Shown: positions 1 through 64,000 of the stretch, one piece after another | Numbering within the stretch: the stretch's first letter is position 1 | How the letters are laid out: each line of letters starts with the position of its first letter | Origin: Hoyosella altamirensis | GTDB lineage: Bacteria > Actinomycetota > Actinomycetes > Mycobacteriales > Mycobacteriaceae | Direction: 5' to 3' | Length of the DNA stretch: 64,000 bases | Assembly: GCF_014191505.1 (NCBI RefSeq) | Contig: NZ_JACHWS010000004.1 | Coordinates: forward strand, 58,654-122,653 | Program-made: the position numbers and the translations under genes | Notes under the pieces: model-generated | What the model was told of the DNA's origin: nothing | What the model saw: the letters and a program-made list of their open reading frames with translations, nothing else | Databases searched by the model: none

Positions 1-40
1 CTAATGAGAGAAATCTGGCACGCGCCGATAAGCTCAGTCC

Positions 41-1444
41 ATGACAGCGAGCCCGCTTCAGGGACACGGACGTCGCAACGACGAACTCGTCGGGACAGCC
101 AACAAGCCACGGCAGGTCATCTCGTGGGGCCTATGGGATGCAGGAAACTCGTCGTTCCATGCTCTGATCGTCACCTTCGTGTTCGCCGTGTACCTGGTGA
201 ACACGGTTGGTGAGAACATCACAGGCCCGTTTGCAGCGTCAACCTGGCTGGCGTGGTCGATGGCGGTCGGCGGAATCATCATCGCCGTGCTCGCGCCCGT
301 GACAGGGCAGCGATCCGATGCGACTGGGCGGCGCAAGCGAACTCTCGCGTTCCTCACCATTGGAACCGTCGTGTGCATGTTCGGCATGTTCTTTGTTCGT
401 AATAGTGAGGCGCCGTTCACCGTCAATCTGGGTTTCACCGAGTTCCAGGTTGAGTTCTATTACTTCTGGCTCGGCCTGATTCTGCTGGCGCTCGCCGCCG
501 CGTTTTCGGAACTCGCCAACGTCCCGTACTACGCGATGCTGCGTCAGGTTTCGCGTCCCGAGTCAATCGGCCGAATTTCCGGTTTTGCTTGGTCACTTGG
601 CTATTTCGGTGGGATCTTCCTGCTGCTCTTCTCATTCTTCGGTTTCATTTCCGGCGACGGTGACACTCGCGGATTCTTCGGGCTGAGTACCGACGAGGGT
701 TTCAATGTCCGCATGGTCGTGATCATGGCGGCAGTGTGGTTCGCGGTCCTTGCTGTCCCACTTTTTCTGACTATTCCCGAGTTGCCACCCGATCCGCGAG
801 CTCCCAAGCGGGCATCCATCAAGCAGTCGTATGCGAAGGTTTTCCGCGACGTGAAAACGTTGTACCGGGAGGACCGCCGCACCGTCTTGTTCCTGCTTGC
901 GCAAGGTGTTTTCCGGGACGGGCTTTCTGGGGTGTTCGCCTTCGGTGCGATTCTCGCGGTTACTGTCTACGGCATCACCGAGTCTGACGTGCTGCTGTTC
1001 GGTGCGGCGGCGAACATCGTCGCTGGTATCGGCGCGGTGTCTGCAGGCTTCTTCGACGACAAGTTCGGGCCGAAAGCGGTGATCGCGACGGGTCTGACCG
1101 CGATGATCGCGGCCGGTGTGGTGCTGCTGTTCGCTGAAGGCCCGATGATGTTCTGGATTTTTGGTCTCGTTCTCACGTTCTGGGTTGGTCCGATCCAGTC
1201 CGCTTCCCGAACTTTCCTCGTTCGTCTCACCCCACCTGGCCTGGAAGGGCAGATGTTCGGCTTGTACCTGATGGTGGGACGCGCCGTTTCGTTCCTGACA
1301 CCTGCGCTGTTCGGCCTGTTCGTGTGGCTATTCGCAGGTGACCGCTACGGCATCCTTGGCATCATTCTTGTCCTTGCCGCCGGCCTTGCGCTTTTGCTGG
1401 CAGTGAAGAAGCCCGATCAGCTTGGTGTCGGAGTCGCGCGGTAG
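41..1444 (+). CDS. MFS transporter, probably UMF1/Atg22-like subfamily; about 12 predicted TM segments
   Basis: 467-aa hydrophobic ORF. N-terminal WDAGNSSF motif resembles the UMF1-family W(Y)DxANSAF signature. Start may be an internal GTG. Confidence 0.6.
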   Translation: MTASPLQGHGRRNDELVGTANKPRQVISWGLWDAGNSSFHALIVTFVFAVYLVNTVGENITGPFAASTWLAWSMAVGGIIIAVLAPVTGQRSDATGRRKRTLAFLTIGTVVCMFGMFFVRNSEAPFTVNLGFTEFQVEFYYFWLGLILLALAAAFSELANVPYYAMLRQVSRPESIGRISGFAWSLGYFGGIFLLLFSFFGFISGDGDTRGFFGLSTDEGFNVRMVVIMAAVWFAVLAVPLFLTIPELPPDPRAPKRASIKQSYAKVFRDVKTLYREDRRTVLFLLAQGVFRDGLSGVFAFGAILAVTVYGITESDVLLFGAAANIVAGIGAVSAGFFDDKFGPKAVIATGLTAMIAAGVVLLFAEGPMMFWIFGLVLTFWVGPIQSASRTFLVRLTPPGLEGQMFGLYLMVGRAVSFLTPALFGLFVWLFAGDRYGILGIILVLAAGLALLLAVKKPDQLGVGVAR

Positions 1445-1504
1445 GCGGCGATCAGACTTTCCTGGGGAAACGTCACCAGCGTGTAATACAGCATCACTAG
1501 ATTC

Positions 1505-2866
1505 ATGACTATGGCGGTGACGAAGGTAATCCGGGGCGCTCGGATCGTGACAATGGACCCCCAGCGGCGTGAGCTGTCGGGCAGTGTCGTCATCGAGGGC
1601 AACCTCATCACCGCGGTAGGTGACGAGCCTGAACTGCCCGACCGTGTCACCGTCATCGACGGACGTGGCTGCGTGCTCACGCCTGGGCTCGTTAATACGC
1701 ATCATCATCTATATCAGTGGCTGACGCGTGGGCACGCGGTGGACCAGGACCTGTTCAACTGGCTCGTCGCGTTGTATCCGGTGTGGAAGGGTGTCGACCC
1801 GGACATGGTGTACACAGCTGCTGTCGCGTCGCTTGCGCAGCTCGCGCAGACCGGATGCACCTCGACGACGGACCATCATTACGTGTTTCCCAAAGGGCAA
1901 TCTGGAGACATTCTCGGCAGTGAAATCACCGCTGCCGCAGCAGTTGGCATGCGATTCCACCCGACGCGTGGCTCCATGGATCTCGGCCGCAGCGACGGTG
2001 GTTTGCCCCCAGATGAAATCGTCCAGTCGACGGACGAGATTCTCGAGGCGAGTGAAAAGGCCATCGCCGAGTGGCACGACCCCTCACCGGCGTCGATGCT
2101 GCGGATCGGTCTCGCGCCTTGCTCACCGTTCTCTGCCAGTGCGGACCTGATGCGCGAATCTGCTGTGCTTGCGCGCGAACGGAGCGTGCGGCTGCACACT
2201 CACCTCGCGGAGACAGCGGCGGAGGTCGAGTTCTGCAAGACGCACCTCGGCGGAAGTCCACTTGAGTATGTCGCGGACCTGGGCTGGACCGGTCCGGACG
2301 TGTGGTTCGCGCATGCCATCCATCTGGATGACGATGCGATCGCAATGATGGCTGAAACGGGCACGTCCATAGCCCACTGTCCGACGTCGAACGCCCGTCT
2401 CGGCGCGGGCATAGCGCGCGTCCGGGACCTCCTTCACGCCGGTGTGCACGTGGGGCTCGGTGTGGATGGTGCCGCGAGCAACGAAGGCACCTCGATGGTC
2501 GAAGAGTTGCGGCACGCTCTGCTCTTCGCGCGCGCACGCGACGGCGCTGATGCGATGACCGCGCGGCAGGCTCTCGAGCTGGGAACGATCGGGGGCGCTG
2601 CGGTCCTGGGCAGATCGAGCGAACTCGGATCAATCGAGCCGGGCAAGCTGGCGGATTTGGCGTTGTGGCGAATCGACGGCCTCGCTCACTCCGGTATCGA
2701 CGATCCGGTTGTCGCGCTAGTCATGGGCGCCCCGCCGCTCGTCGAAAGGCTCATCGTCGATGGCCGTGTCATCGTGGAAGAAGGCAACGTGGTCACCGCT
2801 GATGCCGAGAAAGCGGCGAAGGTGGTGCTCACCGCACAGCGCGTTCTCGGGCAGCGGACGGGGTGA
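1505..2866 (+). CDS. Amidohydrolase-superfamily deaminase, 8-oxoguanine deaminase / guanine deaminase-like (AtzA/TrzA/SsnA subfamily)
   Basis: 453 aa. GLVNTHHHLYQ metal-binding HxH motif and later His/Asp ligands typical of this subfamily. Sits immediately upstream of the XDH genes. Confidence 0.65.
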   Translation: MTMAVTKVIRGARIVTMDPQRRELSGSVVIEGNLITAVGDEPELPDRVTVIDGRGCVLTPGLVNTHHHLYQWLTRGHAVDQDLFNWLVALYPVWKGVDPDMVYTAAVASLAQLAQTGCTSTTDHHYVFPKGQSGDILGSEITAAAAVGMRFHPTRGSMDLGRSDGGLPPDEIVQSTDEILEASEKAIAEWHDPSPASMLRIGLAPCSPFSASADLMRESAVLARERSVRLHTHLAETAAEVEFCKTHLGGSPLEYVADLGWTGPDVWFAHAIHLDDDAIAMMAETGTSIAHCPTSNARLGAGIARVRDLLHAGVHVGLGVDGAASNEGTSMVEELRHALLFARARDGADAMTARQALELGTIGGAAVLGRSSELGSIEPGKLADLALWRIDGLAHSGIDDPVVALVMGAPPLVERLIVDGRVIVEEGNVVTADAEKAAKVVLTAQRVLGQRTG

Positions 2867-2870
2867 CGTA

Positions 2871-3671
2871 GTGGATTTGCCGACAATCGAAGCGGTTGTG
2901 ACCGCGCGTTCTCGTGACGACCTGCGCGGAATGGCGCAGGGCGACGGCATAGTCGCGGGTGGCACATGGATATTCTCCGAACCGCAGAACCATCTGACAC
3001 GGCTGGTCGACCTGACAACAATGGGCTGGACGCCGCTGACAGTCACCCCCGGGGACGCTGAGGGTCTCGAAATCGCCGCGACCTGCACAATCGAAGAGCT
3101 GATCTCGTACCAGTACCCGCGGGACTGGGTCGCGACCGCACTGTTCCGCCAATGCGCGGAGTCGCTTCTGGCCTCGTTCAAGGTGTGGAAAGCAGCGACC
3201 GTCGGGGGCAACATCTGTATGGGATTGCCTGCTGGATCGATGATTTCGCTCACCGCCGCTCTTGATGCGACGCTGCTCATCTGGTGTCCTGATGGTTCGG
3301 AACGGACGTCGTCGGTACTGGACTTCGTCGTGGGTGACAACCGCACCACCCTGCGGTCCGGTGAGGTGCTGCGCAGTATCCACATCCCTGCGGCGGCATT
3401 ACGGAGTCGCGCAGTTCTGCGTCGTATTTCACTCGCGCCTCTTGGACGTTCCGGATCACTGGTGATTGCCCGTGTGACGGCGAGCGGTCCGCAGATCTGT
3501 GTATCGGGCGCGACTGACCGGCCGTACATCGTTCCCGCGAGCATGTCCCTTTACGAGGCGATTCCGGAGACCGCCTGGTACACGGACGCGCACGGCACGG
3601 CCGACTGGCGCCGGAGCGTCACAGCACTGCTCGTGGAAGAGTCGCTGGCTGAGATCGGCAGTCCCACATGA
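2871..3671 (+). CDS. Xanthine dehydrogenase / CO-dehydrogenase family FAD-binding subunit (CoxM/XdhB-like)
   Basis: The ORF track begins at 2760, overlapping the deaminase. An in-frame GTG at 2871 directly follows the upstream stop. Sequence (VVDLPTIEAVVTARSRDDL...GGTWIF) matches the FAD-binding molybdopterin-dehydrogenase subunit. Its stop overlaps the next gene (ATGA at 3668). Confidence 0.7.
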   Translation: MDLPTIEAVVTARSRDDLRGMAQGDGIVAGGTWIFSEPQNHLTRLVDLTTMGWTPLTVTPGDAEGLEIAATCTIEELISYQYPRDWVATALFRQCAESLLASFKVWKAATVGGNICMGLPAGSMISLTAALDATLLIWCPDGSERTSSVLDFVVGDNRTTLRSGEVLRSIHIPAAALRSRAVLRRISLAPLGRSGSLVIARVTASGPQICVSGATDRPYIVPASMSLYEAIPETAWYTDAHGTADWRRSVTALLVEESLAEIGSPT

Positions 3672-6307
3672 TTACCGTCAATGGATCTGTCGCGCCCGAC
3701 GAGCCAAAGCCGGGGCAGTGTCTGCGCAGCTTCCTGCGTGAACAGCACTGCTTCGACGTCAAGAAGGGCTGTGACGCGGGCGACTGCGGCGCCTGCACAG
3801 TGCTAGTCGACGGTGACCCCGTGCATTCCTGCATCACACCTGCTTACCGCGTAGCGGGCAAGGATGTCGTGACCGCGTCCGGTCTTGATCATCCGATCCA
3901 GCAGCAATTCGTCGATGCGATGGCTTTCCAGTGCGGATACTGCACTCCCGGCATGGTGGTGACCGGAAGCGCGCTCACAGATCAGCAGCGCAACGACCTG
4001 CCCAGTGCGCTGAAGGGAAACTTGTGCCGCTGCACTGGATATCGATCCATCAGCGCCGCCTTCGCCGGCGAGAAAACGGAATCGGTGCGCCCGCCCGCAG
4101 CGGATCGGGTGGTCCGCGGAACGGAGCCGTACACACTCGACACCCAGGTCGAGGGGCTCTTGCATGTTGCTGTTCTCGGCAGTCCCCACCCGCATGCGAG
4201 GATCACGCGGATCGACACGTCGCGTGCCCAGATGATGCCGGGCGTGGTCACGGTTCTGACGCATACCGATAGTCCCGCAACGAAGTACTCGAGTGCGCGC
4301 CACCACTTCTATACCGACGACCCGGAGGACGCGACGGTGTTCGACCGCGTCGTCCGTCACGTCGGCCAGCGGGTTGCAGCCGTTGTCGCCGAGTCGAGCA
4401 TTCAGGCTCAGCGCGCGTGCGCGGCAATCGACGTCGAGTATGAGCTTCTCCCGGCAGTTTTTGACGCTGAACGGGCAACGGCAGCGGATGCTCCTGTCCT
4501 GCACCCTGATGTCTCACAGCTCAACATTGTCGCGGAACTGCACGGAGAGACCGGTGATGTTGCCGCCGCCGTCGCTCGGGCTGAGAGCGACGGTGCTGTC
4601 GTTAGCGGCGTGTGGCGCACGGCGCGCGTGCAGCACGTCCACATGGAGACTCACGCAAGCATCGGCTGGATCGACGCCAACGATCGGCTGGTCATCCGGA
4701 CGAGCAGTCAGGTGCCGTTTCTGACTCGCGATGAGCTAGCCCGCATTTTTGGCCGTCCCAAGGAATCGATCCGTGTCTTCACCGCTCGCGTAGGCGGAGG
4801 ATTCGGTGCGAAGCAAGAAATGTTCACGGAAGATGTTGTTGCCCTTGCAGTCTTGAAGACGCGACGACCGGTGCAATATGAATACACTCGCTCTGAGGAG
4901 TTTTACCGGGCGGCGTGCCGGCATCCGATGCGGATCAGGGTGACAGCCGCAGCGGACGAGATTGGCACGCTCACAGCATTATCGGTGGATGTGCTGTCCG
5001 ACGCTGGCGCCTACGGGAATCACAGTCCCGGCGTGATGTTCCACGGCTGCAGTGAGTCCGTTGCGCAGTACCGCTGCGAAAACAAACGTGTTGACGCCCT
5101 CGCTGTCTATACGAACAACCCGCCATCGGGCGCGTTTCGCGGTTACGGACTGGGGCAGTTGATGTTCGGGATCGAGAGTGCACTCGACGACCTCGCGCGA
5201 AAACTCGGGATCGATCCGTTCGAGTTCCGCCGCCGCAACGTCGTCCGTCCCGGTGATGCTTTTGTGGATGCTGCGCTGCACGAGGATGACCTGACGTTCG
5301 GGAGCTACGGATTCGATCAGTGTCTTGACCTCGCAGAGGCGGCGCTGCGTCGCGAACCAGTGCCCGACGTGCCGCGGCATGTTCGGGTGGGCGAGGGCAT
5401 GGCTGCATCAATGATCGCGACTATTCCCCCGCGCGGGCACATCGCTCACGCAACGGTGGCTCTTGACGAAACCGGTGGCGTGACAGTGCGAGTGGGTACC
5501 GCAGAATTCGGGAACGGCACGACCACAGTGCATGCACAACTCGCTGCGCGCGTGCTGGGGATTGCTGTCGCTGATGTACGGATCCTGCAGTCAGATACTG
5601 ACCTGGTTGAGCATGACACCGGTGCATTCGGGTCAGCAGGCATCGTGGTCGCCGGAAAGGCGGTATACGACGCGGCACGCGGTCTTGCTGCGCGAATTCG
5701 TGCTGTCGCTCGGGACCTGACGAGTCCGAACGTCTCGGAAGACCTCAGGCTCGAAGGCGGCGTCGTGGTGTGTGGCGGGCGGGAGGTCCAGTTTAGCGAG
5801 ATCGCCGCGCACGCCGGTCCACTGGAGGCATCCGCTCAGCACGACGGGACGCCCAGGTCTGTCGCGTTCAACGTGCACGCATTCCGGGTTGCCGTCGACA
5901 CCCGAACCGGTGTGGTTGACATCCTTAAGTCTGTGCACAGCGCGGACGCGGGCACGGTGCTCAATCAGGAACAATGCCGAGCGCAGATCGAAGGAGGTGT
6001 AGCGCAGGCGCTGGGCTCAGCACTGTGGGAAGAAATCCCGGTGCAGGACGGTGAACCCCAGGTCAGCACACTGCGCAACTATCACATTCCGCAGTATGCC
6101 GATGTTCCGGAGACCGAGGTGTATTTCGCCGATACCTACGATGATCTGGGCCCACTTGGTGCGAAGTCGATGAGCGAATCGCCCTACAATCCCGTCGCGC
6201 CAGCGCTTGCCAATGCCATTCGTGACGCCGTGGGAGTGCGGATGCGCGAGCTGCCAATGAACGCGGTGCGCGTGTGGCGAGCGATTGCCACAGTCCAGAA
6301 ATACTGA
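3668..6307 (+). CDS. Xanthine dehydrogenase family protein, fused [2Fe-2S] ferredoxin-like small subunit plus molybdopterin-binding large subunit
   Basis: 879 aa. N-terminus carries the plant-type and second Fe-S cysteine clusters (CGACTV, CGYCTPG, CRCTGY), followed by the aldehyde-oxidase/XDH hammerhead and Moco-binding domains. Confidence 0.8.
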   Translation: MITVNGSVAPDEPKPGQCLRSFLREQHCFDVKKGCDAGDCGACTVLVDGDPVHSCITPAYRVAGKDVVTASGLDHPIQQQFVDAMAFQCGYCTPGMVVTGSALTDQQRNDLPSALKGNLCRCTGYRSISAAFAGEKTESVRPPAADRVVRGTEPYTLDTQVEGLLHVAVLGSPHPHARITRIDTSRAQMMPGVVTVLTHTDSPATKYSSARHHFYTDDPEDATVFDRVVRHVGQRVAAVVAESSIQAQRACAAIDVEYELLPAVFDAERATAADAPVLHPDVSQLNIVAELHGETGDVAAAVARAESDGAVVSGVWRTARVQHVHMETHASIGWIDANDRLVIRTSSQVPFLTRDELARIFGRPKESIRVFTARVGGGFGAKQEMFTEDVVALAVLKTRRPVQYEYTRSEEFYRAACRHPMRIRVTAAADEIGTLTALSVDVLSDAGAYGNHSPGVMFHGCSESVAQYRCENKRVDALAVYTNNPPSGAFRGYGLGQLMFGIESALDDLARKLGIDPFEFRRRNVVRPGDAFVDAALHEDDLTFGSYGFDQCLDLAEAALRREPVPDVPRHVRVGEGMAASMIATIPPRGHIAHATVALDETGGVTVRVGTAEFGNGTTTVHAQLAARVLGIAVADVRILQSDTDLVEHDTGAFGSAGIVVAGKAVYDAARGLAARIRAVARDLTSPNVSEDLRLEGGVVVCGGREVQFSEIAAHAGPLEASAQHDGTPRSVAFNVHAFRVAVDTRTGVVDILKSVHSADAGTVLNQEQCRAQIEGGVAQALGSALWEEIPVQDGEPQVSTLRNYHIPQYADVPETEVYFADTYDDLGPLGAKSMSESPYNPVAPALANAIRDAVGVRMRELPMNAVRVWRAIATVQKY

Positions 6308-6605
6308 CAAGGCTGCATGAGAGGCGAGTCAGATGAGCTCGCCGGCACCGACAAGGTAGCTGGCTGGGGAAGGGGAGTTGGGCTGCGGGTGATTTCTTGT
6401 CGTGGTAATCGGTGAGGGGGCTACGACATCGCTCGACGAACAACACGCTTAGCGCCGGATTCTGGTGAATGCTACCTACTGCAACGCTCGCGTCGGCGTC
6501 GGCGTCGGCGGCGAGCTCAGCGGCAAGGGCTCGGCCGGTTTAGTGTGGTGTCTCGGCAGGATCTGGAGCGCTAGCCGGGTACCGCATTGGCGCTGCTGCG
6601 GCTTC

Positions 6606-6644
6606 GGAGCTTCCCCTCCGCACTGGCCGCGGAGGGGAAGCTCC
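6606..6644. terminator. Bidirectional intrinsic-terminator-like hairpin between convergent XDH and tipA-like genes
   Basis: Perfect 16-bp stem GGAGCTTCCCCTCCGC / GCGGAGGGGAAGCTCC with a 7-nt loop. A second small CCGGG-ATA-CCCGG hairpin follows at about 6651-6663. Confidence 0.5.
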
Positions 6645-6677
6645 ATTATCCGGGATACCCGGGTTCCGGGCCGAGGA

Positions 6678-7448
6678 CTATTCGCCGAGCCGCTCGTCCG
6701 CGTAGACGACCATCGCGTCCCGCTGATACTCGGCCAGGCCTTCGGCGATCTCCTCGTAGTTCGCCTTGAACCGCTCGTTATCCACATACATCTGCCCCAG
6801 GCATTTGTACGCGTCCCGGTTGGGGGTCCACATGCGGCATATGCCCTGGTATTGCAGGTGGATCTCTGCCTGGACCGCCAGGTCACCGACCGGGGTTCCT
6901 GCGGCCATGAACTCGGCCATACGGATCATCGCCGCGGTCAGCTCACGCTGCATACGCTCGACGTCCTCGGAGGTCATTGTTGCGGTGTTGCGCTGAGACT
7001 GCTCGAACTCCTCCGGCCAGCGTTCGCGGGCCTCGTCGTCGAACTGCGTGTGGTCGAAGCCCTCGAACAGGTTCTCCGGGCGGTTGATCTTGACTGTCAT
7101 ATCCGTCTTCCCTTCGAGTTCGGCGATGGTGTGCGCCACGGTGTCGGCCATCCGCGTCAGTCGGTTGCGCTCTCCAATGAGGCGGACGTGCTGGCGTTTG
7201 AGGGCGGCGAGCGTGTCCGGCTCGGAGTCCACCGCCTCGGCGATCTCGGCGAGGCCCAGGCCGAGTTCGCGCAGGACGAGGATCTGCTGCAACCGCAGCA
7301 GTTGCGCATCCTCGTAGTAGCGGTAGCCGTTGGTGCCCACGTGGGCGGGCGCGAGCAATCCGATGTCGTCGTAATGCCGCAAGGTGCGGGCGGTGACGCC
7401 CGACATCCTCGCCACATCCGCGATCGACCAGCTCATGGTGCTTCCCAT
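6678..7448 (-). CDS. MerR-family transcriptional regulator, TipAL-like (N-terminal HTH plus C-terminal TipAS antibiotic-binding domain)
   Basis: 256 aa starting MSWSIADVARMSGVTARTLRHYDDIGLL, the classic MerR HTH. C-terminal region resembles TipAS/Mta-type multidrug-binding domains. Confidence 0.8.
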   Translation of the reverse strand: MGSTMSWSIADVARMSGVTARTLRHYDDIGLLAPAHVGTNGYRYYEDAQLLRLQQILVLRELGLGLAEIAEAVDSEPDTLAALKRQHVRLIGERNRLTRMADTVAHTIAELEGKTDMTVKINRPENLFEGFDHTQFDDEARERWPEEFEQSQRNTATMTSEDVERMQRELTAAMIRMAEFMAAGTPVGDLAVQAEIHLQYQGICRMWTPNRDAYKCLGQMYVDNERFKANYEEIAEGLAEYQRDAMVVYADERLGE

Positions 7449-8047
7449 CTTCCGTGAGGCCGGTCCGTCCGGCCTCGTCTTCGACCGTAAAAGTTGCCGT
7501 TACGTGAAGGTCAAGCAGAATGCGCCGGATCAGCTGAGAATTCGGTTCGCCCGCCGCATCGTCGCTGATGACGACCACAGACTCCTCATCCCGTCGGCAC
7601 CGACCCCCCGGACGTCGACACCATCGCGGGCCGCCGTCGAGTTTCAAGAGATCCCCGGCCGCTACCGCATCATCCAGGGAGTAGCCCGATGTCACCTGTC
7701 GCGGCGACGCGAAGCCGGGTCGGTGGCCGCCTGCCGACTCGGCCGACACCCTGGTGTACTTCGCGAAGCCGCGCACCTAGGAGTGCCCGGACAGCGCCAT
7801 CCGCATCGGCGTGAACGGCGCCGGTCTCAGCGGCGTGGGTGAGCTTGCTGTGTCGCAACTGGTGGGCGCGGACGAGCGCAACGACGTCCTTACCTACATT
7901 TGTTTTTACGGTGGGGCCTTAACCTGCTCGACCCTGTCTGGATGAATCACTGCGCGATCACGCTGCGTCACTCGTCGCCTAACCGCTAATGCTGTGGGAT
8001 GGCGGCATAGACCGAGGTTTGGCGAGTAGTTGCCCGTCGCTGCGGTT

Positions 8048-8482
8048 CTACGCTGATTCGCAGGCACACCCGTGCACGGGATCGTCGGCTAGCAACTCGG
8101 CGTTTGTACCGAATTTTTCGGTGTCGGCGAGCACGGTGTACACCTCCCACTTTTCACCGCCGGGACCGGTGACCCACACCTTGTCCTGTGTGGCGTAGCA
8201 GCACGTCGTGCCGATTTGTTCTTCAGTGAAGAAGCCCGCCTCGCTGAGTCGGTCGATTTCGCTGTGCACTTTGTCGCTCGATTCCACCTCGACGCCGAGA
8301 TGGTTGAGCGTGCCACCGCTGCCGGGATTCTCGATCAGCACAAGTTTGAGGGGCGGTTCCGCGACAGCGAAGTTTGCATAACCCGGCTTGCGTTTAGCGG
8401 GGCTGGTGCCGAAGAGCTTCGAGTAGAACGCCACCGCGACGTCGATGTCGTCAACGTTGAGTGCGAGCTGGATGCGTGACAT
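8048..8482 (-). CDS. cadI: Cadmium-induced protein CadI / ArsI-like glyoxalase-bleomycin-resistance (VOC) family protein
   Basis: 144 aa. VOC fold with a C-terminal Cys-rich tail (TTCCY...HGCACESA) as in mycobacterial CadI. Divergent from an ArsR-family gene. Confidence 0.7.
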   Translation of the reverse strand: MSRIQLALNVDDIDVAVAFYSKLFGTSPAKRKPGYANFAVAEPPLKLVLIENPGSGGTLNHLGVEVESSDKVHSEIDRLSEAGFFTEEQIGTTCCYATQDKVWVTGPGGEKWEVYTVLADTEKFGTNAELLADDPVHGCACESA

Positions 8483-8502
8483 AACAGAACCTCCACCTGT
8501 GA

Positions 8503-8516
8503 GACATATGTCAAAT
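8503..8516. promoter_or_regulatory. Putative ArsR-family operator in the cadI/arsR divergent promoter; an imperfect second copy lies at about 8548-8561
   Basis: GACATATGTC is a perfect 10-bp palindrome. The core ATATGTCAA recurs 40 bp downstream (CGATATATGTCAAG) and a third ACATGTCAA sits at 8972-8980. Confidence 0.35.
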
Positions 8517-8581
8517 TACTTGGACAAGGTCGATCCTCCCACCTTTTCGATATATGTCAAGAAGTCTGGCACTATGGGATT

Positions 8582-8941
8582 ATGCCCAAGGCCTTGCCCG
8601 TTGTTGATATGTCTAGACCGGTGTGCTGCGACCCTGTCGCTGCTCGCGCCATCAGCGACGAAGACGCACTGCACGTGGCACTCCGGCTGAAGTCACTCGC
8701 GGACCCTGCGCGTGTGAAACTCCTGTCGCTGCTGCTCACCAGCCCCGACGGCGCGGAATGCACCTGCGATCTCGCCACTGCGGTCGGTCTGAGTGAGTCC
8801 ACCGTGAGTCACCACCTGGGTCAGCTCCGCCGCGCTGGACTCACCGAATCGGAGCGGCGAGGCATGAACGTCTACCACCGGGTACGGAGAGAGTCACTGG
8901 CTGCGCTGTGCTTCGTACTGGACCCGAACTGCTGCGGGTGA
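8582..8941 (+). CDS. ArsR/SmtB-family metalloregulatory transcriptional repressor
   Basis: 119 aa. Winged-HTH ESTVSHHLGQLRRAGL. N-terminal CC pair and C-terminal CC pair are plausible metal ligands. Possible alternative start at the internal Met (MSRPVCC). Confidence 0.8.
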   Translation: MPKALPVVDMSRPVCCDPVAARAISDEDALHVALRLKSLADPARVKLLSLLLTSPDGAECTCDLATAVGLSESTVSHHLGQLRRAGLTESERRGMNVYHRVRRESLAALCFVLDPNCCG

Positions 8942-8958
8942 CGCCGTGCCTCTCAGCA

Positions 8959-9030
8959 CAAATCCATCTGCACATGTCAACAGAATGGCCCCCTGGGGAG
9001 CGTTTCCGTTTACCTGCGCAGATGGATTTG
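8959..9030. repeat. 13-bp perfect inverted repeat CAAATCCATCTGC ... GCAGATGGATTTG with a 46-nt spacer between the convergent arsR and racemase genes
   Basis: The spacer holds a third ACATGTCAA operator-like motif and a CCCCCTGGGG mini-palindrome. Could be a bidirectional terminator or a regulatory structure. Confidence 0.35.
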
Positions 9031-9040
9031 CCAATCGGCA

Positions 9041-9772
9041 CTATCGCAAGGGCCAGCCCCGTAGCTGTTTCGGCCGGGGCGTCGCATAGGTTCGCACCTT
9101 GCTCGTCGACAGTCCCAGCGAGACCAGCGATTCCGCCAGCTTCACCGCCGCGGCCACGCCGTCGACCACCGGGACAGAAGTAGCTTCTCGTACAGCCTCA
9201 TCGAGCCCGGTCATCCCGCCGCAGCCAAGGATGATGACTTCCGCTCCGTCGAGTTCAACGGCGTGCGTCGCCTGAGTGACGATCGAATCGATCGCAAGGT
9301 CAGGAGATTTGTCGAGTTCGAGTACCGATAGCCCGCTTGCACGAACGGACGCGCACTGGGTGTGCAATCCGGCGAGCAGCAGCCGCCCCTCGATCAGGGG
9401 CACGGTCCGATCAAGAGTCGTGATGACCGAGTAAGTGCGACCTACCAGGCAAGCTACGTGCGCCGCCGCCTCGGTGATGTCAAGCACGGGGACGTCAAGC
9501 AGTTCCTGCAGGCCCTCGCGGCCGTGTTCCCCAAACCCAGCCAGGATGACGGCGTGAAAGTCATCCCCGCATTTCTCGCGGTACGCGACGACGCGGTCCA
9601 TCACTGCGACTGCCGCCAGGTAACTCTCGAAGTTGCCCTCCACTGATTCTGCTCCGAAGAACGGAGTCAGCGGGACAATCTCGGTGCCCTTAGCCGCTGC
9701 CGAGGCCGCCCGGGCGCCGATCAACGAGGTCATCGCGTCAGTGGTATTGACATTGACAACGAGGATCTTCAA
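9041..9772 (-). CDS. Asp/Glu/hydantoin racemase family protein, likely allantoin/hydantoin racemase
   Basis: 243 aa in this racemase family. Stop-start overlap with the upstream NCS1 permease gene. Lies within an allantoin-utilisation neighbourhood. Confidence 0.7.
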   Translation of the reverse strand: MKILVVNVNTTDAMTSLIGARAASAAAKGTEIVPLTPFFGAESVEGNFESYLAAVAVMDRVVAYREKCGDDFHAVILAGFGEHGREGLQELLDVPVLDITEAAAHVACLVGRTYSVITTLDRTVPLIEGRLLLAGLHTQCASVRASGLSVLELDKSPDLAIDSIVTQATHAVELDGAEVIILGCGGMTGLDEAVREATSVPVVDGVAAAVKLAESLVSLGLSTSKVRTYATPRPKQLRGWPLR

Positions 9773-11190
9773 CGCCGCTCCGCACGTTCCCCGGAACGGG
9801 TACCTGCAGCGTCGTCAGCGGCGGGCAGGAACCGTCGAGACGACGGCCAGAACTTCATCAGCAAGTAGTAACACAGCCCTGCTGGCAGTAAGCCCGCGTA
9901 GAACGAAATATCCGAAAAGGTGAAGGCAGTAGCGATGCCGATGCCTACCGAAATCAACGCTGTGTAGTTGACACCTCGGTACGCTCCGGACGCATCGTAG
10001 AGCTTGATCAGGTTCAGGGCTCGTCGCCGCACGAAGTAGTAGTCAACGACCATCACCGCGAAGATAGGGCCCAAGAACGCTGAGTACGTCTGCACGAAGA
10101 TCTGCAGCCCATCAGCTGACTCCTCCCGGACGAGCAGCCAGGGGAAAGTCGCGAAGGCCAGCAGCCCGACCAGGACTGTCGCGACCCGGTACGGGACCTT
10201 GAAGATATCCATGAGGACATAGGTCGGCGGTACGACGTTATTGAGAACGTTAGTGGTGACCTGCGCGAATGCGATGAAAACGAGGGTGATCACAAGCAAG
10301 GGAGTGTTGTCGACAGCGTTGGAGAACACCTGAATCGGATCGACTACACCCGTCGCACCTGACACCATCAGCCCGATCAAGCCCATAAATACGGTCACTG
10401 GGAGGATCGCGGCCGTGTAGATCGTGAGGAGTAGACCGGGACGTGAGCCAGGTGTGTGCTCACGTGAGTAATCACTGACGTTGATCATCATGGTCGCGTA
10501 AATACCGAGGAAGAGCATGGTCGCACCCCAGAAGGGCGTGCCCCATGTTCCGTCGACGGAAAGCAGATTGGTTTCAATCTCGGCGCCGTAGCGATTGAGA
10601 ACGCTCACGAACATGTACACCAGCGCCGCAAGGATGAAGATCGCACCGACGTTTTCGAGCCATTTGATTCCCTTGAATCCGAAGATCGAAAGCGCGATCT
10701 GCAAGAACTGGAATGCGATGAAGTACAGGACGAGGTTGTCGAATCCGAAGAGAACTGCGGAGACCTGATTTATCGCGGCAGCTCCAACCCAGCTCTGAAA
10801 GCCATACCAAACTAGAGCCGGGACCGCGCGCACCAGACCGGGAATGCGCGTTCCGGTGAAGCCGAACGAGCTGCGCGCCTGCACCATGAACGGAATGCCG
10901 TACTTATACCCGGCAGCGCCATTGAGGACTAAACCAAGACCGATGACCAAGCATCCGATCGAAATCGCCACGAGCAGCTGGATGAGATTGAGAGTGCCGA
11001 CGAGGCTGGAGCCCATGGTAAATGTCCCTATCGAGACACAACCGCCCATCCACATCAGGAGGTAGGACGTGCGCCCCACGATTCGCACCTTTTGCGGGCC
11101 CAGGGACTCTTGACCAGCTGTTTTTGTGTGCAGTACTTCGGGCGGAGACCCGGCAGGGTTTCCGGTACCAGGGTCATGTGAAGTCAGCAT
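9769..11190 (-). CDS. NCS1 family nucleobase:cation symporter (allantoin/hydantoin/uracil permease-like)
   Basis: 12-TM protein typical of NCS1 (PucI/Mhp1-like). The track ORF extends to 11565, but that N-terminal extension is non-membrane, so I chose the internal ATG (MLTSHDPGT...) at 11190. Confidence 0.7.
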   Translation of the reverse strand: MLTSHDPGTGNPAGSPPEVLHTKTAGQESLGPQKVRIVGRTSYLLMWMGGCVSIGTFTMGSSLVGTLNLIQLLVAISIGCLVIGLGLVLNGAAGYKYGIPFMVQARSSFGFTGTRIPGLVRAVPALVWYGFQSWVGAAAINQVSAVLFGFDNLVLYFIAFQFLQIALSIFGFKGIKWLENVGAIFILAALVYMFVSVLNRYGAEIETNLLSVDGTWGTPFWGATMLFLGIYATMMINVSDYSREHTPGSRPGLLLTIYTAAILPVTVFMGLIGLMVSGATGVVDPIQVFSNAVDNTPLLVITLVFIAFAQVTTNVLNNVVPPTYVLMDIFKVPYRVATVLVGLLAFATFPWLLVREESADGLQIFVQTYSAFLGPIFAVMVVDYYFVRRRALNLIKLYDASGAYRGVNYTALISVGIGIATAFTFSDISFYAGLLPAGLCYYLLMKFWPSSRRFLPAADDAAGTRSGERAERR

Positions 11191-11289
11191 TGTGCACCTG
11201 CCTGCGGGGGACGATGATCGGCCTGACCCAGAACAGTAGGAAGACTCTGTTGCAGCGATGTGCCGTCGCGTCACAAGCTGATGAAGGCA

Positions 11290-11301
11290 CGAATATATTC
11301 G
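11290..11301. promoter_or_regulatory. Perfect 12-bp palindrome CGAATATATTCG in the divergent promoter between the NCS1 permease and ORF 11332
   Basis: About 100 bp upstream of the permease start. An AT-rich palindrome is unusual in 65% GC DNA. Candidate operator for a purine/allantoin regulator. Confidence 0.3.
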
Positions 11302-11331
11302 CGGGAACATTTCTCGTACGATGTACGTTAA

Positions 11332-12000
11332 TTGGGGGTCGCGACAGAAAGTGGGGCTCACATGACGACCGCTGAACTGACCAAGGAAGCCGCTGAAGCA
11401 GAGGTCAACCGTCAGATTGATAATCTCCGGCTTGCCCTCACCGCCGCAGGGCGTTCCGATGAGGTGCTCGCCGAAACCGAAGATCTGCGGGATGCACTGA
11501 TTAGAGAAACAACCGGTTCCGCGCTGCCCGAACCAGCCCGCGTCCCGTTCGCGCTGGTGCTGCACCGCAGCGTACTTCCAGTGTCCGAGGTCGTTCCCTC
11601 GCTTCGCTTCGGGAGTCGGCCAGGGTTCATCTCAGCCGACACGGCCGATATTGACACGTTCACAGCGATTACTGACCTCGACATTCCTGACACGCACTTG
11701 TATGCGGTGATCGACATCGATCGAGGGGGCGCTACCCGGAACTGGACGCCAGACGAAGCGATGTCGAAATTCGCCAATGAAGATCGCAGTCCGCTCACCG
11801 TCGAGGAAGGAGCCGCGTTCCTGCTCCACTACCCAGAGTCGCTCGAGAAAAACAACTGTATCCAGACCCCCGGCTCGCGCTGCGGCGATCGCCGTGTACC
11901 GGGAATATGGATCAGCAACAGAGCGCCGAAACTGGGCTTCTGCTGGGCGGGGAACCGGCACACATGGCTGGGGATCGCGTCCTGCGCCAGCCGGATCTGA
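11332..12000 (+). CDS. Conserved hypothetical protein
   Basis: 222-aa ORF with protein-like composition and no recognisable catalytic motif. The internal ATG at 11362 (MTTAELTK) is an alternative start. Confidence 0.4.
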   Translation: MGVATESGAHMTTAELTKEAAEAEVNRQIDNLRLALTAAGRSDEVLAETEDLRDALIRETTGSALPEPARVPFALVLHRSVLPVSEVVPSLRFGSRPGFISADTADIDTFTAITDLDIPDTHLYAVIDIDRGGATRNWTPDEAMSKFANEDRSPLTVEEGAAFLLHYPESLEKNNCIQTPGSRCGDRRVPGIWISNRAPKLGFCWAGNRHTWLGIASCASRI

Positions 12001-12006
12001 CGGCGC

Positions 12007-12927
12007 CTATTTCGCTGGGTGTACCCGACGCCAATGCTCCGCGATATCGATGCGCCGGGTCACCCACACCTCCTCATTGCCTTGCACGTAGTCGAGGAAG
12101 CGTTCCAGGGCCGCCGCGCGAGAGGGGCGCCCAACTATCCGGCAATGCAAACCCACGGACATCATTTTGGGTGCACCCTCGCGGCCCTCCCGGTACAGCA
12201 CGTCGAACGCGTCGCGCAGGTGCGCGAAGAACTCCTCGCCATTCGCGAAACCTGCAGGTGAGGCAAAACGCATATCGTTCGTTTCCAGGGTGTACGGGAC
12301 AACCAGGTGTTTGACCAGGCTGTCACCCAGGGGAACATCTACCCAGTAGGGAAGGTCGTCCGCGTAGGAATCGGCGTCATAGGTGAAGCCACCGTGCTCC
12401 ACGACAAGCCGCCGGGTGTTTGGCGAATCGCGCCCCGTGTACCAGCCAAGCGGTGCCGCACCCGTGAGGTCGCGAATGATCCCGACTGCCTCGGCCATGT
12501 GGGCTCGTTCGATTTCGGGGTCGAGTTGCTGGTAGCTGATCCAGCGCAGTCCATGGCTGGCGATCTCGTGGCCGAGTTCACCGAAGGCTGCTGCTGCCTC
12601 GGGATTCCGTTCAAGAGCGCGGGCAACCGCGAAGACGGTCAGAGGAAGTCCGCGCCGCTCGAAGATGCGCAGAATCCGCCACACACCAGCCCGGGAACCG
12701 TATTCGTACAGAGACTCCATGCTCATGTGCCGGTCCGGATAAGACTGCGCGAAAACGATGTCCGACAGGAATGTTTCCGAACCGGCATCACCATCGAGCA
12801 CGGAGTTCTCGCCGCCTTCCTCATAATTGAGGACAAACTGGACAGCCACTTTCGCGCCACCCGGCCACTGCGGGTCGGGAGGCTTCTTGCCGTAGCCGAT
12901 CAAATCACGCGGGTAAGTCATGTCCAT
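12007..12927 (-). CDS. puuE: Allantoinase PuuE (polysaccharide-deacetylase-fold, metal-independent allantoinase)
   Basis: 306 aa with strong similarity to PuuE/urate-catabolism proteins (VFAVARALERNPE...HGLRWI). Immediately downstream of allantoicase. Confidence 0.8.
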   Translation of the reverse strand: MDMTYPRDLIGYGKKPPDPQWPGGAKVAVQFVLNYEEGGENSVLDGDAGSETFLSDIVFAQSYPDRHMSMESLYEYGSRAGVWRILRIFERRGLPLTVFAVARALERNPEAAAAFGELGHEIASHGLRWISYQQLDPEIERAHMAEAVGIIRDLTGAAPLGWYTGRDSPNTRRLVVEHGGFTYDADSYADDLPYWVDVPLGDSLVKHLVVPYTLETNDMRFASPAGFANGEEFFAHLRDAFDVLYREGREGAPKMMSVGLHCRIVGRPSRAAALERFLDYVQGNEEVWVTRRIDIAEHWRRVHPAK

Positions 12928-12928
12928 C

Positions 12929-13954
12929 TCACCTCGGCTCCGTCAGTGCGGCAAGACCTGCGGGAGTGAGCGTCCCCCATGCGCGCAGCCTGCTCAGCCC
13001 ACCGTCCGGGTAGATATCCAGCCGAAGATCCGTCACGCCAGCTTCGTCGTCTACACGGAACCGATGCCGGGTATCAGGCTGAAGAGCAGTGCGTGGCAAC
13101 AACTCCACCCACTCGTCTCCGACACGGCCTCGTACCGACGCGGCCCCCGGCGCATTGTGGAGGAAACAGGTGGTGTCCAGCTCTACGACGCGAAGCGCGG
13201 CTTCCGCAGCCAGATGTACCTCAACCCAGTCGTTGCTCGACTCCCATTCACCGGATGGAAACCGCCTGCGGGAGGTTTCCCAGCCATCACCCATCACCCG
13301 CGCGTAGCCCGGCATCAGCAGGTTGTGCGGTGAGCTATAGAACCAGTTGGAGCAGCCAGTGACATGTCCGCCATTTTCGAGTGCGGCGACATCGACGGGG
13401 CCCGCGGTAAGAAACTCGGGATCGGGCGCCCCGTAGCCATGGACGCGTAGTCGGGCGACGCCCCCATCTGGATGCAAAGTCAGCTTGACGTGCGTAAAGC
13501 GCCGCTCATCTGAGACGGGGAACATGTTCGCGGAATCACCAGTCACGGCGGTGCGCAACACAAGTGGCTCCCACTTAGCCTCGTCGCGCAGCGTTTCGGG
13601 GGACGGATAACCGGCGACCGCCGCCGCCTCCAGAGAGATTTCGGGAGGATAGTTACCGGTAAAGAATGCGGTGTCCACAACGACGCCGTGAATCACTCCA
13701 GGCACACCGAGGCGCACGATCGCTTCGTCACATCCAGGTTCACGACGGCGCCTCGTCTCCCACCCGTCGTACACCTGCCCCTTATGGCCAAACGTTGCAG
13801 GGCTATAGCCAGGCGGCAGCGGGCGAATGAGATTCTCTTTCTCAGCGAACGACTCGTCGTTCGCCCACACCACCGAGCCTCCTAAGCTGCGAACCGCAAG
13901 ATCTGGCAGCTGGGTGAACTTCGGCGCGTCAGTCACGGGGCCTCCAGATAACAA
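12929..13954 (-). CDS. alc: Allantoicase (allantoate amidinohydrolase), two tandem allantoicase repeats
   Basis: 341 aa with an internal duplication (VWANDESFAEKENLI... / SNDWVEVHL...) characteristic of allantoicase. Confidence 0.8.
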   Translation of the reverse strand: MLSGGPVTDAPKFTQLPDLAVRSLGGSVVWANDESFAEKENLIRPLPPGYSPATFGHKGQVYDGWETRRRREPGCDEAIVRLGVPGVIHGVVVDTAFFTGNYPPEISLEAAAVAGYPSPETLRDEAKWEPLVLRTAVTGDSANMFPVSDERRFTHVKLTLHPDGGVARLRVHGYGAPDPEFLTAGPVDVAALENGGHVTGCSNWFYSSPHNLLMPGYARVMGDGWETSRRRFPSGEWESSNDWVEVHLAAEAALRVVELDTTCFLHNAPGAASVRGRVGDEWVELLPRTALQPDTRHRFRVDDEAGVTDLRLDIYPDGGLSRLRAWGTLTPAGLAALTEPR

Positions 13955-13955
13955 T

Positions 13956-15164
13956 TCAGGGAATATCGGGCAGCGTTCGCTGCACTAGCTCCTCCAGTAT
14001 CCCCGTGCTGCTGTGAGAACTCAGCGCGACAACGTCTGCCTCCTCGAACGCGCCGCAGTCAAGACCCCGGAGCACCACTGTGGCTAGCGCCTGCGCGGTC
14101 GCGGGTTCGTCGACAACTCCGCCTGACTGGCGCTGCAGGTAACTCTCCAGCCGCGGGGCCGCCACGACTAGTGATTCACGGTAAAAACCGAACGTGGCAA
14201 GCCAACGGGTGACGAGGTGACCGGGGTGCATATCCCAGCCCTGGTAGAAACCGTTCGCGAGGGACCGTGTCACCAGCCGATGGTGATTGCGGAGAGCCGA
14301 CTCCTGCTGTTTCTCGTCGCCTGCAGGGACGATCTGAGTCGATCCGTCACACACCCAAACCCCCGTTTGAGCAGCAGCAGCGAGCATGACTGCTTTCGCG
14401 TGGTCAGCGACCGGGTGGTCGAGCGACTGGTGCTGCGGGGCGATCCCGCAGGCAGCGCTGTAGTCATATGTGCCGAAATGCAGTCCGGTGCAGCGGCCTT
14501 CCGAAGCGTGAAGCGCGGCGGCGAGTGGAACGGCGCCGTCAGCGGCGATCACGGCCTGCGGCGACTCAATCTGCAGCTCAAACTTCAGCGCTCCGTCGCT
14601 GAGGCCGTGAACCCGCTCAAACTCGCGGCAGAGTGCGACAACAGCAGGAACTTGGTCAGCGTGACGAAGCTTGGGCACGGTGAAGGCGAACCCGGCCGGC
14701 ACGCCGCCTGCGCCAGCGAGAACTGCTTCAAGCGTCTGGACGAGCCGGTGACGTTCGTGGGGAGCGAGTCCTTTCGGGCGAATACCGCAGCTCTGCGGCC
14801 CATCTTCCTGGCGCGAGAGTCGTTGCAGCACTTCCCCGGCGCGCAACGCATGCCGATTCTCTATTGCATCATCACGCCAGCCGTATCCGTCTTCAAAGTC
14901 GAACCGTAAATCCTGAATGGGTCTTTCGCTCAATCGGTCAATGACACGGGGGAGTACCCCATGTGCATCAAGCTTTTGGAGCAGATCGTGGTGCGTCTCG
15001 ACCAGGCCAAGAGCCTGTGCCGCCCAGGCTTGTGTGATGGCTTCGGATGCGTCCGCGCCGCTGACATACACGGTGTGCGGCGGCTGGCCCAGGCGAAAAG
15101 GGGTGGGGTAGTGCTGGTCGAGAAATTGGTCAACAGGGGCGAGCAAAGCGTCGAGATTGATCAT
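13956..15164 (-). CDS. HpcH/HpaI aldolase / citrate-lyase-beta (CitE) / malyl-CoA-lyase-like family protein, function in glyoxylate/ureidoglycolate disposal inferred
   Basis: 402 aa. ELQIESPQAV and GLHFGTYDYSAA correspond to the Mg-binding Glu and Asp motifs of CitE/HpcH enzymes. First gene of the citE-like / alc / puuE operon. Confidence 0.5.
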   Translation of the reverse strand: MINLDALLAPVDQFLDQHYPTPFRLGQPPHTVYVSGADASEAITQAWAAQALGLVETHHDLLQKLDAHGVLPRVIDRLSERPIQDLRFDFEDGYGWRDDAIENRHALRAGEVLQRLSRQEDGPQSCGIRPKGLAPHERHRLVQTLEAVLAGAGGVPAGFAFTVPKLRHADQVPAVVALCREFERVHGLSDGALKFELQIESPQAVIAADGAVPLAAALHASEGRCTGLHFGTYDYSAACGIAPQHQSLDHPVADHAKAVMLAAAAQTGVWVCDGSTQIVPAGDEKQQESALRNHHRLVTRSLANGFYQGWDMHPGHLVTRWLATFGFYRESLVVAAPRLESYLQRQSGGVVDEPATAQALATVVLRGLDCGAFEEADVVALSSHSSTGILEELVQRTLPDIP

Positions 15165-15946
15165 TTCTTTTGACTGCTCGCCTTCAGCGTCGCTTCTAGC
15201 GAAGCGAGAAGGTCGGAGACGTCCTTATCGAGACTTTCACCGGCGGGTTCAGGTGGTGTATAGGACTCGCCTTGTGCGAGTTTGTTCTCGATGAGTTCAC
15301 GCAGCTTTTCCTGGTATTCGTCGGCATGCTGGTCGGGCTCGAAATCCTTCGTCATAGAGTCGACGACTTGATTGGCCATGTCGAGTTCGGCCTTGCTGAT
15401 CTTCGCCTCTTTCTCGAGTGAGGAGAATTCGGGATCGCGGATCTCGTCGGGCCACAGCAGCGTCTGCACCATCAGCGTTTTTCCTTTGACGCGCAATGCG
15501 GCAAGTCGTGTCTTGCTGCGCAGTGCGAAATGCGCGATCGCGATGCGGTCAGTCCCGGCGAGAGTCTTCTGCAGCAGTTGATATGCCTTGGTTGATTTGC
15601 CGTCGGGTTCGAGATAGTACGCACGATCGAACATGACCGGGTCGAGCTGGTCAGCGGGTACGAACTCGACGACTTCGATTTCGCGGGTGATGTCTTTGGG
15701 TATGCTCGCCAGGTCCTCATCAGTGATGATGACCATTTCGTCATCATCGGAGGTGTACGCCTTCGCTATGTCCCGGAATTCGACCTGCTTTCCGCATTCT
15801 TCGCAAATCCGGCGATATCTGATGCGCCCACGGTCCTCTGCGTGAACCTGGTGGAAACTGATGTCGTGGTCTTCTGTCGCCGCGTACACCTTCACGGGCA
15901 CGTTGACGAGCCCGAAAGTGAGTGCACCTTTCCATATTGAGCGCAT
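15161..15946 (-). CDS. ku: Ku protein (non-homologous end-joining DNA-end-binding protein)
   Basis: MRSIWKGALTFGLVNVPVKVYAAT is the canonical bacterial Ku N-terminus. The track ORF starts upstream at a TTG, so I chose the conserved Met. Confidence 0.9.
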   Translation of the reverse strand: MRSIWKGALTFGLVNVPVKVYAATEDHDISFHQVHAEDRGRIRYRRICEECGKQVEFRDIAKAYTSDDDEMVIITDEDLASIPKDITREIEVVEFVPADQLDPVMFDRAYYLEPDGKSTKAYQLLQKTLAGTDRIAIAHFALRSKTRLAALRVKGKTLMVQTLLWPDEIRDPEFSSLEKEAKISKAELDMANQVVDSMTKDFEPDQHADEYQEKLRELIENKLAQGESYTPPEPAGESLDKDVSDLLASLEATLKASSQKK

Positions 15947-15998
15947 GATCTTAGTATTGCCGACAACCTGTTCCGGGGGTAGCCAACGGAAGGCCTGT

Positions 15999-18251
15999 AT
16001 GTCGAAACTGGTCATCGACGGGTATACCGTTGCACTCACGCATCTCGACAAAGTGCTCTACCCCGAAACCGGAACCACCAAGGGTGAGATTATCGCCTAT
16101 TACGAGGCGATAGCTGCGGTGATGCTGCCCCACATTCGCGACCGCCCAGCCACCCGAAAGCGCTGGCCGGACGGGGTGACTGCGACGCCATTTTTCGAGA
16201 AGAACATACCGTTCTCCGCCCCAGACTGGATTCCGCGTCTTCCCCTCGAGCACAAGTCACGCACGGTGACGTATCCGCTGCTCAATTCCACTGCCGCGCT
16301 CGTGTGGATTGGTCAGCAGGCGGCACTGGAAGTGCATGTGCCCCAGTGGATCGCGCGGTCGGGAAAGCCGGGGCCAGCTAACCGGATCGTGTTTGACCTC
16401 GACCCCGGGCCAGGCACGACGCTGACGGACTGCGCGGTTGTCGCGAAACGTATTCGGGAGATCTTCCGCGAGATCGGCCTGGCTGTCTATCCGGTCACGT
16501 CAGGCAGTAAGGGACTGCACCTCTATGTACCGCTCGTAGATCCCGTGAGCTCCGCGCAGGCGTCCCGTGTTGCGCAATCCGTTGCGGCGAGTCTCGAACG
16601 TGCGCTCCCCGAACTGGTTACCGCCACCATGTCCAAAGCGGCGCGTCCCGGCAAAATCTTCGTCGACTGGAGCCAGAACTCAGCAGCGAAGACAACGATT
16701 GCGCCGTATTCACTACGGGGCCAGCCGCACCCGTTCGTCGCGGCCCCCCGATCCTGGGAAGAACTCGACGACCCGCACATCGAACACCTGACGTTTTCGG
16801 AGGTGCTGCGCCGAGTCGATGAATTCGGGGACCTGCTGTCGCCTGAGCGACCACGGCCAAGCGAGTCAGGCCCCGATCGGCTTGCTCTGTACCGGGCGAA
16901 ACGCGACCGCGCGCTAACCCCGGAACCAGTCCCGGACCCGGGAGAGAATCTGAAAGATGACGAAAGCGAGCCGCTATTCGTCATCCAGGAACATCACGCG
17001 CGCCGACTGCACTACGACTTCAGGCTCGAACGCGACGGTGTGCTCGTCTCGTGGGCGGTGCCGAAGAACATCCCCGACACCCCGGATGTCAACCACCTTG
17101 CTGTGCAGACCGAAGAACATCCGATGGAGTACGGGAGCTTCGCGGGGGAGATTCCGCGTGGCCAGTACGGCGCGGGCAAGGTGGAGATCTGGGATCGCGG
17201 CACATACACGCTGGAAAAGTGGCGCGACGATGAGGTGATCGTCGAACTTCATGGGAAACGCGCCCAAGGCAGATATGCGTTGATCAAAACGGGCGGCAAG
17301 AACTGGCTGATGCACAAGATGAAGGCGCCAGACGCGACTCGCCGCGTGCGCGGCATACCGCGGGGCTTGTCTCCGATGCTTGCCAAGTCGGCGCCGATAA
17401 AGCGGCTTGATGCCGGGGAGTGGGCATTCGAGGGCAAGTGGGACGGTTACCGGGCGATCGCTGAGATCAGCGAGGGCACGGTGCGGCTGCTGAGCCGCAG
17501 CGGGATTGATGTGACGCGCGACTACCCACAACTGCGGCAACTCAGCGAGGGCCTGGGTGGTCATGAGGTGGTCCTCGATGGCGAACTAGTCGGTTTCGAC
17601 GAAGAGGGGGTGACGAGCTTCGCGCGGCTCAGGGAAGCACCACGTGAGGCGACCTACCTGGTTTTCGATGTGCTTTATCTCGACGGCACCTCGCTGACGC
17701 GCAAACCCTGGTCCGACCGGCGGAAGGTGCTCGAAGCCATTGCTGGTCTCTTGCGGTGTGCGAGTGTTCCGCCGCTGCTCACGGGTTCGGCCGAGGAAGC
17801 GATCGCTGAGTCGGTTCAGCGAGGCTGGGAAGGCGTGATCGCGAAGCGCCGCGACTCGATTTATCTGCCCGGTCAACGAGGCACCGCCTGGCTCAAGCAC
17901 AAGAACTGGCGGACCCAAAACGTCGTCGTGGGTGGCTGGAAACCAGGCGAAGGAGGCCATGGTGGCGGCATCGGCGCCCTACTGGTGGGAGTGATGCGGG
18001 ATGGGAAGCTTCGCTACGCGGGACGCGTAGGAACGGGTTGGTCGGAGAAACAGCGCGCCGAACTGCTTGAGCGGCTGACGCTTCTGGTGCAGGAAAAGAG
18101 TCCGTTCGCCGACTGGGCAAGCGAACCTGAGTCGTCTGAAACACAATTGCGTGATGTTGTATGGGTCAGGCCCGAGATGGAGGGGACCGTGCGGTTCCAG
18201 GAGTGGACCAGCGCGCGACGGCTGCGCCACCCCGTGTGGATGCGTAGCTAA
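15999..18251 (+). CDS. ligD: Multifunctional ATP-dependent DNA ligase D (polymerase/primase, 3'-phosphoesterase and ligase domains in mycobacterial order)
   Basis: Pol domain (MSKLVIDGYTVALTHLDKVLYPE...), PE domain (QEHHARRLHYDFRLE...), ligase domain with the KxDG adenylation motif (EGKWDGYR). Divergent from ku. Confidence 0.9.
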   Translation: MSKLVIDGYTVALTHLDKVLYPETGTTKGEIIAYYEAIAAVMLPHIRDRPATRKRWPDGVTATPFFEKNIPFSAPDWIPRLPLEHKSRTVTYPLLNSTAALVWIGQQAALEVHVPQWIARSGKPGPANRIVFDLDPGPGTTLTDCAVVAKRIREIFREIGLAVYPVTSGSKGLHLYVPLVDPVSSAQASRVAQSVAASLERALPELVTATMSKAARPGKIFVDWSQNSAAKTTIAPYSLRGQPHPFVAAPRSWEELDDPHIEHLTFSEVLRRVDEFGDLLSPERPRPSESGPDRLALYRAKRDRALTPEPVPDPGENLKDDESEPLFVIQEHHARRLHYDFRLERDGVLVSWAVPKNIPDTPDVNHLAVQTEEHPMEYGSFAGEIPRGQYGAGKVEIWDRGTYTLEKWRDDEVIVELHGKRAQGRYALIKTGGKNWLMHKMKAPDATRRVRGIPRGLSPMLAKSAPIKRLDAGEWAFEGKWDGYRAIAEISEGTVRLLSRSGIDVTRDYPQLRQLSEGLGGHEVVLDGELVGFDEEGVTSFARLREAPREATYLVFDVLYLDGTSLTRKPWSDRRKVLEAIAGLLRCASVPPLLTGSAEEAIAESVQRGWEGVIAKRRDSIYLPGQRGTAWLKHKNWRTQNVVVGGWKPGEGGHGGGIGALLVGVMRDGKLRYAGRVGTGWSEKQRAELLERLTLLVQEKSPFADWASEPESSETQLRDVVWVRPEMEGTVRFQEWTSARRLRHPVWMRS

Positions 18252-19708
18252 CTTGGGGTTGACGCCCCGAAGCCAGCAGTTGCCCCGGACTTTTCGTGCC
18301 GGTGGTGCCTGATCGCCCGCGCTGTTCGAGACGCGCTGCGGGCGGAAGGCGGAACGACATTGCCACCGTCGGCAGGGATAGCCAGATTGCCTCGTTGCGG
18401 GTGTCTCTTTGCATTGTGGCGCGAGCGAAATGCGCGCGAACCGAGGATCGCGAGGACGGACACGACGATGACGAGGTAGATCAGGGGGTACGCCAAGCGA
18501 ACGGTCGTGACGAGGGCAGGATTGGAAGGCAGAAGCATGAAAGTACCGATGGCGTAGAACACGCCCGCCGGTTGCGTGATATCGATGAACCGCTGAATCC
18601 AGCAGGCCACTGCGAGGAACAACGCGACAGGAAGCGCCCACATGACGCGGTGGCGCGAGGTCGCCGCGTAGTGACACAGAATTGCGAGCAGCGGAATGAA
18701 CCACACCCAGTGGTGGCCCCAAGAGAATGGCGAAATCATGCAGGCGGTGAGTCCGGTAAGCGTCACAGCAAGTAGCTCTTGGCCTGACCGATGAGCGAGC
18801 CACATCGCGGTGAGTCCTAGCGCAAGTACCACCATCGTGACTGCTGCGACGCCGAGACGTGACGGCTCGGGTGTGCCGAGAATTTGTGCGAGTGCTCCTG
18901 TTATTGATTGATTCGCGGGGGAGTCGATTCTGCCCACCCGTTCTGCCTCGAACAACTTGCCCTGCCAGAATGTCAGCGCATCCCGGGGAATCACCGCAAA
19001 CCCGATTGCCACTGTGGCAAGGAAAGCGACAACCGCCGTAGTAAACGCACGCCACTGCTTCGCAAGAAGCAGGTAGATAAAGAAGAAGGCTGGTGTCAGC
19101 TTGATCCCCGCGGCGATGCCAACGGTCCATCCGCGCAAGACGCTGCCTTTCGGGCGGGTGAGATCCCAGACGATAAGCAACATCAGGAAGATATTGATCT
19201 GTCCGTACCAGATCGTGGTGCGGACAGGTTCGAGCCACGTCGCAATCACCGTCAGATACGCGCTGATGACCAGCAACTGCCAGCCTGCCCGGTAGCCGAG
19301 CGCGCGCCACGAGAGAACAATAGTGAGCCACAATGCCGCGATCGTCGCGCCGGCCCACACGCCAACCAGCCAGGCCTTGTTCAGCCCGGCGAGGACGGTG
19401 AAGAGCACCGCGGCGAAAGGCGGATAAGTGAAGGGCAGATTACCGATGACGTTGCCCTCGTAAAGAGCCTGCCCTTCACGAACCAGGGAGCCGCCAGCCG
19501 CGTACACCTGAACGTCGACCATGTTCTGGAACAGGCCCCAGTGCGGGGCGCCGACCGGAATTACGCGAATATGGAAAGCAACGACGAACAGGGCCGCAAG
19601 GATAAGCCCGGCGTGCGCCCACCAGGGCAGGCGAAAGCGCCTTAGACCACCGCTGCTGTGGGCAGAATCTGCCATTCCGACTGCCATCGAACCCCCTGGA
19701 CTGAGCAT
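18248..19708 (-). CDS. Polytopic membrane glycosyltransferase, GT87/DUF2029 family (PimE / Rv2181-like alpha-mannosyltransferase)
   Basis: 486 aa with about 11 TM helices and an FTYPPF motif in the first extracytoplasmic loop, typical of polyprenol-phosphate-mannose-dependent GT-C enzymes. Its stop overlaps the ligD stop convergently. Confidence 0.55.
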   Translation of the reverse strand: MLSPGGSMAVGMADSAHSSGGLRRFRLPWWAHAGLILAALFVVAFHIRVIPVGAPHWGLFQNMVDVQVYAAGGSLVREGQALYEGNVIGNLPFTYPPFAAVLFTVLAGLNKAWLVGVWAGATIAALWLTIVLSWRALGYRAGWQLLVISAYLTVIATWLEPVRTTIWYGQINIFLMLLIVWDLTRPKGSVLRGWTVGIAAGIKLTPAFFFIYLLLAKQWRAFTTAVVAFLATVAIGFAVIPRDALTFWQGKLFEAERVGRIDSPANQSITGALAQILGTPEPSRLGVAAVTMVVLALGLTAMWLAHRSGQELLAVTLTGLTACMISPFSWGHHWVWFIPLLAILCHYAATSRHRVMWALPVALFLAVACWIQRFIDITQPAGVFYAIGTFMLLPSNPALVTTVRLAYPLIYLVIVVSVLAILGSRAFRSRHNAKRHPQRGNLAIPADGGNVVPPSARSASRTARAIRHHRHEKSGATAGFGASTPS

Positions 19709-19769
19709 CCCGCGCTCGATAGCAGATTAGCGCCTGGATGTGACAATTCCGAACCTGGCGACGTGAGTT

Positions 19770-20504
19770 TTGAATTTCGCATTCACAATGTGGGGTATGG
19801 CAACGACACGAAAAGCCGCGAAAGCGACACGGCACCTCACCGATGATCAGCTCGTTGAGCTCTCCGAAGCGCTGAAGGAAGGCAAACGTGCCACGGTCTA
19901 CCTGCGCGAGCCATTGCCGGGGCTGGGTCTCGAAGCGGGTGCGTCAGCCCGCGTCGTCTCGATAGACGGCAACACAGTGATCGTGCGCCCTCGCGGCGTG
20001 GACGATGAAATTCCGTTCGAAGCCGAAGAGTTGCGACGGACGAAAGCGGCCCCACCTGAACCCCCGAAACCGGCGAAGTCGCAGGCACCGCGCAAGCGTG
20101 CGCAGAAAACTCAGGCGCAAGCAGCGCCCGGGAAGTCAGCCCCAGTTAAGCAAGAAGCAGTGGAGGCGGCGCCCACGGAATCGCGAGCATCGCGAGCATC
20201 GGCTGCCCCCCGGCGTAAGTCTGCGCCAAAATCCGCCGCATGCGCGATTACTCTGCGCGCGGACGAGACTGGCTCGTGGACGGTCGAGGTGGAACGCCCC
20301 AGTGGGCAGCAGCTCAAACCCGCGTCTGTGACGCCGGACGCGGTCTTGCGTGCTGTCGAGGCACTGGGGCACCCCGCCGCTTTAAGAACCGCGCAAACCG
20401 CTCTCGACGCGGCGCGCGACGCGGCGGCACGGCGCGTTGAAGAGCTGAAACAGAAGCTGCTGGAGGCCGAGTCGGCGCTGCACTCCCTCAAGGACAAGAA
20501 GTAA
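19770..20504 (+). CDS. Hypothetical basic protein with a histone-tail-like Ala/Lys/Pro-rich central region and a C-terminal coiled coil
   Basis: 244 aa with low-complexity KAAPPEPPKPAKSQAPRKRAQKTQAQAAPGKSAPVKQ reminiscent of HupB/H1-like tails. Lies 40 bp upstream of ligC on the same strand. Confidence 0.5.
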   Translation: MNFAFTMWGMATTRKAAKATRHLTDDQLVELSEALKEGKRATVYLREPLPGLGLEAGASARVVSIDGNTVIVRPRGVDDEIPFEAEELRRTKAAPPEPPKPAKSQAPRKRAQKTQAQAAPGKSAPVKQEAVEAAPTESRASRASAAPRRKSAPKSAACAITLRADETGSWTVEVERPSGQQLKPASVTPDAVLRAVEALGHPAALRTAQTALDAARDAAARRVEELKQKLLEAESALHSLKDKK

Positions 20505-20545
20505 CTCGCTGACGTGGCCACGCATCTGATGCAAGGATTGGCAAT

Positions 20546-21604
20546 GTGGATCTTCCGGTCATGCCTCCTATCGCGCCGATGCTGGCCAAGGCCGCCGGTG
20601 CCGTCCCTGAACAGGCGGACGATGCCGCGGCCGAACCCACCTGGCTGTATGAGCCCAAATGGGACGGTTTCCGTGCGATCGTGTTCCGGGACGGAGACGA
20701 CGTAGTAATCGGCTCTCGTGGCGGGAAGGACCTCTCCCGTTACTTTCCCGAGGTCGTGGCTGCTGTTCGTGACGAGCTGCCAGGCCGGTGCGTCGTCGAC
20801 GGCGAAATCGTCGTGCCGCAGAGCGCCGAAGGGGGCGCGCGACTGGACTGGGAAGCCCTTTCGGCGCGCATTCATCCCGCTGAACGCCGGGTGCGGCAGC
20901 TTTCCGTTGAGACACCGGCCTTGTTCGTGAGTTTCGACCTTCTCGCGCATCACGATCGCTCGCTGCTTGACGCCCCTTTCGGCGAACGGCGGGGGATGCT
21001 GACCGAACTGGCCGCAGCCGAGATCGGTCAGGCTAGGTGCCACGTGACCAGGGCAACTAATGACGCCGCGGTCGCGCAGCACTGGTTTGAGACATTCGAA
21101 GGCGCCGGTCTCGACGGCGTGATCGCGAAGCGGCTGGCGTCGCGGTACCTGCCTAACAAGCGGGAGTTGGTTAAGGTCAAGCATTCCCGTACGGCAGAGG
21201 CGGTCGTGATCGGGTATCGGCCGCACAAAAGCCAGCCGGGCGTCGGGTCGGTCCTCCTTGGCCTGTACGACGGAGACGAGCTCAAGATGGTCGGCGGAAT
21301 GTCTGCTTTCACCAATGCCAAGCGAATCAAAATTCAAGAGGATCTTGACGTGATCCGCTCGGCGGACCGCGCGGAAGGTGAGGCTTCACGCTGGCGTGCG
21401 TCCGCTGACGCGGGCTTCGTCCCGGTGCGGCCTGAGCGAGTGGCTGAAGTTGCGTACGACCAGATGGAGGGCGATAGATTCCGGCATGCGGTGCGGTTCT
21501 TGCGATGGCGGCCAGACCGGGATCCCCGATCGTGCACCTATGACCAGTTGGAGGTGCCGGTTCGCTATGACTTGGCTGACGTCCTCGAAGGGAGCGCCCG
21601 GTGA
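20546..21604 (+). CDS. ligC: ATP-dependent DNA ligase, LigC type
   Basis: 352 aa with the KxDG motif (EPKWDGFR), OB domain and the mycobacterial LigC length. Stop overlaps the next gene. Confidence 0.85.
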   Translation: MDLPVMPPIAPMLAKAAGAVPEQADDAAAEPTWLYEPKWDGFRAIVFRDGDDVVIGSRGGKDLSRYFPEVVAAVRDELPGRCVVDGEIVVPQSAEGGARLDWEALSARIHPAERRVRQLSVETPALFVSFDLLAHHDRSLLDAPFGERRGMLTELAAAEIGQARCHVTRATNDAAVAQHWFETFEGAGLDGVIAKRLASRYLPNKRELVKVKHSRTAEAVVIGYRPHKSQPGVGSVLLGLYDGDELKMVGGMSAFTNAKRIKIQEDLDVIRSADRAEGEASRWRASADAGFVPVRPERVAEVAYDQMEGDRFRHAVRFLRWRPDRDPRSCTYDQLEVPVRYDLADVLEGSAR

Positions 21605-22629
21605 CGGCTGAACTGCTCGATATTGACGGTATCGAAGTCCGGTTGTCGAATCCGGACAAGATCTACTATCCGGCGCTCGGATCGAAGGGCGGGACGAAAC
21701 GCCACCTCGTCGACTACTACCGCACGGTAGCGGAGCGCGGCGCGATTCTTACGGTCCTGCTTGACAGGCCCACGAACCTCCAGCGTTTTCCGGACGGCGT
21801 CGAGGGGGAAGAGATCTATCAGAAGCGGGTCCCGGCGCGACGGCCGCACCATGTCGAATCGTGCACGGTGACTTTTCCGTCCGGCCGGACGGCCGAGGCC
21901 TTACGCGTCAAGAGTGCCGCTGATGTCGTGTGGGCGGCCAATCTCGGTACCGTGACGTTCCATCCTTGGCCGGTCGTGTGTAGAGACACCGACCGTCCTG
22001 ATGAGCTTCGGGTCGATCTCGATCCTCAGCCGGGTACTGGCTTCGCGGAAGCCCGAGTCGTCGCGCGCGACGCGCTGCTGCCGGTACTCAATGAACTTGG
22101 GTACGAGGGTTTCGTCAAAACCTCGGGCGGACGTGGGCTCCACGTGACCATTCCGATCGAACCCAAATGGGACTTCATCGAAGTGCGCCGGGCAGGTATC
22201 GCGCTGGCGCGCGAGGTTGTGCGCCGGAGCGAGGACCTAGCCACAGCGGCGTGGTGGAAGGAAGAACGCGGGAAACGGATATTCCTCGATTACAACCAGA
22301 ACGCTCGGGACCGGACAGTCGCGTCAGCGAACGCGGCGCGTAAAACCCCGATCGCGACTGTTTCAGCTCCACTGACGTGGGACGAACTCGACGATGCCGA
22401 CGCGGACGACTTCACGATCGCCACTGTTCCCGCCCTGCTCAGTGAGCGCGGTGATCCGCATGCGGACCTCCACAAGACGTCGTACTCGATACAAACACTG
22501 CTTGACTGGTTTGCCCGTGACGAGGAGCAGGGCGAGGGGGAACTGCCGTATCCGCCGAACTATCCGAAAATGCCTGGCGAACCGAAACGAGTTCAGCCGA
22601 GCCGAGACCGAGACCGGTTGAGGGACTGA
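21601..22629 (+). CDS. Stand-alone LigD-like primase-polymerase (Prim-PolC), the LigC partner in base-excision-repair gap filling
   Basis: 342 aa homologous to the LigD polymerase domain (RFPDGV, HVTIPI motifs) but with no ligase or PE domains. Translationally coupled to ligC. Confidence 0.8.
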   Translation: MTAELLDIDGIEVRLSNPDKIYYPALGSKGGTKRHLVDYYRTVAERGAILTVLLDRPTNLQRFPDGVEGEEIYQKRVPARRPHHVESCTVTFPSGRTAEALRVKSAADVVWAANLGTVTFHPWPVVCRDTDRPDELRVDLDPQPGTGFAEARVVARDALLPVLNELGYEGFVKTSGGRGLHVTIPIEPKWDFIEVRRAGIALAREVVRRSEDLATAAWWKEERGKRIFLDYNQNARDRTVASANAARKTPIATVSAPLTWDELDDADADDFTIATVPALLSERGDPHADLHKTSYSIQTLLDWFARDEEQGEGELPYPPNYPKMPGEPKRVQPSRDRDRLRD

Positions 22630-23660
22630 ACCGGTACCGCGTCGCGGACAAACCGTCCGATCTCTCGGATGGCGCGGGATGACTCGGGCACCAGGCCAGC
22701 AGCGGCCTGGAAAACGTGCACCTGCCGCTCCCACACCTGCAGGTGGCATGGCACACCGAAATGCGACAGGCGATCGGCCATCATTTCGGAATCGGAGAAA
22801 AGCATCTCCGTCGAACCGACTTGCAGCAGGGTGGGGGGCATACCCGACAGGTCACTCTCGACGGGGCATACTCGGGGCCCGGGTGTGCCATCGATAAGGA
22901 GGCGCTGCTCAACGCGATCAGCGTACTCCGTGAACACATTGAGGACGTCAGCGGCGAAAAGAGCGCATTTGTTGGCGTTCTCGTGCGCGAGCTTGGACGC
23001 TGGATTCAAGTTCGTGAGCGGGGAGAGTGCCACGAGGCCTGCTGGGACTGGAAGGCCCTGCGAGCGCAGAGCCAGCGTGACCATGAATGTGAGATAGCCG
23101 CCTGCGGAGTCGCCGCCGATGACGATCTGATCTGGGCGGTAGCCGCGGCGCAATAGCCAACGGTAGGCGGATACGCCGTCCTCGATCGCGTGATTGATCG
23201 TGTGCCTTGGCAGCATCCGGTAGTCAACGCTGAGTACGGGTGACTGCGCCGATGCGGAGATCAGGGAAACCATGCGGCGGTGTGTGCGCAGTCCGCACGT
23301 CACGAAGGCGCCGCCATGGAGGTAGAGGACGACGCGGTGGGTTGTGACATCTTCCGCGCGGATCCATTCGGCTTTGCACTGCGGCAGCTGGACCGGCCGG
23401 TAGCGCGTGCCCGGTACCGGAGGAAGCGCGGAACCTGCCAGATCAACGAGACCGGTGGGCCACGGTAAATGAGGCCATTTCGCCCACACGGAAAGCAGGG
23501 GGCGGACTGTGAGTCGCAGCGATGCCGCGAGTGCTGTCGCCTGTAGGCTTGCGCCGACGTAATTCTCGCGCACCACCGTGGTGTGCTGTGGAAACGCTTG
23601 CGCTGTAGCAGTGTTTCCCACGAGACGGAGGGGGCGGTTGTGTCGCATGGTGTTAGACAT
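22593..23660 (-). CDS. Alpha/beta-hydrolase fold-3 esterase/lipase (hormone-sensitive-lipase family)
   Basis: HGGAF oxyanion motif and GDSAGG nucleophile elbow. Confidence 0.8.
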   Translation of the reverse strand: MSNTMRHNRPLRLVGNTATAQAFPQHTTVVRENYVGASLQATALAASLRLTVRPLLSVWAKWPHLPWPTGLVDLAGSALPPVPGTRYRPVQLPQCKAEWIRAEDVTTHRVVLYLHGGAFVTCGLRTHRRMVSLISASAQSPVLSVDYRMLPRHTINHAIEDGVSAYRWLLRRGYRPDQIVIGGDSAGGYLTFMVTLALRSQGLPVPAGLVALSPLTNLNPASKLAHENANKCALFAADVLNVFTEYADRVEQRLLIDGTPGPRVCPVESDLSGMPPTLLQVGSTEMLFSDSEMMADRLSHFGVPCHLQVWERQVHVFQAAAGLVPESSRAIREIGRFVRDAVPVQSLNRSRSRLG

Positions 23661-23814
23661 CGTCGCTCGCCTCCGTTCGTCTTTGTACGGGTTCAGGTCG
23701 AAGTAATGTACAACGAAAAATCGTGAAACACGCCACTTTGTTACACACTTGTTTCATTAAAGTTTCCACTAGGACGAATGATCGTCTGTTGCGCCCCGGG
23801 GGGATGGCGAACGT

Positions 23815-25209
23815 ATGGCTCTGATGCTGCCGCAAGATTTCATGTTCCTCGCTATTGAGAGCCGTGAACATCCAATGCACGTTGGTGGACTCGAGCTCTT
23901 TTCGCCGCCGGAGGGTGCTGGGCCAGAGTTTGTCCGTGATCGCTATCAGCAGCTACTCGACACGCCGGAAGTGGCGGAGAAATTCCGGAGGCGGCCCGGC
24001 ACTCCGTTCAACACTCCCCGTAATCTCTTCTGGGCAACTGATAGCGATATCGACCTCGACTATCACGTCCAGCTTTCCGCGCTGCCGCAGCCGGGCCGGA
24101 TGCGGGAGCTCTTCGCCATGACATCGCGCTGGCACAGTCAGCTGCTCGATCGGCATCGCCCGCTCTGGGAGACCCACGTCGTGGAAGGGCTCGAGGACGG
24201 TCGGTTCGCGGTTTACACGAAGGTGCATCACGCGCTCATTGACGGTGTGTCCGCCCTGAAAACGCTGCAGTCAGTGCTCCTGGAAGATCCGGATGCCACC
24301 GGAGCGCCATCGCCCTTTGCGCAGCGGCCACGGAAGTCCATTCTGAGTAAAAAGTCGATGTTCAACCCACTGGGCCTGGCGAAATCAGGGGCCGACCTTG
24401 TTGGCGATGTGGCTGGCGGAGTGCCCGCCGCAGCACGGATCGGCTGGCAGGCTGTGCGCGAGCGAGACATGGTTCTGCCGCTGCGTGCGCCCCGGACAAT
24501 GCTTAACGTACCGATCGGCGGTGCACGCCGATTCGCCGCACAGTCGTGGCCGATCGACCGGATCAAAGCTGTCGGCAAAGCGGCAGATTGCACTCTCAAC
24601 GACGTCGTTCTGGCAATGTGCGGAAGCGCATTGCGTGACTATCTTCTCAGTCAGAATGCGCTGCCCGAAGACCCGCTCATCGCCATGGTCCCCGTTTCGC
24701 TGCATAGTCTTGTGGAAGAAGATTCCGGCGGGAACGCCGTGACGAGTGTCCTGGCGAACCTGGGCACCCATCTTGATGATCCGATCGACCGTCTCGAATG
24801 CATTACAAATTCGATGCGGCAGGCAAAGCGAATGCTTACCGGATTGAGTCCATTGCAGGCAATGGCAGTAGGTGCATTCATGGTGGCCCCGCTGGCGTTC
24901 GCGCCACTTCCCGGCTATGTAACGCACGCGCCTCCGCCGTTCAACGTGGTCATCTCGAATGTTCCAGGACCCCGGGTGCCGTTGCACTGGGACGGCGCTC
25001 GCCTCGACGGCATCTACCCACTGTCGATCGCGATGGACGGCCTGGCCCTGAACATCACTCTGACCAGCAATGCTGGCAACCTAGACTTCGGCGTGGTCGG
25101 TTGCCGCAAGTCGGTGCCGCACCTGCAGCGCATCCTCACCTACCTCGAGGATGCACTCGTGTCACTTGAGCAACGAGTAGATAACAGTTCAGCAACGTCG
25201 CTTTTGTGA
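23815..25209 (+). CDS. Wax ester synthase / acyl-CoA:diacylglycerol acyltransferase (WS/DGAT, Tgs-like)
   Basis: 464 aa with the HHALIDG active-site motif. Confidence 0.85.
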   Translation: MALMLPQDFMFLAIESREHPMHVGGLELFSPPEGAGPEFVRDRYQQLLDTPEVAEKFRRRPGTPFNTPRNLFWATDSDIDLDYHVQLSALPQPGRMRELFAMTSRWHSQLLDRHRPLWETHVVEGLEDGRFAVYTKVHHALIDGVSALKTLQSVLLEDPDATGAPSPFAQRPRKSILSKKSMFNPLGLAKSGADLVGDVAGGVPAAARIGWQAVRERDMVLPLRAPRTMLNVPIGGARRFAAQSWPIDRIKAVGKAADCTLNDVVLAMCGSALRDYLLSQNALPEDPLIAMVPVSLHSLVEEDSGGNAVTSVLANLGTHLDDPIDRLECITNSMRQAKRMLTGLSPLQAMAVGAFMVAPLAFAPLPGYVTHAPPPFNVVISNVPGPRVPLHWDGARLDGIYPLSIAMDGLALNITLTSNAGNLDFGVVGCRKSVPHLQRILTYLEDALVSLEQRVDNSSATSLL

Positions 25210-25355
25210 GATTGGTTTCACTCGTCTTCCTTTGAGCGGCCTGGGATCTTAGTCTTTCCTCAGGTCGGAGCGCCGCTAATTCTCGATTTTGGCTGGCCGG
25301 ACCGCACAGGCGCAACTCGCCCGGCCACAAGCAGCTCACCCAGGGAGATGATGGA

Positions 25356-26564
25356 ATGCTGGCGTCACCGCAGAGGGGTACCGCACTGGCAGAACCAGTC
25401 GCGGCGCCTGAACCGGAGTTGACGCACTCGGTCTCCCGTCGGCCGATGTCCCCGGCCGTAGTCGGGCGGCCGCCCGTCCAGCCTGCTCCCGCGAAGGCGG
25501 GGCCTGTCAAGGCGGAGCCAGTCCCGGCCGAGCCCGTGAAGAAGGCAGCTAAGCCGCGAGTCGAGTGGGTCGACATCGCGAAGGGCATGACCATCGTCAT
25601 GGTCGTCCTGCTGCACGCGGTCAACATGCTCGTCACGAAGGATCTCGCGCCTGATTTCTGGCGAACAGTCAACGGTGCGCTCCAGCCGATCCGTATGCCG
25701 CTGTTCTTCGTGGCCTCAGGATTGTTCGCGCAGGGTATGGTCTCGATGACCTGGCCGAAGATGCTTCGCAGCCGCGTCGCCCATCTCTTCTATCTGTATG
25801 CGCTTTGGCTGGTCATCTTCTTTGCCGTGCACAACGTACTTCCAGCTGAGGTGCGTCACGGCGGCTATGCGACATTCTCGAACGTCATCAATGGCTTATA
25901 CCTCCCGAATAGCGCACTGTGGTTCATTTACGGTCTGGCCGTCTTTGCGGTGACCGCAAAGCTGATCCTGAAACTGCCCATCACAGTTCAACTAGGCCTT
26001 GCGCTCGCGCTGAATGTGTACTCGCAGTACTTCCCAGTGGTCAGCTGGTCATGGAACAACCTCGCTGAATACTTTGTGTACTTCCTGCTCGGCCTGCACG
26101 CTCGCACAATCATCATCAAGATGAGTAACCGCAACACGGTGCTCTGGATCGCCGGTGCAGCCGCCCTCTACGCTGGCGTTTACTACATTCTCGGCGGGGC
26201 GACGCCGATCGACGTTCCTGGACTGCAGGTGATGATCTCGACCGCGGGCCTGATCGCAGGAGTCCTCGTCGCCTCGAGGCTTGTCGGCACCTGGTTCGGC
26301 GGTGTCCTGAACACGATCGGCAGAAACACCCTGCCGGTCTATCTGATGCTGGACATCATGATTTCAATCCTGGTCTACGCGCTGGTCAAGATCACCGTCG
26401 TCTCCAACCTCCCCGCCGTCCAGGTCATCGCCCCGCTGCTCGTCGTGATCGGCACAGTGGTCCTCGCGCTGTACGTCCACAAGGCGCTGATAGCACTGCG
26501 CCTTACCTGGCTCTTCGAACTGCCGCCCCGACTGCGGGGCACTGCGGTCAAATCGCCTAGCTAA
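25356..26564 (+). CDS. Acyltransferase family 3 (OpgC/OafA-like) integral membrane protein with a Pro/Ala-rich N-terminal extension
   Basis: About 10 TM helices. The VEWVDIAKGMTIVMVVLLH start is typical of acyltransferase-3. Confidence 0.5.
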   Translation: MLASPQRGTALAEPVAAPEPELTHSVSRRPMSPAVVGRPPVQPAPAKAGPVKAEPVPAEPVKKAAKPRVEWVDIAKGMTIVMVVLLHAVNMLVTKDLAPDFWRTVNGALQPIRMPLFFVASGLFAQGMVSMTWPKMLRSRVAHLFYLYALWLVIFFAVHNVLPAEVRHGGYATFSNVINGLYLPNSALWFIYGLAVFAVTAKLILKLPITVQLGLALALNVYSQYFPVVSWSWNNLAEYFVYFLLGLHARTIIIKMSNRNTVLWIAGAAALYAGVYYILGGATPIDVPGLQVMISTAGLIAGVLVASRLVGTWFGGVLNTIGRNTLPVYLMLDIMISILVYALVKITVVSNLPAVQVIAPLLVVIGTVVLALYVHKALIALRLTWLFELPPRLRGTAVKSPS

Positions 26565-26650
26565 GCGCCCAGGCTGCCGTATTCGCCGGATTCACCGTGG
26601 GGTTAAATAGCCTCACGGTGTTTGTGGGAAAGGGGAGTCCGGTGAAACTG

Positions 26651-27583
26651 ATGCGCAGAATTGCGGCCCTTGGGCTGGGCGTGGCGCTAGCGGTCGGGAT
26701 ATCTGGGGGAACGGCCGCGGTTGCGCACGCCAACCCAGGTGGAAATGGGTTCGCCGACTGGTGGACCGAACTCGGACTCCCGGGCCCTGCCCCAGATGTG
26801 GCGCTACCGCCAGGACTTCTGCCACCACCTGCACCGCAGACTCCAGGTGCGCCGCACGTTCCCGGACCGGTCGCTCCCGCACCGTTCACATCGGCGGGGA
26901 TCAATCCAGCCGCTGGCGAATTGGTGGGCGTTGCCCAGCCGGTCATCATCAATTTTCCTGCGCCGATCAGTGACCGGGCCGCAGCGGAGCGGGCGATCAG
27001 CGTGACGTCGGCCCCGCCCGTCAGCGGCCGTTTCATTTGGTTCTCCAACTCTCAAGTCAGGTGGCGCCCGCACGAATTCTGGCCGGCACACGCTCAGGTA
27101 AGCGTGGTCGCGGGGCCGTCGCGCTCGAATTTCAGAACAGGTGACGCCACGATCAGCGTTGCCGACGACGTCACGAAAACCATTACTGTCACGCGGAATG
27201 GTCAGGTCGTCAGGACCATGCCGGTCTCCTTTGGGAAGGACCGTACCCCCACTCCGAATGGCACCTACATCATCGGTGAGCGGCATCGCCACATGGTGAT
27301 GGACTCGTCCACGTACGGTGTGCCAGTTGATTCGCCGGACGGATACCGCATCGATGTCGAGTACGCCACTCGAATGTCGAATAGCGGCATCTTCGTGCAC
27401 GCCGCGCCGTGGTCACTCCAGCACCAGGGGGTTCGCAACGTCAGCGCTGGCTGCCTGAATGTGTCGACAGATGATGCCCGCTGGTTCTACGAGAACACGC
27501 GTAAAGGTGACCCGGTGATTGTCCGCAACACCATCGGGGGACGACTGAACGGCTGGGACGGCCTCGGAGACTGGATGCTCTAG
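26651..27583 (+). CDS. L,D-transpeptidase (YkuD domain) with an N-terminal lipoprotein/secretion signal
   Basis: Catalytic HxxxxxxSxGCxN motif (HAAPWSLQHQGVRNVSAGCLNV). Signal peptide MRRIAALGLGVALAVGISGGTAAVAHA. Confidence 0.8.
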   Translation: MRRIAALGLGVALAVGISGGTAAVAHANPGGNGFADWWTELGLPGPAPDVALPPGLLPPPAPQTPGAPHVPGPVAPAPFTSAGINPAAGELVGVAQPVIINFPAPISDRAAAERAISVTSAPPVSGRFIWFSNSQVRWRPHEFWPAHAQVSVVAGPSRSNFRTGDATISVADDVTKTITVTRNGQVVRTMPVSFGKDRTPTPNGTYIIGERHRHMVMDSSTYGVPVDSPDGYRIDVEYATRMSNSGIFVHAAPWSLQHQGVRNVSAGCLNVSTDDARWFYENTRKGDPVIVRNTIGGRLNGWDGLGDWML

Positions 27584-27592
27584 CCGGGCCAG

Positions 27593-28153
27593 TCACGCCT
27601 CTTCGGGGCCTGCTTCCGGGGAGGAAGCGGACCCTGAAGACTTGCGGCGGCGCAGCGGGAACCGCGCGACGAAATCACCAACAGCGCCGCCTGGCGCGAC
27701 AAGCTCCTGGAGCGTCGCGATCCGGGTGTTGAGCGCATCGAGTGCGGGGCCGATGCGGTCGAGGGCCGGTCCCAGTCTGTCGAGCGTGTCTGTCAAGGCG
27801 ATAAGGCGCTCAAGAGTGTCACGCTCAGTCATCTTCGACAGAAGACCTTCCCGCTCAAGCAGACGGTCGAGAGGGCCGTCGTGCTCGATGATCCGCTCGA
27901 GCACACCGTCTTCGTGCGCGAGTCGCTCGAGCAGGCCGCCGCGCTGCAGCATCCGGTCGAGTGGACCGTTGGGGTCGAGCATCCCGCTCTGGATGATGTG
28001 TTGCAGGACGGAAAGCTGTCCGCGAACATCGACGGCACTGGCGGTTTCGGATGCACGATTCCCAAAATCCGACACCGCGCTGGACGCGGTTTCCCGGGCT
28101 GCACGTGTCACCGATTCGACCACGCGAATCGGCGCGGTGAGTAGTCCAAACAT
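27593..28153 (-). CDS. Hypothetical protein made of roughly 8 tandem degenerate decapeptide repeats ([DE]G[PVL]L[DE]R[LI][LI]E[RH])
   Basis: Repeat periodicity is clear at protein level and is visible as about 30-nt periodicity in the DNA at 27830-28010. Lies 16 bp downstream of the M13 peptidase gene on the same strand. Confidence 0.45.
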   Translation of the reverse strand: MFGLLTAPIRVVESVTRAARETASSAVSDFGNRASETASAVDVRGQLSVLQHIIQSGMLDPNGPLDRMLQRGGLLERLAHEDGVLERIIEHDGPLDRLLEREGLLSKMTERDTLERLIALTDTLDRLGPALDRIGPALDALNTRIATLQELVAPGGAVGDFVARFPLRRRKSSGSASSPEAGPEEA

Positions 28154-28225
28154 TGTCACTCCGGGTGCCGGTGTTATGGCCGTAGTCGGCCGGGGCCATG
28201 TACGCAGCAAGCGTAGTGCAAGGGC

Positions 28226-30220
28226 CTACCAGATCTTTACCCGCTCGGATTCTTCCAGGAAGAGTCCATCAGCTTCCGTGACGTCGAATGCTTCGTAAAA
28301 GTCTTCGATGTTTCGCAAGACGCCGTTGCACCGGAATTCCGGTGGGGAATGGGGGTCAGTTGCGAGTCGGCGCTCAGCTTCCTCGTTACGTACCTTCGCG
28401 CGCCAGACCTGCGCCCAGCCGAAGAACACGCGCTGCAGTCCGCTGAGGCCATCCAGGGTCGGGGCATCGGACCCATTGGTTGCGATCTTGTACGCTCTGA
28501 GCGCGATTGCCAGCCCACCGAGGTCGCCGATGTTTTCGCCGATCGTGAAGTCGCCGTTGACCTTTTTTCCGGGCAGTGCCTTGGGTTCGAATTCGCTGTA
28601 CTGCGCGATGAGCTTCGCGGTCCGTTTTCCGAACTCCTCGCGATCCTGGTCGGTCCACCAGTTGACCAAGTTGCCGTCACCGTCGTACTTCGAGCCCTGG
28701 TCGTCGAAACCGTGCCCGATCTCGTGGCCGATCACCGCGCCGATTCCACCGTAATTCGCAGCGTCGTCAGCGTCGGGGTCGAAGAATGGCGGCTGAAGGA
28801 TCGCTGCGGGAAAGACGATTTCGTTCATCCCAGGGTTGTAGTACGCATTCACTGTCTGTGGCGTCATGAACCACTCGCCACGGTCAACGGGCCCGCCTAG
28901 CTTTTCGAATTCTCGGTCGTGTTCGGCGGCGCTACCGCGACGAACATTCCCATAAAGATCGGCACGCTCGATCACGATGCTGGAGTAGTCTTTCCACTCA
29001 TCTGGATAGCCGATCTTTGGAGTGAACTTCTCGAGCTTGCCCAGCGCGGCTTTCCGGGTCTCTGGGCTCATCCATTCGAGTGTGGAAATGCTCTGCCGGT
29101 AGGCCTCGATGAGGTTGTCGACGAGCTGCTCCATCCGGGACTTCGCGGCCGGCGGGAAATGCCGGTCGACGTACAGCTTGCCCACTGCCTCGCCGAGCAG
29201 GTGCTCAACCAGGGAAACCCCGCGCTTCCAGCGATCTCGGAGAACTTCCGCGCCGCTCAGTGTGCGGCCATGGAAGTCAAAGTTCGTTTCGACGATCTCG
29301 TCAGTCAGGTACGGGGCCCGAGTGTTGATGATCCGCCACATCATCCACGACTTCCAGGTCGCGAGCGGCACCGCGGACCAGAGTTCACCGAGAGTTCGGA
29401 GGAAGTCAGGCTGCCGCACCACGACTTCGGCGAACTGCGTGTCGGTGGCATGCAGCCCGGCGATCCAGGCCTGCCAGGGAAACGAGGGTGCGAGTTCACG
29501 CAGCTCGTCCAGAGTAAGCAGGTTATAGCTCAGCTCAGCGTCGCGGCGTTTCACCACGTCCCAGTGACCACCGGCGAGCTGTCGCTCGAGTCCGAACACG
29601 TCGGCCGCATTCTGGTCCGCGTCACACAGTGCGAACATGCGCTCGATATGCGCGATGTACTTGTCTCGCACATCGGCATGCCGCTCGTCCCGGTAATACG
29701 ATTCGTCCGGCAAGCCAATGCCGGACTGCGACAGATGCACGAGGTATCGATCGCTCTTCTTCGCGTCGGTGTAGATGTAGTAGCTGATCGGCCCGCCGGT
29801 GCCTGCCCGCTGCATCTCTCCCATAAGCCGGCCGAGTTCCTCGGGATCAGCGGCCGCGGCGACGGCGGCGAGTTCATCCTGCAATGGCGTGAGCCCCAGT
29901 GCGTTGACCCGGTCGGTGTCCATGAAGCTGGCGTAGAGGTCGCCGATCAGCTGCGCATCCGAACCAGAATCGGCGCGAGACGCGGACGCTTCTTCGATGA
30001 TGGTGCGTACGTTCTCTTCTGCTTCGTCGAAGATCTTGCGGAAGGCGCCATCGAGCGCCCGGTCGGCCGGGATCTCGTGTTCTGCCAGCCATTTCCCATT
30101 GACATGCTCGAACAGGTCATCTTGCGGCCGCGTTGCGACATCACGGTGGGCCAGATCGATACCGGATTTAGCTGTGCTACTCACCCCCTCATCTATACCT
30201 GTTGTGGTGTCAAGCCGCAC
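28226..30220 (-). CDS. M13-family zinc metallo-endopeptidase (neprilysin/PepO/Zmp1-like)
   Basis: 664 aa. HEIGH zinc-binding motif (VIGHEIGHGFDDQG), NAYY motif and a C-terminal ExxxD-type third ligand region. Confidence 0.85.
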   Translation of the reverse strand: MRLDTTTGIDEGVSSTAKSGIDLAHRDVATRPQDDLFEHVNGKWLAEHEIPADRALDGAFRKIFDEAEENVRTIIEEASASRADSGSDAQLIGDLYASFMDTDRVNALGLTPLQDELAAVAAAADPEELGRLMGEMQRAGTGGPISYYIYTDAKKSDRYLVHLSQSGIGLPDESYYRDERHADVRDKYIAHIERMFALCDADQNAADVFGLERQLAGGHWDVVKRRDAELSYNLLTLDELRELAPSFPWQAWIAGLHATDTQFAEVVVRQPDFLRTLGELWSAVPLATWKSWMMWRIINTRAPYLTDEIVETNFDFHGRTLSGAEVLRDRWKRGVSLVEHLLGEAVGKLYVDRHFPPAAKSRMEQLVDNLIEAYRQSISTLEWMSPETRKAALGKLEKFTPKIGYPDEWKDYSSIVIERADLYGNVRRGSAAEHDREFEKLGGPVDRGEWFMTPQTVNAYYNPGMNEIVFPAAILQPPFFDPDADDAANYGGIGAVIGHEIGHGFDDQGSKYDGDGNLVNWWTDQDREEFGKRTAKLIAQYSEFEPKALPGKKVNGDFTIGENIGDLGGLAIALRAYKIATNGSDAPTLDGLSGLQRVFFGWAQVWRAKVRNEEAERRLATDPHSPPEFRCNGVLRNIEDFYEAFDVTEADGLFLEESERVKIW

Positions 30221-30330
30221 CGCCCAGCTGTTTTCCGTTCCAGTTGTGAGCCTTCTGCGAGTATGGAACGATCCAAGATCGGGGGAGAAGTTGAGCGTGC
30301 GCGCATGATGCTGGAGGGGGCAAGACGACG

Positions 30331-30987
30331 GTGAGCAACCTTCTTGATGCTGCGCTGAGCTTTCCCGCGGTGCTCTTTACGTTCGCTTTCGTGGTTGTGA
30401 TCGGCTACTGGCTTCTAGTTCTGGTAGGCGGTCTGGGCCTCGACGTCTTCGAGGGGGACACGGAGGCCGCGGAAGCAGAGCCCTCTGGCTGGATGAAAGG
30501 GCTGGACCTCGGTGGGGTTCCTCTGACGGTCGCGCTCTCTCTGTTCGTCGCATTCGCCTGGCTGGTCAGCATCATCGGTTCGGTAATGCTGGGAGGCGTG
30601 AACCTGGCGGGCGCCGCTGCCGCCGCGGCGCTCATCGGTGTGCTTATTGCGGCCGTGGCGATCGGTGCGATCACCACAAAGCTTTTCATTTCCCCGCTCA
30701 AGCGGGTCTTCCGGCACGTTCCGGCACAGTCCCGTTCGGATTTCGTCGGCAAGATCTGCATCATCCGGACCAGTTCGGTGGGGCCGGACTTCGGGCAGGC
30801 CGAAGTCACATCGCCCGATGGTTCGTCCGCTCTCGTGCAGGTTCGGCAGACGGCTGAGCATGCTGCGGAAACCCCGCTCAAGGCGGGGACTTCTGCTTTG
30901 ATTTACGACTACGACGCTGACGGCGAGTTCTTCTGGGTGGCGCCGGTGGATCCCGCTCTCGACAACTTCACACCTGGACAGGCTTGA
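30331..30987 (+). CDS. NfeD-like (YqiJ/YuaF-type) membrane protein with a C-terminal OB-fold domain, the flotillin-operon partner
   Basis: N-terminal TM helices plus a C-terminal beta-rich OB-like segment (GKICIIRTSSVGPDFGQAEVTSPDGSSALVQV). Immediately upstream of flotillin, as in yqiJK and yuaF-floT. Confidence 0.7.
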   Translation: MSNLLDAALSFPAVLFTFAFVVVIGYWLLVLVGGLGLDVFEGDTEAAEAEPSGWMKGLDLGGVPLTVALSLFVAFAWLVSIIGSVMLGGVNLAGAAAAAALIGVLIAAVAIGAITTKLFISPLKRVFRHVPAQSRSDFVGKICIIRTSSVGPDFGQAEVTSPDGSSALVQVRQTAEHAAETPLKAGTSALIYDYDADGEFFWVAPVDPALDNFTPGQA

Positions 30988-31000
30988 GGAAGGGAACACC

Positions 31001-33001
31001 GTGGATACGATCGCCACCAGCTTCGGGATAGTGTTTGCCGCTATCCTGCTGACCGCTTTGGCGGTCCTGTTCATGGTTACGAGGCTGTACAAGAAGGTTC
31101 ATCAGGGCAGCGCTCTGATCGTCTCGAAGCTGAAGAAGGTGGACGTCACCTTCACCGGCACAGTTGTGCTGCCGATATTGCACAAAGCCGAGACAATGGA
31201 CATCTCGGTTAAGACGATCGACATCGAACGAACCGGTCATGACGGGTTGATTTGCCGCGACAACATCCGCGCAGACATCCGCATCACGTTCTTCGTGCGT
31301 GTCAACAAGACAATTGAGGACGTCATCAAGGTCGCGCAAGCGATCGGCACTGAGCGGGCAAGCGATCAGACGACGCTGCAAGTCTTGTTCAACGCCAAAT
31401 TCTCTGAGGCGCTCAAGACTGTCGGTAAGCACCTCGATTTCGAGGACCTTTACACCAAACGCGATGAATTCCGTGATCAGATCGTCCGCGTCATCGGAAC
31501 TGATCTCAACGGGTACAGCCTCGAGGACGCAGCGATCGACTACCTCGAGCAGACACCCATGTCACAGCTCGATGCGAAGAACATCCTCGACGCGCAGGGT
31601 ATTCGCAAGATCACCGAGCTGACAGCAATAGAGAACGTCCGCACCAACGACTACCGGCGCAACGAAGAGAAGGAAATTACCCGGCAGAACGTCGAGGCGC
31701 GTGAGGCAATCCTTGAACTCGAGCGGCAACAGGCTGATGCGGAAGCCAAACAGCGCCGCGAGGTAGATACCGCACAGGCACGCGAGACCGCGGAAACTCA
31801 GCGCGTGCAGGCAGAAGAGCGCCTCAAGTCGGAGAGTGCACGGTTGCGCACTGAAGAGCAGATTGGTGTGCAGGCCCAGAACCAGCAGCGCGAAATCGCC
31901 GTTGCAGAGAAGAACCGTGAACGTGTGATCGCGGTTGAAACGGAGCGGATCGAGAAGGATCGCCTGCTCGAGGTCATCAACCGCGAGCGTGAGACCGAAC
32001 TGCAGCGGATCGCGAAGGATCGCGAAGTGGAGACTGAGCGCCGCTCGGTGTCGGAAGCAACCCGCGAGCGCATTGCGGTCGACAAGACCGTCGCTGAGCA
32101 GGAAGAGAGTATCAATCGCTTGCGCGCGGTCGAGGCCGCTGAGCGGGACCGCCAGGCTGTGGTGATTCGGGCCGAGGGTGAGGCGCAGGAGAACCTCGTC
32201 AAAGACATCAAGGCCGCCGAGGCCGCCGAGACGGCAGCTAAGCACAAGGCCAAAGAACGGCTCACACTCGCCGAAGCAGCACAGCAGGCCGCGGAACTTG
32301 ATGCGCGTGCGAAGATCCGGCTCGCGGAGGGGCAGCAGGCCGAGGTAGCCGCATCGGGTCTCGCTGACGTACAGGTCCGGGAGCGCAACGCCGAAGCGAT
32401 CGAAAAGGTTGGTCGCGCCGAGGCGCAGGTCGAGCGTGAGAAAGCGCTTGCCGGTGCTGACGCCATTCGTGAGAAGCTCAAAGCGGAGTCTGAGGGACTC
32501 ACCGAGAAGGCTGACGCCATGGCGAAGCTCGACGACGCTACCCGGGATCACGAAGAGTACCGGCTGCGCCTCGAGATGGAGAAGGACATCCGCCTCGCGG
32601 GCATCGACGTTCACCGTCAGGTCGCCGAGCATCAGGCAGCCGTTCTCTCTGCGGGGCTCAAGGAAGCGGACATCAATATCGTCGGTGGCGAAAGTGTGTT
32701 CTTCGACCGGCTCATCGGTTCGATCGCGCTTGGTAAGGGAGTCGACGGTTTCGTGAACAACTCCGAGGTTGCGCAAACACTCGGTCAGGGCTGGTTCGAC
32801 GGCTCCCAGAGCTTCTCCGAAGACATTTCGCGTGCGCTGGCAGCTGCGGGCACGGAGGACGTCAAGAATCTCACCGTCTCGGCTCTGCTGCTGAAGTTGA
32901 TCAATGAGGGGAGCCCGCAGTCTGACAAGCTGCGTCAACTACTCGGCAACGCGCGCAAGCTCGGTCTTGCCGACACCCCGGTGACGCAAGTCAACCCATG
33001 A
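31001..33001 (+). CDS. Flotillin-family SPFH/band-7 protein (FloT/YqiK-like) with a long Ala/Glu-rich coiled-coil
   Basis: 666 aa. N-terminal TM segment, SPFH domain, then an extended EA-repeat coiled coil (AEAKQRREVDTAQARETAETQRVQAEERL...). Confidence 0.85.
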   Translation: MDTIATSFGIVFAAILLTALAVLFMVTRLYKKVHQGSALIVSKLKKVDVTFTGTVVLPILHKAETMDISVKTIDIERTGHDGLICRDNIRADIRITFFVRVNKTIEDVIKVAQAIGTERASDQTTLQVLFNAKFSEALKTVGKHLDFEDLYTKRDEFRDQIVRVIGTDLNGYSLEDAAIDYLEQTPMSQLDAKNILDAQGIRKITELTAIENVRTNDYRRNEEKEITRQNVEAREAILELERQQADAEAKQRREVDTAQARETAETQRVQAEERLKSESARLRTEEQIGVQAQNQQREIAVAEKNRERVIAVETERIEKDRLLEVINRERETELQRIAKDREVETERRSVSEATRERIAVDKTVAEQEESINRLRAVEAAERDRQAVVIRAEGEAQENLVKDIKAAEAAETAAKHKAKERLTLAEAAQQAAELDARAKIRLAEGQQAEVAASGLADVQVRERNAEAIEKVGRAEAQVEREKALAGADAIREKLKAESEGLTEKADAMAKLDDATRDHEEYRLRLEMEKDIRLAGIDVHRQVAEHQAAVLSAGLKEADINIVGGESVFFDRLIGSIALGKGVDGFVNNSEVAQTLGQGWFDGSQSFSEDISRALAAAGTEDVKNLTVSALLLKLINEGSPQSDKLRQLLGNARKLGLADTPVTQVNP

Positions 33002-36000
33002 CGGCCACTGCATCATCCACCGGCGAGGCGGACCTCGATGGCGGCACCTACGAAGTGCTCCGTAGCCGCCTCGCCCAGCATGCTGCAGAACTCGCGCGCC
33101 GAGCGGAGTCGCTCAATGCGCAGCGAGTCGAGGCGTTTGGCGGTTCTGAACTCCGCCTGATCGGGACGGAACGCATCCGAACGGAGCACAACTGCGTTCC
33201 GCGCGACATTGTCGCGCTGCCGGCGGGGAGCGACGAGGGCGGGCTGATGCTCTTCGGCTATAACGTCTTCATCGGTCTGAAGCCAGAAACCACAGTGGAG
33301 GACGTGTTCTCGCTACATCGGTTCGTCCGTGAAGGCGACACGTTCCGCTTCGAGGACGCTTCAGGTGAGATGCCAGGGCTGCTGAGTGACAGCACCTTTC
33401 AGCGTCACTTCGCCGAACTGTACCGCTACTACCGAGAGACACGCCTGCTGCAGCTACGCAGGGTCGAAGGCAAGTTGCTCGCTGTTTTTCAGACCGGGGT
33501 GCGGACTGAGGACGTCAAGGTACTGCGGTGGCGCATCAGCACCGACGGGTCAGTCACCTATATCGATAACCGTGGCGAGCGTGACCACGTTTTTCCAGCC
33601 CAGCATGATTTCGAGTGGGTTGAGACAACCCGGGACGATCATGTGCTTGGCCGCCACCCACACATTTCCATTCTCGGTGAGGTCTTCGTCGAGACCGTGC
33701 GCGGCAACCTCACTATCAAGGTCGAAGACAACACGGCAACGGGCGAAGGAATTTACGAGGAGCCAGTTGACGAGCCGCTGCAGAGCCTTGCCGACGCGGA
33801 CGTGCATTTCGCAAAAGTCGGGCCACTCATCATCTTGAAGATCCGGCCATACAATGAAAAAGACTGGCGCTATCTGGTTTTCAACACACGGACGCACGAT
33901 ATCGCCAGGCTTGACGGCATTGGGCAGTCTTGCAGACGGCTCCCGGAGGACCAGGGCCTGATCTTTCCGGGCGGTTATTATCTCGAGACCGGCCTTGCGC
34001 GAACGTTCGATACTGACACCGCTGACCTCGAGTTTGAGCGCGTCGTTCGCTCGAGTAACGGTGAGGACGTCTTGTACGCTTTCCACGCTCGGCGCGAGGG
34101 GCGGACCCTCCTGCTGCCGTACAACGTGATCCGCAAGGAAGTCGCGAATCCGGTCCCGTGCCACGGCTATTCGTTGTTCGACGACGGCACAGCCGTCGTG
34201 TTCCGTGCCGACTCAGACGAGCCAACCCGTGTGCATCCCATGCAGGTCTGGCAGACGCCGTATGAATCCGATGTGTACGCGGCGGCTCAGCCCGCGGGTT
34301 CCGGACCGCTTGAACGCATCGGCAATGCGGACCTTGTGCGCGGTATTTCGGATTGCCTGTCCGTTGCGCGCATGGTGGACGAGATGGCGCCTGCGACAGC
34401 TGTTTTCGAAGCGATGATTGCCGCATGCCGGCGCACTGCAGATAGCTACCACTGGCTGGGTGATGAGAGCGCTGGGGATCTCCTTGAGCCGCTGTCGGAC
34501 CTCCAGTCCACTGCTGAACGGGTGATAGACGAATTCGAGAAGGTCTCCGCGCTGACAGTGCAGGCATCGAAGGCTGTCGACGAATCGGAAGCCGAAATCG
34601 GATCACTGATCCGGATGAGCAGGGGCAGTGCACCGCGCTCGGCAGATGGCTGGGTATCGCTCCTCGCGGATCTGCGGAAACAACAGGGTCACATCGTCAC
34701 ATTGCGGGACCTGCGTTACGTCGATGAGAAGCGACTGGACTCACTCGATGAGCAGCTCTCTGAAGCTCTCGACGGCTCAGGCCGGCGGGCTGTGGAGTTC
34801 CTGAGCGGCGAGGACGCGTTTGAGAGTTTCCACCGAGACATTGAGCAGCTGATCGACGATGCGGACCGCATCGAAACTGTCGCGGAAGCCAAGCCTGTGA
34901 CGGAGCGGCTCTCTGAGCAAGCCGACGGATTGCAGGTAGTGACCCAGATTGTTTCCTCCCTGGATATCGGGGACGCAGTGGTTCGCACCCACATTTTGGA
35001 GCGCATCGGTGAAGTACTCGGTGGAGTGAATCGGGCGCGTGCGACCGTTGAATCGCGACGCAAGGATCTGCTGACGCGCGAAGGCCGTGCGGAATTCGCT
35101 GCCGAGTTTGGACTGCTCGGGCAAGCAATCACCGGGGCGCTCGCAGTAGCTGAAACACCCGACGCGTGTGATGAACAGCTCGGCCGCCTCCTGCTGCAGC
35201 TCGAAAATCTCGAGTCGCGTTTCAGCGAGTTCGACGACTTCCTCGACGAGCTCAGCAGTAAACGCGAAGACGTCTATGAGGCTTTCTCCTCGCGGAAACA
35301 GGCGCTTCTGGACGAGCGCTCACGCCGCGCGGACCGGCTGGTGGACTCGGCGCAGCGCATCCTCGCGTCGGTCAGCCGCCGCGTCGCTGGCATGGACACT
35401 GTCGACGAGGTCAACACGTATTTTGCGTCTGACCCGATGGTGGCGAAGCTGCGCAGCCTCGCCGACGAGTTACGCGGTATCGGCGATTCGGTCCGTGCTG
35501 AGGAAATTGATGGCCGAATCAAAGCAGCGCGCCAGGAAGCTGGCCGTGCCCTTCGTGACCGGCAGGATCTGTATGGCGACAGTGGCGAAACCATCAGGCT
35601 CGGGAAGCACCGGTTCGCGGTCAACACGCAGGCAATCGACCTGACCCTCGTTCCACACTCGGTGGACGGCGAGACTCGGATGTCCTTCGCTATTACGGGC
35701 ACGGACTACCGGTCTCTTGTGGCTGACCCCGAGTTCGCCGCCACTGCTCCCTACTGGAATCAGCTGCTCGTCTCGGAAACCAGCGACGTCTACCGCGCGG
35801 AGTTCCTTGCGACCTCGTTGCTGGCTGACGCGGAGCGCGAGGGCAAACTCGACGAACTCCATGAAGCGCTCGTGGCGGAGGGTGAACTCGCCGCCTACGT
35901 GCGCAGGGCAGCGGAATCTCGATATAACGAAGGCTACGAGCGTGGTGTACACGACCACGACGCCACCGCAATTCTCAGCGAGTTGCTGCGCCTGCACGCC

Positions 36001-37959
36001 GGTGCCGGGCTCCTGCGGTTCCCTCCCGGAGCGAGATCAGCTGCACAGCTTTTCTGGGCGTTTGATGCACGCCCCGACCGCCGCGCCGCGTGGACTACCC
36101 GCGCCGCGTCCCTGGCGCGAGCTCGCTCATCGTTCCGTCGCCCGGACGCGGTCGACGCGCTGGCGAGGGAACTGAACGGCGCGGTGGCTGCTTTCGTCGA
36201 GGAGCGCCGGATCCCCGTGGCTGATGCAGACCTCGAACTTGTTGGTGAATACCTGTTCGAAGAGCTCGCAACGGGTGCGCCACGCTTTGTGACGAGTTCT
36301 GGTGCGCGCACCCTGGTTGACCGGTTTCATCGGGCTCTCGGTGGTTCGGTCGCCAAGTCTCGCCTGGACTTCGATGAGGATCTGCGTTCGCTTGCCGATG
36401 ACGTGACTGCCCGATATCAGCTTGTGCGCGCGTGGCTGTCGGCGTATCTGGCGACTGAGGACGCTGGCGAGATGGTTGCTGATCTCGCTGAGGCTATCGC
36501 GATAGAAGTGTGTGGTAGCGCTGTCGACCGGTATGAGTCCTCCGCATCTCTCACCGGCGTGGCTGAGCCGATGCTCGGATCGCATCCGCGCATCCACGAC
36601 CGCAAGTTCGCGTTCCGGCTCGATGATCTGCTGTCACATACGCGTCACTATCGCGCGGTCCGGGTACCGGGGTTCCGCGCCTTCCAGCAGCAGCGGAACG
36701 CCCTCGTCGGGACGGAACGGAAAAAGCTGCGCCTCGACGAGTACACGCCTACGGTGATGAGCGGGTTTGTGCGCAACAGACTGCTCGACGACGCGTACCT
36801 ACCGCTGATTGGTGACAACCTCGCAAAGCAGCTGGGAGCCACTGGCGACAGTCGCCGGACCGACCAGTCAGGGCTGCTTCTGCTGATCTCCCCTCCGGGC
36901 TACGGTAAGACGACCCTGATGGAGTACGTAGCGAATCGCCTCGGCGTTGTTTTCGTCAAGGTGAACGGTCCCGCGCTAGGGCACTACGTCACCTCCGTCG
37001 ACCCGGCTGAAGCGCCCAATGCGACTGCACGTCAGGAAGTTGAGAAAATCAACTTTGCTTTGGAAATGGGCAATAACGTCTTGCTCTATCTCGACGACAT
37101 CCAGCACACTTCACCGGAACTGCTGCAGAAGTTCATCTCCCTTTGTGACGCGCAACGGCGAATGGAAGGCGTCTGGAACGGGCGGACGCGCACGTACGAC
37201 ATGCGTGGGAAACGGTTCGCGGTGTGCATGGCCGGTAACCCGTACACCGAGCAGGGCAAGCGCTTTCGGGTGCCCGACATGCTGGCGAACCGTGCGGACG
37301 TCTGGAACCTGGGTGACGTGCTCTCTGGGCGAGAGCATCTTTTCGCCCTCAGCTACATAGAGAACGCGCTGACCTCAAACTCAGTGCTCGCTCCGCTGGC
37401 CGCCCGGGACAGATCGGACATTGACCTCCTCGTACGCCTCGCAGGTGGGGATAGCACAGTCCGCCCCGATCAATTGTCGCACCCGTATTCAGCCGCGGAA
37501 CTCGATGAGGTGCTCGCGGTGATGAGCAAGATGATCCGGGTCCAAGAGATTGTGCTTGCCGTCAACCAGGCCTACATCGCGTCCGCGGCGACAGCCGACG
37601 CGAACCGGACCGAGCCGCCATTCCAGTTGCAGGGGTCGTACCGGAACATGGGCCGCCTCGCGGAACGAATCGCGCCGGTGATGAATGATGAGGAGCTTGA
37701 AGCGGTCATCGACGACCATTACCTCGGCGAGGCGCAAACTCTCACCTCCGGTGCGGAATCGAATCTGCTGAAGCTGGCAGAACTCCGCGGCCGACTCGCC
37801 CCTGAGCAGCAACAACGCTGGGAGGAAGTGAAGGCAGGCTTCCGGCGAGCCCAAGCGCTGGGCGGTGCGGAGGACGATCCCATGGCCCGTGCTGTCGGCG
37901 CAGTGGGGCTCCTCGCGGATCGCGTTGGGGGAATTGAATCCGCCCTGCGGGAACGCTGA
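32998..37959 (+). CDS. Giant (1653-aa) soluble protein with a C-terminal AAA+ ATPase module (RuvB/clamp-loader-like P-loop), function unknown
   Basis: Start ATGA overlaps the flotillin stop (translational coupling). Walker A is SPPGYGKTTL at about 36892-36920 and Walker B is LLYLDDIQH at about 37083-37109. The long N-terminal region of about 1250 aa has no recognisable motif. Confidence 0.7.
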   Translation: MTATASSTGEADLDGGTYEVLRSRLAQHAAELARRAESLNAQRVEAFGGSELRLIGTERIRTEHNCVPRDIVALPAGSDEGGLMLFGYNVFIGLKPETTVEDVFSLHRFVREGDTFRFEDASGEMPGLLSDSTFQRHFAELYRYYRETRLLQLRRVEGKLLAVFQTGVRTEDVKVLRWRISTDGSVTYIDNRGERDHVFPAQHDFEWVETTRDDHVLGRHPHISILGEVFVETVRGNLTIKVEDNTATGEGIYEEPVDEPLQSLADADVHFAKVGPLIILKIRPYNEKDWRYLVFNTRTHDIARLDGIGQSCRRLPEDQGLIFPGGYYLETGLARTFDTDTADLEFERVVRSSNGEDVLYAFHARREGRTLLLPYNVIRKEVANPVPCHGYSLFDDGTAVVFRADSDEPTRVHPMQVWQTPYESDVYAAAQPAGSGPLERIGNADLVRGISDCLSVARMVDEMAPATAVFEAMIAACRRTADSYHWLGDESAGDLLEPLSDLQSTAERVIDEFEKVSALTVQASKAVDESEAEIGSLIRMSRGSAPRSADGWVSLLADLRKQQGHIVTLRDLRYVDEKRLDSLDEQLSEALDGSGRRAVEFLSGEDAFESFHRDIEQLIDDADRIETVAEAKPVTERLSEQADGLQVVTQIVSSLDIGDAVVRTHILERIGEVLGGVNRARATVESRRKDLLTREGRAEFAAEFGLLGQAITGALAVAETPDACDEQLGRLLLQLENLESRFSEFDDFLDELSSKREDVYEAFSSRKQALLDERSRRADRLVDSAQRILASVSRRVAGMDTVDEVNTYFASDPMVAKLRSLADELRGIGDSVRAEEIDGRIKAARQEAGRALRDRQDLYGDSGETIRLGKHRFAVNTQAIDLTLVPHSVDGETRMSFAITGTDYRSLVADPEFAATAPYWNQLLVSETSDVYRAEFLATSLLADAEREGKLDELHEALVAEGELAAYVRRAAESRYNEGYERGVHDHDATAILSELLRLHAGAGLLRFPPGARSAAQLFWAFDARPDRRAAWTTRAASLARARSSFRRPDAVDALARELNGAVAAFVEERRIPVADADLELVGEYLFEELATGAPRFVTSSGARTLVDRFHRALGGSVAKSRLDFDEDLRSLADDVTARYQLVRAWLSAYLATEDAGEMVADLAEAIAIEVCGSAVDRYESSASLTGVAEPMLGSHPRIHDRKFAFRLDDLLSHTRHYRAVRVPGFRAFQQQRNALVGTERKKLRLDEYTPTVMSGFVRNRLLDDAYLPLIGDNLAKQLGATGDSRRTDQSGLLLLISPPGYGKTTLMEYVANRLGVVFVKVNGPALGHYVTSVDPAEAPNATARQEVEKINFALEMGNNVLLYLDDIQHTSPELLQKFISLCDAQRRMEGVWNGRTRTYDMRGKRFAVCMAGNPYTEQGKRFRVPDMLANRADVWNLGDVLSGREHLFALSYIENALTSNSVLAPLAARDRSDIDLLVRLAGGDSTVRPDQLSHPYSAAELDEVLAVMSKMIRVQEIVLAVNQAYIASAATADANRTEPPFQLQGSYRNMGRLAERIAPVMNDEELEAVIDDHYLGEAQTLTSGAESNLLKLAELRGRLAPEQQQRWEEVKAGFRRAQALGGAEDDPMARAVGAVGLLADRVGGIESALRER

Positions 37960-37984
37960 GTTGGCGCTGTGACACGATTGCCGG

Positions 37985-38605
37985 GTGGAAGTTCACATTG
38001 TTGAGCTGTTTCACGGGCTAGCGGCGCAGCACCCGGGCCTTGTAGCGGTAATATTCGCTGCCTTAATGATGGTGCACACCACCGCCTTCGTGGGCCCGTT
38101 CGTTCCTGGTGACATCACGGTTCTCATCGCGGGTGTCAGTATCGACCACCCAGCGCAGCTGATTTCCGTGATTCTCGCGGGCATCGCAGGATGTTTGCTG
38201 GGCGCGACATCCGGCTTCTTCCTCGGTGCTGTTTTTGGCAGCCGGATCAAGGAGTGGGCAGCTAGGCACCCACGCTGGCATCGAGCGTGGGAACGCACGG
38301 AAAGATACCTTCATGGCGGTGGCGGCGGCCCGCTCATCGCGCTGGCGATCGTGCTTCCTCTGATGCACTGTTTCGCGCCCTTCATCGCCGCTGCGCACGG
38401 AATTTCCTATCGGCGTGTGATCGCGTGGTGGGCTATCGGTGCAGCAGTGTGGATCGGGATTTTCGCGTCCTTCGGTGCGATCGCGGGTGGTTTGGTGCGC
38501 AGCGATCCAGGGGCAGCAGCCGCGGTTGCGGGCATTGTTGCGGCGGTTGTGGTCGCGGTGGTGCTCGGAATTCACACGTTGTTGCAGCGCAGGTTGGCCG
38601 ACTAG
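37985..38605 (+). CDS. DedA/SNARE-associated (TVP38) family membrane protein
   Basis: 206 aa with about 5 TM segments and the DedA-type glycine-rich re-entrant motif (GDITVLIAGVS...). Only 26 bp downstream of the giant ATPase gene. Confidence 0.6.
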   Translation: MEVHIVELFHGLAAQHPGLVAVIFAALMMVHTTAFVGPFVPGDITVLIAGVSIDHPAQLISVILAGIAGCLLGATSGFFLGAVFGSRIKEWAARHPRWHRAWERTERYLHGGGGGPLIALAIVLPLMHCFAPFIAAAHGISYRRVIAWWAIGAAVWIGIFASFGAIAGGLVRSDPGAAAAVAGIVAAVVVAVVLGIHTLLQRRLAD

Positions 38606-38693
38606 CTGCCGTTACGGATTTGTAGGAAAGTGGTGCTGAGCAGACAACACCTATCCTGGCATGTTTGTAAAATAGCTGCGCATTCGACTTGTC

Positions 38694-39722
38694 GTGAATG
38701 CCGGTCCGGGAAGGGACTCTCGCATGGCTGATCCGGCATTGGCAGTAGCCTCGAATATCTCGGAGCTAGTGGGGCGAACACCCCTGGTAAATCTTGCGCG
38801 GCTTTTTCCCGAAGCACCCCAGACCGTTCTGATGAAACTCGAGATGTTCAATCCGGGTTTCAGCGCGAAGGACCGTACCGCGGCCTCCCTGGTTGAAAGC
38901 GCCTTTGCGGCCGGCCAACTCCAGCTTGGAGGCACGGTGGTCGAGTCGAGCTCGGGGAATCTTGGCCTCGCGCTCGCGCGATCTTGCCTGCAGCGGGAAG
39001 TCCGGTTTATTTGCGTCGCCGATTCGCGGACGAATAAGGCCACGATCGCGATGATGCGCGCGCTGGGGGCCGATGTCAGAATTGTGGAGATTGACCAAGC
39101 GGGTGGATCAGACTTGCTTGCTGCTCGTCTGAAGGAAGTCAGGCGGATAGTCGGCTCAATTCCCGGCGCAGTGAATCTCAATCAGTATGAAAATCCAGCT
39201 AATCCGCAGGCTCACGAGTTCGGCACCATGGCGGAGATCGCAGAACAAGCAAATGGCAGGATCGATCAGCTTTTCGTCGCAACAAGCACGACCGGTACGT
39301 TGACCGGATGCCGCAACTATATAGACAAAAAAGGCCTGAAAACGCGCGTTACGGCGGTCGATTCGGAGGGTAGTGCGCTTTTCGGCGGGAGCCCGCACAC
39401 GCGGTATCTCCCGGGTTTAGGTGCGGGATTGGAAACACACCTTTCCACTCGTGCACGCCCGGACCAAGTGATGCGGGTTTCCGAAGCTGACTGCGTACGC
39501 GGCTGCAGGTTACTGGCGCGGCGCGAAGCGATCATCGCGGGCGCGTCAACGGGAGGAGTAGTTGCTGCCGTGCGCAGCCGACTGCCGAGACTCGATCCGT
39601 CCGATACGGTCGTGCTGATCGCCCATGACGGCGGCATGCCGTACGCCGAAACCGTGTACGACGATGCGTGGGTCCATGAGGTGCTCGGGCTCACGAGGGA
39701 GCAGGCCGAAGGATGGCTGTAA
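38694..39722 (+). CDS. Cysteine-synthase-family PLP enzyme, SbnA-like (2,3-diaminopropionate-precursor synthase-like)
   Basis: PLP-lysine motif SAKDRTAASL. The overall CysK/SbnA fold is 342 aa. Overlaps the next gene. Confidence 0.7.
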   Translation: MNAGPGRDSRMADPALAVASNISELVGRTPLVNLARLFPEAPQTVLMKLEMFNPGFSAKDRTAASLVESAFAAGQLQLGGTVVESSSGNLGLALARSCLQREVRFICVADSRTNKATIAMMRALGADVRIVEIDQAGGSDLLAARLKEVRRIVGSIPGAVNLNQYENPANPQAHEFGTMAEIAEQANGRIDQLFVATSTTGTLTGCRNYIDKKGLKTRVTAVDSEGSALFGGSPHTRYLPGLGAGLETHLSTRARPDQVMRVSEADCVRGCRLLARREAIIAGASTGGVVAAVRSRLPRLDPSDTVVLIAHDGGMPYAETVYDDAWVHEVLGLTREQAEGWL

Positions 39723-41293
39723 GCACTCGTGGGGCTGCGTTCGCAGTTGCCATCGTTGGTGCCGGCCCGAAGGGCCTGTTCGCGCTTGAGTCCATCCTGG
39801 CGCATTCGCGTGGTACGCAAGGGCAGCTGCGCGTCGACCTTTTTGATCCGCAGCCGCCGGGTCACGGTGCTGCGTACCAGCCTTCGCTGCCGGAGTATTT
39901 GCGTCTCAACGTCGATGCGGACATTGTTTCAGTCTGGCCGCAGCACCGGACGAGTATGAGTCGGCCGACATGGCGAGTGTGGGCCCGGGAAGCTGAACCG
40001 CTGATCGCTTCCGAGCGTTTCCCGCCCCGTGCCGCCGTCGGCACGTATCTCGAGAGGTCGTTCCACCGCATGGTTTCCGCTGCGCCGGGGGTAACGGTGC
40101 GCCACGTAGCATCAGCTGTCACCGGCTTGAGACGAGCTCAGGACGGAAAATGGCACGTGATATCCGGTAGCGAACTCGGGCCGTACGACGAGGTGCTGCT
40201 GACTGTGGGCCACGGGTCATCATGGGACGGAGCGCTCGCCAGGGGTGCGGGTCGCACGGTCAGTTCCGTATACCCGATCCAGAACCTCGATGTGATTGCG
40301 CCGCACTCCCGGGTTCGGTTCCGCGGCGCGGCACTGACTTTCATCGATGGGGCGCTGGTTCTGACAGAGGGCCGTGGTGGCCGTTTCGAGGGGCGGGGTG
40401 CGAATTGCCGTTATGTTCCCAGTGGGAGGGAGCCGCGTGCTCTCTTCCCGAGTTCACGTTCGGGCGGTTTTCTGCACGCTAAACCACAGATCACCCTGCC
40501 TCGGGATGCAGTTGAGGCGGCGTCCAAGGAGTGGGCGGCTGTCGGAGTTGGTGACGTGGGGTCACTGGAGGAAGCGATCGTCGGCGCGGCTCACGCGATT
40601 CTCTGGGAATTGGGTACGCCTGTCGACCGAGGACGGATTTCGGAAAGTTTGCGGACCGGCCGGGACCCCGCGCAAACATCCCGAGCGAGGGATTCGGGTG
40701 CTCGAGCGGTCGCCGAATTCCGTGACTCGGTGGAGGTCAGCCGTGGCGAGAAATTACCTGGTCCCGCGTATGCGCTGGGACGCGCGTGGGCGATTGGTTA
40801 CCGCACGGTAGTCGACCGGTACCCGGGGCCCGACATGCAGGCTCGGGACTGGGCGGTGTTCATGTCGCTCGCCACCACGCTAGAGCGTTTCGCATTCGGG
40901 CCGCCGCTGGTGAACGCCGAGAAACTACTGGCGCTGATTGACTCGGGTGTTGTTGTACCAGACTTCATCATAGGAGAACTGGATGAGGGTGGACCGTACG
41001 ATCACCATGTCGACGCGGTCCTGCCCCCGCCTGGCTGGCGCCAGATTGTCGACCCGTTGTTTGAGTCCTTGCTTGCGTCCGGTGACGTGTGGATTCCAGA
41101 CGGGCGCCGGGGCGTCATGATCACGGATGACGCGCAAGTGTTGGGGCTGCGGGGCGCTACGGCCGGGCTGTCCGCGCTGGGCCGCCCCACCGAAGACACG
41201 GTGATCGGGAATGACACGCTGAATCGCGGGCTGCATGATCATCCTGAACGATGGGCAGCCCGAGTGATAAGGCGAATCGAGGGGACCGCATGA
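39713..41293 (+). CDS. FAD/NAD(P)-binding protein (Rossmann GAGPKG), uncharacterised oxidoreductase of the y4xP-y4yA-type clusters
   Basis: 526 aa. N-terminal dinucleotide-binding motif VAIVGAGPKG with no other assignable domain. Confidence 0.55.
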   Translation: MAVSTRGAAFAVAIVGAGPKGLFALESILAHSRGTQGQLRVDLFDPQPPGHGAAYQPSLPEYLRLNVDADIVSVWPQHRTSMSRPTWRVWAREAEPLIASERFPPRAAVGTYLERSFHRMVSAAPGVTVRHVASAVTGLRRAQDGKWHVISGSELGPYDEVLLTVGHGSSWDGALARGAGRTVSSVYPIQNLDVIAPHSRVRFRGAALTFIDGALVLTEGRGGRFEGRGANCRYVPSGREPRALFPSSRSGGFLHAKPQITLPRDAVEAASKEWAAVGVGDVGSLEEAIVGAAHAILWELGTPVDRGRISESLRTGRDPAQTSRARDSGARAVAEFRDSVEVSRGEKLPGPAYALGRAWAIGYRTVVDRYPGPDMQARDWAVFMSLATTLERFAFGPPLVNAEKLLALIDSGVVVPDFIIGELDEGGPYDHHVDAVLPPPGWRQIVDPLFESLLASGDVWIPDGRRGVMITDDAQVLGLRGATAGLSALGRPTEDTVIGNDTLNRGLHDHPERWAARVIRRIEGTA

Positions 41294-42750
41294 ACAGCGA
41301 TATCCGGAAGATGTGCGTCGGGCTCCCACCGCTCACCGCGCGGCTGGAAAACTGGATGAGCGAACTGCTTTCAGATCCCACAGCGACCGAGCGGGTAGTG
41401 AATGAATACGGCTCACCGGTCAATGTGATCCACACGGGGGCTCTCCGGCGAAACGCTGCTGAGCTCACCGATGCAGCCGCATTCCACGGAGTCGATCTGC
41501 GGGTGTTTTTCGCGCGGAAAGCCAACAAAGCACTGAGCTTTGTCGATGCGTCCAACCAGGCTGGCCTTGGCGTCGACGTCGCCTCTGAGCGTGAATTACG
41601 TCAGGTCCTCAAACGGGGAGTGCCGCCACAGAACGTCATCGTCACGGCCGCCGTGAAACCACCGCGACTGCTCGAGCTGAGCCTGTCGACGGGCGTAACG
41701 GTAGCCCTCGACAATTATGACGAAGCGGACGCGTATCTCGCCCTCACAGCTGCGCTGGGCGCTGGCGGAGGACCGGCACCGGTCGCGCTGCGTATCGCGT
41801 CTCAGAATGGAGACATCGCTCCGACACGCTTTGGTCTCTCGGTGCCGGACTGGCTTGAGTGGCTGGATGCGCGCGATACTGCCGGGTTCCGCATCGACGG
41901 CATTCACTTTCACCTCCACGGATACTCCGCGCGTGATCGTGCACTGGTTCTCAGCGAGGCTGTCGCGGCCATAGACGACCTTCGGCAGCGCGGGCACAGT
42001 CCCACGTTCATCGATATGGGCGGTGGCATCCCAATGAGCTACCTCAATGACGAAGCCCAATGGAACGCTTTCGAAAGTGCACACAAGGCCGCGACCCTCG
42101 GTGAGGGCCCTCCATTGACGTGGCGGAACGATGGATTTGGGCGACGTGCGGAGGCCGGTGCTCTGGTGGGTACCCGAAATACATACCCGTACTACCAGGC
42201 ACCTGTCCGGGGGGATTGGTTCAGCGCACTGGTCGACGCGTATTCGAACTCGAGTGATCGGCCCCGCACGCTTGCGTCCGATTTGCGGGAACGCGGATTG
42301 CATCTGCGGTGCGAACCTGGCCGTTCACTGCTCGACGGGTGTGGTGTGACGTTCGCACGGGTGCTGTTCCGCAAGAGGACCAGCGATGGCATTCCGCTGG
42401 TCGGCTTGGAGATGAACCGCACGCAATGCCGATCGACGTCAGCGGATTTTCTGTTAGATCCTGTTCTCGTGCGAGGCCCACGATCGGGCCACCCGAATCA
42501 ACCGTTCTCCGGGTACCTGGTCGGTGCGTACTGTGTCGAGGATGAGCTGATTTTGCGGCGGGAACTGAGCTTTCCCCATGGAGTCGCCGTGGGAGACATT
42601 GTGGCACTGCCCAACACAGCCGGATACTTGATGCACATTCTCGAAAGTGAATCGCATCAGCTTCCATTGGCACACAACGTGGTGGCCCGCGACGGCGGTT
42701 TCGTCGAGGATGATCTCGGGGGTGCGGCTACGCGCGAACCGCGGCTTTAG
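41290..42750 (+). CDS. Fold-type III PLP-dependent decarboxylase, Y4yA/SbnH-like (Orn/DAP/Arg decarboxylase family 2)
   Basis: Alanine-racemase-like TIM-barrel N-terminus (FFARKANKAL, with the PLP lysine) plus a C-terminal beta domain. ATGA overlap with the upstream gene. Confidence 0.7.
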   Translation: MNSDIRKMCVGLPPLTARLENWMSELLSDPTATERVVNEYGSPVNVIHTGALRRNAAELTDAAAFHGVDLRVFFARKANKALSFVDASNQAGLGVDVASERELRQVLKRGVPPQNVIVTAAVKPPRLLELSLSTGVTVALDNYDEADAYLALTAALGAGGGPAPVALRIASQNGDIAPTRFGLSVPDWLEWLDARDTAGFRIDGIHFHLHGYSARDRALVLSEAVAAIDDLRQRGHSPTFIDMGGGIPMSYLNDEAQWNAFESAHKAATLGEGPPLTWRNDGFGRRAEAGALVGTRNTYPYYQAPVRGDWFSALVDAYSNSSDRPRTLASDLRERGLHLRCEPGRSLLDGCGVTFARVLFRKRTSDGIPLVGLEMNRTQCRSTSADFLLDPVLVRGPRSGHPNQPFSGYLVGAYCVEDELILRRELSFPHGVAVGDIVALPNTAGYLMHILESESHQLPLAHNVVARDGGFVEDDLGGAATREPRL

Positions 42751-44159
42751 CGTTCGATGACCGCCAGCCCGTGCGGATCTGCTGCCGACACGCCGCTGCT
42801 GTCGATGTCGACCGTATTCGGATTGTCTTCCATGACGAGCAAATCGCTTTCGGTCCACGTGAAGGCGCGGCAATCGTCGCTGACGGTGAGGATCGCGACA
42901 CCCGGCGTCCGATCACCGTCGACCAGGCTTGTGATGGCTGTCAGCGGCTCCGCACCGCGCAGGCTGACGAATACCTTTCCGTCCCTGAGATAAGCGAGGT
43001 CCGGAGCCGGATTGGGGCTGAATTCAGTGGCCATCGATTCCGTCGCGACAACTTCGCGTGCCTCGATGTCAATGACATTGATGTCATTGCTTACTCGCAT
43101 GAATGAGAGCGCGTACTCCCGTTCATCCTCGTCGGTGCAGAAGGCTGTGCCGTGCGTATCCTCACCGGGCAACTCGAGAGTGAAAGGTTCCGGGAACGCA
43201 CCATCATTGACTCCGCTGGTGTCGTGGAAAAACAGGAAATCGTCGCCTCCAGACGCGCCACTCTCACCGTTGGTAAGCATCAAGTCATCAGAGACGGGGA
43301 ACGCGCCGCACCCGGCGCCCGGCATCGTGTCCGCCGGATGTACTTGCACGACCTCCATGGGCGTGCTTCCGTCAGCAGTCCCGGTATCCACAATCACGAG
43401 GCCGCCCTGAGCCAGGGTGACGTAGGCGAAACGCCCGTCGGAGGTGAACTCGTGGCAGATCGGACGAACAAAGTCACTGTCGAGTTCAGCCGCGTAATCC
43501 TCCAGCACAAGTGTTTCGGTGAGTTCGTAGGAGTCCGAACTGAAGTCCGTCTGGATCTTGTGGAGAAAGCCGGAGTCGTCACCGTGATTCATGTCAGCAA
43601 CGATGACGAAGCTGTCATCTGGGCTCGCGACGCTCGCATGCGCCGCGTGCGAGCCGCCCGCACCGTCAAACCCTTCCGCCGTGTTGACACAGCCGGTGAT
43701 TTCGCGGGTCTCGATGTCCATGAAGTGAGTATCACCGGACGCCACATTGGAGATGATCATGTGCGTCGGTGGCGTTGAATTGTTTGGCAGAACCATGTGC
43801 GGCCGCTGTGCGAGTTCGCACCCCGCGGCCTCCGCGGCGGCCCCAAGATCGATGACTTCAGCGGTTGCGTCTGAGGGCGCATCGCTGCCCAGTTCGTCCC
43901 CGTTCCAGATGTACAGCAGGCCGCCACCGTCCTCTACGGTGTCAGCCTGGTCGAGTGCCCACACTTCGAAGCTCGCGGCGGTTACCTCGTCAGCAGGACC
44001 AGTCGCAGGCGAGGGAGCGGTCTCATCATCCACAGGGGTTGACTGGCAGGCGGCGAGAAAGAAAGCTGCGGCGACGGCGGTGATAACGGCGCCTGACTTA
44101 CGGGTGTAAGCGAACACGATGGAAGCCCTTCGCAGGAAAGTCGCGATTAGTGGCCGCAT
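42747..44159 (-). CDS. Secreted lipoprotein, probable beta-propeller-like fold, unknown function
   Basis: Lipobox FFLAAC after an N-terminal signal. Acidic, Gly/Asp-rich with repeated FxxD/HGD segments. Last gene of the ABC-importer operon. Confidence 0.55.
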   Translation of the reverse strand: MRPLIATFLRRASIVFAYTRKSGAVITAVAAAFFLAACQSTPVDDETAPSPATGPADEVTAASFEVWALDQADTVEDGGGLLYIWNGDELGSDAPSDATAEVIDLGAAAEAAGCELAQRPHMVLPNNSTPPTHMIISNVASGDTHFMDIETREITGCVNTAEGFDGAGGSHAAHASVASPDDSFVIVADMNHGDDSGFLHKIQTDFSSDSYELTETLVLEDYAAELDSDFVRPICHEFTSDGRFAYVTLAQGGLVIVDTGTADGSTPMEVVQVHPADTMPGAGCGAFPVSDDLMLTNGESGASGGDDFLFFHDTSGVNDGAFPEPFTLELPGEDTHGTAFCTDEDEREYALSFMRVSNDINVIDIEAREVVATESMATEFSPNPAPDLAYLRDGKVFVSLRGAEPLTAITSLVDGDRTPGVAILTVSDDCRAFTWTESDLLVMEDNPNTVDIDSSGVSAADPHGLAVIER

Positions 44160-44211
44160 GAGCGGCGCCTACGAGCCTAAGCGCGAAAGCGCCCAAAATG
44201 CGGCTTTTGGG

Positions 44212-45279
44212 CTAGCCCTTTTTCAGGATTTTGGACATCGTCGCTGGGGCTTCTTCCGGAATCACGTGTCGTGCCGCCTGCGGGATGTGCAGTGAAACGC
44301 GTGAGCCCGGTGGCAGATGCAGCGTTGGAGGAGCTTCCGCGCAGACAGTCACGTTCCCGCCGTTTATGTTGATGTGCAGGCGCTGCCGTGCGCCGATGAC
44401 TTCCATCGCGGCGACGACTCCGGCGAGGTCCCCAGGCTCTGACGCCTCGGTGACGCCCACAGCTTCATGGCGGAACACGAGTGTGCCGGCTCCCGAACTG
44501 TGGCTGACGGTCAAGACACCGGCCGTGGAGTGATGCTTACCGTCTCGGACGTCACCGAAGATCTCGTTGATACCGCCCATCATCCGGTGCACAGAGAGCG
44601 ACCTGGGACGGGTGTAAATGTGGTGCGGGGTATCGATCTGCGCGATGGTGCCGTTAAGCAGAATCGCCATCCGGTCGGCGAGAACCGCGGCTTCATGCTG
44701 ATCGTGGGTGACGAGGAGAATGGTCGGCGAAAGCTCGCGGCGAATCTGGCGCAAGAGGCTGTGCATTTCGCCTCGCAACTGAGGGTCCAGTGCACTGAAC
44801 GGCTCGTCCAGCAGAAGAACGCGAGGTTCGGCGGCGAGTGCACGCGCGAGCGCTACCCGCTGGGCCTGACCACCGGAGAGTTCCGTGGCGCGACGGTACG
44901 CAAAATCGCCAAGCTGTACCAGCTCGAGGTAGGACTGCGCGTGCAGTCGGGAGGAACGTTTCGACTTCCCGGACGACCGGGCCGAGAATGCGACATTGTC
45001 CAGAGCGTTGAGGTGTGGGAAAAGCAACGGCCGCTGGAACATCAGGGCGACACCGCGTCGTTCCGCGGGAACTCCATCGACATTGCGGTCACCGAGTGCA
45101 ACCGTGCCTGAAGAAGCTGGCTCCAGTCCTGCGATGAGGCGCAGGATCGTGCTCTTACCAGCACCGGAAGGTCCGAGGACGGCGACACATTCACCGGCGG
45201 CGACTTCGAGGTCGATGTCCCGGATCACGGCACTTTCATTGAAGGCTTTCGTGAGTGAGTGAAGCGAGAGCGTACTCAT
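44212..45279 (-). CDS. ABC transporter ATP-binding protein (PotA/FbpC-like, C-terminal TOBE/MOP domain)
   Basis: Walker A GPSGAGKST, signature LSGGQAQR and Walker B LLLDEP. Start chosen at the internal Met abutting the permease stop. Confidence 0.85.
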   Translation of the reverse strand: MSTLSLHSLTKAFNESAVIRDIDLEVAAGECVAVLGPSGAGKSTILRLIAGLEPASSGTVALGDRNVDGVPAERRGVALMFQRPLLFPHLNALDNVAFSARSSGKSKRSSRLHAQSYLELVQLGDFAYRRATELSGGQAQRVALARALAAEPRVLLLDEPFSALDPQLRGEMHSLLRQIRRELSPTILLVTHDQHEAAVLADRMAILLNGTIAQIDTPHHIYTRPRSLSVHRMMGGINEIFGDVRDGKHHSTAGVLTVSHSSGAGTLVFRHEAVGVTEASEPGDLAGVVAAMEVIGARQRLHININGGNVTVCAEAPPTLHLPPGSRVSLHIPQAARHVIPEEAPATMSKILKKG

Positions 45280-46052
45280 GGGGCTCTCCTTCCTCGCAGG
45301 CGCCATAACAGGAGCAACAATACGAGTGGCGGTGCGATCGCAGCGACAGACAGCGCCGCCACCACCGGCTGATTGCCTGATCCGGCTGCGAATGCACCCA
45401 CAAGAACAGGGACGGAAACCAGCCGGCCTCCCCCGACTAGGAGCGTCACGATGTAGTCAGTCCACCCAACGAGAAATGCGAGGAAGCCTGCGGTGGCGAT
45501 CGCGGGCGCCAGAAGAGGCAACTGAACCCGCCAGAACACTACCCAGCCAGATGCCCCGAGAGTCCGGGCCTCCTCTTCGAAGCGGATGTCGTAGGCACCG
45601 AAGCCAACGCGCATGATGTAGGTCGTATACGGGATCGCCACCACTGTCAGGATCAGCACGGCCCCGATCAGATTAGGGATTCCTGCGCGCAGGATCAGAA
45701 CGTCCAGTCCCATCGCGACCGCGAACGGCGGGAACGCGAGGGGCGCTACCAGCACCACAGCAGCAGCACCGCGGAAGTGCACCCTGTGCAGAACCAGCGC
45801 CCTGGCTGCCAGGGCACCCGCCGGCGTAGCCAGCCCGGCAACGCTCACGCCAAGTACCGCCGACGTCGCGAAGGCGTCGACGGCACCCGCTGACAGGGCG
45901 CTCCGGAGTCCCGTAAGTCCCCATTCCTGAGGGGACAGGGCGGGAAATCGCCACTGGTTCGCCACTGACCACAAAAGAATCGGGACGAGCGGCAGCAAGA
46001 ACCACAGCACGAGCAGCACTCGCCCGGCCCTCGCCACGGTCCCTACCGCCAC
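45276..46052 (-). CDS. ABC transporter permease
   Basis: 258 aa with 6 TM segments. EAA-like loop in a PotC/FbpB-type permease. Confidence 0.75.
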   Translation of the reverse strand: MAVGTVARAGRVLLVLWFLLPLVPILLWSVANQWRFPALSPQEWGLTGLRSALSAGAVDAFATSAVLGVSVAGLATPAGALAARALVLHRVHFRGAAAVVLVAPLAFPPFAVAMGLDVLILRAGIPNLIGAVLILTVVAIPYTTYIMRVGFGAYDIRFEEEARTLGASGWVVFWRVQLPLLAPAIATAGFLAFLVGWTDYIVTLLVGGGRLVSVPVLVGAFAAGSGNQPVVAALSVAAIAPPLVLLLLLWRLRGRRAP

Positions 46053-46882
46053 AGCGACGACCTCCTGAGGACGAACAGCGCGGCAGCCAGCATCATCAGA
46101 CAGAGTGCAACCGAAACGCTGGCGGCCGCAGCAGCATTGGGTCGCGCGGCCAGATCGATAGCGGAGAAGAGCCGCACCGCCATCACCGGCAGCGGTTCAG
46201 GGTGCGGACGGCCGAGCAGCCGTGCCACCTCGAATGAGCCGAACGAATAGACGAAAGTGATCATGGCTGCAGCGGCAAGCGCGGGTGTCGCGAGGGGCAA
46301 TGTGACGAGCCGGAACCGTTGCCATCGACCAGCGCCGAGCACCGCGGCTGCCTCCGAATAGCCAGTCACGCGCGTTGCGAGCGCTGCAGCAACAACGAGC
46401 GCTATGAACGCGGATTCCTTCCACGTGAACTCCGCGATCACAGCGATCCACCAGCGCCCGCCGACCAGCTGCGGCCACGTTGCAGAGTCCATCCTGAATA
46501 CGCGGGCAAGGAGTCCGGCGTCGGAAAGGAGCAGTCCGATCGCGGCGGCACCGATCAGGTGCGGGATGGGAATGGTCAACGTCGCGAGCGCCGCGACGAC
46601 CCTTCCATTCGCGACGATCGCCAGGGCGGCGGCAAGCCCTATGAGGGACGCCAGAATTGTCGACGATGCGGCTATCGCCAGTGACAGCAGAGTGGCCGTG
46701 ATCAGGTCATCGCTCTGTGCCGTGAACGTCTGGGTACTGAACGCCGGTTCACCGACAAGAGGCATCAATCCGAATGCCTGTAGGGCAACGGTGCCAAGCC
46801 CTGCGACAAGCACGATTGCAGTTGGGACGAGTGCAGGGAGGAGCAGCGCTGTCGCTCGTAACCGTGCCGTCCGCCCTGACAT
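46043..46882 (-). CDS. ABC transporter permease
   Basis: TM-rich. The track ORF runs to 47074, so I chose the internal Met (MSGRTARLRATALLLP) at 46882, which overlaps the SBP stop by 1 nt. Confidence 0.65.
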   Translation of the reverse strand: MSGRTARLRATALLLPALVPTAIVLVAGLGTVALQAFGLMPLVGEPAFSTQTFTAQSDDLITATLLSLAIAASSTILASLIGLAAALAIVANGRVVAALATLTIPIPHLIGAAAIGLLLSDAGLLARVFRMDSATWPQLVGGRWWIAVIAEFTWKESAFIALVVAAALATRVTGYSEAAAVLGAGRWQRFRLVTLPLATPALAAAAMITFVYSFGSFEVARLLGRPHPEPLPVMAVRLFSAIDLAARPNAAAAASVSVALCLMMLAAALFVLRRSSLWR

Positions 46883-48117
46883 CAGCGTCCCGCGAGGACT
46901 GTGCGCCGCCAGCCTTCGTCTAGTGCGGGAACCCACGCAGTTTCGAGTTCCGGACGCGCGTTTCGGGAAAGGTCCTCGTAGGCCGGAACGACCGGTGACT
47001 CTGGCAGCGCATCGAAAAGGGCGCGGTCTTCGTCGCTCAACCGATCTGAGTCGAGGACGGTGAACTGTCCCCACACATCCGGTTTCGCCTTCTCGAGTTG
47101 TTGCTGCGGCGACAGGGCGATGTTCGCGACGACACGGGCCCCGGCCGAGTTACCGGAGGTCGACGGTACGGCGAGGAAGCTGGCGTTGCCGACGGTACCT
47201 TCATCGAGAAGCAGTACCCGCGTGGTTTCTGGGAACGTTCCGCGCGCCACAAGATCCGTGAGGGTCGCCGGACCATACGTCATCGTCATGTCGACCTGGC
47301 CGTCCGCAAAGAGCTGGTTCAGCTCCTCGACGCTCTGTGGGTAGGTGCGCCCTGATCTCCAGAGGGCGGGAGCGAGGTCATTGAGAGCGTCAAACAAGGG
47401 CCCGCTGTGCTGCTCATACGCCTCATCGCTGTACTCGAGCGGCACGTCACTGGCGACTCGGGTGAGGACTTCCCGGATGAAGACCGACCCCGTGAAGTCC
47501 GGGGGCGCGGGGTATGTGAACCGGCCTGGATTGTCTTCCGCCCATTGAAGGACGCCTTCCAATGTGGCTGGCGGGTCGGGGATCGCCGCTTCGTTGTAGA
47601 CGAGCGTGAACTGCGCCTTGTGCCACGGCGCTTCACAGCCATCCACTGGTGTACCGAAGTCGGACAGCAACAACGGATCCTCCGGATCGGTGTACTGCAT
47701 GTTCGGCAGCTGGTCAGTCCAATTGCACAGCCACGCGCCAGCCTGCTTCCCGGTTGCGAAGTTATCGCCATTCACCCACACGAGGTCGACGTCACCGTCG
47801 GTGATGCCTGCCTGACGTTCAGCAAGGATCCGATTGACTGCCTCTCCGGTGTCGGCGACCGGGACGCGCCGCAGGGTCACTCCAGCCTCTGCTGCTGCCG
47901 GTGCCAGAACAGAATCGACGTAGCGGTTACCTTGCTCGTCCCCGCCCCACATCCACAGCGAGACTGTCTGGCCGACTGCCGCCTCTTCGACCTCCGTCCA
48001 GGTTGTTTCAGCTGGTTCCGGGGCATCCGGAGAGGGTGCTGAACACCCAGCGAGAGCCATCACAGCGGCCACTGCCACAGCGCCAAGCGGGCGCCCGATC
48101 CGTCTCGCTGCCATCAC
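46882..48117 (-). CDS. ABC transporter periplasmic substrate-binding lipoprotein (family-1 SBP; iron(III)/polyamine/thiamine-type)
   Basis: Signal plus lipobox LAGCSAP. 411 aa, family-1 fold. Confidence 0.75.
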   Translation of the reverse strand: MMAARRIGRPLGAVAVAAVMALAGCSAPSPDAPEPAETTWTEVEEAAVGQTVSLWMWGGDEQGNRYVDSVLAPAAAEAGVTLRRVPVADTGEAVNRILAERQAGITDGDVDLVWVNGDNFATGKQAGAWLCNWTDQLPNMQYTDPEDPLLLSDFGTPVDGCEAPWHKAQFTLVYNEAAIPDPPATLEGVLQWAEDNPGRFTYPAPPDFTGSVFIREVLTRVASDVPLEYSDEAYEQHSGPLFDALNDLAPALWRSGRTYPQSVEELNQLFADGQVDMTMTYGPATLTDLVARGTFPETTRVLLLDEGTVGNASFLAVPSTSGNSAGARVVANIALSPQQQLEKAKPDVWGQFTVLDSDRLSDEDRALFDALPESPVVPAYEDLSRNARPELETAWVPALDEGWRRTVLAGR

Positions 48118-48231
48118 ATCTCCCTCATTCAGAGTTCGAAGTTTCGCACAGTTTCTGGCCGCTTCGTGGCGGTACCAGACTGCAGCGGGAACACTGGTGG
48201 TGACTCAAAGCCTTCCTGACGTGACAGCTTT

Positions 48232-48942
48232 GTGACCACCAGCTCTGATGGAGGTTCTGTGCACCAGGACGAGACCGGCCGGAAGTTCTTCACTCCCTTG
48301 GTGAAGCTCGCGGTGCTTGCGTGCATCATCATCGTGGGAGCATTAGCCGCGATCATCATCGACGTCCCAACTGTCGCGGAAGTTCGTTCCCAGGTCGCCA
48401 GCGCAGGATTGCTGGGTGCGCTAGTTTTCGTGCTTGTTTACGCGGCGCTGAGTTCGATCCCCTCACCGGCGAGTGTCTTGAGTATTGCCAGCGGTGTGCT
48501 GTTCGGGTTCGTTGGCGGAGCCGCCGTAGTGTTTGTGGGCGCGATGATGGCGGCGACCGTTTCCTATCTGCTCGGCAAATATCTGGGTGCGGAAGCTGTA
48601 GTCCGTTACGGCGGTACGAGAACCAGACGTGTTGTCCATTTCTTGCGCAGACGCGGATTTGTGGCTGTCTTGCTCGTGCGTCTTGTACCGCTGTTTCCGT
48701 TCTGGCTCGTGAACTATGCCGGTGGGATCAGCGGAATCAAGGCGCGCGACTATTTCCTTGGCACTGCGCTCGGCATTGTTCCGGGCGTGCTCAGCTACGT
48801 CGCTCTTGGCGCATTCGGAACCCAGCCGCTCTCATGGCCGTTCGCGGCCGCTATCGCGGCGTTTGTCCTTTTGACCGCGGGGGGTGCCTACTACGCTCGA
48901 CGCATGAGAAATGCCGAGCCGGAGCTCGCTGATCGTGTTTGA
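48232..48942 (+). CDS. TVP38/TMEM64 (DedA-superfamily) membrane protein
   Basis: 236 aa with about 6 TM segments and a conserved G-rich core (VLFGFVGGAAVVFVGAMMAATVSYLLGKYLG). Confidence 0.65.
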   Translation: MTTSSDGGSVHQDETGRKFFTPLVKLAVLACIIIVGALAAIIIDVPTVAEVRSQVASAGLLGALVFVLVYAALSSIPSPASVLSIASGVLFGFVGGAAVVFVGAMMAATVSYLLGKYLGAEAVVRYGGTRTRRVVHFLRRRGFVAVLLVRLVPLFPFWLVNYAGGISGIKARDYFLGTALGIVPGVLSYVALGAFGTQPLSWPFAAAIAAFVLLTAGGAYYARRMRNAEPELADRV

Positions 48943-49546
48943 CGCGCCACTGCGCAGGGTTCTCGAAGCCCCGCTCGCGCGCGTTGCTGCGGCGATGGAC
49001 AAACGCTGGGTCACGCCGGATCGGCTGACGACATCTGGACTGGTCCTCGGGCTGGGCAGTGCGGTGACTGCCGGGCTGCAGTGGTGGTACATCGCATTGG
49101 TGCTGTGGCTGCTGTCCAGGTGTGCCGATGGCCTAGATGGGCCCCTGGCGCGTCACCGCCAGGCGCAGTCCGGTGCCGGTGGCTTCTACGACATCACTGC
49201 TGATTTCATCGTGTACGGAAGCACCGTCGTTGGCGTTGCCGTGGGTGTCTCGGCTGCATTCGGTGCGCCTCAGTGGCCATTTCTGCTCGTGTTGCTCGCC
49301 TATTACATCAACGGGGCAGCGTTTCTCGCGTTTTCGTCGATCGCAGAGAAGACTGGCCGGACGCTTGATGATGGAAGGTCGCTATCGTTTCTGGGTGGCC
49401 TAGCCGAAGGCGCCGAAACGGTGCTTGTGCATAGTCTTTGGCTGCTGTTTCCGATGTTCGGATGGCAGATAGCGCTGGTGTGGTCAGTTGTTGTTGGGGT
49501 GAGTGCGGCGCAGCGGATCGTTGGGGGATATCGGGCGCTGAGCTAG
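48911..49546 (+). CDS. CDP-alcohol phosphatidyltransferase family protein
   Basis: DG(x)2AR(x)8G(x)3D(x)3D-like motif (DGLDGPLARHRQAQSGAGGFYDITAD). About 5 TM segments. Confidence 0.6.
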   Translation: MPSRSSLIVFDAPLRRVLEAPLARVAAAMDKRWVTPDRLTTSGLVLGLGSAVTAGLQWWYIALVLWLLSRCADGLDGPLARHRQAQSGAGGFYDITADFIVYGSTVVGVAVGVSAAFGAPQWPFLLVLLAYYINGAAFLAFSSIAEKTGRTLDDGRSLSFLGGLAEGAETVLVHSLWLLFPMFGWQIALVWSVVVGVSAAQRIVGGYRALS

Positions 49547-49568
49547 CCCCGGTCGCTACTCTGCTGAG

Positions 49569-49874
49569 ATGCGAAGCTACCGCGAGTGTTCGATTGGGAA
49601 CCGTTACATCTTGGTCCTCGACCATCGAACGCTCGAGGTCTTCGATAGACAGTCCGAGGGGAGTTCTCCGCAGCGTTGGCACGTGAGCCACGTGGGAGTG
49701 GAGGCACAGCCTGAGGCGCAGGGTCTGCTGGTACGGATCGGGTTGCGAACTGAGGACGGAAAGATCAGCGGTCAGGGGAGCTACGCTGAGATTCACGTCA
49801 CGGCTGGTGAGAAGGCATCGGTACACCACTTCTTTGACGCGGTGCGCGCGGCGCGGGACATATCCGCCGACTGA
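49569..49874 (+). CDS. Hypothetical small protein
   Basis: 101-aa ORF with no motif. Confidence 0.3.
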   Translation: MRSYRECSIGNRYILVLDHRTLEVFDRQSEGSSPQRWHVSHVGVEAQPEAQGLLVRIGLRTEDGKISGQGSYAEIHVTAGEKASVHHFFDAVRAARDISAD

Positions 49875-49910
49875 CGGGGGGAGTCGGCGGATGTACCCCC
49901 GTAGCCCGCG

Positions 49911-50201
49911 CTATCGACGCGGGTGCGCTTTGCGGACCACTGGAATCAGTAGCAGCCCGACGACGAGGCCAAACAGGATGTGTTCGGCGATGAAGGTGGG
50001 GTAGCCAACCATGGTCGGCATGTCGCGAATCGGATCTCCGCCACCGAGGATCGAGGCGGTGAGGGGCAGCAGCACCCAGGAACTCACGACGAAGACGAGG
50101 AACCCGTACACCGCGCCTGCGACTGCCCCCGCCACCCCCCAACGGGTCCAGTTCGAGGTTTGGACTGCGTGACCTGAAGCATTGGCTGCGCTCGTGCTCA
50201 T
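49911..50201 (-). CDS. Hypothetical small membrane protein (2 TM)
   Basis: 96-aa ORF with two hydrophobic helices. Confidence 0.35.
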   Translation of the reverse strand: MSTSAANASGHAVQTSNWTRWGVAGAVAGAVYGFLVFVVSSWVLLPLTASILGGGDPIRDMPTMVGYPTFIAEHILFGLVVGLLLIPVVRKAHPRR

Positions 50202-50321
50202 GTTTATCTCCTTGGTTCAGGCGTCCAGGTCAGCTGACTGCTGATAAATGGAGCCGGTATCCGTACGTGGAGGCAACCCGGTGGCAGGAACGAGGCATTC
50301 CCGAAATTGCGAGGAATGTCC

Positions 50322-51770
50322 CTAATGCCGGTGCGGCCGCAGGCGCAGCCACATACTTCTTGCGCTCGTGAGTCCCCGGATCACACGCCGCGCTGACCGT
50401 GCATTGAGCTGCTCGCGGGTATCCGCGATCGCCGCGTTCCATGCGCCGTCGGAGAACGTGGGGTAGGGATGGATCGTGCCGGCGAGTTCACGCCCGCGCA
50501 GGCCTAGCCGGATCGCTAATGTCAGCTCTCCGATGGTTTCCCCGGCACGTGGGCTGACCACCGTGGCCCCGACTATGCGACCTTTCCGATCGAAATGGAG
50601 CCGCGAAAAGCCGCGTCGTTCGTCCTCGGTCACCGCGCGATCAAGGTGATCATGTGTGATCGTCTGCTGCCGAGTTCCGTGAGCTGCGCTGGTGTTGCCC
50701 ACAGAGGCAACCTCGGGGTCGGTGAAGGTCACTCGCGGGATCGCCGAAGTCGTTGCTTTGCGACGTAATCCGAGAATCGCATTGCTCGCGGCGATGCTCG
50801 CAAAAGCGCCGGCGGTGTGCGTGAATTGCGGCAACGGCGTGACATCTCCGGCAGCCCAGATTCGCGGATTCGATGTTCGCATCGAACGATCGACGACAAT
50901 GCGTCCCTGCTCATCGACAGCCACGCCGACGTGCTCGAGGCCAAGCTTGGCTGTTCGCGCGCGGCGCCCCACAGCGATAAGGAGCTGATCGAACTCGACG
51001 CGGGTGCCGTCGGCGAGGACAGCAGTGTTTCCAGGGACTCCGGGGTTGTTTCCAGTCACCTCCGTGAGCGCACGCCCAGTCAGTATGTTCACACCGTCTT
51101 GTCTCAGTGAATCAGCGATGATTGCCGCGGCATCCGGAGATTCCGCTGGGAGAATCTGGTCAGTGGCTTCGACCAGTGTCACCGAAGAACCCAGTCGGGC
51201 GAAAGCCTGCCCGAGTTCGCAGCCGACGCTTCCACCGCCGAGGACGAGGAGTCGGGACGGGAGATCACGGAGATCCCAGATCGTTTCACTGGTCACGAAG
51301 TCACGCAGACCGGGAATACCGGGAACGATGGGTGATGCGCCCGTAGCAATGACCGCCTGGCGGTACGCCACACGGTCACCACCTATCGCAGCTTTTCCGT
51401 CGCTGATGAACGTCACGGCGCCCTTCACAACGTGAATCCCTTCCGCCTGCAGCGTTTCTGGGGCATCGACTGGCTCGATTGTGCGGATTGCTGTGTCGAT
51501 GTGGCGTCTGACCGCGGCGAAGTCAACCGTCACGGACTCGGCATGCACGCCCAGGGCGGCCGATTTTCGGATACCAGCACGGTGATGAGCTGCGGCGAGC
51601 AGCGATTTTGAGGGGACACAACCGGTCCACAAGCAGTCGCCGCCGGGACGTTCGTGTTCGGCCAGGAGGACAGATGCACCAAGCTTGACGGCGGTCTTCG
51701 CTGCCACGATCCCTGCTGATCCGCCGCCGACCACGAGCAGATCCCACACCTTGGTTTCCACGTTCTTCAC
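50322..51770 (-). CDS. FAD-dependent pyridine nucleotide-disulfide oxidoreductase (dihydrolipoyl dehydrogenase / mercuric-reductase / mycothione-reductase family)
   Basis: GGGSAG FAD motif, redox-active CxxxxC (GGDCLWTGCVPSK) and a C-terminal dimerisation domain with HPT. Confidence 0.75.
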   Translation of the reverse strand: MKNVETKVWDLLVVGGGSAGIVAAKTAVKLGASVLLAEHERPGGDCLWTGCVPSKSLLAAAHHRAGIRKSAALGVHAESVTVDFAAVRRHIDTAIRTIEPVDAPETLQAEGIHVVKGAVTFISDGKAAIGGDRVAYRQAVIATGASPIVPGIPGLRDFVTSETIWDLRDLPSRLLVLGGGSVGCELGQAFARLGSSVTLVEATDQILPAESPDAAAIIADSLRQDGVNILTGRALTEVTGNNPGVPGNTAVLADGTRVEFDQLLIAVGRRARTAKLGLEHVGVAVDEQGRIVVDRSMRTSNPRIWAAGDVTPLPQFTHTAGAFASIAASNAILGLRRKATTSAIPRVTFTDPEVASVGNTSAAHGTRQQTITHDHLDRAVTEDERRGFSRLHFDRKGRIVGATVVSPRAGETIGELTLAIRLGLRGRELAGTIHPYPTFSDGAWNAAIADTREQLNARSARRVIRGLTSARSMWLRLRPHRH

Positions 51771-51895
51771 TACCGAATTCTCCTCGTGTCAAGCGGGTGA
51801 GCGGTTTGTGCATGTGCTGTAAGGATTCTTCCCCCGGAAGCGTGGACTCGGCTAACGTTCGGGCACAGACCTGAGGAACTGGGTAGGTGCTGTGA

Positions 51896-52570
51896 ATGCT
51901 TCCCAACTCGAGGAGAACGATGGCGCCAGACAAATTCTTGGGCCAGACGAAATACACGATGTCGGCACGGGTATACGACGCAATCTCGGCGGAGTGGCCG
52001 GTCTATCGGGCGGGCAGGATAGCTGCGGTCGAGATGCTTCGGATCCAGCCGGGGATGAAGGTTCTTGATATCGGCTGCGGAACCGGACTGAATCTCCCTT
52101 TAGTCACCCGAAAGATTGGTCCGCACGGGGTTTACGTGGGGCTCGACAGGAGCCCTGAGATGCTGGAACAGGCGCAGCGCAAAGCCTCGCGGCAGGAGCT
52201 CAGTAACGTCTCGCTGCTGGAGGCTGATGCAATGGAAGTGACGTCAGATGAACTCACTCACGCTATCGATGGCGCAGCCTTTGACGCCGTCATCGCCACC
52301 TACGCGCTGTCACTGATGCGCGAACCGCGTGCGGGATTCGAAGTCGCGGTAGCCGCATCACGGTCCGGTGCCCGGATCGCTGTTGCTGATATGCAGCTTC
52401 CCAATGGGCTCGCGAGGGTCTTTGCCCCATTGGCTCGCCTCGCCTGCTACCTCGGTGGCGCGGACATCACAGCCCGGCCTTGGACGCTCGTGGAGGAACG
52501 ATGCGTTGATGTGGAAGCGGCAAGTTTGCGGGGCGGTCACATTCAAGTCCGCGCGGGCAGAGTCGATTAG
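51896..52570 (+). CDS. Class I SAM-dependent methyltransferase
   Basis: Motif I VLDIGCGTG. Confidence 0.75.
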   Translation: MLPNSRRTMAPDKFLGQTKYTMSARVYDAISAEWPVYRAGRIAAVEMLRIQPGMKVLDIGCGTGLNLPLVTRKIGPHGVYVGLDRSPEMLEQAQRKASRQELSNVSLLEADAMEVTSDELTHAIDGAAFDAVIATYALSLMREPRAGFEVAVAASRSGARIAVADMQLPNGLARVFAPLARLACYLGGADITARPWTLVEERCVDVEAASLRGGHIQVRAGRVD

Positions 52571-52575
52571 GCTGG

Positions 52576-52869
52576 TCAATTGTTTGGGAATTCGCGCGGA
52601 TCACGGACCGTGAGATCGTCAAGGAAACCGTGGACCCGCTGCACGGTGGCCGCATCGGGCAGCGTTCGCTGAGCCCAATTGTCAAGGAGGCTCCGCAGGC
52701 GGCGGTGTTCCTCAGCAAGAGCCCAGCACTTGTCGCATTGGGCGAGGTGCGCTTCCAGTCTCTGAATGTCACTGGGACCCAATGGTGAGGCGGCGTCAGC
52801 GTCAAGATAATGCTGTATTCGTTTCGCAGACCAGTGGCAGGTGACCATCGTCCGAAGCATCCCGATCAC
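52576..52869 (-). CDS. Zinc-finger (ZAS-type, HxxxCxxC) anti-sigma factor
   Basis: 97 aa with the HLAQCDKC motif. Overlaps the stop of the upstream ECF sigma gene. Confidence 0.55.
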   Translation of the reverse strand: MIGMLRTMVTCHWSAKRIQHYLDADAASPLGPSDIQRLEAHLAQCDKCWALAEEHRRLRSLLDNWAQRTLPDAATVQRVHGFLDDLTVRDPREFPNN

Positions 52870-53357
52870 GCTGCACCCCCTTGCCTGACCAGTCCTCGTG
52901 ACCGCAATGCTTTGCGCATCCGGTCTCTAGCTCGGCTCAACCTGGACATGACGGTCCCCACCGGTACCCCGAGGGTTTCGGCCGCCTCCGCATACGTCAG
53001 TTTATTTACGTCGATGAGCAGCAAGGTGGTGCGGAATACCGGATCGAGGCCGCTGAGCGCAGCATCGACTTCCGCGCTGAGGGTGTTGTCTATGAACGTG
53101 TCCTCAGGAGATTCGCTCGGCCGTGCACCGAACGCTGGCCGAGCGCGTGTCGCACCTGCCGGATCCTCGATGATGTCGGGTCTCATTCGACGGTGCATGC
53201 TGGAGTGCGTGTGGCGCAGAATCGTGAAGAGCCACGCGCGTGGATACCTGCCATCAAACTGCTCTACAGCACGCCACGCCCGGATCAGGGTCTCTTGTAC
53301 GAGGTCTTCGGCATCAATCGCATTGCCGGTGAGCGTGCGCCCCACGCGGAGTAGCAC
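52866..53357 (-). CDS. ECF-subfamily RNA polymerase sigma-70 factor
   Basis: Region 2 (DAEDLVQETLIRAWR) and region 4 HTH (YAEAAETLGVPVGTVMSRLSRAR). Confidence 0.75.
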   Translation of the reverse strand: MLLRVGRTLTGNAIDAEDLVQETLIRAWRAVEQFDGRYPRAWLFTILRHTHSSMHRRMRPDIIEDPAGATRARPAFGARPSESPEDTFIDNTLSAEVDAALSGLDPVFRTTLLLIDVNKLTYAEAAETLGVPVGTVMSRLSRARDRMRKALRSRGLVRQGGAA

Positions 53358-53750
53358 CTCAATCTCGGGGTTCGACGTAGGCGCGGAAGGCCGCTGCCTG
53401 CGGCGGGTCAGTAGCCATGACGGAACCTCGGGCGCCGTTCACCGGCGTCTTTCACCACACCAGCGGTGCTTTCCGAGAGTGCCATGGTTACCTTTCGGGC
53501 ATTCGGCGTAGTCGGTACATCGGTCACGCTATGCAGGGTGGGCAATGCGCACAGCGTGACTGTCACCGAAGTGACAATGTCGCGGTGCAAGCAAAATCCG
53601 GTTAAACCGGGCACGATGGCCGTATGGGGATTTCGGGCATCACCGCTGGTTCGTTAGTCGGGCAGCAGCGCTGCTGGGGAGCGACCCGGAGGCCGATGCC
53701 GCACTCCGGCATGCGGCCTGGGTAACTCGCTGCGTCGGCAGGGGGACCTG

Positions 53751-54362
53751 GTGCCTCTGCGGCCGGATGACGTCGACGCGTTGGCGGCTCGCATACAGGC
53801 TCGCTCCTACGATTTCGCGGAACGCATCTTCACTGGTGGAGAGGCTTCGGCCGGGGTCTGGATTGTGAAGAGTGGCCGCGTCGAGCTGACTGTCGGATCA
53901 GGCAAGCGGCGAGTGGTGGTGCAGATTCTGCGTGGTGGGGACGTTGACGGGGATGTGCAGCATTTCCTCGGACACCCGATGCCGTACTCGGCCCACGCGC
54001 TCGGAGACGCGACGCTGCTATTTCTCGGGGTCAGGGACTTCGAAGATCTACTTTCCCGGCACCCGACGGTGGCGCGCCGCTGGCTGCAGACCGTCGCGCA
54101 GCGTGTTGCGACCAGCCAGGACCGGATCATCGGCCTCCTGGGGTGCGGGATGGTCGAACAGGTAGCACGGATGCTGATCGATGAAGCGGTCGATGGCGTC
54201 GTCGAACTACCGCAGAAGACGCTCGCGGCGATGCTCGGCGTGCAGCGGCAGTCACTGAATCGCGTCTTGAAGAAGTTTGAGCGGGCGGGCTTCGTTAGGG
54301 TCCGTTACAGCGCTGTAGACATACTGAACATGCACGGACTCGCCGCCGCGGTGACGGCCTGA
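53751..54362 (+). CDS. Crp/Fnr-family transcriptional regulator (cNMP-binding plus HTH)
   Basis: cNMP-binding beta-roll then C-terminal HTH (QKTLAAMLGVQRQSLNRVLKKFERAG). Confidence 0.75.
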   Translation: MPLRPDDVDALAARIQARSYDFAERIFTGGEASAGVWIVKSGRVELTVGSGKRRVVVQILRGGDVDGDVQHFLGHPMPYSAHALGDATLLFLGVRDFEDLLSRHPTVARRWLQTVAQRVATSQDRIIGLLGCGMVEQVARMLIDEAVDGVVELPQKTLAAMLGVQRQSLNRVLKKFERAGFVRVRYSAVDILNMHGLAAAVTA

Positions 54363-54373
54363 GGTACCGGGGC

Positions 54374-55141
54374 TCAGCGGCCGGTGAGGCTGGTGTGCAT
54401 TTCCCAGATCAACACTTCAGCGTCGTTGGTGGTGCTGATCCGATGACCTCCGGTGCTGGTCAGCCGCACTGAATCTCCGGGGCCCAGATCGCCGATACTT
54501 TCCATATTTGCGCTGCCTCTGGCGACGTGCACGTGGACGTACGGCGCGTCAGGCACCACGATGGGGTAGCCCGGCTGCAGCCTGGAAATGTGTAGCGCGG
54601 CGTTCCGGTTGCGTATGCGAAGCGCGGAGCCGTGGCGGTATTTTGGCATGCCGGATGCCACGGGGACCAGGCTCCCGCTCGCGAGGTCGGTGTCGATTTC
54701 GGTTTGGTCGTAATCGGGCGGATCGCCGGTCTCGTCGGGGAGGACCCACATCTGAATGAAGTGGACGGGGTTGTCGTGCCTGGGGCCGGCGAGACGCCAC
54801 GAATCGTTGCGTTCGGAGTGCATGATGCCGGTGCCGCTGCTCATGCGTTGCGCGAGGCCAGGGTAGACCACGCCCGCGTGCCCCATGGAGTCTTGGTGCA
54901 ATAGCGACCCCTCGAGCACCCAGGTCAGGATTTCCATGTTCTGGTGCGGGTGGGTGTCGAACCCGGAACCGGCGGTGACGAGTTCTTCATTGTTGACCAG
55001 GAGGACGCCGTGATGCGTGTTCTCAGGGTTGTAGTGCGGGCCGAACGAGAAGGAGTGGCGGGATTCGAGCCACGAGACGTGCGTGCGGGGTCGGGCGCTC
55101 GACGGGACGACCTCCGCCCGTGGGGGATTCAAGATGCGCAC
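54374..55141 (-). CDS. Pirin-family protein (cupin)
   Basis: HPHQNMEILTWVLEGS pirin N-terminal cupin motif. Confidence 0.85.
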   Translation of the reverse strand: MRILNPPRAEVVPSSARPRTHVSWLESRHSFSFGPHYNPENTHHGVLLVNNEELVTAGSGFDTHPHQNMEILTWVLEGSLLHQDSMGHAGVVYPGLAQRMSSGTGIMHSERNDSWRLAGPRHDNPVHFIQMWVLPDETGDPPDYDQTEIDTDLASGSLVPVASGMPKYRHGSALRIRNRNAALHISRLQPGYPIVVPDAPYVHVHVARGSANMESIGDLGPGDSVRLTSTGGHRISTTNDAEVLIWEMHTSLTGR

Positions 55142-55309
55142 GAACCGTCACCTCCTGCCCCTGCCGATTTCGCCGGAGTCAAAGTTAAATGCATGCTACT
55201 GGCAATGTCCGGTTCACGCTCGCGAATAATCGTGTGCTGTGACGGGAGCAACGTGCGGAGTGGTCGTCGTGAGCGGTGTATCGCGCGGGAGGGGCTTAGA
55301 ATCGGCGGC

Positions 55310-56164
55310 GTGGAGCACTCGGAATCGTTCTTTCGCGGCGTATACGGCACTCGGATCAACTACAGCGTGTGGAAGCCGGATCGGGATCCGGTCGGCATTC
55401 TTGTCATTTCGCACGGGCTCGGCGAGCACGCCGAACGCTATGCGCATGTAGCTGAAGAGTTTACCCGGCTCGGCCTGGTCGTATATGCGCCTGACCACCG
55501 CGGGCACGGGCGCTCGGGTGGCCGCCGCCTGGGGCTGCGGACGTGGCGGGACTACACCGCGGACCTCCACACGATGTTCGCGATCGCGCGGCGGCATCAC
55601 ACCGGTGTGCCTGCAGTGCTACTAGGGCACAGCATGGGCGGTACCATCGCGCTGACTTATGCACTGGACCATCCAGAGGGACTCTCCGCGGTCATTCTGT
55701 CCGCCCCGGCCATCCAGCTCGCGACTGGCACGCCAAAGCTCATCGTCGCCCTCGGCAAAACGCTCGGACGCTACCTGCCGTTCGTCCCTGTCGAGAAGAT
55801 CTCAGCCGACGATGTTTCCCGTGATCCGGTGGTCGTCGAGCAGTACAAGAACGATCCCCTCGTTCACCACAGCTTTGTGCCCGCGGGACTCGCCCGTCAT
55901 CTCGTTCTCACAATGGAAGCACTGCCACTGCGCCTCAGCCGGCTCCGCGTGCCGCTGCTGGTATTGCACGGCAGCGAGGACAAACTGACGGCTGTGGCAG
56001 GCAGCCGATCGGTGCCGGACTTGATTTCGGAGACCGACTGCACCCTGCACGTCTACAGCGGCCTCTACCACGAACTATTCAATGAGCCTGAGAAGAAGCA
56101 AGTACTCGATGACGTCATCGAGTGGCTGGAACCGAGGCTCTCAAAGGCGCAAACGCCGAGCTGA
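55310..56164 (+). CDS. Monoacylglycerol lipase / lysophospholipase (alpha/beta hydrolase, Rv0183-like)
   Basis: HGLGEHAERY...HRGHGRSGG...GHSMGG. The track ORF starts at 54944 inside the pirin gene, so I chose the GTG at 55310 (ATG at 55205 is an alternative). Confidence 0.8.
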   Translation: MEHSESFFRGVYGTRINYSVWKPDRDPVGILVISHGLGEHAERYAHVAEEFTRLGLVVYAPDHRGHGRSGGRRLGLRTWRDYTADLHTMFAIARRHHTGVPAVLLGHSMGGTIALTYALDHPEGLSAVILSAPAIQLATGTPKLIVALGKTLGRYLPFVPVEKISADDVSRDPVVVEQYKNDPLVHHSFVPAGLARHLVLTMEALPLRLSRLRVPLLVLHGSEDKLTAVAGSRSVPDLISETDCTLHVYSGLYHELFNEPEKKQVLDDVIEWLEPRLSKAQTPS

Positions 56165-56168
56165 GAAA

Positions 56169-57206
56169 CTAGCTGAACAGTTCGCGCACCTGCTCGGAAT
56201 TGACGAAAGGTTCGAACTGGCGCCGGACGAAATTCTCGAGCATGCCGTTCTCTGAGATGACGCCGATGATCGGGGGAGCGAACCGGAGCGCTTCCTCGAT
56301 CATGTCCTCGCGGCTGACTCCGACCTCGTCGAGGATTTCGGCGAGAGTCTGGTCGGAGTACTTTTCGAAGAAGAACCCGATACCTTCGCTCACGATCGCT
56401 TTGAAGTAGGACGTCTTGCGGAAATCGCGCCAGAATTCGAACGCAAGAATAAGGAAGTCTTCGATATCTTCCGAGGTGATGGCAGAGCCCAGCGAACTCA
56501 GTGAACTGTGAGCGTGCTCGTCCCAGAGTTCCATCGCCGCCGCAACGATAGATTCAGGTGTCTCCTCATCGCTGAGGCTGTGACTGTGCGCGACAAGGTA
56601 GTGAGTGATCCGCTCCGTCACTTCCCGAAAACGCACGTCGACGATCTGAGGCAGCGAAGGCGCGAGTCGACTGCTGATTGACCCGGTCAGACGCAGCAGC
56701 GTCCCGACGCCGGGGATATTGTCCGCGAGAGCTCTGTTCCGGCGCAGTGAGTCGACAGCCACGTGGTAGACAAACCATGCTGCCAGCTGGGCGCTGACCG
56801 GGCTGTGATAAACCCGGTCAACCACGCGGTGGAAAGCAGGCATCGTGGCGATCTTCTCGGAGAGTTCCGCGACGCTGTCCTCTGGCACCACGTCACTGAG
56901 CTCCTCGCCCACCTGCCCGAGCGTCCGGATATGGACACGATGCGCGATTTCACCCGCGAGTTCGGGGATTGCCCCAGCGATGCGCCAGTCGCTCGCGTAC
57001 TTTAGCGCCACCGCCACGACCTGCTCCTGCGTGACGACATCACCGAGGGTGAGTCGCCGCGCCGACTCCAGTCCGTAGTCAACCTCACGCTCCACGGCGG
57101 CGACGAACCTGTCGCCTGATAGTTCAGTCATCACATACTTCGTGAGCGCGTCGAGGAGTTTAGCCTGTTCGCTGGATCCGGTTGGTCCTGATTCTGCGGG
57201 GGTCAC
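56169..57206 (-). CDS. Conserved hypothetical protein (Rv0184-like neighbour of the monoacylglycerol lipase)
   Basis: 345-aa ORF with no catalytic motif. Confidence 0.5.
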   Translation of the reverse strand: MTPAESGPTGSSEQAKLLDALTKYVMTELSGDRFVAAVEREVDYGLESARRLTLGDVVTQEQVVAVALKYASDWRIAGAIPELAGEIAHRVHIRTLGQVGEELSDVVPEDSVAELSEKIATMPAFHRVVDRVYHSPVSAQLAAWFVYHVAVDSLRRNRALADNIPGVGTLLRLTGSISSRLAPSLPQIVDVRFREVTERITHYLVAHSHSLSDEETPESIVAAAMELWDEHAHSSLSSLGSAITSEDIEDFLILAFEFWRDFRKTSYFKAIVSEGIGFFFEKYSDQTLAEILDEVGVSREDMIEEALRFAPPIIGVISENGMLENFVRRQFEPFVNSEQVRELFS

Positions 57207-57310
57207 GCTTGACAGGATAGAAGCGTCGCGGCCGTACGTCTTGCTGGGATTCCGCTAAGAATCGTGGCCCTCGCTGCGGAGGCTGCCAATCTGCGGGCAC
57301 AATCGGGGCT

Positions 57311-59224
57311 GTGTGCCCTCAGTCAGCCCGTCCGCCGCGCCGCGCCGCAGTCGCGCGTAACCGCTCGTCGGCGGTCGCGTTGCTGCTCGCCGCAGTGCTC
57401 GGTGCGACGGCTCTGATCGGGTGTGAGGCGCCCCCGGCGCGACCCGATGCACTGGTTACGTTGCGGGCATTCACTGATGCTCTTTCGGAGGGCGACGCCG
57501 CACTCGCCGCGGGCTACACGGACAGTCCCGAGCAGGCGCGAAACGACATAGAACAGGTCTTTGCTGCGCTTAATCGGGACGGGGCAGAGTTCGTGGTGCA
57601 GGCACTGACAGTTGAAAATTCGGCGGGGCGCAACGGTGCGGACTTCACTCTGGGCGCCGTCTGGAATCTCGGTGGCAGCGCGTACGGGCCCCGCGAATGG
57701 GTGTTCTCCACCAATGGCACCGCTGTGCGTGATGGGCAAAACTGGCAGATAGCGTGGCGCCCGGACATCCTTGTGCCCGGGCTGCAGGAGGGCGAACAGG
57801 TTCGCTTCCGGCCGCAGCCACCCGACCCGCCCGAGATCCGTGACAGGGCTGGCCAGACCGTGATGGCACAGCAGACGGTCAAGATGATCACCCTGGACCC
57901 TACGGAAGTGACCAGTCCAGGCTCCGCAGCCGATGCGCTCGAGCCGCTGCTACGGCCGCTCGATGCACGCCTCACTCGCGCGAAGATCCTCGACACGTTG
58001 TCGAGCGGTCGGGGCAACCCCGTCACTGTTACCGCGTTGCGCGACGAAGACTATGCCGGTATCCAGGATCAACTCGCGGCTATCCCGGGCACGACAGTGT
58101 CGGACCAGGCCCGATTGTTGACCGCGACTCGCGCGCTCAACTCTCCCGTTTTCGGTGTTCTTCGGGACTCGTGGGAAGCGCGACAGGAAGAATCTGCAGG
58201 CTGGACTGTTGAACTGGTTGATGTCAGCGGATCCGCGACAGTCCTCGCTTCCGAGCCGGGTATTCCACTGAGCGATGTGAAGACTGAACTCGACCTCGAA
58301 GTCCAGATGGCAGCACAGGACGCAATCGTTGACGTCGCCGAACCGGCTGTGATTGTCGCGCTGAAACCGAGTTCGGGGGCGGTCCTCGCGGTGGCACAGA
58401 ACGAGGCCGCGAACGAGGCCGGCCCGATTGCGCTCACCGGTTTGTTCCCTCCCGGCGCTGCCTTCACCGCCATAACCGCGCTGGCGGCGATGACAGAGGG
58501 AGTCATAATGCCCGACGAGACCGTCCTCTGCCCAGAGGAAGGGATCTACGACGAACGTCGTGTCGCCAATCCTGGAGAAGTCACTCCTGAAGAATTGCCG
58601 TTTTCAAGTGCGTTTGCTCGGTCATGCATTACGACGCTGGCGCAGATTGCGCTCGGATTATCCAACGAAGCACTGCATGACATGGCGCTGCGCCTCGGAA
58701 TGGGCCTCGACCTCGAAACGCCGGGGCTCAATACAATCACCGGCAGGGTCCCGTTCTCAGATTCGGGCACGGAGCGTGTTGAAGCGTCGATCGGTCAGGG
58801 CGAAGTCCGTGCAAGTCCGTTCGGAATGGCGCTCGTAGCGGCCTCAATTGCTCGTGGCTCCGTCCCCGAGCCAGTTTTAGTCGCGCCCAGCAACGGGCCA
58901 GCACGCGACGTTTCGAGTCCGTCAGCGACCACTGAGACCGCGGAGGATGTGGAAGAAGTCGTGCCGCTTGATCTCGCGCTGACCAACGCGCTGAAACACA
59001 TGATGCGTGAGGTGGTCACTGAGGGGAGCGCGGCGGAATTGGGGGACTTGCCGGGGCTCATCGGCGCCGTGGGAACTGCCGAAGGCGACAGGAGCGACGA
59101 ACGGCACGGCTGGTTCATCGGAATCGACGGTGACCTCGCTTTCGCGGTATTCGTCGGGGACGCGGGAACCGCTCACGCGGCTGTCGACTCCGCCGGCCGG
59201 TTTCTCAGACCGCTGCAGAACTAG
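57311..59224 (+). CDS. Penicillin-binding-protein-like lipoprotein (NTF2-like N-domain plus transpeptidase domain)
   Basis: Lipobox ALIGC. The C-terminal half resembles a PBP transpeptidase. 637 aa. Confidence 0.55.
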   Translation: MCPQSARPPRRAAVARNRSSAVALLLAAVLGATALIGCEAPPARPDALVTLRAFTDALSEGDAALAAGYTDSPEQARNDIEQVFAALNRDGAEFVVQALTVENSAGRNGADFTLGAVWNLGGSAYGPREWVFSTNGTAVRDGQNWQIAWRPDILVPGLQEGEQVRFRPQPPDPPEIRDRAGQTVMAQQTVKMITLDPTEVTSPGSAADALEPLLRPLDARLTRAKILDTLSSGRGNPVTVTALRDEDYAGIQDQLAAIPGTTVSDQARLLTATRALNSPVFGVLRDSWEARQEESAGWTVELVDVSGSATVLASEPGIPLSDVKTELDLEVQMAAQDAIVDVAEPAVIVALKPSSGAVLAVAQNEAANEAGPIALTGLFPPGAAFTAITALAAMTEGVIMPDETVLCPEEGIYDERRVANPGEVTPEELPFSSAFARSCITTLAQIALGLSNEALHDMALRLGMGLDLETPGLNTITGRVPFSDSGTERVEASIGQGEVRASPFGMALVAASIARGSVPEPVLVAPSNGPARDVSSPSATTETAEDVEEVVPLDLALTNALKHMMREVVTEGSAAELGDLPGLIGAVGTAEGDRSDERHGWFIGIDGDLAFAVFVGDAGTAHAAVDSAGRFLRPLQN

Positions 59225-59618
59225 CCCTGCGGCGGACGTAAAGTACCAGCTGCGCGATTCCCCGCCAGCCGACAAGCAATGCTCCGGTCACCAATGTTGC
59301 AGTGAGTACGAACGCCAGCGCAGCGCCCTCGCCCGATAGCAGGCGAATGATGACCCCGCCGACCATCGTCCAGGCCCACAGAGCGACGCCCGTCGGTAAG
59401 ACCGCGAGCGGGTGGGCATTTTCGAGCGCTTTCAGAACAGTAATCCAGCCAGCCGCGAGCCCCACGAGGAACGGCAGCGCGGTGCTCACGACGCCGGCAA
59501 AATTTGCTGCTTCTTCATGATGGAGACGCCCGGCGATCGCGAAAGCGACGACAGCGATGACGTCAACAATGACGGCGATGGTGACTACGCGGGCAGGGCT
59601 TTTGGTTTGCACGACCAC
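59205..59618 (-). CDS. Small polytopic membrane protein (DUF3054-like)
   Basis: Hydrophobic C-terminal 135 aa. The track N-terminus overlaps the cyclase gene, so I chose the internal GTG. Confidence 0.4.
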   Translation of the reverse strand: MVVQTKSPARVVTIAVIVDVIAVVAFAIAGRLHHEEAANFAGVVSTALPFLVGLAAGWITVLKALENAHPLAVLPTGVALWAWTMVGGVIIRLLSGEGAALAFVLTATLVTGALLVGWRGIAQLVLYVRRRASSAAV

Positions 59619-59658
59619 AGCGTAATCCCGGCAGCGGCTGCTGCCCAGTCGAGCGAAG

Positions 59659-61197
59659 CTACCGCGGTACGGCAAGCCTGGTCGGAGTGAGTCGGCCGCG
59701 CAGTGTGACCGACGTCGTGGGAAGCCAGCGCGACGACTCGTATGCGTCGGCTTTCTGCAACACCTCGAACGAGGCAAGAACACGCCCAGGCCACGTCTTC
59801 GCCAGCTCTTTGAGCCGCGCAGCCTCATTGACGGGATCGCCGATCACCGTGTATTCCAGGCGGTTGCGCGCGCCGACGTTGCCGGCGACCACACGTCCGG
59901 CTGATACGCCTATTCCGAAGTTGAGCGTCGTGGTGGCGTGGATGCGGGGCCGCAGCTCTCGAGCAGTAGCCAGCGCGGCACTCGCAACGTTGGGGAGGGC
60001 GACGGGCGCGCCAAAAACGGCGAGCGCGGCGTCGCCTGTGAACTTGTTCACCATTCCGCCGTGGGCATGCACAGTATCGACGACGACCTCAAAGAACTCA
60101 TTCAGCATCGCGACCACTCGGTAGGGTGGCAGCGCGTCGATGCGTTTGCTCGAACCCACAAGGTCCACAAACATCACCGCCACCTCCCGTGACTCGCCGC
60201 CTAGCGACCCGCCGCGGTCCAGAACCTCCCGGACAACATCAGTACCGACACGACGCCCAAACATGTCCGAGAGCTTCTCGCGTTCCGCGAGGCCATGAAC
60301 CATCTGGTTGAATCCATACTGGAGGCGGCCGGTCTCCGACCCATCGTAGATCGGCACTGAGATGTCGTAGCGGCCGCTTTTAACAGCTTCCATCGCCGCG
60401 CTGACCTGCTTCACTGGATCCGAGATCGACCGCGCTACTACCGCCATGCCAAGGAACCCGACCACGATGGTGAGAATGCCAAGTATCGCGACCGCGGTCG
60501 CTGTCTGGTCGGTGTCAGGAAAGATCGACGACAAGAACCGGAAGCTCACGACGAGAACGATCCAGAATAGTGGCAGTGCTGCCGTGACTATCCACATGGT
60601 GAGAAGCCGCATGGTGACCGAGGTGGCCGACCGGGCGTCGATGCTGACACCGTGCATCGCATCCGAGATCAATCGCCGCAGAATGCGTTCGGCGATGAAG
60701 TAGCTGATCGCGCAGCATGTGAGCCCCACCGACAGAAATGTCAGGATCACCATCAGTGTCAACTGTGGGCTGTTGATTCGTGCGACGCTGATGGCAAATG
60801 CCACGGTGACGGCGATCCACAGCGATGCGATCAGAGCTGTCTGGCGGGCTGGAGCGCTCACGATGAGAGCGTGCTGACGCGGATTGGGCATTCCGCCCTG
60901 TTCCATCCACCGGAAGATCGGCCGCCCGGCCCAGGCTGAAACCGCGACGCCGACAGCAAGCGCGAGTGGCAGAAGTGTTGAGATCAACACAGTATTCGAG
61001 CTGCGAATGTCAGGAGTGATGACGGCATTCGCGGGATGCGGAAGAACGTACCGGAGCAGAGCAAAACTCAGGAGAACCCCGAGACCGTTCGTGAAGATCA
61101 GTGACGCGCCATAAGCCAGCGTGAATGGCTTGGTGAACTGATTGAAAATCGGGACTACCGATTCCGGCAGTTCTGGCAGGCGAACCGGGCGCGTCAT
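59659..61197 (-). CDS. Class III adenylate/guanylate cyclase with 6TM-HAMP N-terminus (Rv1318c/1319c/1320c type)
   Basis: 512 aa with a 6-TM segment, HAMP and a C-terminal CHD (FVDLVGSS, FTGDAALAVFGAP). Confidence 0.8.
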   Translation of the reverse strand: MTRPVRLPELPESVVPIFNQFTKPFTLAYGASLIFTNGLGVLLSFALLRYVLPHPANAVITPDIRSSNTVLISTLLPLALAVGVAVSAWAGRPIFRWMEQGGMPNPRQHALIVSAPARQTALIASLWIAVTVAFAISVARINSPQLTLMVILTFLSVGLTCCAISYFIAERILRRLISDAMHGVSIDARSATSVTMRLLTMWIVTAALPLFWIVLVVSFRFLSSIFPDTDQTATAVAILGILTIVVGFLGMAVVARSISDPVKQVSAAMEAVKSGRYDISVPIYDGSETGRLQYGFNQMVHGLAEREKLSDMFGRRVGTDVVREVLDRGGSLGGESREVAVMFVDLVGSSKRIDALPPYRVVAMLNEFFEVVVDTVHAHGGMVNKFTGDAALAVFGAPVALPNVASAALATARELRPRIHATTTLNFGIGVSAGRVVAGNVGARNRLEYTVIGDPVNEAARLKELAKTWPGRVLASFEVLQKADAYESSRWLPTTSVTLRGRLTPTRLAVPR

Positions 61198-62726
61198 GAC
61201 TGTTCACCTCCTGAAACTCGCTTCGAAAGGTTCACGGGAACGGAAACCGCTGGCTCGGCGAGCTTTCGCTCACCGACTGAGACTACTTGCCAGTGCTGGG
61301 CTTCCTCAGGAAGCGCGGCGCTCACTGCTTCCGCGGTCGTGAGAACTCTGCTGGGGCGGGTCTTCGCATAGTCGCTGAGTTCCGTCGCTTTGATGACCGG
61401 AGTGCCGAGCACCGTGTACTCGAAACGTTCGGCGGCGCCGATGTTTCCGGCGAGCGCGCTTCCGGCGGCGATTCCGATGCCAAAATCAAGCGCGATTCTT
61501 CCGCTGAGCGTCTCCCGCATGTGCCGCGCACAGCTCAGCGCGTGACTGATCGCTTCGGGAACGTCCAAAGGCGCCCCGAAAACGGCTATCGCGGCGTCAC
61601 CCTCGAATTTGCTGACGAACCCCTGGTGCGCGGACACGGCGTCAACGACGAGTTCGAAGAACTCGTTGAGCACCGCAACAACGACTTCGGGCGGCTGTTC
61701 CGCTGCGAGCGTGGTCGAGCCGGTCAGGTCGATGAACAGTACCGACACCTTTCGTAGCGCACCGCCGCGGACGTTCCCCTGTTCGATGGCAGCGCGTGCT
61801 ACTTCTTCCCCGACGTGTTTGCTGAACAGATCGGACAGGCGTTCACGTTCGGCGAGCCCTTTCACCATGCTGTTGAAGCCTGCCTGAAGCTGACCGATTT
61901 CGGAGCCATCATAGACAGAGACACGCGCGGTGAGGTCGCCACCCTCGACACCGCGCATGGCGTCGCTTACCTGCTGCAGCGGATCCGAGATGGAACGAGC
62001 AACGACGGCGATACCGACGAAACCGATCAGCATTGCCAGAACGGAAAGGACCAGCACGGCGGTATCCATTTCGGTAGCCGCAGGTCCCGCATGGTCCGTG
62101 ATCTGTGAGAGGGAGATCAGAACTACCCCCAGGGCGGGTACCGCAGTTGTCAGGCCCCAGATCAGCAGAATGCGAATGCCCACACCAGGTGCGATCTGCT
62201 GAGACGGGAAGCGCACAGACATCGCCACGGCGGTGAGCGGCCGCAGCATGCGCTCGCCGATTATGTAGCTCAGGGTGACAGACACCGCGCCGACCATCGC
62301 GGTGGTGATGACGATGAGGACCAGGAGTTCGGTTGACTGCGCGGCCAGGTTGACGAGAACGAAACCGGAGGACGCCACAATCCAGGCGCTTGCCTCAATG
62401 GCAACCTGTCGCTTCGTCTGTCCGAGCGCGACGTGTGCCTCGTACGACCGGGGCGTGCCGCCTCGCGCTAGCCACTCGAGATTCGGCCAGGCGTACCGTA
62501 AGTGGACCCCGGCGAAGGATGCCGCAGCCAGCGGGACCGCAATCAGGAACCAGCCGACGTTGCGTTCCCACACTCCCTCGGGATCCTGAAGCACTGGAAT
62601 GGGGATAACGGCACCGATGAGAATCAGGGCCGTCATCGCGGCGATCAGGTTGATCATCAGAATGGTGAGAACGTAGGTCAGCACGATGGGGTGCGCTAAT
62701 TGCCGGAGCACATCCCATGGATTCAT
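61194..62726 (-). CDS. Class III adenylate/guanylate cyclase with 6TM-HAMP N-terminus, tandem paralogue of the downstream gene
   Basis: 510 aa, about 55-60% identical by eye to the 59659-61197 product across the HAMP-CHD region. Its stop overlaps the next gene's start. Confidence 0.8.
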   Translation of the reverse strand: MNPWDVLRQLAHPIVLTYVLTILMINLIAAMTALILIGAVIPIPVLQDPEGVWERNVGWFLIAVPLAAASFAGVHLRYAWPNLEWLARGGTPRSYEAHVALGQTKRQVAIEASAWIVASSGFVLVNLAAQSTELLVLIVITTAMVGAVSVTLSYIIGERMLRPLTAVAMSVRFPSQQIAPGVGIRILLIWGLTTAVPALGVVLISLSQITDHAGPAATEMDTAVLVLSVLAMLIGFVGIAVVARSISDPLQQVSDAMRGVEGGDLTARVSVYDGSEIGQLQAGFNSMVKGLAERERLSDLFSKHVGEEVARAAIEQGNVRGGALRKVSVLFIDLTGSTTLAAEQPPEVVVAVLNEFFELVVDAVSAHQGFVSKFEGDAAIAVFGAPLDVPEAISHALSCARHMRETLSGRIALDFGIGIAAGSALAGNIGAAERFEYTVLGTPVIKATELSDYAKTRPSRVLTTAEAVSAALPEEAQHWQVVSVGERKLAEPAVSVPVNLSKRVSGGEQS

Positions 62727-62747
62727 CGTGGCGTCGCTCTTCTGGGT

Positions 62748-63977
62748 CTACTGACGAGCATCCGGGCCCGGCGGAGATTGCTGGTCGCCTTGGGGTGGCG
62801 GATCGGGATGCTCGTGCTCATCCTGTGTGTCTTCGGCATGGAAGATATCGCCCTCAGCGAATTCTCGGTCGAGTTCAGCGTCATCCGCCTGTCTTGCGCG
62901 GAACAAGAAGAAGAACACGATCCAGCCTACGATATTAACTAGGACAAGGCTGACAAGTCGGTAAACGAATACCGTCGCAAGCGCTTGTGACGCAGGGAGG
63001 CCCGCGGAGATGGTGAGGGTCAGCATCAGCGTCGCGTCAACTGTGCCCAGGCCGCCTGGGGCTAGTGGGAAAGAAGCGACAGCTTTGCTCGCGGCGAAAG
63101 CGATGAGGATTCCGGAAATTCGTGGCTCCGCGCCGACCGCGTACGCAGCCAGGCCCAGGCACGCGACATCCGAGCTCCGGTGCACCGCGGACCACCAGAA
63201 GGTCTTCAATGCATCCCAGCGGTTCATTTGAACTGCTTCGATCTGCTGAAGGACCGTATCGACGCGATGGAGGCCCTCCTGTAGTGGGCGGCGCCGGATC
63301 CGGTTGACAAATCGAAGTACCCAGCGCCCGAACGTCTCCAGCGTCTCGGGGTTCTTTGACACATAGCGCCCGGCCACAGCAAGCGCGATGAGTCCCGCGA
63401 AAGAACCGATGAGCATCACGGGGCTCACCGTCGTTCCGACGACGAGCGCGCCGATCGCTGCGACTACGGCGAGCGTTGTGGTGGCGGTAACCCCAGCCAT
63501 CGCCAGCTGCCATGAGGCGACCACATGATTCGCACCCCAGCGCCTGGTTTGCCGATACGTGAACGCGGCCGAGAAGACCGGGCCAGCTGGCAGCGTCAGC
63601 GTCATCGAGGTAGCGGCGTAGACGACCGCCACGGACCTCCGCTGGGTGACCTCGACGCCTCCAGAGTGCAGCAGTGTTTTCTGGACCCAGCCGAAGCCCG
63701 ACATTGACAGCGCCATCGCCGAGAGTGAGGCGATGAACCACCCGATGTGGAGTTCACGCAGGGCGCGGAAAGAGTCAGCGAATGTGGGCCACAGAACGAC
63801 CCCCTGAAAGATCAGCAGGCCAACGACAATAATTCCGCCGATGATCTTCAGCCAGCGCAGCCGTTTCTGCTTCTTGGTTCTATTCGGATCGCCCGAATCG
63901 TTCCGTGCAGCACCGGTAGCAGCAGAATTTTCGTCACCAGGCATTGCCCGGGGCTGCTTCGGCGCGGACGGTGTCAC
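62748..63977 (-). CDS. Lysylphosphatidylglycerol-synthase TM-domain / flippase-like (UPF0104) membrane protein
   Basis: 409 aa with about 8 TM segments typical of the MprF N-terminal flippase-like domain family. N-terminus lies near the window edge. Confidence 0.55.
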   Translation of the reverse strand: MTPSAPKQPRAMPGDENSAATGAARNDSGDPNRTKKQKRLRWLKIIGGIIVVGLLIFQGVVLWPTFADSFRALRELHIGWFIASLSAMALSMSGFGWVQKTLLHSGGVEVTQRRSVAVVYAATSMTLTLPAGPVFSAAFTYRQTRRWGANHVVASWQLAMAGVTATTTLAVVAAIGALVVGTTVSPVMLIGSFAGLIALAVAGRYVSKNPETLETFGRWVLRFVNRIRRRPLQEGLHRVDTVLQQIEAVQMNRWDALKTFWWSAVHRSSDVACLGLAAYAVGAEPRISGILIAFAASKAVASFPLAPGGLGTVDATLMLTLTISAGLPASQALATVFVYRLVSLVLVNIVGWIVFFFLFRARQADDAELDREFAEGDIFHAEDTQDEHEHPDPPPQGDQQSPPGPDARQ

Positions 63978-64000
63978 GTCGCCAGAGTAACCATTGGGCC

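Follow-up and report, generated by a model that had tools for sequence, protein, structure and literature searches.

Neighbouring Ku-LigD and LigC-Prim-PolC modules in Hoyosella: a probable lineage-specific, vertically inherited juxtaposition

The functions of the mycobacterial orthologues of Ku, LigD, LigC and Prim-PolC have been published (PMC5663958, PMC7442782, PMC8068969). Prim-PolC prefers short gaps and rNTPs and interacts with LigC and base-excision repair (BER) enzymes (PMC5663958, PMC7442782). In M. smegmatis, prim-polC (MSMEG_6301) adjoins ligC1 and ligC2, and this operon is tied to BER genes, not to ku or ligD (PMC5663958, PMC8068969). Across actinobacteria, the chromosomal positions and combinations of modules resembling non-homologous end joining (NHEJ) vary by lineage, and ligC always adjoins its polymerase (PMC5124664). 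The core NHEJ-like loci of Streptomyces, kuA-polK and ligC-polR (Hoff et al. 2016, PMC5124664), are small two-gene modules, as are those of Hoyosella. However, the two Streptomyces loci are separate and LigD is variable and ligase-only, whereas Hoyosella encodes a fused mycobacterial LigD and holds both modules in one neighbourhood. Our analysis of a window from Hoyosella altamirensis (the whole 64,000-nucleotide stretch of DNA that was analysed) indicates that the side-by-side placement of these two separate, known actinobacterial repair modules is probably specific to the Hoyosella sensu stricto lineage and inherited vertically, rather than the mark of a mobile island or of one regulon.

Positions 15161-22629 of the window hold six genes, in the strand order -,+,-,+,+,+ (open reading frames, Pfam and NCBIfam):

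ku, 15161..15946, minus strand: 261 aa, NHEJ DNA-end-binding protein (Pfam Ku E = 5e-53; TIGR02772)
ku/ligD divergent spacer, 15947..15998, no strand: 52 bp intergenic (four-lineage comparison)
ligD, 15999..18251, plus strand: 750 aa, Prim-Pol, 3'-phosphoesterase and ATP-dependent ligase (Pfam and NF007210)
GT87 glycosyltransferase, 18248..19708, minus strand: polytopic membrane protein (Pfam GT87 E = 8e-51)
putative DUF6319-family basic A/K/P-rich protein, 19797..20504, plus strand: 235 aa, pI 9.8 (homologues with PF19844)
ligC, 20546..21604, plus strand: 352 aa, stand-alone ATP-dependent DNA ligase C (NF006078)
prim-polC, 21601..22629, plus strand: 342 aa, stand-alone AEP primase-polymerase (match to PDB 6SA0/5OP0)

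The first-pass annotation had named these six genes, and all six are present on the strands given; because the family matches are strong and full-length, chance is not at issue. It had also placed the two pairs about 2.3 kb apart, with only a GT87 membrane glycosyltransferase and a basic A/K/P-rich protein between them. Both statements hold, with 2294 bp separating the ligD stop codon from the start of ligC. The overlapping convergent stop codons that it described for ligD and GT87 are likewise real and are read in the sequence as CTAA at 18248-18251 (ligD TAA, 18249-18251; GT87 TAG on the minus strand, 18248-18250).

Ku scores 312 bits (311.7) against TIGR02772 (cutoff 150) over model positions 1-258 of 259, a full-length match to the Ku beta-barrel core, and it also matches PF02735. 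Within the 296-aa open reading frame that opens at TTG 16051, the family match does not begin until residue 37, so ku likely starts at ATG 15946 (MRSIWKG...) instead. The resulting 261 aa equal the H. subflava annotation, and the protein is 98.9% identical to Ku of H. subflava and 93% to that of Hoyosella sp. YIM 151337. LigD scores 1079 bits (1079.5) against NF007210 (PRK09632; cutoff 989) and has the mycobacterial-type domain order of POL (AEP), PE and LIG, with PF21686 at ORF residues 73-325, PF13298 at 376-476, and PF01068 plus PF04679 at 505-795. Its catalytic motifs are intact in the translation (ligase motif I EGKWDGYR, AEP VFDLDPGPG and PE HHARRLHYDFRLE), which also shows DLDP, HYDFRLE and KWDG. 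The likely start of ligD is ATG 15999, giving 750 aa as in the H. subflava annotation, and therefore a 52-bp spacer separates the divergent ku and ligD genes.

The same Ku and three-domain POL-PE-LIG LigD are found in M. tuberculosis (Rv0937c/Rv0938) and M. smegmatis. A Ku survey confined to the 80 top-scoring of at least 565 matches covered 79 loci of Mycobacterium or Mycolicibacterium, and the 15 of these with adjacent ku and ligD genes share the divergent arrangement over a short spacer. Hoyosella Ku and LigD are 64-67% and about 53-55% identical, respectively, to the Mycolicibacterium orthologues. The adjacency of ku to ligD is consistent with the predicted role of Ku in DNA-end binding and LigD recruitment. 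By orthology to the mycobacterial proteins, Ku would bind double-strand-break ends and recruit LigD, and the POL, PE and LIG domains would process and seal them. Across Hoyosella lineages the spacer itself is better conserved than the coding DNA on either side, and such unusual conservation might reflect an operator. Within it, ligD is preceded by a Shine-Dalgarno sequence, GGAAGG, and the ku ATG by an AATACT hexamer at a distance of 6 nt, a candidate promoter element; a similar CATACT-N6-ATG precedes ku in several mycobacterial loci.

LigC scores 477 bits against NF006078 (PRK08224; cutoff 296) over model positions 1-348 of 350 and has only the PF01068 and PF04679 domains, with EPKWDGFR as motif I. 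It is 95% identical to its H. subflava counterpart, 67% to that of Rhodococcus and 64% to the 'DNA ligase C1' of Mycolicibacterium. Prim-PolC matches the M. smegmatis Prim-PolC structures 6SA0 and 5OP0 at full length with 501 bits, the alignment to 6SA0 spanning query residues 4-335, and its C-terminal element LPYPPNYPKMPGEP (LPYPPNYPKMPGEPxRVQPS) is conserved in the M. smegmatis alignment. Because the score to the POL domain of M. tuberculosis LigD (2IRU) is only 99 bits, against 501 to 6SA0, we assign the protein to the stand-alone Prim-PolC orthologues and not to the LigD-POL type. By orthology, it may share the short-gap and rNTP preference and the interaction with LigC and BER enzymes. 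LigC and Prim-PolC would then, as in mycobacteria, jointly fill gaps of 1-3 nt and seal nicks in BER, and LigC may additionally be available as a back-up NHEJ ligase.

A ligC gene paired with a stand-alone AEP polymerase gene also occurs in Rhodococcus, Mycolicibacterium and Speluncibacter. The order of ligC before prim-polC, with the ligC stop overlapping the prim-polC start in GTGA, is common to Hoyosella, Rhodococcus, Speluncibacter and M. psychrotolerans. The genes are adjacent in M. smegmatis as well (MSMEG_6301-6302/6304; 5OP0, 6SA0; PMC5663958), but there prim-polC lies upstream of both ligC1 and ligC2 (PMC8068969). Moreover, unlike M. smegmatis, Hoyosella has a single LigC, no fpg, polA or uvrB nearby, and Ku/LigD 2.3 kb away. 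At its 3' end, Hoyosella prim-polC overlaps a convergent lipase gene by 37 nt.

How unusual is the proximity of the two modules? Outside Hoyosella, the layout is unusual. No stand-alone LigC or Prim-PolC lay within 10 kb of Ku at any of the 79 mycobacterial loci (best 80 of at least 565 matches), 58 of which were covered for 9 kb or more to either side. This result and the published work (PMC5663958, PMC8068969) uphold the contrast drawn earlier with mycobacteria, where the two pairs are at separate loci. Conversely, neither Ku nor LigD lay within 10 kb of ligC-primpolC at the three loci that represent the ligC context outside Hoyosella (Rhodococcus, Mycolicibacterium psychrotolerans and Speluncibacter jeojiensis), in a Ku/LigC context survey that left out Nocardia, Gordonia, Tsukamurella, Dietzia and others. 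The neighbours of ku and ligD also differ: Hoyosella ku is coupled to DUF6986-allantoicase and ligD is convergent with GT87, and neither neighbour occurs at the 79 mycobacterial loci. In R. opacus, ligC and primpolC are followed downstream by YkuD (plus strand) and M13 (minus strand), in the same order and orientation as in Hoyosella, and these genes align between the two at 69-76% nucleotide identity.

Within Hoyosella the layout is not new, as it is already present in the published genome of H. subflava. The complete genome of strain DQS3-9A1 (CP002786.1) has the same six genes in a colinear 21 kb at 94.3% nucleotide identity, and the Logan metagenome contig L089 has them too. Hoyosella sp. 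YIM 151337 keeps the layout minus ligC, which is cleanly deleted from start codon to start codon. The first-pass annotation had allowed that novelty would be low were the arrangement ancestral in the genus, and indeed it is common to every Hoyosella sensu stricto lineage examined. The sister clade (Lolliginicoccus and Hoyosella sp. G463; contigs L084-L086) has an identical backbone of DUF5701, deacetylase, allantoicase, DUF6986, GT87, DUF6319, lipase, WS/DGAT, acyltransferase and M13, from which the four repair genes and YkuD are absent. Remnants of Ku, LigD, LigC or Prim-PolC were not found at the L084-L086 locus by tblastn at E < 1. The GT87 orthologues hold their position there without ku or ligD, and the DUF6319-family gene is present without any repair gene; both are backbone genes, and GT87 is not a repair gene.

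The geometry of the genes suggests at least four transcription units. On the minus strand, ku would be transcribed with DUF6986, allantoicase and deacetylase, a string joined by start/stop overlaps or 1-nt gaps. The stop codon of ku and the start codon of DUF6986 share bases (ATGA at 15161-15164), which couples ku translationally to ureide catabolism and not to repair. ligD on the plus strand and GT87 on the minus strand would each form a unit alone; the convergent GT87 gene hems ligD in and separates it from the ligC unit. The fourth unit, on the plus strand, would run from DUF6319 through ligC, 41 nt beyond the DUF6319 stop, to prim-polC. Neither an SOS box nor an RecA-NDp motif was found in 15161-22629, and the region had no matches to the sigma-70 consensus. 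A single operon or co-regulated island does not fit these alternating strands, convergent ligD/GT87 genes and lack of a shared known motif, though joint control by some other factor is conceivable. The proposal that NHEJ and BER gap filling are co-regulated here is therefore unsupported, and the proposal of one consolidated repair island likewise finds no support, given the separate units and a GT87/DUF6319 backbone that exists in the sister clade without repair genes.

In the reading that we favour, a vertically inherited juxtaposition, ligC-primpolC would occupy its ancestral place, with the YkuD and M13-peptidase genes about 5 kb downstream as in R. opacus, and ku-ligD would either have moved in beside GT87 or have been deleted from the sister clade. 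The sister clade would have kept the backbone without the four repair genes, and YIM 151337 would have lost ligC later, through its start-codon-to-start-codon deletion. The absence of the repair genes from an otherwise syntenic sister-clade locus could also suggest that the 7.5-kb block is a genomic island, acquired horizontally in one piece. However, the block encloses GT87 and DUF6319, which the sister clade also has, so one insertion is insufficient and two separate events are needed. Moreover, the region contains no tRNA or integrase, its only flanking repeats are LigD/LigC paralogy motifs, GC3 is uniform (0.67-0.72) and matches that of neighbouring genes, ligC-primpolC retains its Rhodococcus-like position, and the nearest homologues among the matches listed are ordinary Mycobacteriales orthologues. 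We rejected a mobile island on the tRNA, repeat, GC3 and backbone evidence, and a one-piece acquisition is barely credible. Two independent insertions, by translocation of ku-ligD and of ligC-primpolC into a GT87/DUF6319 backbone that already existed in the Hoyosella sensu stricto ancestor, would agree with the lack of remnants in the sister clade, where GT87 has precisely the stop/start overlap with DUF6986 that ku has in Hoyosella, and with other metagenomic DUF6986-allantoicase loci that have neither Ku nor GT87 upstream. Yet the shared position in R. opacus and the absence of YkuD from the sister clade favour deletion in the sister clade, at least for ligC-primpolC, and related modules are improbable candidates for landing 2.3 kb apart by chance. 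We consider paired insertions rather unlikely.

It is also conceivable, but quite improbable, that selection united NHEJ and LigC/Prim-PolC in a functional repair supercluster for co-inheritance or co-regulation, for example in stationary phase or desiccation. Their proximity has been kept in three Hoyosella lineages whose divergence extends to about 80% protein identity, and LigC is documented as a back-up NHEJ ligase in work cited by PMC5124664 and PMC8068969. The sister-clade locus lacks the two modules jointly, a coincidence that a view of purely independent modules leaves unaccounted for. Moreover, no Ku, LigC or Prim-PolC of Lolliginicoccus or G463 is among the matches listed, though any orthologues should have scored high enough to be listed, which hints at correlated loss. 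However, congeners related by plain vertical descent would be expected to share their gene order anyway, and loss of ligC alone is tolerated in YIM 151337. The separate transcription units, the coupling of ku to ureide catabolism, the intervening backbone genes unrelated to repair and the lack of a shared known damage-response motif all argue in the same direction.

The GT87 protein (PF09594, 173.5 bits against a cutoff of 25) has about 8-9 hydrophobic segments; its score for the PimE equivalog, 206 bits, is below the cutoff of 413, and we rejected that identity. The A/K/P-rich protein, which is 100% identical to an H. altamirensis protein, has no PF19844 match of its own in a local Pfam scan, even at E <= 1. 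Its homologues (E = 1e-38 to 1e-27) carry precomputed PF19844 and align with it in 31 invariant columns; those in Gordonia and Rhodococcus have unrelated gene contexts. Matches to the PDB are weak only (E >= 0.018). An AF2 model (pLDDT 75) predicts an N-terminal KOW/SH3-like barrel and a C-terminal sheet with a long helix, joined by a probably disordered linker of 70 residues, 40 of which are A, K or P.

The ORF list and scans with Pfam and NCBIfam models confirmed six genes on the strands that the first-pass annotation had assigned to them:

15161-15946, minus strand: ku (TIGR02772, 312 bits against a cutoff of 150)
15999-18251, plus strand: ligD (NF007210, 1079 bits against a cutoff of 989; domain order Prim-Pol, phosphoesterase, ligase)
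18248-19708, minus strand: GT87 membrane glycosyltransferase gene
19797-20504, plus strand: gene for a basic A/K/P-rich protein (putative DUF6319 member; pI 9.8)
20546-21604, plus strand: ligC (NF006078, 477 bits against a cutoff of 296)
21601-22629, plus strand: stand-alone primase-polymerase gene (prim-polC)

Catalytic motifs are legible in the translations: both ligases have KWDG, both AEPs DLDP, and the PE domain HYDFRLE. The family match, like the annotation of H. subflava, places the likely start of ku at the ATG at 15946; a longer TTG-initiated ORF extends to 16051. The stand-alone polymerase aligned over its full length, conserved C-terminal element included, with the M. smegmatis Prim-PolC structures 6SA0/5OP0 (501 bits); its score with the LigD POL domain of M. 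tuberculosis was only 99 bits. On sequence grounds, we regard it as a true Prim-PolC orthologue. No further Ku, ligase or AEP genes were found in the 64-kb window by tblastn, and an Rfam scan of the whole window gave zero matches. The geometry described earlier was also borne out: ligD and the GT87 gene share overlapping convergent stops (CTAA at 18248-18251), and the Ku/LigD and LigC/Prim-PolC modules lie about 2.3 kb apart (2294 bp between the ligD stop and the ligC start). The 3' end of prim-polC overlaps a convergent hormone-sensitive-lipase-family gene by 37 nt (22593-22629), and the gene calls of H. subflava (L081) and of a Logan metagenome contig (L089) have the identical overlap.

Each component is a new member of a known family, and the sequence gives no sign of new activity. 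Judging from orthology, Ku and LigD would perform NHEJ, and LigC and Prim-PolC would fill short gaps and seal nicks in excision repair (PMC5663958, PMC7442782, PMC8068969), with LigC possibly serving as a back-up ligase for NHEJ. Both mycobacterial ATP-dependent ligase systems have intact orthologues in Hoyosella, a finding of little importance beyond annotation.

The juxtaposition of the two modules is unusual among the sampled taxa. A Ku-anchored scan, with one genome per species and the best 80 of at least 565 matches taken, contained 79 Mycobacterium/Mycolicibacterium Ku loci at 64-67% Ku identity. LigD adjoins Ku in 15 of these 79 loci and lies 1-10 kb away in 37, and none of the 79 has a stand-alone LigC or Prim-PolC near Ku within the examined flanks (at least 9 kb on both sides in 58 loci). 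Neither Ku nor LigD lies within 10 kb of ligC-prim-polC in Rhodococcus opacus, Mycolicibacterium psychrotolerans or Speluncibacter jeojiensis. Published work agrees. In M. smegmatis, prim-polC adjoins ligC1 and ligC2, and in some species the operon is tied to BER genes (PMC5663958, PMC8068969). Streptomyces has two distinct conserved loci, kuA-polK and ligC-polR (PMC5124664). The contrast with mycobacteria drawn in the first-pass annotation holds.

Does this proximity amount to one consolidated, co-regulated repair island, as was first proposed for 15161-22629? Our analysis does not support this reading. With strands in the order -,+,-,+,+,+, the genes need at least four transcription units, the intervening genes belong to the local backbone, and none of the searched motifs occurs in the region. 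We found no sigma-70 consensus promoters there, and terminator-like sites are as frequent as expected from shuffled sequence. The SOS box (GAAC-N4-GTTC) is absent from the region and occurs once in the window, at 46739, against 1.15 expected by chance. With one mismatch allowed, the RecA-NDp motif is likewise absent from the region and occurs twice in the window, at 46.7 and 47.8 kb, against 0.73 expected. An SOS-box-like (GAACGCCGGTTC) and RecA-NDp-like (TGTCGGTG...) site at 46736-46757 was rejected as chance because it falls within an ABC-transporter permease coding sequence. The region has no tRNA and no flanking repeats, and the GC3 of the repair genes (0.68-0.72) is in line with that of neighbouring genes. 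Gene neighbourhood alone is no ground for reading co-regulation. The sole sizeable direct repeats in the region (17430-17460/20651-20681 and 17829-17869/21113-21153) are paralogous ligase motifs, shared between the LigD ligase domain and LigC at 76-84% nucleotide identity over 31-41 nt; such short stretches might in principle allow the two genes to recombine.

The stop codon of ku and the start codon of a DUF6986 (HpcH/HpaI-like) gene overlap in the sequence ATGA (15161-15164). ku heads a packed minus-strand string, ku-DUF6986-allantoicase-deacetylase (12007-15946), in which the allantoicase and polysaccharide-deacetylase-family genes follow after 1-nt gaps, and this arrangement is also kept in H. 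subflava and Hoyosella sp. YIM 151337. An NHEJ gene thus appears, from its layout, to be translationally coupled to a ureide/purine-catabolism-like gene string. The DUF6319 gene, ligC and prim-polC, joined by a 41-nt spacer and then a GTGA overlap, may form one unit. The 52-bp divergent spacer between ku and ligD (15947-15998) is ~88% conserved, against ~74% coding-DNA identity between the same lineages. The hexamer AATACT, 6 nt ahead of the ku ATG, resembles the CATACT-N6-ATG upstream of ku in several mycobacteria; the sequence here suggests a leaderless or near-leaderless ku transcript.

What are the two genes between the modules? In the sister clade, the locus reads DUF5701, deacetylase, allantoicase, DUF6986, GT87, DUF6319, lipase, WS/DGAT, acyltransferase and M13 peptidase. 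Ku, LigD, LigC and Prim-PolC are all absent from it in Hoyosella sp. G463 (L084:6067-8365), Lolliginicoccus suaedae (L085:6012-8233) and L. levis (L086:6029-8249), and no repair-gene remnants were detected at these loci (tblastn E < 1). Since the sister clade has the backbone without the repair genes, the GT87 and DUF6319 genes are backbone, and the repair genes occupy two separate flanking slots. In the sister clade, the GT87 gene holds the position of ku in Hoyosella, its stop overlapping the start of DUF6986. Aligned GT87 C-terminal tails were variable and basic, without signal.

The A/K/P-rich protein, which has 100% identity to an H. altamirensis protein, appears to belong to DUF6319, a family present in Hoyosella, Lolliginicoccus, Gordonia and Rhodococcus; a local Pfam scan of the window protein did not return PF19844. 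Exact-protein look-ups with the window Ku and with the H. altamirensis DUF6319 protein retrieved no record. We rejected this protein as a DNA-binding link between the modules. Its AF2 model comprises no more than a KOW/SH3-like barrel of a generic kind, a long helix and a disordered linker, its PDB matches have E >= 0.018, and the gene contexts of the family in Gordonia and Rhodococcus have no relation to repair. Public records call its members 'translation initiation factor', 'NfeD family protein' or hypothetical, a variety probably due to the low-complexity linker and weak barrel matches.

How did the two modules come to flank this backbone? ligC-primpolC lies ~5 kb upstream of a YkuD gene, followed by a convergently oriented M13 peptidase gene, in both Hoyosella and R. 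opacus (69-76% nucleotide identity for the YkuD/M13 markers), and the downstream YkuD gene is also missing at all three sister-clade loci. This synteny, together with the missing YkuD gene, favors a ligC-primpolC site that would be ancestral and a pair that the sister clade would have deleted. ku-ligD would have been either inserted in Hoyosella or deleted in the sister clade. A blastn-short comparison of the junctions between Hoyosella and the sister clade gave nothing informative, and a DUF6986-anchored metagenome scan returned 80 loci with DUF6986-allantoicase pairs and neither Ku nor GT87 upstream; neither provided a polarity for the ku-ligD event. Among the matches listed, in lists pre-filtered by shared words or patterns, there was no Ku, LigC or Prim-PolC from Lolliginicoccus or G463, though orthologues would be expected above the list cut-offs. 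This hints, and is only suggestive, that the repair genes are absent genome-wide in these organisms.

Hoyosella sensu stricto has the six-gene arrangement in common, and a complete genome that is public and annotated already shows it. The H. subflava DQS3-9A1 chromosome (CP002786.1, complete) is colinear with window positions 11601-32628 at 94.3% nucleotide identity, and the genes called there keep the order and strands of the window. Logan contig L089, whose lineage shares ~80% protein identity with the window, has ku (start), ligD, GT87, DUF6319, ligC, prim-polC and lipase. The YIM 151337 locus (L001) is syntenic but lacks ligC: a clean deletion at L001:5380-5530 (window 20505-21640) spans the DNA between the start codons of ligC and prim-polC, and prim-polC now lies directly behind the upstream, translation-initiation region of ligC. 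The first-pass annotation had allowed that an arrangement common across the genus would lower its novelty, and with H. subflava, L089 and, minus ligC, YIM 151337, this is the case. The YIM 151337 and Logan lineages are at roughly equal distance from the window and Rhodococcus also has ligC-primpolC, so loss of ligC in YIM 151337 is the parsimonious reading. No YIM 151337 LigC is among the LigC homologues listed, down to 62% identity, and the strain seems to have retained Prim-PolC but not the partner ligase.

We think it quite unlikely that the modules are one evolutionary unit in Hoyosella/Lolliginicoccus, paired or jointly absent, reflecting real in vivo interdependence of NHEJ and LigC/Prim-PolC. 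If they were, the YIM 151337 Prim-PolC could use another ligase, such as LigD, blurring the NHEJ/BER division proposed for mycobacteria. The mildly interesting residue, of modest comparative value, is a set of natural genotypes among close relatives, usable for examining the dependence of Prim-PolC on LigC and the mutual backup of both pathways:

All four genes: H. altamirensis, H. subflava
ligC deleted: YIM 151337
None at the syntenic locus, apparently none genome-wide: Lolliginicoccus, G463

Follow-up and report, generated by a model that had tools for sequence, protein, structure and literature searches.

A flotillin-linked giant AAA+ ATPase of Hoyosella altamirensis, encoded in an abbreviated three-gene operon with a putative role in membrane maintenance

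The closest described relative of the locus considered here is an operon type with PspA that was reported from comparative genomics in 2024 (PMC11237479, section 19), where abbreviated operons without PspA were found to be more widely distributed. That account arrives independently, from genome context, at a functional reading similar to the one offered below, but offers neither Pfam assignments nor a structure model, places the ATPase in no AAA+ clade and reports no counts or experiments. Simpler arrangements are found in the YqiJ-YqiK operon of Escherichia coli and the YuaF-FloT operon of Bacillus subtilis (SPFH2 group, PMC2636767), where the gene for a small multi-pass protein with a soluble C-terminal domain likewise lies directly upstream of that for an anchored flotillin with a long helical region; these operons have two genes and lack a giant ATPase. 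A literature search found no experimental study of members of the giant ATPase family, PMC11237479 itself being comparative genomics, and a paper on SPFH proteins of Pseudomonas aeruginosa makes no mention of such an ATPase. Two further machines are functional analogies only, namely FtsH-HflK/C, an AAA+ machine that works with an SPFH cage, and Vps4-ESCRT-III, an AAA+ machine that recycles a membrane-remodelling polymer. PspA/IM30 is a member of the ESCRT-III superfamily.

The window, meaning the whole 64-kb stretch of H. altamirensis DNA that was analysed, contains between positions 30331 and 38605 the series of four same-strand open reading frames (ORFs) announced in the preliminary description:

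30331..30987, plus strand: small membrane protein, putatively of the YqiJ/DUF1449 type (218-aa ORF)
31001..33001, plus strand: flotillin-like SPFH protein (666-aa ORF)
32998..33001, plus strand: ATGA, the flotillin stop TGA overlapping the start ATG of the giant gene
32998..37959, plus strand: giant soluble ATPase with DUF3686, DUF7902 and AAA+ regions (1653-aa ORF)
37985..38605, plus strand: DedA/VTT-family membrane protein (206-aa ORF; Pfam VTT_dom)

The ATGA overlap, also described earlier, is read directly in the sequence, and neither an Rfam nor a tRNA scan gave a match in the window. The first three genes agree in kind and order with the three core genes of the PMC11237479 operon, the ATPase shares its architecture of propeller, helical region and C-terminal AAA+ domain, and the locus is the abbreviated three-gene form of that operon. 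It differs in that the window and 82 actinomycete loci are without the CesT/Tir-PspA pair, and in that Hoyosella adds a DedA gene. The locus is not an undescribed one, as the operon type is already in print.

The first two genes had been taken for an NfeD-flotillin pair, of which the flotillin remains, but the small protein has no match to Pfam NfeD, nor to YqiJ_N (PF21001), even at E <= 5; a PDB profile search with it also returned nothing. Hydropathy predicts three transmembrane helices (residues 14-32, 67-85 and 96-114) ahead of a conserved soluble C-terminal domain, which by analogy with the literature may adopt an OB/NfeD-like fold. The protein aligns end to end with gammaproteobacterial orthologues, two of which match Pfam YqiJ_N (23.6 and 24.2 bits, cut-off 23), while the Hymenobacter orthologue is annotated as DUF1449; its probable membership of YqiJ/DUF1449 rests on this transitive homology.

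The flotillin displays one N-terminal transmembrane helix in its hydropathy profile (residues 8-26), followed by RLYKK, as its membrane anchor. An SPFH/Band_7 domain (PF01145; residues 32-175, scoring 28.2 bits where 23.6 is required) is followed, judging from composition, by a helical region rich in Glu, Ala and Arg (about 216-520) and a C-terminal region. At 666 aa it is longer than the flotillins of the YqiJ-YqiK and YuaF-FloT systems and matches NCBIfam FloT only weakly (24.6 against 700 bits). The Pfam search gave no match to Flot (PF15975), for which the orthologue at locus L085 also stays below threshold (17.4 against a cut-off of 27), and a PDB search with the flotillin found nothing.

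The giant ORF is not a chance reading frame, since it matches Pfam DUF3686 (PF12458) at E 4.5e-222 over residues 31-485, covering the whole profile (positions 1-448 of 448), shares 100% identity with a database protein of H. altamirensis, and has more than 6900 homologues. The family forms 1419 clusters at 50% identity and was found in at least 578 reference species in one scan; alignment columns are on average 74% identical in a set of 13 actinomycete sequences and 43% identical in one of 14 distant sequences. A second family, DUF7902 (PF25472), is matched at E 1.7e-30, the C-terminal module exceeds the cut-offs of Pfam AAA, AAA_5 and AAA_22, and the combination of DUF3686, DUF7902 and AAA is common to the best 120 of the more than 6900 homologues in precomputed data. 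The N-terminal part of the protein is arranged as follows:

33040-33138, plus strand: long N-terminal helix (residues 15-47)
33154..34254, plus strand: divergent beta-propeller, the core of Pfam DUF3686 (residues 53-419; confident AlphaFold model)
34306..35568, plus strand: long helical region, three-helix-bundle or spectrin-repeat-like (residues 437-857)
34813-35064, plus strand: Pfam DUF7902, inside the long helical region (residues 606-689)
35590..36522, plus strand: five-stranded beta domain (residues 865-907), then all-helical domain (933-1175), in the AlphaFold2 model

The N-terminal region of about 1250 residues had been described as holding no known domain, a view overturned by the two Pfam matches and the modelled propeller. 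The AlphaFold models, proposed at the outset as a check, place long helical bundles after the propeller, and the outcome that was to count against a new system, an SMC or dynamin-like N-terminus, was not seen. Residues 865-1175 have no Pfam match and no recognisable relatives; they fall within an AlphaFold2 model covering residues 690-1653 with a mean pLDDT of 86.8. The giant has no transmembrane helix in its hydropathy profile, and no signal peptide.

The C-terminal module bears the following features:

36865..37317, plus strand: AAA+ alpha/beta core (residues ~1290-1440)
36898-36915, plus strand: Walker A GYGKTT (residues 1301-1306; PPGYGKTT is 1299-1306)
37081-37098, plus strand: Walker B LLYLDD (residues 1362-1367)
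37159-37200, plus strand: beta-hairpin ahead of sensor 1 (residues 1388-1401)
37237-37239, plus strand: sensor-1 residue N1414
37291-37293, plus strand: candidate arginine finger R1432
37333..37956, plus strand: helical lid and C-terminal helical extension (residues 1446-1653; helices from the AlphaFold2 model)
37642-37644, plus strand: candidate sensor-2 residue R1549 of a QGSYR motif (Q1545-R1549, invariant in the actinomycete alignment)

The Walker A motif lies exactly where the preliminary description put it; LLYLDD is present as well, but begins about 9 nt upstream of the approximate position first given (37090-37105). With Walker A and B motifs, an alpha/beta core with helical lid, sensor 1, and candidates for arginine finger and sensor 2, this is an AAA+ module. 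The Walker motifs, the sensor-1 Asn, the candidate arginine finger and QGSYR are invariant across phyla in two alignments, the residues equivalent to QGSYR likewise in that of the 14 distant sequences. The second acidic residue of Walker B is Asp (DD) in place of the usual Glu (DE), and catalytic competence is assumed. Structure comparison ranks the MoxR-class remodellers CbbQ and NorQ first, then midasin and dynein, with the classical unfoldases lower (ClpA 13.1, ClpX 11.4, FtsH 10.5). Sequence similarity to solved AAA+ proteins is confined to the P-loop region in PDB searches with the whole giant and with the AAA profile. An AAA+ P-loop was rightly recognised at first, but its assignment to the RuvB/clamp-loader type is imprecise, as the RuvB_N match covers 44 residues around the P-loop at 21.1 bits, below the Pfam cut-off of 27, and the best structural match is MoxR-class. 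MoxR-class ATPases are usually paired with a VWA/MIDAS partner; neither the giant nor any of the cassette genes examined has such a domain, and the giant is therefore MoxR-like in fold and is not classed as a MoxR system. Compared with CbbQ, NorQ, midasin and dynein (Pfam AAA_5), it is further set apart by its roughly 1250 fused N-terminal residues and its DD Walker B.

Adjacency of flotillin and giant across relatives, posed early on as a test, proved nearly universal: the flotillin gene lies directly upstream in 79 of 80 actinomycete loci and in 72 of 80 diverse metagenome loci (GC 0.33-0.71), the eight misses comprising five contig ends and three true exceptions. The small-protein gene is found upstream in 77/80 and 61/80 loci of these sets, and the same order of small protein, flotillin and giant recurs in Deinococcus, Hymenobacter and Pseudomonas plasmids. 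The conserved unit is three genes, not four, and, as the flanking genes differ between genera, the cassette is self-contained. The 4-nt overlap of flotillin and giant is an actinomycete habit (52 of 81 loci) almost absent elsewhere (1 of 75 loci from other phyla). Identities of flotillins and giants to the window copies co-vary (r = 0.69). As YqiJ-flotillin pairs without a giant are known (PMC2636767, PMC11237479) and the giant almost always accompanies a flotillin, the dependence looks one-sided. Experimentally tractable carriers include Proteus mirabilis, Vibrio campbellii, the plasmid pQBR103 of Pseudomonas fluorescens SBW25 and, among actinomycetes, Amycolatopsis, Streptomyces and Micromonospora, with further copies on large plasmids of Streptomyces, Deinococcus and Hymenobacter; the Mycobacteriales among the 80 loci comprise only the Hoyosella/Lolliginicoccus group and Nocardia uniformis. 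Two representative proteins, P0205 and P0256, look like flotillin-giant fusions and were set aside as evidence, since they could be products of contig truncation or of frameshift errors.

Beyond the actinomycetes, roughly one locus in three has genes for a CesT/Tir-like chaperone and PspA ahead of the cassette. PspA and a DUF2170/CesT-Tir-like gene occur in the gene string of the cassette in 26 of the 80 metagenome loci and beside it in Bacterioplanes, Hymenobacter and pQBR103; the five-gene form of PMC11237479 is thereby recovered with giant homologues in Hymenobacter, Bacterioplanes and those metagenome loci. No PspA or DUF2170 homologue was found within the 64-kb window or the 82 actinomycete loci, so that the PspA link is indirect for H. 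altamirensis.

At a rough probability of one half, the locus is a module for membrane maintenance or envelope stress, in which a flotillin-anchored remodeller is driven by ATP. The YqiJ-type protein and the single-pass flotillin would build an SPFH scaffold on the membrane's cytoplasmic face; the charged residues that follow the flotillin transmembrane helix, together with a giant devoid of transmembrane helix and signal peptide, suggest this cytoplasmic topology. The N-terminal beta-propeller and the long helical stalk would probably serve to recruit the soluble giant to this scaffold. The MoxR-class AAA+ module, which probably forms a ring oligomer, would spend ATP on remodelling, assembly or disassembly of the flotillin assembly and may act on PspA/IM30 polymers too where these are encoded alongside. 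Such a role would be analogous to that of Vps4 on ESCRT-III or of MoxR ATPases on their client complexes; the physical interaction, oligomeric state, substrate and physiological trigger are ones that we infer. The preliminary description had proposed a machine for membrane remodelling, envelope stress or defence, and the recurrent PspA/IM30 linkage favours remodelling or stress, but not defence, for which neither a PADLOC system nor phage or viral copies were found.

A narrower and more tentative version, possible though less probable than the general one, would have the giant serve as the dedicated ATP-driven assembly or disassembly motor of flotillin cages, a "Vps4 for SPFH scaffolds" docked by propeller and stalk. 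We know of no ATPase of this kind for any SPFH scaffold. If this version is true, the dynamics of flotillin microdomains would be controlled directly and at the expense of energy, as would PspA polymers in many bacteria. In bacteria, the phenotypes of flotillin mutants are mostly weak. Because these very large and extremely conserved ATPases almost never occur without a flotillin, the family offers a concrete handle on how cells build and recycle SPFH/flotillin assemblies and couple them to the repair of membranes.

Quality control of membrane proteins is a rather unlikely alternative, in which the flotillin cage would corral damaged or misassembled proteins for the giant to extract or pass to proteases; the giant would then correspond, as a soluble protein, to FtsH inside HflK/C or to Cdc48 acting together with Derlin and erlin in ERAD. 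A rhomboid protease gene adjoins the cassette in 8 of the 80 metagenome loci, in Bacterioplanes and in pQBR103, a stand-alone giant gene (locus L092) has AIM24 and M48 peptidase genes ahead of it, and PMC13220708 provides, in FtsH-HflK/C, a precedent for SPFH and AAA+ proteins acting together. Most loci nevertheless lack proteases, which never form part of the three-gene core or the actinomycete cassette, while the M13 peptidase upstream in the window lies on the other strand and occurs in only 4/80 loci. The ranking of MoxR, midasin and dynein above ClpA, ClpX and FtsH also speaks against an unfoldase of this sort.

An anti-phage or conflict system, with the flotillin/YqiJ pair as membrane sensor or effector and the giant NTPase as switch, is improbable. 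Fusions of giant NTPases to propellers are a common feature of conflict systems, and the copies on large plasmids, the variable flanking genes and the patchy-looking spread in Mycobacteriales would suit one. PADLOC, however, gave only a 30-residue P-loop match to IetA (E 0.0019), a search of 2.9 million viral contigs and of 50,697 phage records found no copy, and Pfam reveals neither nuclease, protease or TIR domains nor any other effector domain in the three proteins. A mean column identity of 74% across actinomycete orders in a protein of 1650 aa is unlike arms-race genes, and the module is linked to PspA, not to defence genes.

A role in DNA repair is the least credible of all and already weakly refuted: the name "DNA repair ATPase" in use at NCBI, UniRef and Pfam, the weak RuvB_N match and a LexA-family regulator divergently upstream in Hymenobacter speak for it, but the name finds no support at the H. 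altamirensis locus. As a mislabel in public databases, it hides the family from membrane biologists.

The DedA gene, first described as following the operon, turns out to be a lineage-specific neighbour outside the conserved module. Its product matches Pfam VTT_dom (PF09335; 53 bits against a cut-off of 33.9) and, under the model cut-off of 236 bits, NCBIfam DedA (E 3.7e-16, 59.6 bits). A homologue lies downstream of the giant in 2 of 80 actinomycete loci (Hoyosella sp. and Lolliginicoccus suaedae) and in 0 of 80 metagenome loci, and DedA was rejected as a fourth component on these counts. The promoter and terminator scan, which returned fewer sites than shuffled sequence and is given no weight, placed no terminator-like site between giant and DedA. 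The gap measures 25 nt (37960-37984), essentially the 26 bp first given, and DedA is possibly co-transcribed with the cassette in Hoyosella.

Four ORFs succeed one another on the forward strand between 30331 and 38605, the first three forming a cassette:

30331-30987, +, small membrane protein, 218 aa (ORF)
31001-33001, +, flotillin-like SPFH protein, 666 aa (ORF; Pfam Band_7)
32998-37959, +, giant ATPase, 1653 aa (ORF; Pfam DUF3686, DUF7902 and AAA)
37985-38605, +, DedA/VTT protein, 206 aa (ORF)

The 13-nt spacer between the small protein and flotillin genes carries a Shine-Dalgarno-like stretch, GAGGAAGGG, and the flotillin stop and giant start share ATGA at 32998-33001, an overlap read directly and in agreement with the preliminary description. 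GYGKTT was likewise placed correctly at nt 36898-36915; LLYLDD is present but lies slightly upstream of its claimed site, at 37081-37098, and the DedA-type gene does sit just 3' of the giant gene, after a spacer of 25 nt rather than 26 bp. A 471-aa ORF with no Pfam match (28919-30334, +) runs antisense to a strongly supported M13 peptidase gene (28226-30220, -; Peptidase_M13_N, E 6e-128) and can almost certainly be dismissed as a high-GC shadow ORF. Only in the Hoyosella/Lolliginicoccus group (4/80 actinomycete loci listed) does the M13 gene adjoin the cassette. Neither tRNA genes nor Rfam families at the gathering threshold were found across the 64-kb window.

The giant protein matches one protein of Hoyosella altamirensis (Mycobacteriales, Hoyosellaceae) at 100% identity. 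Its N-terminus, initially said to hold no known domain, is matched in Pfam by DUF3686 ('ATPase involved in DNA repair'; residues 31-485, E 4.5e-222) and DUF7902 (residues 606-689, E 1.7e-30), although both are domains of unknown function, and a literature search found no mention of DUF3686. Weak AAA, AAA_5 and AAA_22 matches cover residues 1289-1420, and the assignment of the P-loop to the RuvB/clamp-loader type is corrected here, with RuvB_N scoring under the Pfam cut-off and NCBIfam RuvB and CDC48 far under their model cut-offs. The 666-aa protein bears a Band_7/SPFH domain above the Pfam cut-off, a single N-terminal TM helix and a helical, E/A/R-rich middle. The 218-aa protein, with three hydrophobic helices, has no Pfam match itself and aligns end to end with Gammaproteobacteria orthologues; because YqiJ_N is above cut-off in two of the latter and the orthologue in Hymenobacter bears a DUF1449 annotation, it is predicted to be of the YqiJ/YuaF type, NfeD-like partners of flotillins (PMC2636767). 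Pfam identifies the 206-aa ORF as a DedA/VTT protein, and NCBIfam adds a DedA match below that model's cut-off.

Two AlphaFold2 models of the giant protein, from an alignment of 36 sequences of Actinomycetota and Gammaproteobacteria, are confident, with mean pLDDT values of 86.4 (residues 1-700) and 86.8 (residues 690-1653). In these models an N-terminal helix (15-47) precedes a domain of about 28 beta strands (53-419), long helices (437-857), a five-stranded beta domain (865-907), a helical domain (933-1175), the AAA+ core (~1290-1440), with a beta-hairpin (1388-1401) between helix 3 and strand 4, and a helical lid with C-terminal extension (1446-1653). Foldseek comparison of the N-terminal model with the PDB gave 160 matches at E <= 1e-3, of which the best 50 are almost all beta-propellers at a probability of about 1.0 and with low TM-scores; propeller matches include LRRK2 WD40, Elp1, Ski8, sialidases, prolyl oligopeptidase, PON1 and NUP43. 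Residues 53-419 are accordingly modelled as a beta-propeller, termed divergent since the TM-scores are low despite that probability. As K1304 (Walker A), D1366/D1367 (Walker B), N1414 (sensor-1 position), R1432 (arginine-finger position, end of helix 4) and QGSYR (R1549) do not vary among the actinomycete giants, with equivalents invariant across distant phyla, the ATPase looks functional, albeit with an unusual DD Walker B.

Relatives of the giant protein occur in at least 578 actinomycete species (one genome scanned per species). Flotillin lies directly upstream in 79/80 of the actinomycete loci listed, the sole exception beginning at a contig end, and a YqiJ-like gene is present in 77/80; gene tables for one locus each of Streptomyces and Streptomonospora give the identical three-gene set with unrelated flanks. 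The family comprises 1419 clusters at 50% identity, with full-length members to about 27% identity, and a profile of 14 distant members used for wider searches retrieved Gammaproteobacteria with matching architecture and 80 metagenome loci (GC 0.33-0.71). Among the latter, flotillin is upstream of the giant in 72/80, and the small protein occurs in 61, PspA in 26, DUF2170 (CesT/Tir-like) in 25, a zinc-ribbon protein in 10 and a rhomboid in 8. The adjacency proposed from the window is therefore kept in the great majority of the loci listed, and the linkage is among the most consistent one could wish for. DedA, noted in the preliminary description as following the operon, is incidental (2/80 actinomycete and 0/80 metagenome loci). 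The 4-nt overlap occurs in 52/81 actinomycete loci vs 1/75 others, where gaps are usually 50-150 nt; tight coupling is a lineage habit, and adjacency the conserved property. Five of the eight metagenome loci without flotillin end at contig ends, and three hold genuine stand-alone giants, which are rare (L092, 4494-6295; L110; L137); the giant of L092 follows AIM24 and an M48 (HtpX-like) peptidase gene, two genes of membrane proteostasis.

Gene order at named loci elsewhere
Bacterioplanes sanyensis: DUF2170, PspA, small protein, flotillin, giant, rhomboid
Metagenome contig L084: small protein, Band_7, giant, DUF2170, PspA
Saccharobesus: three-gene cassette only
Deinococcus plasmid: three-gene cassette only
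Hymenobacter plasmid: Tir chaperone, PspA, DUF1449, flotillin, giant
P. fluorescens SBW25 pQBR103: YjfI, PspA, rhomboid, DUF2491, DUF350, DUF1190, glutathionylspermidine-synthase-like, small protein, SPFH, giant

Exactly this operon type, including a CesT/Tir-PspA pair and a 3TM YqiJ/YuaF protein, is described in section 19 of PMC11237479 (mSystems 2024; preprint 2020), to which the Hymenobacter and Bacterioplanes loci link the family of the window's giant protein. The module in the window, first taken for an uncharacterised machine, is a member of this class already described in silico. A literature search found no experimental work on the giant-ATPase family; the cassette is a good experimental target, not a novel type of system.

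A cytoplasmic location is expected for SPFH scaffold and ATPase alike, as positive charges (RLYKK) follow the flotillin TM helix and the giant has neither TM helix nor signal peptide. The giant almost always accompanies flotillin, while flotillin-YqiJ pairs are known without it (PMC2636767, PMC11237479), a pattern suggestive of an ATPase that works on the scaffold or by way of it. The MoxR-class AAA+ module of the giant argues more for protein-complex remodelling than for processive unfolding or translocation of DNA. PspA is a membrane-repair polymer of the ESCRT-III superfamily, and its frequent presence points to membrane maintenance under stress. On the favoured reading the giant, anchored by flotillin, would use ATP to remodel flotillin assemblies, PspA assemblies or both, a general role to which a probability of about 0.5 is given, with lower confidence in the specific substrate. 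Membrane-protein quality control by the flotillin-giant module would suit the rhomboid, M48 and AIM24 neighbours, present in a minority of loci, and is rather unlikely. Defence, also raised in the preliminary description, accords with plasmid copies and variable flanks but is improbable in view of very high conservation and a survey in which no PADLOC model matched and neither phage copies nor an effector domain were found. DNA repair has only the database name in its favour and is the least likely reading; nothing in this analysis backs such a role, and the name ('DNA repair ATPase' in NCBI, UniRef and Pfam, sometimes 'MoxR-like ATPase' in JGI) is therefore probably a propagated guess.

Several loci vary the arrangement. 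In some lineages a zinc-ribbon gene (~170 aa) separates flotillin from giant, as in L103 (4096-4611), L159 (5658-6170), L163 (7413-7910) and L164 (7419-7910); the Bacterioplanes locus (L083) has a homologue of this gene downstream, beyond the rhomboid gene. In two family representatives, P0205 (1798 aa) and P0256 (1449 aa), a single ORF encodes a flotillin segment followed C-terminally by a giant-ATPase segment; these may be real gene fusions or, equally, frameshift, assembly or truncated-contig artefacts. On the plasmid of Hymenobacter sp. DG25B (L168), a LexA-family gene (HTH + S24 peptidase; 2577-3362) lies divergently upstream of the Tir-PspA-DUF1449-flotillin-ATPase operon; it corresponds to 'cHTH+Protease' in the Dokdonia example given by PMC11237479 and may be a dedicated regulator. 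On pQBR103 (L166, record 84437-97641) a YjfIJKLMC-like PspA/polyamine operon is joined directly to the cassette in a ten-gene string, and this well-studied megaplasmid offers a ready experimental system for the cassette.

Follow-up and report, generated by a model that had tools for sequence, protein, structure and literature searches.

Which compound is made by three overlapping genes of Hoyosella altamirensis, two of them coding for PLP enzymes and the middle one for a flavoprotein, is the question raised by this locus. In the 64,000-nt stretch analysed here (the window; contig NZ_JACHWS010000004.1, positions 58,654 to 122,653), the three ORFs are co-directional on the + strand at 38724-42750:

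38724..39722, + strand: gene A (332 aa), SbnA-type PLP enzyme of fold II for beta-replacement
39713..41293, + strand: gene B (526 aa), class B flavin-dependent N-monooxygenase of the FzmM/CreE type, substrate chamber remodelled
41290..42750, + strand: gene C (486 aa), PLP-dependent decarboxylase of fold III, Y4yA clade

The mechanical ORF of gene A spans 38694-39722 and opens at GTG 38694. The ATG at 38724, which gives a protein of 332 aa, is the likelier start; GGGAAGGGA lies just 5′ of it, and the length agrees with that of the RefSeq entries for H. altamirensis and H. subflava. Genes B and C share the ATGA at 41290-41293, as an earlier sequence-only reading had reported, but genes A and B share 10 nt (ATGGCTGTAA, 39713-39722) and not 9.

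With a profile of B, the A-B-C genes were found in the same order and orientation in 72 of the 75 loci that could be assessed in genomes of Actinomycetota and Gimesia. Adjacency is thus far beyond chance and, together with the overlaps, it bears out the earlier view of a tightly coupled three-gene unit. The cassette was also found on plasmids of Sulfitobacter, Chondrinema and Tsukamurella, and its hosts come from four bacterial phyla or more. In three Brevibacterium genomes B is present, but neither A nor C is. In every genus examined the flanks vary from genus to genus, the trio itself being kept across phyla, and no fourth gene, including an exporter, a regulator or a downstream tailoring gene, was conserved with it in the genera examined. 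In Corynebacterium falsenii genes B and C are fused, as verified in the DNA, and among the best 150 family representatives B and C are joined in six more proteins and A and B in one. Many of the hosts belong to marine or salt-tolerant genera. A literature search found no publication describing the cassette.

Gene A (PF00291, 197 bits) scored 348.3 bits with the NCBIfam model TIGR03945 (SbnA_fam), i.e., 1.65 bits short of the equivalog cut-off of 349.95. Its best PDB matches were SbnA (5D84, E 3e-56) and CmnB (8IF7, E 1e-52), with which it shares 39-40% identity (median 39.5% to SbnA), versus 31-34% with CBS/CysK-type paralogues. The SbnA-like call made from sequence therefore holds. The cysteine and cysteate synthase models gave 162-198 bits, every one far under its cut-off, and an assignment to CysK/CysM was rejected (cysKM model, 198 bits against a cut-off of 344). 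The PLP lysine, previously placed in SAKDR, was located in FSAKDRT. In 73 orthologues the conservation is 100% at K49, R135 and Y155 and 93% at S188; these residues are equivalent to K47, R132, Y152 and S185 of SbnA. Gene A hence keeps the Schiff-base lysine and all three SbnA residues that select O-phosphoserine (R132, Y152 and S185).

The sequence-only reading had described gene B as a 526-aa FAD/NAD(P)-binding protein of unknown function. The length stands, and a function can now be assigned. Gene B (PF13454) matched PDB 8CP2 both at the profile level (E 4e-46) and with its AF2 model (pLDDT 91.4; Foldseek E 2e-33, TMq 0.78), and hhalign aligned it to the FzmM family over 497 columns with a probability of 100%. 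FzmM and CreE are L-aspartate N-hydroxylases that form nitrosuccinate (PDB 8CP2; PMC10404684). Gene B shares with them the three-domain fold, the FAD GxGxxG motif, the second Rossmann (dinucleotide) motif RGxxLxFxD, the GRGG motif and the catalytic Asn, which is the invariant N66 (N62 in FzmM). We conclude that gene B codes for a class B flavin N-monooxygenase of the FzmM/CreE type; hence the pathway most likely has an N-oxygenation step, which had not been foreseen. FzmM R13 and R266 are conservatively replaced by Lys, but the gene B family does not conserve the aspartate-binding residues R276, R409, R412, N413, R416, R577, R593 and R597 and has its own invariant residues instead (E494, D495, D501, R466, R491, R505 and H508); residues of the helical domain were mapped by low-identity profile alignment, not by superposed coordinates. 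The identity is 23-24% to FzmM and at least 35% inside the gene B family. The loss of the aspartate-binding residues and the presence of family-specific ones indicate that the substrate of gene B is not free aspartate. Unlike FzmM and CreE, gene B has no CreD/FzmL lyase partner, and it lies between two PLP enzymes, to which it is at times fused.

Gene C (PF02784; AF2 model pLDDT 90.0) groups by Foldseek with DAPDC and D-Orn/Lys decarboxylases (E about 1e-23). The full set of fold-III decarboxylase catalytic motifs is invariant, and K77, H206, H208, GGG244-246, E342/R345, C415 and Y446 are unchanged in 68 orthologues. LysA was rejected as its identity (90.5 bits, cut-off 297.9). Of the “Y4yA/SbnH type” proposed earlier the first half stands: the H. 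subflava orthologue carries the NCBI name Y4yA family, and gene C shows 31% full-length identity to the Y4yA protein of pMAH135 and has the YPYxQxP, PNTAGY and ESxxHQxPL motifs in common with it. A likeness to SbnH exists at the superfamily level only, since SbnH was not among the sequence matches at E≤0.001 and ranked 36 by fold, with about 17% identity. Members of the gene C family adjoin SbnA-like and SbnB-like genes on mycobacterial plasmids. The clade of gene C has an invariant segment, MNRTQCRS, that is absent from pMAH135-type Y4yA, and this difference in an Arg-containing segment from SbnB-linked Y4yA suggests a different substrate.

Like the L-Dap module of staphyloferrin B (SbnA/SbnB/SbnH, Staphylococcus aureus), the cassette would begin with an O-phosphoserine (OPS)-dependent SbnA-type enzyme and end with a PLP decarboxylase of fold III whose substrate is a Dap-type scaffold, but it has no SbnB, NIS synthetases (SbnC/E/F) or transporters, and a flavin N-monooxygenase is found instead. 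The y4xP-y4xO-y4yA-type cassettes of rhizobial and mycobacterial plasmids, whose function is likewise without assignment (PMC3973906), have the decarboxylase family in common with gene C and, like A-B-C, a PLP cysteine-synthase-like first enzyme; their middle enzyme, however, is SbnB-like, whereas that of A-B-C is a flavoprotein. On pMAH135 the cassette comprises a cysteine-synthase-like enzyme, an ornithine cyclodeaminase, Y4yA and a MATE exporter. MATE, MFS, ArsR/SmtB and CsoR-like exporters or metalloregulators adjoin y4yA-type cassettes, but not A-B-C. The [S,S]-EDDS (aes) cluster of Amycolatopsis japonicum uses SbnA-like, SbnB-like and DAP-decarboxylase-like genes to form an ethylenediamine core; it is Zur-regulated and carries transport genes, and we know of no flavin N-monooxygenase reported for it.

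We tentatively propose that A-B-C converts phosphoserine into a Dap-type adduct, which may then be N-oxygenated and decarboxylated to an ethylenediamine-type product. The cassette would be an autonomous, translationally coupled biosynthetic operon, for which primary metabolites suffice as input. As its conserved residues suggest, gene A would turn O-phospho-L-serine into PLP-aminoacrylate and add an amine, L-glutamate by analogy with SbnA and CmnB, to yield an N-(2-amino-2-carboxyethyl) adduct, a 2,3-diaminopropionate-type intermediate. Gene B, in the slot held by the NAD-dependent SbnB in related cassettes, would then oxygenate one nitrogen of this scaffold in an NADPH/O2-dependent reaction. 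It might N-hydroxylate the bridging secondary amine, with dehydration/nitrone hydrolysis leading to L-Dap or N3-hydroxy-Dap plus 2-oxoglutarate, or it might hydroxylate a primary amine. Finally, gene C, with its catalytic motifs intact, would take off the α-carboxylate. The end product would be a small ethylenediamine-type compound, most likely with an N-O function, e.g., N-hydroxy-ethylenediamine or an N-hydroxy/aminoethyl amino acid. The reaction order A, B, C is unproven, though it agrees with the order of the genes and with both kinds of fusion, A-B and B-C. Spending NADPH and O2 on a task that SbnB performs with NAD+ would be energetically wasteful, a point against this pathway.

Alternatively, gene B could be a flavin stand-in for SbnB, cleaving the product of A oxidatively to L-Dap, which C would convert to ethylenediamine itself or to a different diamine or polyamine free of oxygenation; the product would then lack any N-O function. 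SbnB is indeed missing, as previously noted, since tblastn of the window with ornithine cyclodeaminase found no match (best E 2.1). Gene B occupies the exact place of the ornithine-cyclodeaminase-type SbnB in the sister cassettes of mycobacterial plasmids, and the SbnA features are kept in gene A. However, every characterised relative with the gene B fold is an oxygen-inserting class B monooxygenase, the catalytic Asn is invariant, and the Arg-containing segment of gene C is unlike that of SbnB-linked Y4yA. We consider this alternative rather unlikely.

A role in supplying the precursor of a hydroxamate-type siderophore or metallophore is quite unlikely. Here A and then C would provide a diamine for N-hydroxylation by B, and the acyltransferase and NIS synthetase genes would lie at other genomic sites. 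Diamine hydroxamates are canonically built by pairing a decarboxylase with a flavin N-hydroxylase: in desferrioxamine (DesA/DesB) and rhizobactin 1021 (RhbB/RhbE) biosynthesis a PLP decarboxylase and an NADPH/FAD N-hydroxylase yield an N-hydroxy-diamine, the substrates being C3-C5 diamines from Lys, Orn or Dab. The cassette has the same pair of enzyme types, B-C fusions exist, and the invariant acidic residues of gene B could bind an ammonium group. Nevertheless, the N-hydroxylases of those pairs belong to the SidA/PvdA (PF13434) group, distant from gene B (E about 1e-9, TM about 0.46), and to our knowledge such clusters always hold an acyltransferase and a NIS synthetase. In none of the lineages does the cassette have an acyltransferase, IucA/IucC, TonB/ABC uptake or exporter gene as a conserved neighbour, and an SbnB-like step would still be needed for L-Dap release. 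Within the window, in agreement with the sequence-only reading, neither IucA/IucC (NIS synthetase) nor NRPS genes were detected by a Pfam scan of the ORFs of at least ~400 aa and most of those of 300-400 aa, a few ABC-transporter ORFs of 340-410 aa being annotated via their H. subflava orthologues and not scanned directly; the 1653-aa ORF directly upstream codes for a DUF3686/AAA ATPase, not an NRPS. IdeR and Zur boxes were sought upstream of gene A, and none scored better than shuffled sequence. With neither box upstream and no exporter or metalloregulator conserved beside the cassette, the metal link suggested earlier, a siderophore or metallophore precursor, is not sustained.

Sulfur chemistry is very unlikely. 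In this reading gene A would make cysteine or cysteate from OPS, gene C would decarboxylate it and gene B would oxygenate the sulfur, giving hypotaurine, taurine or an osmolyte of that kind. Sulfur, like nitrogen, is a possible target of class B flavin monooxygenases, gene A falls in the cysteine synthase superfamily, and marine or salt-tolerant genera are frequent among the hosts. However, gene A favours the SbnA model (348 bits versus 162-198 for cysteine/cysteate synthases) and is closer to SbnA/CmnB (39-40%) than to CBS/CysK-type paralogues (31-34%), and the nearest relative of gene B is an N-hydroxylase.

It is highly improbable that gene B is a true L-aspartate N-hydroxylase, making nitrosuccinate and from it nitrite or 3-nitropropionate, which would react with a Dap-type compound from A along the lines of L-alanosine biosynthesis. 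FzmM is the closest solved structure, and a preprint describes SbnA/B and CreE/D homologues together in the alanosine cluster (bioRxiv 10.1101/763607), but the FzmM aspartate-holding residues are not conserved in the gene B family, the 23-24% identity to FzmM compares with at least 35% inside that family, and the neighbourhood has no conserved gene for a CreD/FzmL-type lyase, an NRPS or a carrier protein. That the genes are a housekeeping CysK, an unrelated flavoprotein and LysA, neighbours by chance, as some database names (“cysteine synthase”, “diaminopimelate decarboxylase”) would have it, is effectively refuted by scores far under the CysK, CysM and LysA equivalog cut-offs, by the conservation of the trio across phyla between varying flanks, and by the gene fusions.

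Upstream of gene A a further feature was observed:

38633..38658, + strand: conserved 26-nt block GTGCTGAGCAGACAACACCTATCCTG with the palindrome GTGnTGA-N4-TCAnCAC, candidate operator/promoter element

The block had no match in Rfam and occurs once in the window, with 0 occurrences expected by chance. All but one of its positions are the same in H. subflava and H. rhizosphaerae, whereas the surrounding intergenic DNA diverges, and it is a candidate operator or promoter element of the A-B-C operon.

The three-gene arrangement first read from the sequence alone was confirmed, with small corrections only. The cassette consists of the following genes:

38694/38724-39722, + strand: gene A, open reading frame of an SbnA-type PLP enzyme
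39713-41293, + strand: gene B, open reading frame of a FAD N-monooxygenase
41290-42750, + strand: gene C, open reading frame of a Y4yA-clade decarboxylase

The A, B and C proteins of this Hoyosella altamirensis window are exact matches of WP_064438442, WP_064438441 and WP_064438440, respectively, and the region is syntenic with that of H. subflava DQS3-9A1. The start of gene A is most likely the ATG at 38724, which is preceded by GGGAAGGGA and yields a 332-aa protein, as in the RefSeq annotation. Genes A and B share 10 nt (ATGGCTGTAA), rather than the 9 nt first proposed; the ATGA overlap of genes B and C was as described. Promoter-like and terminator-like matches within the cassette block were no better than chance. 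The third-position GC content of the cassette (38724-42750) is 0.65-0.67, slightly below the 0.70-0.74 of most flanking genes; the upstream DedA gene has 0.68. This is a weak hint of a foreign origin and is consistent with the plasmid-borne copies found elsewhere.

A B-profile scan of one genome per species returned 189 loci, the best 79 of which were assessed. Four of the 79 were cut by contig ends, three, from Brevibacterium, had B alone, and the remaining 72 carried A-B-C in the same order and on the same strand. The hosts were Hoyosella, Rhodococcus, Kocuria, Brachybacterium, Microbacterium, Propionibacteriaceae and Corynebacterium falsenii, together with Gaiellales and Solirubrobacterales MAGs and Gimesia (Planctomycetota). 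Annotated A-B-C trios were also present on plasmids of Sulfitobacter pontiacus (Alphaproteobacteria) and on a plasmid of Chondrinema litorale (Bacteroidota), and a copy of the cassette is carried by the Tsukamurella plasmid pTpau01. In C. falsenii (locus L072:9995-12904) B and C form a single 969-aa reading frame, which was verified in the DNA. Among the top 150 of the 50%-identity representatives of the B family, six B-C fusions and one A-B fusion were observed:

P0387, P0393, P0398, P0418, P0460, P0479, P0471: natural fusions; the B-C fusions, with L072 as a further one, are of 941-1087 aa and the A-B fusion is of 813 aa

The codon overlaps, the fixed order and these Rosetta-stone fusions argue that the three enzymes serve a single pathway in which B acts between the other two. 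The tight coupling first proposed from the gene overlaps is supported, and A-B-C is strongly indicated to form a unit. The fusions are also handy constructs for biochemistry. At the Brevibacterium loci (L037, L060, L066; 9989-13319) both A and C are missing beside B, and the next gene encodes a cardiolipin-synthase-like PLD protein.

Gene A matches Pfam PALP (PF00291, 197 bits), and its top NCBIfam model is the SbnA family TIGR03945, with 348.3 bits against a curated equivalog cut-off of 349.95. The NCBIfam models for cysteine synthase, CBS and cysteate synthase scored 150-198 bits, far under their cut-offs. Among solved structures it comes closest to SbnA (E 3e-56) and CmnB (E 1e-52). The Schiff-base lysine lies in SAKDR, as had been noticed, and aligns with K47 of SbnA. 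The selective binding of O-phosphoserine (OPS) by SbnA has been ascribed to Arg132, Tyr152 and Ser185 (PMC12414870), which in the alignment with SbnA correspond to R135, Y155 and S188 of gene A. The lysine is invariant in the 73 cassette orthologues (100%), as are R135 (100%) and Y155 (100%), and S188 is conserved in 93% of them. Cassette A proteins share a median identity of 54% with one another, 39-40% with SbnA and CmnB, and 33-34% with paralogues of the cysteine-synthase/CBS type; the Sulfitobacter and Chondrinema orthologues carry the NCBI annotation sbnA. The description of gene A as SbnA-like therefore stands: it is a fold-II PLP enzyme with the K47 equivalent and the OPS-selectivity residues, and SbnA and CmnB are its closest solved relatives. 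From the rank of the SbnA model, the residues and the identities it follows that gene A does not cluster with CysK/CysM, the assignment named beforehand as its refutation.

The 526-aa product of gene B, initially described as a protein of unknown function, is a class B N-monooxygenase of the FzmM/CreE type by profile, fold and motifs. Its family profile matches PDB 8CP2 (E 4e-46), the FzmM/CreE-type L-aspartate N-hydroxylase of Streptomyces sp. V2 (PMC10404684), and a profile-profile comparison with FzmM-like proteins by hhalign gave a probability of 100% over 497 columns. With the AlphaFold model (pLDDT 91.4), Foldseek matched 8CP2 at E 2e-33 and TMq 0.78, and the SidA, PvdA, KtzI and FMO structures were far behind (about 1e-9 to 1e-11). 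Gene B shows the three-domain architecture of class B monooxygenases, helical substrate domain included, and keeps the FAD and NADPH motifs, with the N-terminal GAGPKG, the second dinucleotide motif RGAALTFID and the GRGG motif. Its N66, which corresponds to the catalytic N62 of FzmM, is invariant in the B family. For the wider family of these PF13454 flavoproteins, the number of cluster representatives is 6161 at a threshold of E<=1e-3 and falls to 1141 when the threshold is E<=1e-30.

In FzmM the aspartate is held by R13, R276, R416, R577 and N413, and the arginine cluster also includes R409 and R412 (PMC10404684). R13 and R266 alone survive in the B family, conservatively, as K20 and K257. 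Positions R276 and R409 are variable columns, R412, N413, R416 and R577 align with gaps, and opposite R593 and R597 stand variable residues, most of them acidic; hydrophobic residues also occur among the positions that are not kept. For this mapping hhalign was used in addition to MAFFT, which gave unreliable results in the helical domain, and the alignment of that domain is of low confidence. A word-indexed search for full-length FzmM homologues returned mostly truncated or frameshifted proteins. The B family has invariant residues of its own (E494, D495, D501, R466, R491, R505 and H508). Neither the neighbouring genes called in a sample of seven genomes nor the annotations of the Sulfitobacter and Chondrinema plasmids included a gene of the nitrosuccinate lyase (CreD/FzmL) family. 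We conclude that gene B works in the manner of class B N-monooxygenases but, from the lost aspartate-binding residues and the B-specific invariant set, and with the low confidence of the helical-domain alignment in mind, is unlikely to be an aspartate N-hydroxylase. True aspartate N-hydroxylation is a rival explanation, and both the missing FzmM residues and the missing CreD/FzmL neighbour speak against it.

Pfam covers only the N-terminal barrel of gene C. On the LysA model TIGR01048 it is again this barrel alone that aligns, the score being 90.5 bits where the cut-off is 297.9, and the identity with the best DAPDC structure is 21%. Gene C therefore does not cluster with LysA, the second assignment named beforehand as a refutation. 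The NCBI name of the H. subflava orthologue is "Y4yA family PLP-dependent enzyme", and a full-length alignment of gene C with the Y4yA protein from pMAH135, a plasmid of M. avium, shows 31% identity (E 4e-53), which supports the proposed Y4yA type. With a Y4yA-like locus that is unannotated on plasmid NC_012586.1 of S. fredii NGR234, the identity is ∼30%; no Y4yA model came up for gene C in the NCBIfam scan. K77, H206/H208 (HxH), G244-246 (GGG phosphate loop), E342/R345 (EPGR), C415 (active-site Cys) and Y446 (GAY-type Tyr) are invariant in 68 orthologues. The AF2 model (pLDDT 90.0) confirmed the fold-III decarboxylase fold, and in Foldseek it was about equally far from DAP decarboxylases, D-Orn/Lys decarboxylase, SbnH and FslC. 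SbnH ranked 36th (17% identity) and was not detected as a sequence match. Hence "SbnH-like", the other half of the original description, holds as a fold-level analogy and not as close kinship. The segment MNRTQCRS is invariant in the cassette clade of gene C and absent from SbnB-linked Y4yA proteins, a difference that hints at another substrate.

The genes that flank the cassette are different in every genus examined. Clustering of the called neighbours for a fourth conserved gene gave genus-level synteny only; these genes were called by GC3, with a caller that missed B and C in the window and failed on the lower-GC Gimesia loci. No exporter or regulator conserved with the cassette was found in the neighbourhoods sampled. 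The sequence-only reading had found neither an NRPS/NIS gene nor the SbnB partner, and both observations held. No IucA/IucC or NRPS was detected by Pfam scans that took in every ORF of the window of at least about 400 aa and most of those of 300-400 aa, the remaining ABC-transporter ORFs being judged through the annotation of their H. subflava orthologues. No gene of the ornithine cyclodeaminase (OCD) family, to which SbnB, an NAD-dependent ACEGA dehydrogenase, belongs, was present in the window or in any sampled cassette neighbourhood. An upstream 1653-aa ORF, considered as an overlooked NRPS, proved to encode an ATPase and to lie beside the gene of an SPFH protein, apparently in one operon:

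30331-37959, + strand: genes, apparently of one operon, for a 218-aa membrane protein (no Pfam match), a 666-aa SPFH/Band-7 protein and the 1653-aa DUF3686 + DUF7902 + AAA ATPase

The SPFH/Band-7 protein has a long coiled-coil, and its gene overlaps the ATPase gene by 4 nt. This operon is kept in H. subflava and does not adjoin the cassette elsewhere. On the other side, a gene on the - strand (42747-44159) encodes a protein of 470 aa, predicted to be secreted or lipoprotein-like, for which neither Pfam nor NCBIfam gave a match. It converges on gene C with a 4-nt overlap of the 3′ ends, so that there is no space for a terminator, and by exact look-up the members of its cluster come from Hoyosella and one metagenome read set only. 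Phospholipid genes (DedA, CDP-alcohol phosphatidyltransferase, PS decarboxylase, cardiolipin synthase) lie near the cassette in Hoyosella, Rhodococcus and Brevibacterium. In Propioniciclava sp. MC1595 (L088:1-12839) the cassette immediately follows a ThiS/MoaD-like gene and interrupts a cluster for molybdenum-cofactor biosynthesis and respiratory nitrate reductase (narHJI), an arrangement not seen in other lineages. Neither context recurs across lineages, and both were therefore treated as coincidental and rejected as functional links.

Upstream of gene A there is a conserved palindromic block:

38633-38658, + strand: conserved 26-nt block with the palindrome GTGnTGA-N4-TCAnCAC

It is nearly identical in three Hoyosella species, with the surrounding intergenic DNA diverged, and is a candidate operator of the cassette. 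Rfam contained no family for this block, and no riboswitch or other Rfam element was found in the upstream region. The IdeR/Zur boxes that had been suggested as a check gave no match in this region better than shuffled sequence, and neither did a CRP box; the three scans used consensus sequences. Brachybacterium cassettes (L010, L023, L029, L041-L043, L049, L052, L075 and L079) have another conserved near-palindromic motif, CGACCGTTCGGT(A/C)C, located 87-239 nt upstream of gene A. The differing motifs suggest that the regulators differ by lineage.

From the enzyme classes and catalytic residues, and from the coupling and autonomy of the cassette, we infer substrates and a product. Gene A would join O-phosphoserine to an amine (glutamate, by analogy) to give an N-(2-amino-2-carboxyethyl) adduct, gene B would N-oxygenate a nitrogen of this adduct, and gene C would take off the alpha-carboxylate. 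This would lead to an end product of the ethylenediamine type, probably in N-oxygenated form. Because the rhizobial and mycobacterial sister cassettes have an SbnB-like middle enzyme, gene B may split the adduct in an oxidative reaction, in which N-hydroxylation comes first and dehydration or hydrolysis of a nitrone second, to 2,3-diaminopropionate (Dap) or N-hydroxy-Dap. We tentatively propose, at rather less than even confidence, a joint reading in which gene B would be a flavin N-monooxygenase devoted to a scaffold of the Dap/ACEGA type (ACEGA, N-(2-amino-2-carboxyethyl)-glutamate, is the SbnA product), the first of its kind, within a portable and complete route of three enzymes from phosphoserine to an undescribed N-oxygenated C2-diamine metabolite. 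Candidate products, put forward just as guardedly, are N-hydroxy-ethylenediamine, 2-nitroethylamine, an oxime or an N-hydroxy aminopolycarboxylate chelator. The same somewhat doubtful reading would have the enzymes act as a fused or channelled complex that spread horizontally through Actinomycetota, Planctomycetota, Bacteroidota and Alphaproteobacteria.

The cassette has its first and last enzyme types in common with the sbnA/sbnB/sbnH module and with the y4xP/y4xO/y4yA cassettes, which are uncharacterised (PMC3973906). The y4x/y4y sister cassettes on rhizobial and mycobacterial plasmids have an SbnB-like middle enzyme, whereas here that place is taken by the flavoprotein gene B, whose enzyme type is that of FzmM/CreE. 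A rival explanation is that gene B is a plain SbnB replacement. Another is that the cassette is a precursor module for a hydroxamate siderophore, with the logic of DesA/DesB; diamine-hydroxamate precursor pairs are also counted among the closest systems, and the conserved cassette neighbourhoods contain neither an NIS synthetase nor an NRPS. Sulfur chemistry is a further rival; gene A scored first on the SbnA model and far below the cut-offs on the cysteine-synthase models. The cassette as a whole equals none of the closest known systems.

All three enzymes belong to known families, and it is their combination that is without a described product or role. No description of the A-B-C cassette was found in the open-access literature; subscription journals may hold one. 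The text of a dabABC/Dap bioinformatics paper mentions no flavoproteins or decarboxylases. The self-contained 4 kb of three genes, its recurrence across distant phyla and on plasmids, and the fusions are features that mark a complete pathway under selection. Solving the N-oxygenating route proposed here would give a function to a large orphan branch of PF13454 flavoproteins and to one clade of uncharacterised Y4yA decarboxylases, would test a flavin monooxygenase as a stand-in for SbnB in Dap chemistry, and would probably lead to a new small N-O metabolite (a chelator, signal, antimetabolite or building block). Given its small size, the cassette is directly testable by heterologous expression.

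Other features of the window include two NHEJ gene sets close together (15861-18251 and 20546-22629) and a pair of cyclases:

15861-18251, + strand: full-length LigD of 796 aa (primase-polymerase, phosphoesterase and ligase), NHEJ repair
20546-22629, + strand: split ATP-dependent ligase and LigD-type primase-polymerase pair, NHEJ repair
59659-62726, - strand: two tandem paralogous HAMP-domain adenylate/guanylate cyclases of 512 and 510 aa, with a 4-nt gene overlap

The region 1505-13954 is a purine-catabolism neighbourhood with an amidohydrolase, FAD and Fe-S/molybdopterin subunits of the xanthine-dehydrogenase type, a purine/allantoin permease, a polysaccharide-deacetylase-like protein and an allantoicase.
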